The position numbers and the translations under genes were made by a program. This document shows, one piece after another, positions 1 to 41,929 of a DNA stretch of 41,929 bases; position 1 is the first letter of the stretch; every line of letters starts with the position of its first letter. The DNA comes from Phoronis australis. Its lineage: Eukaryota > Animalia > Phoronida. The notes beneath the pieces were generated by a model. It saw only the letters and a list, made by a program, of their open reading frames with translations. It had not been told where the DNA came from and ran no database searches. Where the stretch lies: NCBI GenBank assembly GCA_002633005.1, contig NMRA01000614.1, positions 33,636 through 75,564 of the forward strand. The letters run 5' to 3'.

Positions 1-1199
1 GCACACATTTAAATCTTGTTTCATCCATATAATTTTAATTACCGGGGTTAATTAATAAACACAAAATTTCCATACGCTCTTGCTGTTTTATTTTCGGGGC
101 AGTCAAGGGGGAGGGGGGCGCGGGCCCCCTGGCCCACCCCTAAATCCGCCTATGAGGCGTTATACAGGTAAAGCTTAGCGGCAGCTGGGATAATCGCCGC
201 CCGGAGAAGAAGACAGCGGTGCGACCTCTCACCCTGGTCATCACCAATTTTGCGTTACCTCTACCTTCCCCTGATGGTCACTATTGCAGCCCCCCTTCTT
301 CACCGCGAAACTGGTGGCAAAACTTTAATATGGAAGGGTGACACCCCTGACTGATTTAGGATGATGCGAGGGGATAAGCAAACTTCGCGATAGCAATAAA
401 AACTGTATTTTTCACGGTTTTGTGGTCGTGCTCGGATGAACTAAATTATGCAATTCAATAAGGGACGAAATTGGCGTAGATCAGCAGCCGATTTTGGTAG
501 TGACACGGGGATCAGTTGGTAGAGAACGAGGACCAGTTGACTTGTTAAACATATCTGCCTCGCAATAACCTCTTAAATCTTGCTACAGGAATGCCCGTGT
601 GACCACTTGAGGGCGCCTATGGGTGGATTTATGCCTCCCACGTGGACACGGTCATGTAAAAAAGCCCCGCCGGTATGCTGTTTTAGGGGTTATGCGAATA
701 GTTCTCTTCGAAATTCCTGATTACAGCCTTGCAAAACCCAGAGATAGCAACGCACCCTCGAAAAATTTACTACGGCTATAAGATTTTTACAAAACCCCGT
801 CTTTTTCTGGAAGAATCTATAAAATTTCAGAATCACCGGTAAAATCTTAATCCAGCATTTTCTTCCCATCGTCTACGCGCCGTAGACGATACCTCAGCTA
901 AGCCCTCAAGTACTGATATTTCAACTACGTCAAGTGCCCACCGTAGACTGATGGGCAAAACACCCTCCCGAGGGGATACCTGAGGACAAAATGCTCTCCA
1001 GAGACGATGCCTGTGAACGCAAAATATACGCCCGATGTTTACTACTCGTTTCCAATAATCTACAAACAGATAAAAACAGAGTCTGTTCATTCCAGACAAG
1101 CTAGAGACGAGACATGTACTTAAAAATACAATAGTCACGATTACTATGGATTCACCTACATCAATATGAAACACCATTACATTGAACAAGCAAGTCCTA

Positions 1200-2110
1200 G
1201 CTGGCAACCATCGCAAATCTCTCACATTGTCTAGTGCCATCAAGGAGGAAAACCCTTGCTCTCGATCAATAGAAGAATGGTTAGCATTCATTCGATTAAA
1301 CAAATCTGACGAAAGGTCAAGGTAAGCTGGCCATTGTATTGAAACCTGAACTTCGCTTTTGACAGCCCCACACTGGCACAGGTTACAGGTTCTATCCTCA
1401 TGTCTCAAACTGCACCTGTACCTACATGTAGCTCAAACCCAATGGAGTTAGTACCTGACCTGAAATCTGCCAGAACCCTTCACTCCCTTCGACTTAAGTT
1501 ACTATGGTTTAAGTGGTTCAGATCCTAGAGTGGCATTTCTATGCAGAGTTAAGTTTGTTTTCCGACGCCGGTCTATAACCCTGCTTAATTCTAATATCCC
1601 CAGTCACTGCTTACTGGGGTTTCTATATTTAATAAACTGATCACATGGCACTCCTTTACATAACGTAGAATTGTCGTGAGGACTTGACAGGGACCTCAGG
1701 GGTCTCACACTCCACTGATTTATCCACAGTATTTTGAAAAAGCTTTGCCCAATCACACATTGTGTGTCATAGAAGAGATAAGCATACCTGCAGCTGACGC
1801 AGCAAGTAGAACTACTCTCGTTAATCACATTGGTGTAGCCAGTTGAACTGTGGTTTTCTGTTGACCCCAGACCGTCCGGAGTTGCACCATATACCAACTC
1901 CGGACTGTCTCTCACGACGATTTAGCGTTATGAAATATCCACCACAATCTGTATAACATCAGTTTAAAAAATTCAATGACACTTCATAGTGCCACTCGAA
2001 GAATATCCTTGGCAATATGAGAACCTAGGCATGTTACTGCATGCACCAAAACTGAATCACGCTAAACCACCGCTTGTGACCGTGAGTTTTCCAACACATG
2101 TCCCCCAACG
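1200..2110 (-). mobile_element. Degenerate non-LTR retrotransposon (LINE) ORF2 C-terminal remnant
   Basis: Minus-strand fragments broken by stops and frameshifts: GDMCWKTHGHKRWFSVIQFW...PRIFFEW, RVLADFRSGTNS, RHEDRTCNLCQCGAVKSEVQVSIQWPAYLDLSSDLF. These resemble the post-RT region and terminal zinc-binding motif of invertebrate LINEs. Boundaries approximate. Confidence 0.65.
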
Positions 2111-3422
2111 ACTTGTATAATTCCACAAAAATAGGTAATGAATAACAGTAATTGATTACATGATGGACCGTCTCCAAGAACGGGCCCGTTCACATGAGGG
2201 ATTGCACAACTAAAAAAAATTGTCAAGAGTAGCAGTTGCTGCCCACTTCAAAAAGGTTAACCCCTTTATATGGAAGAATTGACTATAATTACAAAAAACA
2301 GGAGATTGACTATTGATTCCATAATCAGGTCTTTCTTTCAAAAGAGTATCAAAGAGCATAACAAAAACTGGAAAGAACATGAGTTTATGTAGTGGTAGGG
2401 AGTGGCGTGAATATGGAAGGATGTGCCATTTCAGAAAACAGAATCAAAGCAGCATTTGATGCTTTCATCGCAGCCCCCTCCAGGGAATGGAGGTACAGCA
2501 CGGCTTAATAGATTCATGAACTAAAAGAATGCAAAAACTGACAGCTTTGAATTCGTTAGAAATGTTGTTTTGAATTTGAAACTGAAACTCTGAAAAGATT
2601 GCACTAGGAAGTTTCGAATGGCAAATATCAGGGTTTCCGGAAGTAAGCTTGGACAAAACATGCTGCAGCTTTTAAGAACAAATGAAAAAGTGCCACAGGT
2701 GTGGCAAAGACAAAATCTCGCACTCAGAAGGATGACTGGTTTCCGCACCTGCATCTTTTTTTGCACGGGCTATTATCTTCAGGGATCTACGCCATCTTGA
2801 GGCTTAGGGACGAGGCTGGCCTCTGCGTAGGAATGCTTCGCGTCTGTTGCAGTGCCGCCGTGTGACTCTGAAGATTTGGTCCCGACATATTCCTGATGTT
2901 ACCACAGAATCAATTACAGTGTTTAACTTCTACTGTGTTCTTACCACCGTCCGCCATGACAGTCTCGAAAACAGAAATAGTTGTTGTATGGCCACAGTCT
3001 TGTCAACTTACATGTACATGTATGGAGGGTGTACTCCATGTATTGTTTACGATCTTAGCACATTCTTCAGCGGCGTACGGCGGATTACCGGAAAGACGTG
3101 AACCGGCAAAGTATGAAGGGGACTTATGTCGTCTAGAGACTCTAATAAACTCTGATTGGCTATTGTCATATTCTTCGTGACAGTTATTACTATTGCTCCT
3201 CACACGTACACTGTAGGCCTAATGGTCTAGTAAGTCATTGGTCAGCCATGCCTGGACTTTTACTAAGTTGTCCTGCGCCTAGATATATGGTCACCGAGAG
3301 TTGAGCTCGAGAGTCGTAGATTTCATTAAGCAAATTTGTTGTTTTTGTAGTTGTCTCAATTACCAATGTGTTTTCATTTTCCAACCATTGGCCGGTCTAG
3401 CACACATTGTCCGTCTTTCCAG

Positions 3423-3590
3423 ATAACGGCCTGCGTACCGTTTCGGGTACGGGTGACATGTCAACGTGTGTTTTTCCTTTCGTCTACAATGGACAGTCAT
3501 ACTCCACTTGCACAGATGTCAGTTACAATCGTCTGTGGTGTGCAACAACGTCCAACTACGACAAAGACGGAAAATGGGGAATTTGTCCAG
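3423..3590 (+). CDS. Gene 1 exon: fibronectin type II domain (phase 1-1)
   Basis: [56 protein letters not shown] matches the FN2 pattern C-x-FPF-x-Y-x-G...C...WC-x-TT-x-NYD-x-D-x-KWG-x-C. Acceptor tttccAG, donor GTagca. Confidence 0.92.
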
Positions 3591-6500
3591 GTAGCAATTT
3601 CCTCCGACGCTACCGTAGGGAGCGAGGAAGAGAGGCGAGGGGGACCAATGTGTGAATCTGTAAATATTGGTCGGTAATACAGAGGAAATGGAAATTATCA
3701 ATTTGAATTTCAATCACTTGCTCAGAAAAAATAACGCAGTGCCTCAAAGTGCCCAGGCAAACCAACAGTTGCAGGCTGGGTAAATTCATAAATAATTCAA
3801 AAAACTATTGAGTGTAACTTAAAGATCCTCTAGCTTAAAAAATAAGTGTTCATCAATGTTTGGTGACGTCGGAGATCAAGTATGTTGTTAAAGGATTCAA
3901 ACATAGCTGATTACTAAAAATGTCCAACATTATGAAATTTCATCTTCTCTTTACCCGCGTTATCCCGCAATTTTATTTCTCAATTGAGTTTTTGACGATT
4001 GCCATTAAAAACCCCATTTCGTTTCTGATTGCAGGTACTTGTCCCGGTCTATCTAGATTCAACATTAGGCAGTATGTTTGGAAGAAGGAAAAGAGCACCG
4101 ATAACGGAGAAATTCGTGTGAGTCATTTCTGTTCAACAAGGTCCCAGATGTGCAGCAAAGAATTGTCTTTGTGTACATGTACACTTTACACCGGCTGTAA
4201 AGTGTATAGGTGGAGCTGAAGCTATGTAGACCTAGAACTAAGGCTTCACAAGACAGTAAATCCTGTTTCGGTGATTTTACAATAATTTAGATTTGCCACC
4301 GCCATGATGGATCTCTGCTATTGCATAACGGAAGGCACTTCTGTGTTTTATTGATATTTTAACAAAAGTTGTTCGAAAAAACGACAACAAGATTTGCCCA
4401 CTTTCACTTCTTTACCTTTTTCATGTATCCGTGGATAATCAGAATGTTCCAATCTTCCAGTCGTTCGATTACTACAAGCGCAGCGGCGACACGGCAATTC
4501 ACGTGACCTATCAGGCGAGTTTTTATGCTGGAAGTTTTGGCTCCGTTCGATATTCTATCAAGTTTAACTCGAATGACTGCACATCTCCGGGAGAAATAAA
4601 CGTTGTGGTGGGACACCAGAGTGAAAGTTTCACCCATGCCATTCACGACGGCTTAAATCTGGGTAATCAACTGCTGACTACTCTAATCTTCAAATAGACA
4701 AACAGCTAAGTATGTAAATCTGTCTGTCTTTTCTTAAGGTACACGTACTAATAAAAATGCGTAACAACTGCATGTGTTAACTATTACAGAGGCCCTTGGC
4801 AATCAAAATACTCTGATTTAAACCCCTTTTCGTTATAAAGTTGATCTCAATTTGTTCCTTACTCTGTTAAGGAATAGAATGCAAAACTGGCAGTTTGTTA
4901 GTGGCAAGACCCATCTTGGCACAATTAGACGCCTCGCCGTGGCAAGACATTTTTGACCATGATCTCAAGCAATATCTAAGATCTTCGCATTAGTCCAGGA
5001 ATCGTCTCCGATCATAGTATGGGACAATTTCGGAACATGTGCCAAGTGCTGAGTGTTTACCCTTGAAAAGCATTGCTGTAGCTCATTATTTGTCAGTGAT
5101 GTTGAACCTTTGGTAAACCAGCATATCCAATCATGAAATGGTGCAAATGGCATGAGATTGTTCTTAATATGTAACCATGCAGGTTTGTGTCAGACCCATT
5201 TTCCGAATGGACAGTCCTCTGATCAGAACACGTTAGCCAATGCGTTTTCTTTGCAGTTTCTGGAATGTGCGACAACATTGGTGCTGGTCACGTTGTCATC
5301 AGTATTCACATTGAAACAGCGTCGGGCCAAAACGTGGACGGCTATACCGGTTGGAACTCCAACTGCCGTTTAATTGTTGAGGAAATACGTTATGATCAGG
5401 ATATCAGCGCAGGTTAGGAGTTTATGATGGTCATACTGAAAAGTTCCATTTACACAGTCTCGGAGATTTTACGGTTATGTAAGACTTCAGCGCCCGGCTG
5501 CATGAAACAGTCCCAAATAATGGATTCAACTAAGTTCTCTAACTCTTTTGCATATTTATGTCGTTTTTTAGTCGTATGTGCAATCTTTTTATATCATTTC
5601 ACCTAATGCCATTTTCTAATAACTGAATATTGAGCCCTGAGTTCACTGAAAACTAATAGCGGCCCATTCCTTACATTTAATTTTCGATAATATTGAGAAT
5701 TCAATGTTTAGTTCACCCTCAATTTGTATCAAACTCAAAAGACTTCTTATTAATGAAATTAAAACAGCATAATATAGGAAACTCCGTGCTTTCACAAGTC
5801 CACAAATACGCAGGAGATTCAGGGAACTTACTTCTAGTTGAGTCCCAAGCAGGAACTGTTTCAGGCAACCCGGCACAGAACATCGTGACACAGAAATGAC
5901 TGATCGGATTGAAATGAAATTTTCAAATAATTATTATGCTTTGTACAGTGTTCTCCACTAAGCTATTAGTAATTGTTATGTGATTCTCTTTTACAAAATT
6001 GGCTAAGAATATGTTTTTTAATGAACAAATTCAAGAGCATCCTAAAGCGAGAACGAAATGATAGTTTAAATAACTGAAACACTGTTTTGGTGTCTAATCT
6101 TGACTCTTCCCATCAAATGAAATTTAATTATGATATTAATGCCGTTGTTTTGCTTGATATTACTAAAAAGAAATGGTCACGTGACTCAAGCAATTGAAAA
6201 ATGACATATGGACAACAATCAAGTTGTATAGGCTTTTTAGTTTCAGAAAATGTGTACTTTAAGTGAGCCAGGTGATGTAATTTTGATGACATTTGACTGA
6301 ATTCACAGACTTGTCGATAAGGTCCAAAACGTTAGCGATGGAACTTCTGCGTCAACATGCACATGTGTACGTTTACATTAGCATGAGACACCGGCCGTAC
6401 TTCCCCGAGCAGTCTGGAGTATAGTTTGGTGGTTTAGCGGTCAACTGCACTGCTACTACAAAATGTATCCCGTTTTAAACTACTATACTTAAAAAAGAAA

Positions 6501-9500
6501 ACATCTACACGTATGTTATGTTTTGTGCTTGAAATTGTTGGTTCAAAACGAACGTCAGAATTATGAATCAGAAGCTTCCAACACCAAATCTTGTACTTAC
6601 CTGTTCTTGGTAGTACTTCTCTCTAAGACATTTTGCGTGCTGCAACATTGATTGTTATCATTTTTATCATCGACATGCTACTCGTGGCAAACGCGGTTTG
6701 ACTTGTAAAATCCAGACGTCGCACAGGATCTGGCTTGACCAACAAAAACGAAGTACAGCTTTTTACATGAAGTAATTTACCCTCAGGCGCCAAAGACTGA
6801 TGCCAAACATGAACACTTACATTGAAGTACCGTATTTGCCTTCATACGATGTTTGTTAAGCACACGGAGCCAGCATCTAGAAATGTGTAATGGGACGGAT
6901 ACAAAATATAGATTGTCGGTTTGTCTGTTAAACATCTCCATTTTTATGAATAAAGAAATTTGGCAGGAGCATGCCTGATTAGAGGTTGGCGGGAAATGTA
7001 GGTTCACATTCTCTGTGTTGATTTCCTTGGACATAAGACACTTGCGAGAAAATGTACTGTGATCACGTGCTTATCTTATAATGCATGGCAAGTTCACGCA
7101 GACTTGCGTGATCTTGCAGTTTGGCGAGTTTCCTGCGTCTGTAGAACTCAGCCCTGATTTCATTCCGCTAGGAATGAACCTCACTTACCACTACCTACTG
7201 CACGTTCGACGTTTCTAATACCACTAATTTGATCACAACATGTGTTCAGTCAACTTTGATGTCGACTTATTTTTCTCCCCGCTTAAAATCTGATATAACT
7301 GCCAATATGACAAAGCAATCCATAAATAGATATTGATTTTTCTCACTTTTGCCACCGCGATTGATTTGTTAATTGGCGGATAAGTTTTTTACTTTCTTAC
7401 TTCCTCATCATACATCGTTTATCCAAAACTCCATAATAGTAGTTGTCTGAAAAAAAACAAATAATCCAACACTACGTGGTTTATTCCAAAATTTATTCCT
7501 AGCTTTCAATGGAGCATTTTGATGATCGAATACTGCATGAATTACTGAGGTCTGTTTCATGGAGAATGATTTTAATAACTACGGAGATTTTGTCTTGCGC
7601 TCCACATAAGTATTTCAGAAAAGTGATTAAACCGTCACTGTGCAAAACCCCTAAGTCTCTGAGAACATAGACGTAACTGTGCTAGTTACTGAACTAATTT
7701 CTATGAATTATTTTTAGACTACGATGCGTCTATGATTACTTTGCTAAACCTGTTCCAGCAGTCTCGAAATACCGTACACATAACCAAACGAAGCGACAAA
7801 TTTAAAACATGGAGTTTCAGGTGTCTTGTTTTGGAATGTCGTCGACATACATGATGCAACGAGTCATCTATTCGTGTGTGTTCCCAACAATCTCTCGAAT
7901 GAAGCCTTTGTGATCACATACTTTGCTTGCAATACGACGTTTTGCGTGCTCTGCACTTTTTGCGTGCTCTGCACTTTTTGCAAGGTTTTTGTGGTTATGG
8001 AACGTACGCCTCATGTCCGTTTGACAGACTTTGAACGTATTTTTCAGTAATTACGACAGATAGCGCCGCACATCGATTGCCAGAACATAACATCCACCAA
8101 TTTTGGCCGCAAACAATGAATCGTAACACCCAAGCAGGTCCTATCAGCGGCATGGTAAGGGTCACATGTATAGTACTTGATATCTACCTCCTACAGTGGT
8201 CTTATTTTTATATGTTCTATACCGTCTACTCCACGTTTTTTATTGTATGTATGTATTCATGCATGTATTACAATATATGTTTGTTTGTTCATGATTGCAT
8301 GCTTGCTTACACGTTTATACAACTGTGCGTATATGAATTGCCTGCTGCCAGTAGAGACACTATTAATTAAGTTATGTTTCGTGTAAACGGAACATTGTTT
8401 TCAACCGAACCTATTGCGAAGGCACTGCCCTGCAAAATGGTTAGAAATACAATTGTGGTGTTACAGTGTATATTAGAAATAGTTTGAGAATGTAACGATG
8501 AGTAATCATGCCATTGATCAGTTAATAACTATTAAGATATGAGAAACTCTACTCAGTCTCACATCTTGTCCCTGTTTGACAGCCCTTATGCAAACATATT
8601 CACGACGGCAAAAGGGATTGTGTAAAACATTGAGAGTTATACAACCTAAAGTGAAGAATTATTTGGATTTCGAGTACGAAGATTACACCCAGAGCCTAAC
8701 AAGTCTCCCGTTTGTGATTTCAGGATGGCGTATATGTAAAGCAATCATCGCAGAGTTACCTCAGGGTCTACTACCAAGGTGACGCTCGGGAAATGTCGTT
8801 ATGCTCGCGATGGTACTTGACGCTAAACAGTAATGAGTGTTCCGATCCTGGACCCATTGAAGGTCGTGTCTATCAAAACAATCTCCACGACTCCAACAAA
8901 GATAATCGTCACCATCCTTTCATAAGTAAGTGAACCTGAAACGAACATCGTGAAGGGCAAGTCAATGTCCGGTTCTCCTATAAACACATTTCAGCTTATT
9001 GTAGTTCAATTATTGTTGTTCACTGTGCGGGCAGCAAGTCATTTGACGCAGTTGGCCTGGTATGGATGAGGTTCCGGAATGGCCCCCACTAAGTACAAAA
9101 TGATACGGGTAACACGTTGTTGGGTCGATTTTGTCACTTCACTCAGTGGTGCGTGCGCAGTATGATCACTGAAAAGTAGCTACAGTGCACATTAACATGG
9201 CTCCGACAGCCTCACGCTACACACATTTCAGTTTTAGGTTGTTTACTCGCCTCACTTAGGGATGTTCTACACCGTGTATGTGACATACGCCCCGTGGCTT
9301 TGTTGCAAGGGAACTATATCAGAGATACCTTGACCCCTGTTTTACCTGTGAAGTCCTAGTGTACTTGTAAAGAATTGCGACTTAATCATTCCGTCAACTC
9401 TTTCATGGCATAGTCTGTTATTCGGGGGTACATGTAAATGTTTCATTTCGAGTATAGCGTGATACATCATTTCAAATTCCTGGGTAGATTTTTGTACACT

Positions 9501-11122
9501 CAAGAATCTAGCTAAGGACCTAGGGTGACCACGTGTTTCGCTTTTGCAATACATTGCGATATCTCGCGAAGTCTTGCGAGTCTCGCAAGAAGTAGGTCTA
9601 CGGATATTGGGTGGCGAATTCCTCGTGAAAGTTGGTTTCTTTCTTGCTGGTATAACAAAGTTTCAAAACATCACACAGACAGGAGCAATCGCCTTGTAAA
9701 ACACCTCCATTGATTCATGCAGTGAGAATGCACTGGCGAGATTATCTGTGTCTGCACATTGCCAACGTTGTTACTTAGGCCTATTCGATGTAGACATTGT
9801 CATAGTTTAAGGTACGTAACCCCGAACGATACGTGAGAACATACAGTTGTGTGTCTACGGGAACGCTAACTGAAGCTGGGATTTGTTTTTGGGATTACCA
9901 GGGGCACGGGTTTTCGTGACGACAACGTCAGGCATATTCTAATGTAGCGTGACGTGTAAAATCTGCTCGTTCAAATGTTAAAAATAGTCCTGTTTGTGAC
10001 GGAGTAATCAATGAATTTTAAGAGGAGGCAGCGTGGCCTTGTGAAATAGGTGTTCTCTTCCTATATTTGAGGTTGTGGTTCGAGTCCCACTGGGACACAC
10101 TGATAGACCTTGAGTCACGTCTGTAGTTGCTCAGCTCGCTTTTAATTGCATATTTTGAAGTAAAGCCGATGGTTTCAGGTGATATGTGCAGTGGGCGCAT
10201 CAAAGAACAGGTCTGGTACGAGGTATACAAGGGCACCTCCAATTATTATTCAGTCAATGAATTTCGCTCAGCCCACTGTATAATTGTGTTAAGTCAGTCT
10301 TGAGAACGGATTGCATAAAAACCTTGACTAAACCCCCGTGATTTTTGAAGATGACGGTGGGGATGGCAATCTTCGTTTCCAAACCCTACACTGTTGGAAT
10401 CAGGCTAGTATCAGTGTCGACCATTGGCTGTATGGGGTATTCTAATCAAGAATTGCTTTCTATTCACGATCTAACGTTTCAACTATGCTTCACGTCGTCA
10501 TTCTTGGGGGTGTTTAAACAGTCCTTGTCAGCACTATATGCCTAAAAGCTTTGTCGATAACGATGTATGTATTCGCATAAACCCCAGTGCACTCCGATAA
10601 ATTATTTACGATGAGCATAGTACTTCAGAAAACGTCACAAAATAAGTTAGAGTTCGAGTACGAGTGTTGCAGATATTAGATTTCGGACCGTTGCGTCCTC
10701 CCGTAGATGATTGTTGTTTTGGTGTAGTTTGTTTGCTCCCTGAAGCTCATGTAACGCCGTCTCAGAACACGCTAATTTCATCTCCTGTTTTTCTGAATCA
10801 TATGACTCGATTCAACGATTTTTTCGAGCAATGTTTTAACAGTCACTCTGTTTTTATAGAATAAATCTGAATTCTCTACTTTTTACTTGCTTACTTGTTT
10901 TGTTGGGATAAGTAGTTTAGATAGCTAGTGCAAATTAACAATACGTTTACCTTCTTGTGTTTTTCAGTTGACGGATTTTGTAAGCTACCTGCCGGCTCTT
11001 ACACCATACGTCTAAATGTTCAGAATTGTGGAAGCGTTATCAACGCCCCTTATACCTGCTGGAACTCAGCATGTCGCTTGGTCGCGCAGGAGGTGTACCC
11101 AGTAGATCTAGTTTCTGTGTAA
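3423..11122 (+). CDS. Gene 1 (5'-partial, 7 coding exons): FN2 domain + two tandem CTHRC1 C-terminal-like domains; probably secreted
   Basis: Exons 3423-3590, 4035-4117, 4461-4662, 5257-5412, 8048-8154, 8724-8925 and 10968-11122 have AG/GT boundaries with compatible phases. They splice into one open frame of ~357 aa ending at TAA 11120-11122. Four exons are paralogous to gene 2 exons. Confidence 0.88.
4035..4117 (+). CDS. Gene 1 exon: first third of CTHRC1-C-like domain 2
   Basis: [28 protein letters not shown], compare CTHRC1 NYKQCSW...DLGKI. ttgcAG/GTgagt; 83 nt, same length as paralog 30113-30195. Confidence 0.88.
4461..4662 (+). CDS. Gene 1 exon: middle of CTHRC1-C-like domain 2
   Basis: [67 protein letters not shown]. 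ttccAG/GTaatc; 202 nt, same as paralog 30425-30626. Confidence 0.9.
5257..5412 (+). CDS. Gene 1 exon: end of CTHRC1-C-like domain 2
   Basis: [52 protein letters not shown], compare CTHRC1 VEGLCEGIGAG...DASTGWNSVSRIIIEE. ttgcAG/GTtagg. Confidence 0.9.
8048..8154 (+). CDS. Gene 1 exon: linker and first third of CTHRC1-C-like domain 3
   Basis: [36 protein letters not shown]. ttttcAG/GTaagg; 107 nt, same as paralog 36187-36293. Confidence 0.87.
8724..8925 (+). CDS. Gene 1 exon: middle of CTHRC1-C-like domain 3
   Basis: [67 protein letters not shown], compare CTHRC1 SALRVLFSG...[21 protein letters not shown]. tttcAG/GTaagt; this frame is absent from the ORF track. Confidence 0.9.
10022..10250 (+). 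mobile_element. tRNA-derived SINE, family A copy 1
   Basis: A-box-like gtggccttgtg, B-box GGTTCGAGTCC (10077-10087), att-repeat tail; similar along its length to 28583-28830. Confidence 0.7.
10968..11122 (+). CDS. Gene 1 terminal exon: end of CTHRC1-C-like domain 3 and stop
   Basis: [51 protein letters not shown]. Polypyrimidine tract and ttttcAG acceptor; no transmembrane segment. Confidence 0.9.
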
Positions 11123-11139
11123 CCAAAAAGATTAAGTAC

Positions 11140-11145
11140 ATTAAA
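11140..11145 (+). promoter_or_regulatory. Candidate polyadenylation signal (ATTAAA) of gene 1
   Basis: ATTAAA starting 18 nt after the stop codon; common by chance in AT-rich DNA. Confidence 0.3.
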
Positions 11146-14100
11146 TCTTGTCTCAATAACATTACTTCAAATCGATAGTATTGCCAAAATTTTCGTTCTT
11201 AGTACCAATCTTGAATCGGTGTATTAAGTGTCGTCAATGTTACAAACTGGATCGAGTTGTTGTATGCGACTGGTCTTTTTCCGCATCCGTCGATTAATTT
11301 TTGAAGGGTTAATTACGCTTGCTGATTTAAGAGACCTTAATTAAGTTTTTAAACTTCATACAATCTTTTGACGGTTGGCAGGGTTGCATAGCGTTATGAT
11401 TGTGCTTCGTTGCTTTAAATTAGGAGGAAATGGAACCAATTCTTTTAGACGTGAAATATATGTACTTTTGTGCAGCATATATTTGTTTCGTTTTATTTCC
11501 CACAGCCTTGAATTAATTACGGTTAATTTTATGCCTTCCATTATACATGAGAGCTTCCTTGGGAAACTCCCTTCATCTCGTTGTCCCATCATTACCAGCT
11601 AGTATATTGATTTTATTGATGTTCGACACCACATATCGACACTAACCACAGCCCAAAGAGCTCGTCATCGGTTGAGACTTTGCTCAAGGTCGGAGCTTGT
11701 ACCAGATTTTAGAAATAGGCAATATTTTGTGTCCCAATTAGAAGAATGATCAGAAAGACGGCAACATTAACATTCCGAAGTTCTGGAATGGTACGATACA
11801 GGCTTCAGTGTTTCAATATGAGATTTATATTTCGTAACACGTCACAAGTCAAAATCATAGCCGGCTTTTGACATAAGTGACTTAGGACCGCGATTACAAA
11901 CCAGAACAGTAGCGTAGATTGGCAATGTGCCCTTTGAGGAACAGACGCTTAGATCTGTCATCGATATCGATTTTCTAACCACTCACAGCGAATTAAATAG
12001 ATTAAATGAATGTTAAAACTTCATAAATCTGCTACTCTTCTACAAATTCTGAAGACTATGATCTTACCAAACTCTGTTGAAGAATAGGATATTTATTTTT
12101 ATATAAGTTGTCCAGATTTTCCAACTACAATATGGCGTTATCCACTGCAATTACTCTGAGCGCCACTTTTAGTTATATTTTTCAGCACATAATGGGGTTC
12201 ATGATTGTAACTAGTGTAATTAGTTAATGTTAAAAGTAAAAGAAGAAATTACACGGTTGTGTTTTTTTACATTAAGAGACTTTTATCTGAACTTTAAGTC
12301 ATCCGGTCGTAATTGACTCAATACATGAACTGGCTGGAATGGCTTTATTACACGTAAGTCCGATTGGTTTTACTAAAACGTCATTACTAGGAAGAGACAG
12401 CTAGTTTGGCTAACGTGCTTTCAAATGTGATTTTAATCGCAAGTTTTCAAGTTATCGGCAATCGAAGCGTTGTGTTTTTAAAGTCTTTGCCTATAAAAGA
12501 CAGCGTGGTTGTCTCTGGCATTCCCCATACTACGAGTTTACAATGTTTACCATTAGGGGCGCCACTGATTGTGGATATATTGTGGGAAATGTGAGATCTT
12601 GAATTGTTTCTGTGCTTGGCCATATCTTCATTCTTTAGTGTGTCTCCGAGGAATTTTATTCAGTGTATAGTTGCACCGCAGTACAGGAGGCAGAAAGGTG
12701 ACATTTTAACAGAGAGCAGTCAAGCCTTTCTACATTCTGCATTTTCACAGGATTTTACCCATTACTTACTGGCACATATCACTGCCGACAATTGTAATAC
12801 ATTTTGTTAATCTTGTATATAAAATATAAAAATCCATACTTGAGAAGCACATTTTCTTTGAGAAGCAAAATCCGTTGAACAATACAGTTTTCTTTTTTTC
12901 ATTTCTTTCATATTTCCGAAAAAGTGATCGACATCTTAACAGTATGGGTGTGAAATACATCCAACGGAGGGCACAACAAGAAAGTCACGCAAATTGTATA
13001 GCATGCGACGATACCCTGTTTGCTGCTATTTTAAAACTGTTTTTTCAAATGAATTTACAAGGGAGACCAGGGGTTTTAGTCGATGTCTATCGTGCTAAGT
13101 GTATTGAATTGATTTGTTTCCACAATTTCTTGACAGATGATTTTTCGCCTCATGGTTTTGCAGAAAGTACTCATGAATGGCTTCATTAAAAGATGCATGA
13201 ATAACCAATTGAATATACAGCAAATTGACAGCAATTTGACATACGGAAACACAGAGTTTAATAACGCTAGGAGCTCGCTAGAAAAGCCTGCTACAAACGA
13301 TTTTAGTTAGTTACATTGCCACATGTATCCTTAGAGTTAATTGATTAATACCTTTGTATTTTGTCACAGAAACGAGAACACCTTTACATTTTCGAATGAA
13401 TTCGATGCATTGTAGGCCATCTAGTGACCATTTTTATTATTTTCGAGTCTGTTTTGTGGCGTCCACTTCTCTGTCGGCCAAACCACATAATTTGAAAATT
13501 GGCATGTGCGTTCAAACTACGAAAAGCACATCTGAATAAGTACCCATCAAGGCGAGACCACCTAATATGTAAAGTTCCACCTGTATTTTACTTAGGCCAT
13601 GCGCAAAGTGGGTACCAGGTGGGGGAGGTTCTCCGTATTTATGTGGATGTACCCTTCGGGGTGTTTTCCTTCGGTATTTATATAGATGTAACCGCTGGGA
13701 TGGGTACATGACAGGGAGGTGGGGTCCATCTATATACATGCCCGGGAGGGTACCTACCAAGAGGTGGGTCTTAACCCTCTATTTACTTAAGTGCATCTAG
13801 TCTTAAACACAGCCTCAGTTGATGACCTTCTAATTACACAGTTGTACTCATTTATAATTGTATTCAACATGGAAACTCTTATATTTATACAAGTGTCCCC
13901 AATTTTTCTGCATGAAAAACAAAAAATGCTAGATAAAAATGTGCAAACTAAATAAGGAACTGTGTTATGTAGCTAAATAATCGACTAACTCAAAGACAGT
14001 CCTTAAAATTGGAAACTAATCTTGTATGAAACTGGCGATGCTTCATCCGACCTCTAACCAGCAAAGTGCAACAGAAGATTTTTCCAAACTGAAAAAGTTC

Positions 14101-14159
14101 TAAGAAATTACTGTCTGTGAATTTTTGACGTAGGTCCATGACTTTTATTTAATTTTGTG

Positions 14160-14250
14160 TCCTTTGCCCTCGCTGCGGGGCTCAGCCATCCTTTGCCCTC
14201 CCTGCGAGGCTCAACCATCATTTGCCCTTACCTGCGGGGCTCAACCACCA
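14160..14250. repeat. Three ~30-bp tandem repeats
   Basis: tttgccct..ctgcg.ggctca.cca repeated three times. Confidence 0.75.
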
Positions 14251-14299
14251 GAAGCTTGGGTCCCGTGTTTCAACAAGGGTTACAAAACCAATGTGCCTA

Positions 14300-15895
14300 T
14301 CGCCCTGGGTGCTTAAATTGGGAATCTCTGAGGCAGAGGTATGGGCGATTACCAAGCAGTGGGCGCTTAAACCGAAAAATTGGCCAGAAGTCGGGAGTGG
14401 GCGATTACCCAAGCAGTGGGCCTTTCCGTCCAAGTTTTAGCCGAACTGGGGAAGCTCGTGGGGTGTTCATTCGAGCACGGAACTTGTAAGTTTGGTCAAA
14501 CAGCGGCACCCGACAATCATAAAGTTTCTCACGGCTCTAAAAGAAACAGGATTTCGACTTTAAAAGGGTGATTTCGCGAGAAAGTTGCAAACTCCATGTT
14601 TTTAAATATATCAGCACGCTGCAAAATGTCATACCACGGAGCTTTATGAAACTCGAATGACAGTCCACCGTGTCAGCAAGTCAGTACTGTTTCAGATCGG
14701 TGAACGGAACTACATTTCGTTTCCAACGCTATTGTATTATTAGTTTTGTTCGTACGACTGTGTTTAGTTGAAACTTTCCCGGTCCCGTCTCGTCGTTGTT
14801 AATGTCGTCTGCGTATTGAACCCGATAAACTTTCGATTCACTGTATAGTTTATCTGGCGCTGGATTAAAAACATTGATGATTCGTTCCTGGCCGACACAA
14901 ACCCTTTGCAATTAAAACGAGAGTGAGGGGATGCGAATAAGTGTCCAATTCAAATCTGGGTTACCTCAGGAAATGAATTTATCAGTCACGTGCTCTATGC
15001 CTGCAATTACAACCAGAGGGGGTTTGATTGACTGGTCATTTCAAATCTGGGTCAACCCAGGAGAAAAATCAAGTGAAAATACATGCCGATGTTTCGAAGT
15101 TTTATCTCTTCTCATCAAATACTCAAAAAAAACTTGATCTACTGCACTCGAAAAAGTATCGGAAATGGTGTCTGATACGAAAAAATTTAGACAAGGTAAT
15201 TCGAAAACTTGTCACCTAAACAAACTTACGTCGGTGACGAGCCGGATGTCGTAGGCCTAATCTGGTAATAGACTAGCGTCACTTCTATAAAAATATACGG
15301 AATAGACTTATATTGTTTTAACAAAAGATGAGTTGATAAGTTTAAAAAAGGTGTTTGTAGTGCTTGAGTTATTCCACCAAGGCCGGCTGAAAAACGTACT
15401 TTTCGAAACAATTGTACGCAGGTAGACATGCGCGCACCCAGCCTTCAATATGGGGGGCTCGAATTCCTGACGATGTGGACCTTTTGGTAACAAAAAGCGG
15501 GCGGACTAAAAAAATTGTGCTTTTTTAGTGGACTTTTGTCTCACTTTTTGTTTCTCAAAGGCGGACTTTTTTGCCTACTTCGCCAACTGGGGGATCGTTC
15601 GAGCCCCCCCGAACCCCCCCTGGGTCCGCGCATGGTGTAATCACGCTGGGTTTCCGCAAACACGAAAGTCTGAGCCAGTTGCGAAGCTGTGAACAAAAGC
15701 ATGAGTTCAAGCGAAAGTTCTGTAAGCGGTAAGTTGGTGATGGGCGACTACCTAAGAGATGGGTGCTTACGTGGAAATTAGCACAAAGTAGGGGATGGGC
15801 GATTACCCAAGAAATGGGCGCTTAAATTGAAAATTGACCAAAAGTCAGGGATGAGCGATTACCTGGGCATGGCCGTTAACCCGCGAGTTTAGGTA
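14300..15895. repeat. ~56-bp unit repeat (tgggcgattacc..g...tgggcgcttaa...gaaaatt) in two blocks separated by unrelated DNA
   Basis: Units at about 14342-14420 and 15741-15870; ~1.3 kb between them includes the MITE at 15427-15634. Confidence 0.6.
15427..15634. mobile_element. MITE with CATGCGCGCACCCAG termini, copy 1
   Basis: catgcgcgcacccag ... ctgggtccgcgcatg inverted ends; interior similar to copies at 26852 and 29091. Confidence 0.75.
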
Positions 15896-17670
15896 AATGT
15901 TTTGACCTCCGAAGTAGATGAAACAACTTCACTTTAAAACACTTGACTTCACTCAGGAGGCGAATTTGCCCCCTCCTTTCAAAGATAAATATTGAAAGAA
16001 ACGTCTTTTTTCAGGCCTTTGGTAGTTTATTTAACAAAACTAAGCTTTTCTATTAATAATTTTCAACATTAATACGATTTCATTAGATTTTAGTTGCCAT
16101 TGTAAAGTTTATTTAACAAATATTACACGTGTTAATACCTCTAGCAATAAGCTTTTCATAAAACATTTACTGTACAGTAGCAGTCGTTTTCAGTTTTTGC
16201 GAAACTTTTAATACCCAATTATCATTTAAATGTCATCTGGCAATTATTTTTACACCAGTGTTTCTGATTGGCTGGTCGAATTCTCAACAGGTAGCGCTTT
16301 ACGCAAACAAATTGGCATGACTGATGGAGGAAGTGTAAAATGTGGTCTGTTGTACAGACAAATCGGTGCTTAAAATTCATGTTCAACAAATGTGAGTCCC
16401 AAAAAATTGTGGTTGCGCCTTTTCGGAGTGCAACTTTCTACTGTCGCTGACTTATGTTTACGTTACTCTCCTGTATTCATATAGTATCAAACAACACACC
16501 AATTAAATCGGCCAGATGTGTGTTTGTTGGACATGTATGTGCTTCAAGCACGCGACTATTAAACATTACTGTAGAAACGAAATATTGGCTGCTACGCCAC
16601 TTGCATGACAAGGCTAAAAATCGCTCATAGTAAGCCATTTTCTCACTTTGTTGTAAAGCTAACCAGTGATAAAGCGCGTGCTACTTAATGGTATCTGCAT
16701 GTGATCTCTACACGTAGGGAATCAGCGAGGGGATTCTCCCAACAACATTTGTTGAATAAAACAAATGAATACATCGTGAACGGTTAATGGAACCGAACGC
16801 ACAAACGGACACGTTGAAGTTTCATATTTTAGCAGACATGAGACCCAGTACAAGGTTGCTTGAAACAGTCTCAAATCGGTACTCAGCTAAGTTCCCTGTT
16901 TTTTGGATTTGTGGGCTTGTGGAAACGCGGATTGTCATTTCTTATGTTGTTTGAGTCTTATACTAATATCTCAATACTAGGCCTATTTAGAAAACGAGTA
17001 AAATCATTTCATGCAACGCCTCTAATTTAAAGACTAAGTCCCTAAATATTTTGACTGAAACAAGGGCTCAATTTTTAGTTTTAGAATTTTTTCAACTTTA
17101 GAAGACTTTGCGGATATGTGGGCTTGGGTAATTTTCGGAATATGGGGGATGTAAGCGAACTCTCCTCGGTCTTCTATTGGACGACTTGATGGAGGTTGTT
17201 AGTCATGAATATCAATATACAAGATGTTAGTTTATATTTGCAGGGCACTGACAGAATGTATTCGCTAATATCCGAGTACGCTTGCACAAATAATGCTGCT
17301 GACGTCATCCAGCGTTAAAATAAATATCATGTGAAAGATAATTACAAAATGTTCTGTCAAATATTTACTATACCCGGCGAACATTCGACCATCACCATTG
17401 TTGTCTGCTTTTCACGTTGGTTACAACAGTAAATTACAAACATAGATCGTAATCTGAAAACTTACCTCGATTTAAAATCAATCATTTCCATTAACTAAAA
17501 GTGTACCGTTGTTTGTCTGAGTTAATTTTCCGCAGTTACAGCACACAAGATTTTTTTAATTCTTTAACCTATTCACCTAATGTAAATCAATAATTTTAGG
17601 TGTAACCGGCATACATATATTGTTGGTGAGCCTGTTTTTTTTTTAATGACTTGGCTGCGTAAGTGCAGGA

Positions 17671-18048
17671 ATGCAAGTTTTTGCGAGTTTTCTGATTTTG
17701 GTGTTTCTGAAAACAGTTTCGTCCCAGTCCTCCATTTATGGAATACCGTTGACTATATGTGCCGTGAACTCGTCCTCTGACATGTATAGAGTGGGTTATG
17801 CACCAGTTCCTAGTTCGCATGGGTCTAATTACTACACGTCGGAGCCTGCAAATAGTGATCTCGAATGCGCACTGCTGTGTAAGCGAGATTTCGGCGTGTG
17901 CATTTCAGCCTTATGGGATCCAAATACGCGAACCTGCCAGCTAAGCAACACCATACTTCGTGCTCAGGATCCTAATTCACACTTTCTGAATGCATCCGCC
18001 ATGGGAAACCTCCAAGCAGTGGCGATGGTTTCACTTTATACAAATGTT
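17671..18048 (+). CDS. Gene 2 first coding exon: signal peptide + PAN/Apple domain
   Basis: MQVFASFLILVFLKTVSS is a hydrophobic leader. SDLECALLCKRDFGVCISALWDPNTRTCQLS matches the PAN core C-x3-C-x6-C-x-S...C-x-L. Donor GTgagt at 18049, phase 0. Confidence 0.85.
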
Positions 18049-21000
18049 GTGAGTACAATAACCCAGGCTTTGTTTTTAAACTAAGGAGGAAACTGGTTAG
18101 CAGCAGTGATAGTAGTCTCCACTGTTGCTCAGTGGTTTGATCTCCGGATTCCTATTGGGAGACCTGGGTTCGAATCCTGGCTTCACCGGTTGACCAAATT
18201 TCTGTCTCAAGTCTTAAGTGACTTTCATGAAACAGGCCGCAGGGGCGGACATTTTCTAAAATGCTTCAAAAAAGGGAGAAGCATTTAAAACAAGCGTTAC
18301 TTATGTGCGAAATACCCGATTATGTCTCACTACACCGTGAGAGAATACTCCTAACATGAATTATTACGTCAATAATAGGTACTTGCAGTTTCTCACGGTA
18401 AGAAAATAGACTGATTTGGATAGAGCTCAGTAAAAGCTAAGACCTCGCTAAACACCAAGATTTCGGAGATAACGTGAGATATTGCCGTGTATTTTAAATG
18501 AGGACATGTAATTTTAGCTACCCCGATGTCTGATTTTGGAGTGGACCGATTAGAAAATAGGTCAGGTATTTGACGACTTTCACACGTGGATTTTGTTTCT
18601 GATCAGGCGGAATGTGAACGCTTTGCAATCAAGTAGATCGAATAAGAACAGAATGGTGGTATGAGGGTCACGTGTGCAGTGACTACCAGAGTGCATACAG
18701 TTATAGACGCGGCGCCGCAGTCTTGTAAATGTAATGACACATCTATGCAAATATTCGAGGAAACCAACAGAAATACGGCAGTTTTTATTTTTTAATTTAA
18801 AATTTGTGGATTGTTGTTTAGATTGTACTTTGCGTTTGCAATTGTCTTTGAGTACATGAAATTATTTTGTAATAGTGGTTAGGAGCCTATTTATTTGAAA
18901 TAAATGATAACTCTTTTAGTAAATTTCGCCTGATCATTTCGAGATAATAATTGAGTCAATGTTGTGCCGTCTCTGTGAAATTACTGCAGTACTTTATGTT
19001 TGCTTTAGTTGAAGAAGGGAGTTATAGATCGAAGCAGCGAGTGTACTGTCCAAAACTGTGCAGCGGGAGCTCACACATGTAGGAGAGAGTGCAGCAATAA
19101 TACTTCTGTATGCATGGGTAAGCCATCGTCTGTAGTACTCGTGTTATATTGGGTGGGCACCAGCTATAACTGCTTAAACCGGAACTAAGACAATCGCCGT
19201 ATTAACAATGGAGAGCTCCGTAATGTCAAATAAGTTAATAATTACAGCGATCACAGGGCCCGGTCTCTAATCTTTGTACTCGAAACGAACTCGAAACTAT
19301 TTTTGGTAATTTCTCTGCTCCTTTTGTGCGAACTTAAGATAATTGGTTATCAGACTGTGCTCGAATACATTATAGTTTATGCATAGGAGTTTCTAGTTCA
19401 AGTTTGCCCTTGAAGACCCTTATATTCGTGCTACAAACTTGAGTAAAAACTCGAAATTTCGAGTTCAAACTCGAACTTATTGCTTTAATATTGGGTTTAC
19501 AAACTGTGAACTAAGGGCAATAAATTATCTACGTAAGTTATTATGTACTCGAGCATAGAATAATAGACACTTATTTTGAGTTCGCCCAAAAGTAGAGTAC
19601 AAAATGCCAAACCTAATTTCGAGTTCCATTTCGAGTAAAAGATTGGAGACCGGGCCCAGGTCGCGTGAATATGTAAACACAACCTACCGAATTAGCGTGA
19701 TGGCGTGTATTCACTATTATACAGTGACTGTCTATGAAGTCAAAATCTTGGTCTTTGGACCCTAAAATGCGATGATAACCACTGAGTTCACGAAATTCAC
19801 GGATGTGGGATATATTTGGACTTTCGATAGTATGTCGGTCACTCATTTGCTCAGTCAGTTACCATTTTTTACCCAATATGTGGTCGTTGAGTTATGATAG
19901 GTGAGATTCCCAAACTGAACAAAAGAACAGTCCATCATGGCGGGCCAAAGCTCCCCTAATGATTACACTTAAAAAGGCGCCAATAGTCACGCGACCCATG
20001 TTCTTATAAACGGGAAGTTCTGGTTTTTAAGTTTTTGCTGTTGAGTATTACGCCTCAAGTCACTTTCATGAAGCGGGTTCCAGCTTTGCCTTTTGGACCC
20101 ATTTAAAAACAAATGTAATGTCAGATTCCGTATATATGACCTAAAGACACTCAAGTTTGTTTACGTGACCCTGGTGCTGTGGAAAGTAGTGGCTTGAGAA
20201 CAAGAAGATCCCGTTCGGCTGCATTGAGAATTATTGACCCCGTAATAAATTTAAAGTTTGTCAAAATCATCTAATAATTTGGTTTAACTAGTCGAAAGCC
20301 ACAAAAATTGAGACTTGAATTAAGGCAAGTTAACACCAGTTGTTTTCCTGTAATCAGAATTTTCCTTCGAAACAGGAACCCGGTGTAGAACAGACATCCC
20401 GGAGTGGAAAACAGACTTCTGCACCTTCAACACAGCGAACCAGCACGAAAAACTCGGACCCTGACCTTTAAAACAGAAACCCCCGGGATCGATTAGGAAA
20501 CCCGCAGGACAATTTTTCAAATTTTCTGAGACCGTTTTTACTTGCCTCAACCTTTGAGTCAAAATATCTTCAAGTACTTTCCAGTTGTTTTATGAATAAA
20601 AATTGTTAACGATAAAACGTAACTTATGTTATATTGATTTTGATATTTGAGTTTTATCGATAAAACTGGTACAACTTGTCTGTGGGCGAATTTCAACGTA
20701 ATCTATTCTCTCAACACGTTGTTTTCTCGGTGAATATTTAGTTAATTTTAGATTATACATTCACAATAGTTTCTCCAAAAATATTTTCAAAAATGAAAAA
20801 ACAAACATATTATTTCGACTTTCGAGTGCCATTGTTGATTAATTTGTTGGGATATGTACGCAACCTCGTAAAAGAAAAACAGCTGATTGCGCAAAAAAAA
20901 GAAAATGGCCAATAGGCGACGAAATATTTAATTTCGAAAACGCCGACGCAAAAGATTGCACCACAACTTAGCAACATAGCAACAACGCAGAACGCCTAAC

Positions 21001-24000
21001 CGTCATCAGTTGTCTAAAATTCTCAGATAGTAAAACAACAACCATTTAAAGTATGACGATTCATTTTCCATCAAACAGTGGTGCGGGAGCGGTTTTTTGG
21101 TCTTGGTATATCTCTAGGTGTCCTGTCCGATCCCTTTGGTTCCTGTTTTAAAGGTCAGGGTTCGAGATTTTCGGGCTGGTTAGCTGTTTAAAATTTGCGG
21201 AAGTCTGTTTTCGACTCCGGAATATCTGTTTTACACAGGCGTTCCCCTGTTTCGATGAAACATCTTGGATATTCTTTGGTCGGAATGAAGCGTTAAGGTG
21301 TTATTTTTTGGCTGGACGAACCCCTTCCTTCTTTGAAGTTCGAATTTTTCATTTCACGTGTGTTTTGGACACGCGTCTCAATTCTAAGGTATGTAAAACC
21401 TATTGCGTCACATTCAATTGGCTTTTCTGTACATTTACATCCAAGTTTGGTATTTAAACGCCAGCTAACTAGGCAAAGGATTTCTATGTGAACAGAATAG
21501 TTAAAAAGTTTCCATGACCGCACATTGAGCCTCTGTTCACTTTTCATTTTAGCTCCACTTGAAAGCTGTGATCAAATCCCCGTTTCCAATATTCGTCATT
21601 GGTACTGGAAGTCTTGGGAAAGTGATGCTGATCATGACGTATTGCTGGTAAGGAGTCTCTGGTAGAGCGAACCATGCACCATACGAATAAACTGATGTTT
21701 TATTTTTCACAAAAACAAATTATTCTTTCTATAAATTTGTTAAAATAGAGGCAATAAACCAAGCCTTGTGTCAAAAACTAACTTATTATTCATATGACGT
21801 AGACCGTTACAGTTTCCTTTTGTTTTTTACTCCGATAAGAATCGATTAAGAAAGACTGATAAGTCCTCAATGCGTCGGACCAAGCCATCTAGGTTGCTTA
21901 ACTAGAGGCGAGTTTCATGTATATACACATATAGAGTGAGTCGCCAAGACAGCATGGCCGTAACAGGAATTCTGGGCTGGACTTTCATCGAAACCAATTT
22001 CAATGCGAGGATAAAAAGTTGCTAATGTTGCTCGACGAAAGCAACTACGCCTCGTATGAAATTTTGTGCTTGTGGTTTTTGTTTGTTTTTGACTTATTAT
22101 AGTGATTCTTATAACAATACTTATAATAGCAATAGCAATGTATGTCTTGTTTTGGAGATTGTCGAAAGCACTACTCTTCGTATCCGGTTTGCACGCATGC
22201 ATACAAGTGTAGTTGTAGAGAGAGTGCGTTTTGCTACAAATACATTTAATGTTTTATAAAGTAAATCATGTGGTAGAGAGCGCGCTGCAAACCAAAAAGT
22301 GGAGGCGAAATCATATTTGATAGATTATCCAAATGATGTACATTTGAATCAATCGCCATGCGAATGTTTTTGAAGCCTTTAATGAGCAGTGCGCTTGCGA
22401 CACTTCCGGGTTCATCTTAGCGCTCTGCACAAAACAGGGACACACCTTTCAGCCATAGGTCATAAAAAACAAATTTCGTTCTTGTTTTTAAGAGATTGAT
22501 TCTTCCTAGAGATAATGTTCAGCCATGAAATGAAATATAGCATAAGCGCTTAAGTTTTGTACGATCGAGGTGCATGTATTACGATAACGCGTACATGCTA
22601 TTTAACCTGAAGCTCCCATCTTCCTTGCAGTTACTCATGAACCTAACAAAATGTAAAAACAGCCAAATCTAACGGAAATCATCACCGTCACAAATGAGAG
22701 CTGTCCACGGGTTTTGCCAAGCGTTCGTGTATTTTTATGAGCTAAACTTAGCTCATTGGTGTACGAAATGGTCATTCAAATCGATTTTTGAGTCCTACCT
22801 ATGCCATACATTGTTTATATAAATTAACTTGCATGATTTGCTTTGAAATTTCATGATTTCAATTTGATAATTTTCAACACAATTTCGGTAAATAACCCCA
22901 TTTTACCATTTACCATTATTGAAGTCAATTTTTACAGAATATCACGTACAAGAAACGGTACAACTTCACAAGCCTCAGAGTGCAATATCGCGGAACTTTC
23001 ATGGGTGCCCACAATGAACAAAATGCGTGTTCAAGGTGGTACTTTACATTCAATGACAGAGAGTGCCAGACACCAGGATCTATAGAAGCTGTGTGGGCCT
23101 CGTCAGTGAAACTTAACTACCGCAGGAGCGGACGTGGTAAGTGCGGTCACCCTAGCAACCACCGAGTTTGTGATCCCCCAACAACACCCCATATCAGTCA
23201 GCCACAGGTGTGCCCCTCGTTTATTAAAACATTATTTTCCCACATAATGGAATTATTTTCGTTTCAACCCAGTTTACACTTACAAATGTCTACGGATATT
23301 GGTTATTATTGGTGCGTGCTGTCTACACTTTCTTTTCTAATAGAACAATTTAACAATTACGAGCCAAAAAAACACCAAAACCGCCATTAGCACCTCGCCA
23401 AATACTTCACTGAAGCTACTATGGTCCGTCCAAGAATCAAATTTTAGATTCATTCTCTTATCGCCTGTAGAACTGCATTGAATTCAGGGCCTCAGGAAGC
23501 GGGGAGGCCATCGATGATATTCAAGTGGTTACCCTTTTTATGTTTTTATTGACAAAATTTTAAGGGTCCACTCTAGGATAAAGGGCCCAAAGTTGGACTA
23601 GATTACTTCTAGTTTCCTGTAGTATGGGATGTTCACTTACTTAGAAACGTGGTGGGTTGTTTGTAGACGTTTCCACCTGGTCCGCCAGGTCTTTGTCAAT
23701 GAATGAGGGATTTCCCGCGTTTCGTTGGTTAAGAATGTTTGAATACATGGGAGGTAAGTGGTGGCCTCGGTCCCAATTCAAGAGGGGTGCTGAATGCTGA
23801 TGTTTATTGACTCTTTTAGCTTGCCAGCATACCAGTGTTGTTCTTTGGCTAGGATCCTGGATGATGCAAGAAAGATAGAATGCCCAGTCGCCAATAGACC
23901 CAATTCACACCGATTTTAGGCTGGGCGCGCTCATCTGCCGAAATGCTGCTTGTTCCCCCCCCCTCCGAACTCAAAATCCTGGATCCGCCCCCGCTACGGG

Positions 24001-27000
24001 TTGAAATATTACAATTTTTCTTTCCAAAAAGGACAGGGCCTTTAATCCATGAATTTGGGGCCCAATATCGGCTTTATTCTCCCCTCAAAAACATTGAAAT
24101 ATCACGCGAAATTCCCTCCCACGAGGCATAACAATTCCCCTAGTGAAAAATCTCTCTGAGTTCACATCACCTGTAACCAGAAAGGTGACAATTTTTAAGA
24201 GCACAAAAGGCTACTTTAAATTGAGACAGAGCCTATGAGAGCTTGCAACAGGGTGGGGGTGCTATTGATGGTGATCGGGAGGTAGATTGTTCCCGCCCTC
24301 ACTCAGCGAAAAAAATCGCCTCTCAGTAGGCACTGGCACCTTTCCCCTCGGATGAACGAGGCTCCTGATAACTATGATTGCTTTTCCAGTTAACTGAAAT
24401 TGAGTTCTAAAACGAGGTCATGCTTTGGACGAATGAATTACGTGTTTTAATTTTAAAATTCAACTTGGTCCAGATTGATATTTGAAACCTAGCACATGAA
24501 ATAGACGTAAGAATTATTACAACCAAGAAAGCAGAATTGATGGTCAAATAATTTTTATTTTCAATTACGAGCCTGTTTTTTATTTTAATTATTTTAATTA
24601 AAAGTATATTTAATAACATCAATTATTCTTTCAGATCAATGACAAATCAACTGTTAGTCCCAATGCTGGAGTGCATAGGATCAGGCTATGCTAGATGTTA
24701 ATATTCTTGATCAACAAATTAAACCAGATGTGACTAATTGCACATGACTGCCACCACTGTCGAATATGTCCTTAACTCGTCAACAGATGACCTGGATCGT
24801 GTAGAAAGTATTTTAATCAACAGTTTACAAGAAAAAACGTAACCGTGCATTCAGCATAATACCTAATCCATAACACTACTATCACCGCAATTTGGTCACA
24901 TTTACTTTTCATGTTTAGAACCTAGTTTTCCGAAAAAAATTAAACTCTTTCGTCAGACAACTCTTTTGCGCCTTAACTTGTTCTCTAATGTAATTTTCTA
25001 CGTCTCTGTGGTTAATTGTCGACACATTATTAAAATTCAATATCCAGGTTGGATTCGAAAGACCGGCAATTTAACTCACGCAATGTCAACTTCCGCTTTG
25101 TTTATCGCAGTGAGCTTCGCTTTGGATTTTAATGTCCGCCGCGTGAATTGGGTCTATATGTGTTCCGCCACAGCTGTATCTCTTTTAAAAATGGTTACTC
25201 TGAGTTGTTGGTAAGGATTTCCCACATGTGTTAAACATTTCTGTCGAGGCTACCATTGGGGTTATCGTGTACATGTCGAACGAGTGTATTCAAATACTCG
25301 CAATAATATACAAATACATTACAGCGTTCCGTCGTTCAGTAGCTTTTCCAGACGTGCTGAACGTGCGATAACATCTGGCTCTTTTGTTAACTGCCCAGCT
25401 CAGTCTTTTGTCCAATATGATAACAAGCAGTCCAATTATCTACCAGGCTTCAAAGGAAACGTACGCTATCACCGAACGCGTATGAACTCAGTCAAACCCA
25501 GTGCGTCCGTTTGGACAGAATAGATTGTCTTAACTTCTGTTGTAGTTGGGCGATTTTGGTGATTCAAAAACGGAACATGATCAGCATTTGACGAGAAATT
25601 CAGAAATGTTATTGGTTTAAGCTCAAATACGTTATAACTTAACTTTCATTTTTATCAGCTCAGGCCAGTCGGTCTTGATACAATCTGATCGGAGATTAGA
25701 GCAATTATCGAACAAAAGAGCGCAGGCCCTCCAACCATAAATGCCAGTATGGAGTTAATCAGGCATGTAAGATATTGGCTACAGGGTAAACTTCCCAACT
25801 TGTTGTTGGGCTATAGAATCGAACGAGTGGGGAGAAAAGGAAGGTCGCCGTCATGTTTCAGCTTTTTTGAGCTCAAGTTCAACTTGTGAACCGTTATAGG
25901 TACCTCGGAAATCACCAAAAATACACCTTACGCCCAATCTTCCATTTTCCCCCGGTTACCCGTCAAAAATCTGCGAGCATGGGGAAAATTCTATAACATT
26001 CCGTTTTGATCAACAAATTTGTTGGTTTCTGATTTACATGTTTGTGTATCTACGAAAACCGACAGGTTAATAGTTCATTTTGGCAATTACAAGCTAACCT
26101 TTTAAGAAATGATTACGATTCAGGGAATTAAGTTGAAGCCTGAATTTGGAAAAACTCTATAATCCGATCCTTAAATAGTAAAGTGCACTTGGACGCTTTT
26201 TGCTTATCTAAAACTAACTCTCAAAGACATTGATGAAATTTGGACACTTCCTAAAAATTTACTCACAATTCAAATGACAATAAATGCATTGCTTTTTCAA
26301 TTCGGTTCAAGATTTGTTGTTTAAACTCACTAACAGGTGATCGAAAAGGAATTAAGTCATTAAATCAAGATAAATGCATTGCTCATGGATTTGATTGTTG
26401 GTTTCTGATTTATATGTTTATGTATCTATGAAAATGGACTGATTGAGAGGTGATTTTTTGACAATTACAAGCTAATCTTGTAAGAAATGACAATGCTTCA
26501 ATGAACTTAGTTGCAGGCCAACTTTGGGAAAACTCGACATTAGAAAAGTACACTAAACGAGGTTTATTTATGTGAAATAAACCTCAAGGAAATTGATGAA
26601 TTTCGGTCAGCTCTACAAAGTGTCCCAAAATGTTCTCACAATTTAAATGACAATAATTTTTTTATTGGCTTAGGAACTAGATGTACTGGATCGAAAAAGA
26701 AGTTTAAGTACTTAAACTCATTGGTCATCAAATTGCAAAGGTTTTCTTTGCATTCTCTTGATGTTTTGTTTCCAGTAGTATGTCGCAATGAATTTTTGTA
26801 CTTCAAAATTGAATCGTTTGCTTGCATTTCCCCTGCATACTACACACACGACATGCGCGCACCCAGCTTAAAATATAGTGGGCTCGATTTTTTGAGGATG
26901 TGAACTAAAGAAAAAAACGGAATACGAGGTTCTTTCAGGGCTATGAATTGTGCATACACTGATTTTCTCCCGTAGTGGACTTCTGTCTCGTTTTTCTCGG

Positions 27001-30000
27001 ACTTTGTTTCTTTGAGGCGGACCTTTTTTCCCATTTTTTGAGCCCCGAGCCATCCCCCTGGGTGCGCGCATGCATAGCACACCCACGTTAAAAATAAGGT
27101 GTAACCATGCAGTAGGCCTGCGTAGACTCTCAGTTACCCACGGGAACTGAATTTGAACTCCAGACGTTAAAGTGTGGACATTTTTGGGACACACTCTGTA
27201 TCTGTTCCCCTAGCAGCCAGTAACTGGACTACCGGCCGAGCTTCATCAAGGGATTCTAAAACGGCCACAATGGCACTCATACCCGGCACCGACCTCGGGA
27301 CCTCACCTTTCCAGAAATTACTTCAAAGAATGGCCATAATAAAATGAAATTGTCCCCGAAACTGGATCATAATAAAACAAACCTCGACCTTCAACCCCGA
27401 CCAGAAGAATAGGTACGAATCCACGGCTGGAACCCAACTATAATTACTTCAGGTAGCTCCCACCTACCCGTCAGTGCGCTGGACCTAGACCCATTCTTAC
27501 TCTCCGTGAAACTGTGTTGGTTCACGGTTACTCAAATCCCGGCGGCTGCATCCCCGGTATTAACTCCACCTACATGTATGGCGGACGTGGGGGGCTCAGT
27601 ACAAACTTGGTGACATCCAGAGAACGCCCCCAATTAATGTTTTCCTTCCTACGGGCCTGATCCGTTCTTAATTCTAACTGGTTTCTCGACTTAGACAGGA
27701 TTGATAGCGTCGTACTAAGCCATTTTGTTGATCCTGGTCGCGAGTAATGACGAACATTCCAAGCTAAAGAATTATCTCTAATTTGAATATGGAGACCAAT
27801 TAGTGGTCTATATCAAAAGCTATCTCTTTGACAACCAGCTTTAAGTTGCAACAAAACGGCAGATTATTTCACTGACACTATTATCTTTCTTTTCACTTTG
27901 TAGTCGATGGTATCTGCGAAAACCTGCCAGCCGGAGATGTATCCGTTAAGTTTAACATCGGTCCGTGCTCTAATCTTAGTGTGTCGGACAGCTATACGGG
28001 TTGGAAGTCTGGTGATTCAATTACTGTGGAGGAAGACGACCTCCGCCACGGTTCAGGTAGGCTTCTCTCAATTGGCAATGTTTAACAGCGCCATCTCTAG
28101 GAGAGTGGCACTATGCAAGGACGGAGGTTTCACAAGCATTGTTGCGCGCGTATAAAGACTCCAGATCCGGAGTGCATGGTTTCATCTCCTGGTGATACCA
28201 TGACAATATACAGACTCCGATTAGTGCTGGTTTCATCAGCTAATGAAACAAGGCATGAATGCATGACTTACATGTATGGTTTGTTTATTGCCATGATTGC
28301 ATTAGACAGTGGAACTTTAGCGGCGCACGACTACACTGAACCTATAGAGCACGGTTTTGATATTACACCTGCCGTTGCCGATGATCGTTCTTTACTACAA
28401 ATACTACTGACTCATTAGAACGTCATTTTCAGTCTCTTGTAGGGACCAGTGTTTATAGCCATTTTCACTCCTCGCTTTTTGGCGGTTCCTGTATTCGTCT
28501 AGAGTCTCCTTTTTCCCATCAGAACCGCGTTAGTAAAATTCGCTCCGTCCATTTCGAAAATGGCTGACGAGTATGACTAATTGAGGAGGCAGAGTTTCCT
28601 AGTGTACGTGATAGGTGCCCTCTTTCTTTACTCGAGGTCGTGTGTTCGACTCCCACTGGGCCACACTAGCGCTAAGCCATTGAGTCAAGTTTCTAGCTCC
28701 TCAGCTCTATTTTAACTATACATTAATAAAACACAAAAATGGTTCCAGGTGATCAGTGTAATGGGCCCACATGCACGGCCTGAGCACGTCTGGTACTACG
28801 TGTACCAGATCGCCTGTGATTATATTTTATGACTTATTGTCAAAATCGGCCAATCACTAAGAAGGGTTATGAAACCATCGTTTTGGTAAAGTGGTTGTAA
28901 GTCTTGTGTATTCACTACTTTTTTGTTTGAGAACGAGGTGTTGTGTACAAACTATAATGTTTGTGCATGTTTGGAACACTCGCGCTTTCACGTTTGCGTT
29001 GTTAAAACTGATGCTAAAACGAGTAATTGTGTCCCAAACAACAATGCGCAACAGTCGTTTTTGTATCGCCACCAAAGTGTGTGTCAGTGCCATGGGCGCA
29101 CCCAGTTGAACAAGCCCCCCAAGTTGGCGAATTGGGCAAAAAGGTCCTCCTCAGTGAAACAAAAAGTCCGAGTAAACGAGACAAAAGTCCACCAAATCCA
29201 CGGGAAGTCGTCGCGGATGCACAATTCCTGGAACAGAACCTAGTGGCCGTGTTTATTTTTTGAGTCCTTGTTGATTTGCTCCAGTAAAAGGTACGCATAC
29301 TGAAAATTCGAACCTCCCATATTTTAGGCTGGGTGCGAGCGTGAGTGCGTTTAACTCACACAGAACACGAATCACGATTGTGCAATGTAACGATTTAGCC
29401 TCATGTCGTTGCAATTACAGTATAAGACATCACTTAAATTACATCAGTGAGACCCAATGATATCTTCTAACCAGTCGTAAAGCCTAAACATTTCTTCGCG
29501 TTACCCACGCAGATTCATGATCCCTTCTGTACATGGAACTGAGAAAGAGTGCGTTATTAATGACGCTGCTAGCTTCGTCCCTTCGCCGCCAGGAGGTCAG
29601 TTGTCGGTTATTGGCAAAAATACTGCCCGTTTCCTGAGTGGGAGGGACAGATGAACGGAATGATTGGTGGAAGGACGGGCGAACAAATGGACCGAGTTAG
29701 GAATTGGCAAGCTCGGGCACAGGTAGTGAGGCAACAAGGCCAGGATGCAGAAAGGGAAGGCCGAAAATGAGGTACATGTATAGAATACGGCCAGGTAGGG
29801 TGACAGACAGACAGACATACAGGCAGACACATACGCACACGGGTAGACTCACAGACAAACGAGCAGCAGACTGATATACAGAAAGGCACAGACGAGTAAA
29901 AGAGAAACAAAGTAGAGGTGGGGAGAGGAGGGCAGGAAAGAAGGCGAAGTGGCCTTACATGTAGTAACAGTAGCAGTAGCAGTAGTACTACTAGATATGA

Positions 30001-33000
30001 CTTAGGTTTTGTAGGGGTAGCGGTAGAAGTAGCAATTGTACCTAACAGAATTTTGTGATTGACATTGAAACAAAATTTCTGAACCTCCAAGTTTCTCACT
30101 TGTTGTTTGTAGGATTTTGTCGCGCATTATCAAGATTCAACACAAGACAATATGTTTGGAGAGAGGAAAGCAACACTACTAACGGACTTCTTCGTGTGAG
30201 TCATTTTGGTCAACTGTAGGTGGTGCTGGGTCTTTGTCCAAAGAAAACTTTATCTATCGCCATCTGGCCACACACATTATTTTCAATGTGTCGCTGCAGT
30301 ACCGGAAATGCGCTATTGCTTGCATTAATTGGGTATTGTTTGAAAAAGCACGAACTAGATTTGTCTACGTTCACTGCTTCTTTAGTTATTAAACTTTATT
30401 AGTTTATATTTTTTACTGTTTCAGTCGTTCGATTACTACAAGCGCGACGTTGGCACCGCAATTCACGTGATCTACCAGACAACTTTTCGCGCGGCAGGTC
30501 ATGGCTCCGTTCGATATTCTATCAAGTTCAACTCGAATGAGTGCACTTCCCCTGGTGAAATAAGCTCCATGGTTGCACACAACAATCAGTTCTTCACGCA
30601 TGCCATCGATGATGGAACAAATATGGGTAATTCAACACACTACATGTTGTCTGATAGTCAGCCAGCTAGCTGTATGAATACTATTGTCAGCGCCGACAGA
30701 CCTTGAAATGTCATACAATTAACTCCGGTAGTTCTGCTCGTCACTTCGCTGTGAAACTTGCATCAACATGTTAAGCTAAAGACGTCGTCGTTTTGAAAAC
30801 AGTACCGCACACTCGTGACACGCCCTCCGCCATTTCCTAAAATTTCGCTACACCTCTCGGGAGATGATGACAGCTTTGCAGCAGCAAAATTTGTTTTGAA
30901 ATTCCGCTTGCTGATATTAAAATACTAAAAACTTCGTGGATGAAGAACAGCTGATTGAATAATCGGTGGAGAAAGAAACTGGCCGATAGGTGACAGAATA
31001 TTTCATGGCGACGAAAGCCGATGCAAAAGACCGCTCCACAACTTTAGCAGCAGAATAACGGTAGAACGCCATTTTTTTCCAAATCGGTAAATAATTTGAT
31101 TTACTGAAGGAAAAGTGTAGTTTTCAGCGACACTGATATTTTATCAGATTTTGTATGGTCAGTTATTACCCACATCGGCGCAAAGCTGATAATTAGTATA
31201 CAGCTTTGCGCCAAGCCTAGTAGTCTGAAAGCCACAAGGCGGACTTCAACGAAGTTTATAAAAGCTGAAAACGTTCAATGTCTGTTCTTCGACAAAGTCG
31301 CATCTGGGTGTAATTTAAGACTTTAAAGCGTCCCTCCAACTTCAGTTACCCTTCCCCCACCGCTTGAATCAAGTCTAGTCCACACACTTCGATTCTAAAA
31401 TACGACACAGAATACGACTTTTGCATACAACCATTTGAACATGTCCGTGTGTATAACCGATTTTATTCCCGTGTCTGCACACTCCGATTTTTACTTACGA
31501 TTTCGTATACGACTGTTGTAAGCGACCGTCGTACCTGACTAATTGAACTGATTAGACTGGTGTTCCGAGTGGACATTTCCAGCTAAAAATTCATATCCAT
31601 TTTTTCCACTGAAATAAAGCGTTCAGATTTTGCTTCGATCTTTGTTCGACTCAAGATGTAGATGAAGAGTCGTGTGCGAAAAAATGAGTGTGTGGACTGG
31701 GTTTATTTCAAGAGCTCTTTGGCGTTGATTCTGGGAATCAATCACGAATCGACTCGCTGTCTCAGTGACTTCCGTTCATTTTTAACGCATGCCAATCCCT
31801 TATAAAACATGGAAAATCGTCCAGTGGATCTACCGGTACGTTACACGACACCAACATAGTGGCTGAACAAGATGACAGTAAAACTGCGCTGTTGAGATCA
31901 GTCGAAATACAGTCTTCTGAACGTAATCAATCGGTTTCTTTGTTTTTCACCGTTATCCTCGTTGTCAGACTACAGTAGTTCGATAACGACGTTGTTTCAT
32001 TCATATACACACCAGTGGCGCGCGGTCACATGGGTCAATCATGGGCAAAAGAGATACAAGTCCGATCTCAGTAGCACTCGCACAAACCTTCAGCACCCCC
32101 ACATGCTCTCGAACACCCAGTAAAAACAGTTGTCACAACTTCTTCGGTGTGTTTCAGTTGTGGAAACTGGTTAAGTTAACGCTCTCACAGTAAGGTTCCT
32201 ATCAATGGAAGTTCCTCTACGGCCTGTTATGATAAAGCTTTAATATCCAACCCTGCGTTTACCGTCTGAGAATTGCTTTGTATTGCAGTTGTCTGACGAT
32301 CAAAAATATAAGGTAATGCTTTTGGCATGGCGCTTTCAGTGATTTACGCTTACATTTACATTGCTAAAAATTCTAGTAACCCCTCTCCTTTAAGAAATTC
32401 TCGATCCGTCAGTGTATTTTTATCAATGCAACCAGCCTTGGTCATTATATTTGAAACACTTACTCCGTTTACACCTCTGCACCGTGGTTATTCATTGTGT
32501 TTCCCTTGCAGTTTCTGGAATGTGTGACAACATCGAGGCTGGTCACGTGGTCATCAGTATACACATTGAAGTGATAACAGAATCTCCCGACGGTTATACC
32601 GGTTGGAATGCCAACAGCCGTTTGGTTGTGGAGGAAATACGCTACGATCAGGATATCAGCGCAGGTAGAAAGTCACATTATAACAGCGGTCCTAGTAAAT
32701 AGATGTTACTCAATCTACCACATCTTAACAGGCGAAGGACACTGAATACCAACTGAAACTGACCTCCAAGAGTTGTTTTCAATTTGTTATCTGTGTCAGT
32801 ACTGATTCACATGTACTGCTGTGCCAAACTTGTCACGCCCCCTGCCAGTGGTCGTATCTTACCAATGCATGGACGGAACGTGCGGGTCCTAACTCTTACC
32901 ATGTTTTAACAACGTGGGATTTTAGAGCCTTTTTACAAATTAACCAATTCCTTGTCATTCTCGCTCCATCAACCTATCATTGCTGGGCAACTCGGTATTT

Positions 33001-36000
33001 ACTAACTCACGCATCACGTTCAACTTCAAAATATGCGAACTAAAAAAAACACATTTTGTCTTTGTCAACTCTGCTCGTCTTGTTCACCAGAATTTGAAAC
33101 TAGCGGATCGTTTTCATGCTCTCCAAACGCTAGAGAGTTGTCGTCTGATGTTTCCTGTTCTCAGAGGTCTGTTCTGTGGTTTCCCGCTGCATATCTGATA
33201 TATATCGTGGCAAAGTGGTCTGACGAACCCAAAATATTCACTCTTAGGTCGTTAGCTTTGTCAGTGCGACTGTTTTATACAAGTGCAATTCTATCTCTTG
33301 TAAATTCCTTTTCCAATTTTCCACATAGTATTTTTAAAATGTAATAAGCGTTTCACGATTCACTGCATGAGAAATTCAGGCAAATTGAAATACTATGGGA
33401 ATATGGCGAGTCACGAAATTTTCTACCAAGCAATTTCCTCGTATGCTGAATTATCCTCGAAAATGAGGTTATTTGTTGTCTGATGCTGTTGTGTTTGCAA
33501 AAGTAAAATCTGAAATTTTTACTTTTTGAGACAGGTAAAACTGCAGAACTTCTTGCAGTCAACTCGATTAATTTTAAACACCATAATCTAATCATGGTTT
33601 CTGTCTTATACATCGTTTTTTTATTTTCGGGAAAATAATGTCTTGAAAAATTTTTAATTTTAAGAGCCCCCTTATTACACATGGCAAAAACTCTTACCGC
33701 ACAATTAAAAAATTGTTGACTCTGTAACTTCTTCAATTTTTTACGGGCCTGCATACAATGTGTCCACGCATTTTAAGTCCGCTGGGAAAACGTTCTGCCA
33801 ACTTTGTTGCGAAAAGCAACACTGCTTTATCAGTACCTGCAGTATTCTTTTCTTGTTTTGTTCTCGGGAAGGTCATTTCTCGACTTAACGACGCCACGTG
33901 AGACGATTTGGCACGATATAGATCATCCTCAAGAACACAACTTTCTGTGTTCACGACTGACTTAACTGCTACTGCGTTCCTCAGAGTGAGGGTTATTTGT
34001 AGACTATATGAACAAATGTTCAAATCATTCGTTACTAGTGGAAAGAGGTCGCTGCACAAATATTCCCCATGGAAATATGTTGTGTGAGTTATTTAATTCG
34101 GGATGTGAAGAGGACGAGTAGCACCTTGTGTTAGTTTGCAGTGCGTTCCAAGACCTTCGAGTTAAGTACTTAAGTGATCGTCTCTGTCATTCTCCCACGA
34201 CATCTAAATTTGAATCTCTCGTGAGAACTCCGGATATCCTACTTCTAAAATTCGTCCATCATGCTCTCAAACGTCACAATTTATTATCGAGTTTGTAACG
34301 CACCTGGCAATGATCTGTCTTGTAAATGTTACACTTTGGGCCTAATGTCATGTGTATATGTTTCAATCAATCACTCTAACTTTAGTGTGCACCGATCATT
34401 AGCGGAACTAGAATGTCGCAAAGGGGGGCCAGAAACCAGAATTTTCGAAAAAAATGTCCACCTAGCCACTAAAAAACAACTCGGCGAAGGCGTTCTTTTG
34501 TTTAGTCGTTGCCACAAGGGGCCCGGCCCCCTGGTCCTTCTCAATCTGCCTATGGTAGCCCCCTCATGCTCCTGTCATACTCCGTTACATAGCTAAGCTC
34601 TGTTAAATTCGGTCTCTTTAGGCTCTGCAGATGACTTTGCCCGGCTTGACAACCAAGACAATACAAAGATCTCACGCCACCTGTCGTATCCTACAAGTTT
34701 TTTTTTACTTGTTGCTGCCGTGTGTTGAGGTTCCATTTGTTAGATGTTCCCACTCGCTTCTAGAAGTTGTCTGCAGTAATGCAGCCTGAGAGTCATTGGA
34801 GTTCAGCCACCGGTTGCTTTACACTCCTAACTTGGGACTCAACCATGTTACTTCTCTCCCCATTTGCAGATTGTAGAAACAACGATTGTCTTACGTAATA
34901 GTTCCATCTTCATACGTGTAATTACACTGTCAGGCATTTAGCTTTGTTACCCACTCAGAGTAATCTCAACGATTAACATTCTCAATAATGAAAATGAATG
35001 GGATTCTTTTCATGCAACGACAATAGTTTAAGGTTCCTATGTATTTTCACCGAAACAGGCTCAGTTTTTAGATATATCATAAGGAAATTACATTAGCCAA
35101 AGAGAAAACGATGGAAAACAAAAACAGTTTATGAGTAAACTAAGACACAAATTCACAGAAGAATACTCGAGCCCCTGGTAAGAGTTTTGCGATGTGTAGC
35201 AAAACTGGTTTACTCCTCCTAAAAGATTTCTAAAACATTAACTTAAGTTCGTTTGTTCTTTCACAAAAGATTTAGATTTTGTTATAAAGATAATTTAATA
35301 TCTGGATAACGGATCTTGGTCATTTCAAGCATTCGGAAATTTTGCCTTAGCTGGGTATAGCGTATCAGGTAAGATTATTTACTCGTATTGTACATTCGTG
35401 ATTTGTGGTTAAGAGGTTCTGTTTCTCTCAAGGTAGTTGTACTCGATAGTATCATTTTGAACATTAACATTTTTGATAATTCGGGTAAAAAGGAGGTCTT
35501 TGGGAACTCTCGCTAAAAGCGTCTGATGCCTGCTGACCAGACGTGCTCCCTGTCGTCTTATAAAAATCACACATCTGAACGCGGTGGTTAAATTCAAGCG
35601 ATCTAACGTAGCTAGTTTTGTTCCTAAATAACACACCCACTTTTACCAATTTTTGCCATTTTTATTTGAGGCTAGAAAGTACTAAAACCAGTGCTCACTA
35701 CCGGGGCCCAATATCTATTCTTTTTACTCGAAATCGAACTCGAAAACATATTTATCCCTCTCTACTCTGCTATAGTGCGAAATCAAGGTAAGTGTCCATT
35801 ATTCTATGCTCGAGTACGTCATGGCTTACGTGGATAACTTTTTAATCCTTGTTTGCACTTGATAGCCCCAGCATCAACTGGCTAAGAGTTCGAGACTGAA
35901 TTCGAAATTTCGAGTTTTTAGTCGAGTTCATAGGCCAGATATATGGAACAACGAGTGTAAACTTGGACTGGAAACTCATACATGTGTATGCACACACGGT

Positions 36001-36293
36001 GCTCGATCACAGACTAAAAAGCTATTTATCATGAGTTGGCACAAAAGTAGAACAGAAAGTAAAAAATATAATTTCGAGTTCGATTTCGAGTAAAAAGATT
36101 AGGTATCCCAGATCTTGGTCTCCTGTCCTCGGCATAATGACTAGTGATCACGCAATCTGTATGTCAGATTTAAGCTTATATTTCAGTGATTACTACAGAC
36201 GGCGCTGCACATCGGTTGCCAGAACATAACATCCACCAATTTTTGTCGAGAGCCTTATCCGATGGCACCCAAATTGGACCTATCAATGGCATG
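17671..36293 (+). CDS. Gene 2 (3'-partial, 9 coding exons seen): signal peptide + PAN/Apple + EGF-like Cys module + three tandem CTHRC1 C-terminal-like domains
   Basis: Exons 17671-18048, 19009-19117, 21553-21647, 22938-23136, 27904-28056, 30113-30195, 30425-30626, 32512-32664 and 36187-36293 total 1479 nt (493 codons) with consistent phases and no stops. Equivalents of gene 1's last two exons were not found before the window end. Confidence 0.85.
18115..18290 (+). mobile_element. tRNA-derived SINE-like element, family B
   Basis: A-box ttgctcagtgg (18125-18135) and B-box GGTTCGAATCC (18167-18177); no convincing acceptor stem. Confidence 0.5.
19009..19117 (+). CDS. Gene 2 exon: short Cys-rich EGF-like module
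   Basis: LKKGVIDRSSECTVQNCAAGAHTCRRECSNNTSVCM (5 Cys). ctttAG/GTaagc; phase 0-1 bridges the neighbouring exons correctly. Confidence 0.75.
19257..19656. mobile_element. MITE, PIF/Harbinger-like, long TIRs and CAG target-site duplication
   Basis: Left ggcccggtctctaatctttgtactcgaaa and right tttcgagtaaaagattggagaccgggcc are inverted repeats; CAG flanks both sides (19254-19256, 19657-19659). Confidence 0.8.
20320..21296. mobile_element. Non-autonomous DNA transposon with ~170-bp imperfect inverted termini
   Basis: About 20365-20500 (ccggagtggaaaacagactt...ccctgacctttaaaacag) is inverted at about 21120-21255 (ctgtttttaaaggtcaggg...aagtctgttttcgactccgg); TTAA near both ends. Confidence 0.7.
21553..21647 (+). 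CDS. Gene 2 exon: first third of CTHRC1-C-like domain 1
   Basis: APLESCDQIPVSNIRHWYWKSWESDADHDVLL; NIRHWYW parallels NIRQYVW and NIHQFW in the other repeats. ttttAG/GTaagg; phase 1-0. Confidence 0.8.
22938..23136 (+). CDS. Gene 2 exon: middle of CTHRC1-C-like domain 1
   Basis: NITYKKRYNFTSLRVQYRGTFMGAHNEQNACSRWYFTFNDRECQTPGSIEAVWASSVKLNYRRSGR, closely matching CTHRC1 [24 protein letters not shown]. tttacAG/GTaagt. Confidence 0.92.
23640..23900 (-). mobile_element. Penelope-like retroelement 3' fragment (GIY-YIG endonuclease C-terminus and terminal region)
   Basis: Minus strand LLATGHSIFLASSRILAKEQHWYAGKLKESINI-(frameshift)-LNWDRGHHLPPMYSNIL matches the PLE tail TGH.I......IL..E..W..R..KE.I.I....LNRD.G..LP..Y..L. 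Confidence 0.75.
23666..23699 (-). ncRNA. Minimal hammerhead-ribozyme-like motif (U3-A8 core variant) of the Penelope fragment
   Basis: Minus strand UUGACAA-ag-ACCUGG-cgga-CCAGGU-g-GAAA-CGUC: core boxes, stem II hairpin and palindromic ACGU stem III. Stem I is poorly formed. Confidence 0.5.
26019..26656. repeat. Diverged direct duplication, ~260-bp unit, offset 376 bp
   Basis: ttgttggtttctgattta.atgttt.tgtatcta.gaaaa ... caattacaagctaa ... ctcacaatt.aaatgacaataa starts at 26019 and 26395. Confidence 0.8.
26852..27072. mobile_element. MITE with CATGCGCGCACCCAG termini, copy 2
   Basis: Perfect 15-bp TIR catgcgcgcacccag / ctgggtgcgcgcatg. Confidence 0.8.
27904..28056 (+). CDS. Gene 2 exon: end of CTHRC1-C-like domain 1
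   Basis: VDGICENLPAGDVSVKFNIGPCSNLSVSDSYTGWKSGDSITVEEDDLRHGS. ttgtAG/GTaggc; phase 1-1. Confidence 0.9.
28583..28830 (+). mobile_element. tRNA-derived SINE, family A copy 2
   Basis: Shares gaggaggcag, gttcgactcccactggg, ttgagtca, ctcagctc, caggtgat and gtctggtac blocks with 10022-10250. Confidence 0.7.
29091..29343. mobile_element. MITE with CATGCGCGCACCCAG-like termini, copy 3 (opposite orientation)
   Basis: catgggcgcacccag ... ctgggtgcgagcgtg; agtgc on both flanks. Confidence 0.7.
30113..30195 (+). CDS. Gene 2 exon: first third of CTHRC1-C-like domain 2
   Basis: GFCRALSRFNTRQYVWREESNTTNGLLR; paralog of 4035-4117; ttgtAG/GTgagt. Confidence 0.88.
30425..30626 (+). CDS. Gene 2 exon: middle of CTHRC1-C-like domain 2
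   Basis: [67 protein letters not shown]; paralog of 4461-4662. Confidence 0.9.
31364..31711. mobile_element. MITE-like inverted-repeat element
   Basis: agtccacacact (31377-31388) and agtgtgtggact (31687-31698) are a perfect 12-bp inverted repeat, extendable imperfectly on both sides. Confidence 0.6.
32512..32664 (+). CDS. Gene 2 exon: end of CTHRC1-C-like domain 2
   Basis: [51 protein letters not shown]; paralog of 5257-5412, one codon shorter. Confidence 0.9.
34080..34375 (+). mobile_element. 5'-truncated LINE 3' end (ORF2 zinc-binding tail and short 3' UTR)
   Basis: CELFNSGCEEDE*HLVLVCSAFQDLRVKYLSDRLCHSPTTSKFESL resembles the LINE motif C..C....EDE.H....C..Y..LR.KY; followed by a short tcaa-repeat tail. 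Confidence 0.7.
34397..34554. mobile_element. Short GC-rich MITE, related to 39701-39859 and 100-154
   Basis: cattagcggaact ... ggccccctggtccttctcaatctgcctatg; 3' end resembles ggccccctggcccacccctaaatccgcctatg near 123-154. Confidence 0.5.
35703..36110. mobile_element. Second, diverged copy of the 19257-19656 MITE family in opposite orientation
   Basis: TIR-like tttttactcgaaatcgaactcgaaa ... tttcgagttcgatttcgagtaaaaa; internal attctatgctcgagtac is the reverse complement of gtactcgagcatagaat in copy 1. Confidence 0.75.
36187..36293 (+). CDS. Gene 2 exon: linker and first third of CTHRC1-C-like domain 3
   Basis: [36 protein letters not shown]; paralog of 8048-8154; tttcAG/GTaaat. Confidence 0.88.
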
Positions 36294-37159
36294 GTAAATG
36301 GATTTATAGTTGCTATTCAAATGTAGTGTACCTTCTGTTTGAACAGCGAGTTTCCAAGAAATTGAGCAAACAAAATTTGTCCGTACAAGTCAGTGTTGAG
36401 AGGGAAAATCCTAATAATTTGGTTGTAGGTTTATATCTCATAGAAAATTTTAAAAAAAATTAAAGAAAAAAACGGTAGTCAAATCTGATTGACTTCCTCA
36501 ATGCAGGTTCAAAGTTTCAAGGTTTCAGGTACATTCATTTTGAGTGAAACGTTAAAAGCACTGCCTAGCGCACCTGTCAGTGGATCACACTGATGTAAAG
36601 ATGAGCTGAGCATACGTTTGAAATGTATTTAAAGTTGCAAGACTCGGGTTTGGCGTAATTTCCTGTTTTATACATGGAAACAAATCACGATCTTTCACCC
36701 GGATACGAAAACATTCCCACAGCCGCGTGTCTTTGCATTCTGTAATAATAATCGCGAAAAAATAATCGGGGTCCCCTGAAAAATTTGATTCGCGTTAGCG
36801 CTTGAAAATGAATTTCATTCGCCTTACTCGCCAAAATCGAGCCCAGAAATAATAAATTTCTATATCAGTGTGATCTCGGAAATTAGGAGCAAAACATATA
36901 GATTGGTTTGCTTATTTTTTGAGTATGATATGATTGTACTATTCCTTTCCAGATGTATGTATTTTTGCATGCACGTATGCATGTATTATTTATTATTTAC
37001 TATAATAATGATATGGATGTGTCACAGAATACAATACAAAAACACTTTTAAGTTTAAAAACTTCACATGCAACACATTCCCATCCTCTTGGGCTTATAAG
37101 TCACCTAAACAGTTACGCAAAGTATATATGTACATGTAGGGAATATATGTATTTATGTA

Positions 37160-37290
<131 letters not shown>

Positions 37291-39700
37291 ATGTTACGTT
37301 GCTAGTTAAAATCAGCCGCTTAGTGGCGCCCCTTCCTACAGGCCTGTTGCTTTACTAATGCTCAGTCGTAATCCAATCAAGGAATACTCCTCAGAAATAA
37401 GTGCAATTATAACTTTTAGCAAATCTTTTGCGCAAAAGATTCCCGTTGCACATTCCATACGATCACGCTGAAGTTAAATCTCACAACCTAGAACGCCAGA
37501 CCTGTGTTGCGCAGACCCAAGAACCTAGCGAAAACGCAACTTTACGCATTTGACTTCTTCGTTACCTCGCTGGTTCCGTGCGTGCTGCTAGGTGGTAGCC
37601 AGCATACATGCGCAGCAGGCGATGACACTAGTTTTACTGGCATTATCACATCGAGCAAAGTCGGAACGAAGTAACATCGCGTGAACAGCTGATGGTCCTC
37701 CGGATGGCTTTTCACCACTTGATGAAACGGATATAAACCAAAAGAATGGGAAGAAAATTCTTGTTCAGTGTGTTAGTACTAACCAAATCAAATTCCCTTG
37801 ACATGTTTAGGAAACCGCTAACGGCCTTATCGGTTATATTTCGCTTCTTTTTACCTTCTGGGTGACGTCATTAGTTCTGATTGTCTGATTTCTCTCCGTG
37901 TGATAATACCCAACCCGATGATTACGAGCCAACAGCCGTCCCATATTGCATTTAAGAAAGCGAACATCAGCGCCGCTTGTGAGTGAATGAGTTTTGCTGC
38001 AGATGAAATTCCCCGAACTTAGACGTTCGTTAAACGCGCCAACAAGAAACATACTGCAACGTGCTGACATCTTAGTTCGTTACTCTCCGTCTGCGGTGGT
38101 ACTAGATGTTGGGTCTATCCAGCCAAATCTGCAAGCTCTCGACTTGTGGTGAGCTCTCATGTCGTTTTCAACACACCGTACCACTGAGTAGCTTGCTGAC
38201 TCCAAGTGACTGACTGACTGGCACACTCGTTGACTGACTCCTATTTTAAACTCGTTCTCAAGTGTTTATAGCCTGTTTTAATGTTTTAAAATTTTTCAAA
38301 GTGATCCAATCACATTCACGAACTTCAGGAATCTACCCAAGGTCTACAAAGATTTATTAGGCTTCTAGAATATGCCGTGCTTCTACAATATTACAGACCA
38401 TGGTTCTATCCTATTCGCCAATACTAACTTTCTTGGGTATTCTCAAATATTCTACATTGAACAATTACATTATCAATGCGCTAAGCTCATTTGAGCTACT
38501 TTAATCAATTGCTAAAATCGTTAGTAAAAACTTAATTATCTAAAACCAGTGCTAGTTTACTCCCGACATGATCTCTCTTTAATCTGTTAACAGTAGCACG
38601 CTTGAACTATTCACCTCGTCCAAGACCTCTATTCTGTCTCGACTGAACATAGTAACAGGTAATGATGTAAGGTTTAATCATGATATAACTGAGTTGCCTA
38701 ACAAAGCCGATTCAAATCAATTCGGGATATTTTGTGGGGTTACGATAATATTCTTCGAGTATACCTTCCGTTTAAGAGTTCAACAGCGACGATCATTGTG
38801 TGCCCAGCTGCAAACTTGTTTTCACACGAGTTGAGTATACCAAGGTACGTAGATCGTAAGCACCTGATTCGCTACTATAGAAGAAATAAATTAGTTTAAA
38901 AAGAGAACTCGGGGTTTCAACTACTCACGCTGGAAAATAATTCAGACAGGATTCCAGTTGCCCATTGAAATCACATGAGATTTAGCGTACTATTGCATCA
39001 AGACGTGAGGCTATAACATCCAGGACAGTGAGAAATAAAAACTTACAAAAGCAATGACCGGAGTGAAAAGAATAAAGGTTTGAATTGGCATACTTGTGGA
39101 GGACTTTTTGTGAGTTCTGAATATTTTCGCCTAAAGAATCCCCCTTTGAATAGTATTATAAGGAAAGCGTTGTTTGTTAAACGTAGTTTTAGACTGTCAA
39201 AGGTGATTTTTAAGATGAAGTTTTACCAACGTATTTCAAAGTCTTCAAAATATAAGCTGACCAAAAATTTTTAAACTGAGTCTGAACGGGTGATGAGTTA
39301 AGAAAGGGGTCCGCTAATTAGATTTTCACACCTAACAGTTTTCCGGCTACGTCTTTATCATACCCATTTACTTGTGTAGCGGACAAGACAAATACACAAG
39401 TGCAGATTTAGTACTAATCAGTATTAAGCTGAAATGGTAGTTGCTAACCTTCGAAACGTCATGCGCTTTTTTTCGTGGTTATCAGCCTAGACTGACGGCA
39501 TTTAGTGAATTCCGTGACTGTTACAAATGACAAACGCATTTTTGTGAACATTTAATCACGAATTTAAAGTACTATTGCCATTATACTCGAATATGAGGTT
39601 CTACAATGTCTTCGAATATAAGGCTAGATATCCTTTTCTGCCACTCAGCCAGTGCTAAAGTCTTTCAATTTTTTGAAGAACTGTCATAGTTATGAATTAT

Positions 39701-39859
39701 CAGTGACGGATTTAAGGGCGAGCCAAGGGGGCCACGGCACCTCCTAAAATTTTCCCAGATTCAATGTGGCAGTTCGGGGTGCGAATGTCTGACGGGCAAA
39801 ATCGTGCCTAAAACTCTGCTCTGACCCTCTCCTAACTCAAAGTCCTGGATCCGCCCCTG
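39701..39859. mobile_element. Short GC-rich MITE with CAG.G.CGGAT termini
   Basis: cagtgacggatt ... gatccgcccctg; related ends at 100-154, 23960-23993 and 34397-34554. Confidence 0.6.
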
Positions 39860-40231
39860 TTTATTACACAACCATTGATACTTGACTCTCCTCTGATGCT
39901 GGCAGGCTACCTATGTAATAATTTCTCTTCCATCAAGCCGTCCAGAGGACAGATGTTGCTGTTCGTGCAATAACCAACCAGGCGCTTCAGAAGCCATAAA
40001 CCCCTTGACTGTTTAAACAAAACGAACAGACGTTTGGCGTTTCTACAGACTTCTGTGGCATATCTGCAATAGGTTGTGGGACTCAAATATTCCAAACAAA
40101 TTGAAACCAGAGCACTTACATCTACAATTTCAGTCAACAAATGGCGAGGAAAATGTATATCATAAAATTCTATAACCGAAAAAGTTACATGATGGTGGCA
40201 ATGCATCAAAGCAGGCGAAGAAATCTGAGGA

Positions 40232-41159
40232 AACAAACATAATGAAAGCGCTCCGAGGAGCGACACTTGGCGAAATTAACAGAAACGACGACGATAGAGA
40301 TGATGACGAAGAGGACGAATGTGACGACGATGTTGGCGATGATGAACAATTCAAGTAATGATAACATAAGAGACCAGACATAAGATAGGCTACAGTGTTG
40401 AACGACACTTGGCGAAATTAAGTGAAAAGACGACTACGGAGATGATGACGAAGATAACAAATATGATGACGATGGTGATAATGCTGAACAACATCATAAC
40501 ATTCATATGAAGCACTTAGATGTCATAAATCAGCAAGAAATAGGCTACACTCTTGCCCAATAGAAACTAAACCAACATCAATGCAGCAAGAGCGCTCAAC
40601 AAAGGAACAGCGCTATCAGAAAATCTCAAATAATTCGAAAAGTAGACGTCCTAGCGATGAATGGAAAGTATCTTCTGAAAGCCCGTTCAAAACTCTATCA
40701 ACACTGTTGGTATCGCTTAATTCCGTAAATTTTTCAAAAAAATGGAATTTTGCTTTTTTTAAGAATTTCAAAGTTGAATAACTCGAAAACAGTAAGTCTG
40801 AGAAAAAATTGTTACAGGTCATTTGAACGAGTATACCTCAAAAAATCCACATGCAAAAATTCACGTCTTTTTCTCTTCCCGTTAAAAATCGAACTCCAGC
40901 ACGACTGAAAATGTGTCAACATGCGCCAGATCCGCCATCTTGATATCAACTTCCGGTTTAATGGCTCTGTACAATAGCATGTCATAAGAAACCAACAACT
41001 GCAAAAATTCGAAGGAGTTGGTCCTATAATTCGCCCTCTACAGGAAAAAAACGTTTTAGGCCAAAATCGAGGTGCGCATGCGCGATCGCCGATATTAAAA
41101 AGAAACAAACTTGATGGAAGAGCAACATACTTGGCGAAATTTATTTCGCCAAGTAATAA
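40232..41159 (-). mobile_element. Helentron-associated / DINE-1-like non-autonomous rolling-circle element
   Basis: Minus-strand 5' end TTATTACTTGGCGAAAT followed at once by its inverted copy (41128-41155). The 3' end has the inverted sub-TIR (40265-40276), hairpin CGCTCC-nn-GGAGCG (40249-40262) and a T-rich tail. Internal GAT/GAC simple repeats. Confidence 0.65.
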
Positions 41160-41297
41160 GGCAAACCTGCTCCCTCGTTCTGTAGCAACATTGGGCTCCT
41201 TAGGTTCTAATTTGTATATAATTGGTTGCATTCCTTGACAGTTCGAACAAGTGATGTGTGTTTCATCGATCCAAGCACTAGTTGTAACTTGGCGAAA

Positions 41298-41432
41298 TGG
41301 TGGTGGTGCTGGTGGTGGTGGTGGTGGTGCTGGTGATGGTGGTGGTGGTGCTGCTGGTGGTGGTGGTGGTGCTGCTGGTGGTGGTGGTGGTGGTGGTGGT
41401 GCACGTGGTGGTGGTGGTGCACGTGGTCGTGA
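41298..41432. repeat. (GGT)n imperfect trinucleotide microsatellite
   Basis: ggt runs interrupted by gct, gat and gca. Confidence 0.95.
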
Positions 41433-41929
41433 TGGACGATTACGATTAGTTCTTGCATCAGCGACGTTTTCTAAAGTATTGCAATTTTAAAGTGGCATGG
41501 ACCGCGAAAACTCGTGAAAAATACGTTTTAAACGATCCCTAACCAAAGTACCTTCCTTCAACCTTTACTAAAAAGTTATTCACTTCCCCCTGAGAAGGAA
41601 TTTCCAGAAAAAATGACCCAATTCATGGTTTTTGAAAGAAGTACGAAGAAAAGCTTGTATGGTAACCACCTATACCTGCCTATCATCCTTTCACTTATTA
41701 TAAATGCGCGCATGCGCTCAGTCATTCGACAAACGAACAGCTGATTCAGTGTCAAGAGTGTTGTGGAGTGAATACTTTGCCACCCAATGTGCTTTATACC
41801 TCGTGCCGTGTATTTTGTGCCTACCTCTACGATTCTTCATGATTGGACCATTACTTGAGATTTGATCATGCTGATCTGCAGTGGACTATTATTCATTTAC
41901 ACTACGTGTCAGAGAACGGTGCTGCGCTA

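Follow-up and report, generated by a model that had tools for sequence, protein, structure and literature searches.

Tandem CTHRC1-type heads without collagen in Phoronis australis, predicted in relatives to close as a single-chain C1q/TNF-type pseudo-trimer

Cthrc1 is defined as a signal peptide followed by collagen and one head, and the head has been modelled as C1q-like (PMC7058181). The legend of Fig. S5 of that paper mentions Symbiodinium proteins with up to three heads, and the paper describes an intron in the 5′ portion of the domain as conserved among animals. The C1q-like trimer of the head has so far been a modelling inference (PMC7058181). In our sequence comparison the head had no relative among solved structures. 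On the C1q side, HcC1qDC6 is a three-domain C1qDC protein whose domains bind bacteria, LPS and peptidoglycan (PMC5519582).

We analysed a stretch of 41,929 nucleotides from Phoronis australis (contig NMRA01000614.1; hereafter the window), which carries two genes with CTHRC1-type heads, gene 1 and gene 2. Gene 2 is read here as encoding a protein without collagen that is likely secreted and combines a PAN-like module, a Cys module and tandem CTHRC1 heads (A and B whole, C likely finished outside the window), the three heads being predicted to close as one single-chain C1q/TNF-type pseudo-trimer; we give this reading a probability of roughly 0.7. Gene 2 and gene 1 are real genes and members of an unnamed invertebrate family. 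Gene 2 comprised nine exons within 17671-36293 on the plus strand, all with AG/GT ends and consistent phases, giving a stop-free frame of 493 codons (P numbers denote proteins compared in this study):

17671..18048, plus strand: exon 1, ATG, hydrophobic signal-like start and PAN/Apple-like module; 5 Cys columns in common with relatives
19009..19117, plus strand: exon 2, five-cysteine module; all 5 Cys align with P0002, P0003, P0158 and P0159
21553..21647, plus strand: exon 3, start of CTHRC1-type domain A
22938..23136, plus strand: exon 4, middle of domain A; PF25815, E 8.3e-11
27904..28056, plus strand: exon 5, end of domain A; PF25815, E 2.1e-9
30113..30195, plus strand: exon 6, start of domain B; 59% identity with gene 1 exon 4035-4117
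30425..30626, plus strand: exon 7, middle of domain B; PF25815, E 3e-4; 67% identity with gene 1
32512..32664, plus strand: exon 8, end of domain B; PF25815, E 2.6e-5; 80% identity with gene 1
36187..36293, plus strand: exon 9, linker between B and C plus the opening strand of domain C; GT donor at its end; 69% identity with gene 1 exon 8048-8154

PF25815 (CTHRC1_C) was matched by eight of the 16 exon pieces scanned with Pfam, five of which exceeded the 27-bit cut-off alone, and the gene 2 matches lay in exons 4, 5, 7 and 8. PAN_1 (PF00024) matched exon 1 weakly (E 5.8e-4, 20.1 bits against a cut-off of 21.4), and the Cys module of exon 2 had no Pfam match. The most hydrophobic 19-residue windows of the protein (1.4, hydropathy only) were at the N-terminus, starting at residues 1–7; judged from its sequence, the protein is likely secreted. 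A transmembrane anchor was ruled out by the hydropathy scan. Each head spanned three exons with intron phases 1-0-1-1, the A-B and B-C linkers measured 16 and 19 residues, respectively, and heads A, B and C were mutually 26–29% identical. The two internal introns of each head presumably match intron positions of human CTHRC1. The longest Gly-X-Y run in the spliced frames of both genes was two triplets, and the collagen that defines Cthrc1 proper is absent; runs of at least four within the window were confined to a (TGG)n repeat at 41305-41442. Neither a collagen exon nor, between gene 2 exons 5 and 6, an FN2 exon turned up when looked for, and no C1q family was among the Pfam matches of the 16 exon pieces or of 28 relatives. 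The first-pass annotation had read the frame as signal peptide, PAN/Apple, Cys module and three CTHRC1-C-like domains without Gly-X-Y, and had expected InterPro or HHpred to return three CTHRC1 matches plus PAN. The open nine-exon frame, heads A and B, the Cys module and the lack of collagen agreed with it, with a signal-like start and PAN_1 just below its cut-off, but the threefold count was not confirmed within gene 2, for which only the first exon of head C lies in the window, with no match of its own.

Gene 1 is a same-strand tandem paralog of gene 2, with seven exons seen from 3423 to a stop at 11122 and its 5′ end outside the window. The visible order was FN2-B-C-stop, i.e. two tandem CTHRC1 domains:

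3423..3590, plus strand: fibronectin type II (FN2) exon, phase 1-1; PF00040 (fn2) over 3425-3589, E 3.2e-20; adjoins the first visible CTHRC1 domain (head B)
4035-4117, 4461-4662 and 5257-5412, plus strand: domain B, three exons; 70% identity with gene 2 domain B
8048-8154, 8724-8925 and 10968-11122, plus strand: domain C, three exons, stop codon 11120-11122; PF25815, E 3.2e-13 and 2e-3

In all, four exons of gene 1 matched PF25815 (E 2e-4, 2e-6, 3.2e-13 and 2e-3). The FN2 exon had been missed in the first-pass annotation, whose statement that the third repeat is complete in gene 1 and ends at a stop without a transmembrane segment was confirmed, no 19-residue window exceeding a hydropathy of 1.08. 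Between genes 1 and 2, dN/dS was 0.28 over 179 codons, exon 9 included. Cysteines at the positions of P0002 C359 and C416 are retained by all six aligned relatives and missing from the B heads of both genes (30425-32664 and 4461-5412), a joint loss of what is likely a disulfide.

A HMMER profile from the four middle exons, searched against protein representatives, gave 375 matches, of which the best 150 were used; a word-index protein search with the same exons gave no match. The top matches among these best 150 of 375 included P0002, a Logan protein of 611 aa, and Lingula anatina RefSeq models annotated merely as ‘uncharacterized protein’. PAN_1 above cut-off together with three PF25815 stretches and no collagen was found in P0002, P0003, P0004, P0152, P0158 and P0159, and P0154 and P0157 had three PF25815 stretches with PAN weak or absent. 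Full-length relatives with PAN and three domains included six Lingula records and P0002; the Lingula anatina loci with the PAN-(CTHRC1_C)3 order were as follows:

LOC106162620, LOC106165752, LOC106180315 and LOC106178942; partial, LOC106175063 and LOC106180490

Gene 2 aligned with P0002 in one block (residues 62-473 against 64-465, 31% identity, E 1e-52) and colinearly with the Lingula proteins P0003 and P0004. It matched the PAN-(CTHRC1_C)3 relatives in the order of the PAN-like module, the Cys module, heads A and B and the fixed linkers, the lengths of 16 (A-B) and 19 (B-C) being identical in gene 2, P0002, P0003 and P0004. A quick tree of 64 domains by 151 columns, in which deep branches were weak and which fixes no root and no order of events, placed head A of gene 2 with the first heads of the relatives (SH-aLRT 93) and set the bacteria-type triplets and the nine-head P0156 apart as a separate group (SH-aLRT 97). 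The ESM Atlas gave no usable match for P0002 or P0003. The earlier suggestion that this architecture belongs to no recognised named family stood in that the Lingula and P0002 proteins are unnamed and we found no literature description; as a qualification, the architecture already exists in Lingula RefSeq, and three-domain dinoflagellate proteins are noted in a supplementary legend of PMC7058181. A term search of that paper's supplement did not return two Lingula accessions of the family.

Head number was counted across 159 proteins, 26 of which had at least two domain matches. Fifteen of the 26 carried 3, 9, 15 or 21 adjacent heads (P0006 among them, without most of its first head); these counts are not independent, since eight of the 15 come from three Lingula clusters and paralogs and the search favours repeat-rich proteins. 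Three were fragments (P0010, P0011 and P0013) with longer cluster mates of 21, 9 and 3 heads, two had collagen plus four heads (P0001 and P0087), three had heads more than 100 residues apart and one was a single split domain. The real exceptions to threes were P0005 and P0008, with two adjacent heads each. In the three long arrays, identity at lag 3 was 61–71% against 34–38% at lags 1–2, a level reached by 0 of 5000 shuffles for each array, and the duplication unit was therefore the triplet. Bacteria-type proteins carried the same head triplet on fibres. Two further proteins were of note for their make-up: P0019 (525 aa) begins like a TRAF protein, with RING and TRAF zinc fingers, and continues through a hydrophobic stretch to a CTHRC1 head in place of the trimeric TRAF C-terminal domain, and P0012 (Nematostella XP_032230469.2) is an apparent annotation fusion of two genes, since it contains two signal peptides that belong to different Nve-Cthrc1 genes (Table S1, PMC7058181).

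Structure models were made on relatives (~31% identity to gene 2), with P0002 as the closest full-length stand-in. AlphaFold2 with a 10-sequence alignment gave pTM 0.71 and a mean pLDDT of 69 for P0002; residues 1-155 were mostly below 50, the PAN region being poorly modelled. Foldseek ranked engineered single-chain trimers first. By VIA-align the model matched 5HZF with Z 24.8 and rmsd 3.5 over 343 aligned residues in the model range 156-605, which covers all three domains, followed by 5HKJ (Z 24.7), 4DOU (24.3), 5KCA (23.2) and 4ZCH (20.6); these top five were all single-chain trimers and the next row was a single domain at Z 6.9. No PDB chain was matched by sequence at E 10. The nearest single-domain folds were Chlamydia Pgp3 and the TNF-like lectins PLTL and BC2L-C-N. 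With ESMFold2, run without an alignment, P0002 150-446 and 452-607 docked with a score of 0.65 against 0.00 for the best of three controls; at least 89% of contacts were shared between runs, the partner pLDDT was at least 81 and head 3 touched both A and B. The docking mark is reached by 51 of 78 solved pairs against 2 of 108 mismatched ones (in eukaryotes, 39 of 65 against 2 of 126). Both predictors have seen C1q/TNF trimers, so that resemblance to known structures may account for part of the docking score.

In the sponge Oscarella pearsei, protein P0001 has the order collagen, head 1, head 2, FN2, head 3, head 4, thus also carrying an FN2 module between heads. Its model (pTM 0.55) matched 4DOU with Z 21.5 and rmsd 4.3 over 332 aligned residues, and single-chain trimers covered the range 280-784, i.e. 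heads 2-4. In this model heads 2-4 close as a trimer and head 1 beside the collagen stays free, a possible 1+3 design. The P0001 model thus indicates that a triplet can close with an FN2 module inserted after its first head; by analogy, the FN2 of gene 1 would occupy the same place if a head A lay upstream of the window.

The heads might instead sit like beads on a string and trimerise between chains, three chains forming three stacked homotrimeric rings, with the single-chain model a prediction artefact. Canonical CTHRC1 is reported to be trimeric (PMC7058181, introduction), a predictor given one chain can show intrachain contacts only, and conservation at the predicted interface positions equalled that at the other positions (gene 2, 31% against 31%; gene 1, 33% against 33%). 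Homotrimers, however, would permit any head number, yet the counts were 3, 9, 15 and 21 with period-3 similarity; moreover, head 3 docked onto both other heads when supplied as a separate chain, and the four-head sponge model left out head 1 and closed heads 2-4. We therefore regard interchain rings as very unlikely. Closure within one chain, as the first-pass annotation had proposed, has good support from models of relatives and from the rule of threes: the P0002 model matches single-chain C1q, adiponectin, Cbln1 and BAFF trimers, head 3 docks above controls and the arrays come in threes, all of it computational. The three heads of the relatives are predicted to be jelly-roll heads packed about a three-fold-like axis, as in the C1q/TNF structural superfamily. 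The accompanying idea that the triplet replaces the collagen stalk fitted gene 2 and the PAN relatives, which are collagen-free, but not the triplet-bearing P0001, P0087, P0017 and P0155, which retain a short collagen.

Within the window, domain C of gene 2 consisted of its first exon only (35 codons). Profile scans found no further CTHRC1-like exon in 36294-41929 and no domain A exon upstream in 1-3422; across 1893 six-frame segments, E <1e-9 was reached by the eight middle and last exons already identified and by nothing else, with no other segment below 0.3. Since gene 2 shows A, B and the first exon of C and gene 1 shows FN2-B-C-stop, the ‘x3’ given for gene 2 is, within the window, a composite. 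The two remaining domain C exons of gene 2 would need an intron of more than 5.6 kb; the longest seen in gene 2 was 4.77 kb and the gene 1 intron at the equivalent position, between the first and second exon of domain C, measured 569 bases.

RNA from four runs of the same species label (X1–X4) was mapped on 17300-37000. The confirmation of gene 2 junctions by RNA-seq that had been called for was not obtained, none of them being among the 15 of 76 joints listed across the four runs. Most reads derived from repeats within introns; over the bins of exons 5 and 8, depth was low and confined to one direction in X1 and X2 (1.38 and 1.46; 0.89 and 0.80) and zero in X3 and X4, and the bin of exon 1 had zero depth in all four runs.

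This low RNA depth, together with the missing domain C exons in 36294-41929 and domain A exon in 1-3422, would suit a reading in which gene 2 is an incomplete gene of two whole heads plus a stub and gene 1 one of FN2 plus two heads, the copies decaying or needing a head from another chain; P0005 and P0008 do carry two adjacent heads, and reading through exon 9 meets a stop 10 codons on. Exon 9 nevertheless retains its donor and, against its gene 1 counterpart, showed pN 0.20 and pS 0.43. All nine gene 2 exons are open and phase-matched, gene 2 already contains introns of 3.5–4.8 kb, and the available sequence just ends with the window. P0005 ends inside the B-C linker, as expected of a truncated model, and the sponge protein with FN2 between heads 1 and 2 of its triplet was still modelled as a single-chain trimer. 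We consider incompleteness unlikely; domain C of gene 2 is likely completed beyond 41929 by two further exons.

Other features of the window lay outside the exons. An inverted repeat pair (19267-19661 and 35700-36102) had 73% identity, and the intronic stretches 19271-19927 and 24527-25840 drew many divergent RNA reads in both directions; these are probably dispersed repeats, remains of mobile elements. On the minus strand, 833-1432 is an open frame of 199 codons containing a CxxC motif; it may be what is left of the end of a non-LTR retrotransposon. The long stretch 3′ of gene 2 exon 9 contained a (GT)n microsatellite at 37156-37294 and a (TGG)n one at 41298-41435.

For the origin of the gene 2 architecture, we propose that the three-exon head unit of an ordinary Cthrc1-type gene was tandemly triplicated. 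The three heads would then have closed on each other within one chain, so that the collagen stalk became dispensable and the heads were free to diverge (26–29% identity), yielding an asymmetric head with three unlike binding faces. The N-terminal module, PAN in gene 2 and FN2 in gene 1, may have been swappable and would aim the recognition head.

The shared C1q/TNF fold alone shows no function. The most likely use, to which we assign somewhat less than even odds, is that of a soluble recognition or adaptor protein that would bind glycans or matrix at the surface of cells or microbes. A protein built as described here could instead work like vertebrate CTHRC1, being secreted to modulate Wnt/PCP or TGF-beta signalling and matrix remodelling, and not as a surface-recognition lectin. 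FN2 domains bind collagen. The heads belong to the same domain family (PF25815) as vertebrate Cthrc1, for which Wnt/PCP, TGF-beta and matrix activities are reported (PMC7058181, introduction). Against this, the several divergent Lingula paralogs and the tandem pair of the window with swapped front modules resemble a diversifying recognition family, bacteria-type proteins bear the same triplet on fibres and the nearest monomer folds include lectins. We hold signalling to be the less likely but still a real alternative to surface recognition.

Taken more broadly, the CTHRC1 head may be a self-sufficient trimer module that was fused into single-chain triplets several times independently (in the animal family, the sponge, the bacteria-type fibres and probably dinoflagellates) under a rule of 3n heads, or 1+3n with collagen, and the window genes would belong to a family of invertebrate recognition proteins not described before, in which the head is asymmetric with three faces and the PAN or FN2 front can be swapped, parallel to bivalve multi-C1q proteins; we judge this wider picture to have an even chance of being right. 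A natural single-chain version would offer independent evolutionary support for the CTHRC1 trimer. Being monomeric and free of collagen, such a protein should also be simpler to produce and to solve, providing a natural tool for the structure and ligand of the CTHRC1 head. A second domain family would then have arrived at the arrangement of three heads per chain known from bivalve C1q proteins, and the 3n or 1+3n rule would give a simple way to spot truncated or fused gene models.

In comparison with known systems, the Lingula and P0002 proteins share the module order, cysteines and linker lengths of gene 2, but at only 27–31% identity; the B heads of the window lack one cysteine pair and gene 1 has an FN2 module. 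Neither PAN plus three CTHRC1 heads nor a single-chain CTHRC1 trimer was found described in the literature searched, a search with subscription journals largely outside its scope. Cthrc1 (PMC7058181) is likewise of secreted type, with a CTHRC1 C-terminal domain and a predicted C1q-like trimeric head, whereas the window family is without collagen and has three diverged heads per chain with PAN and Cys modules or FN2 in front. In the parts of PMC7058181 considered, animal proteins have one head each, multiple heads are mentioned only for Symbiodinium and no single-chain trimer reading is given. The engineered single-chain trimers of C1q (5HKJ and 5HZF), adiponectin (4DOU), Cbln1 (5KCA) and APRIL/BAFF (4ZCH) have the same fold and three-domain arrangement as the P0002 model (Z 20.6–24.8), but are laboratory constructs with 7–8% sequence identity. 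A natural analogue of the proposed design is found in the bivalve smultiC1q and three-domain C1qDC proteins (PMC6835236; PMC5519582), which are secreted, collagen-free and usually built of three tandem trimer-type globular domains; these are gC1q domains, whereas the window proteins have no C1q Pfam match. Because the window exons and their relatives lack such a match, the CTHRC1 triplet would be a parallel invention from a different sequence family. Gene 2 thus falls outside Cthrc1 proper, having no collagen, and outside the C1qDC proteins, having no gC1q match, and likely works like a multi-C1q protein.
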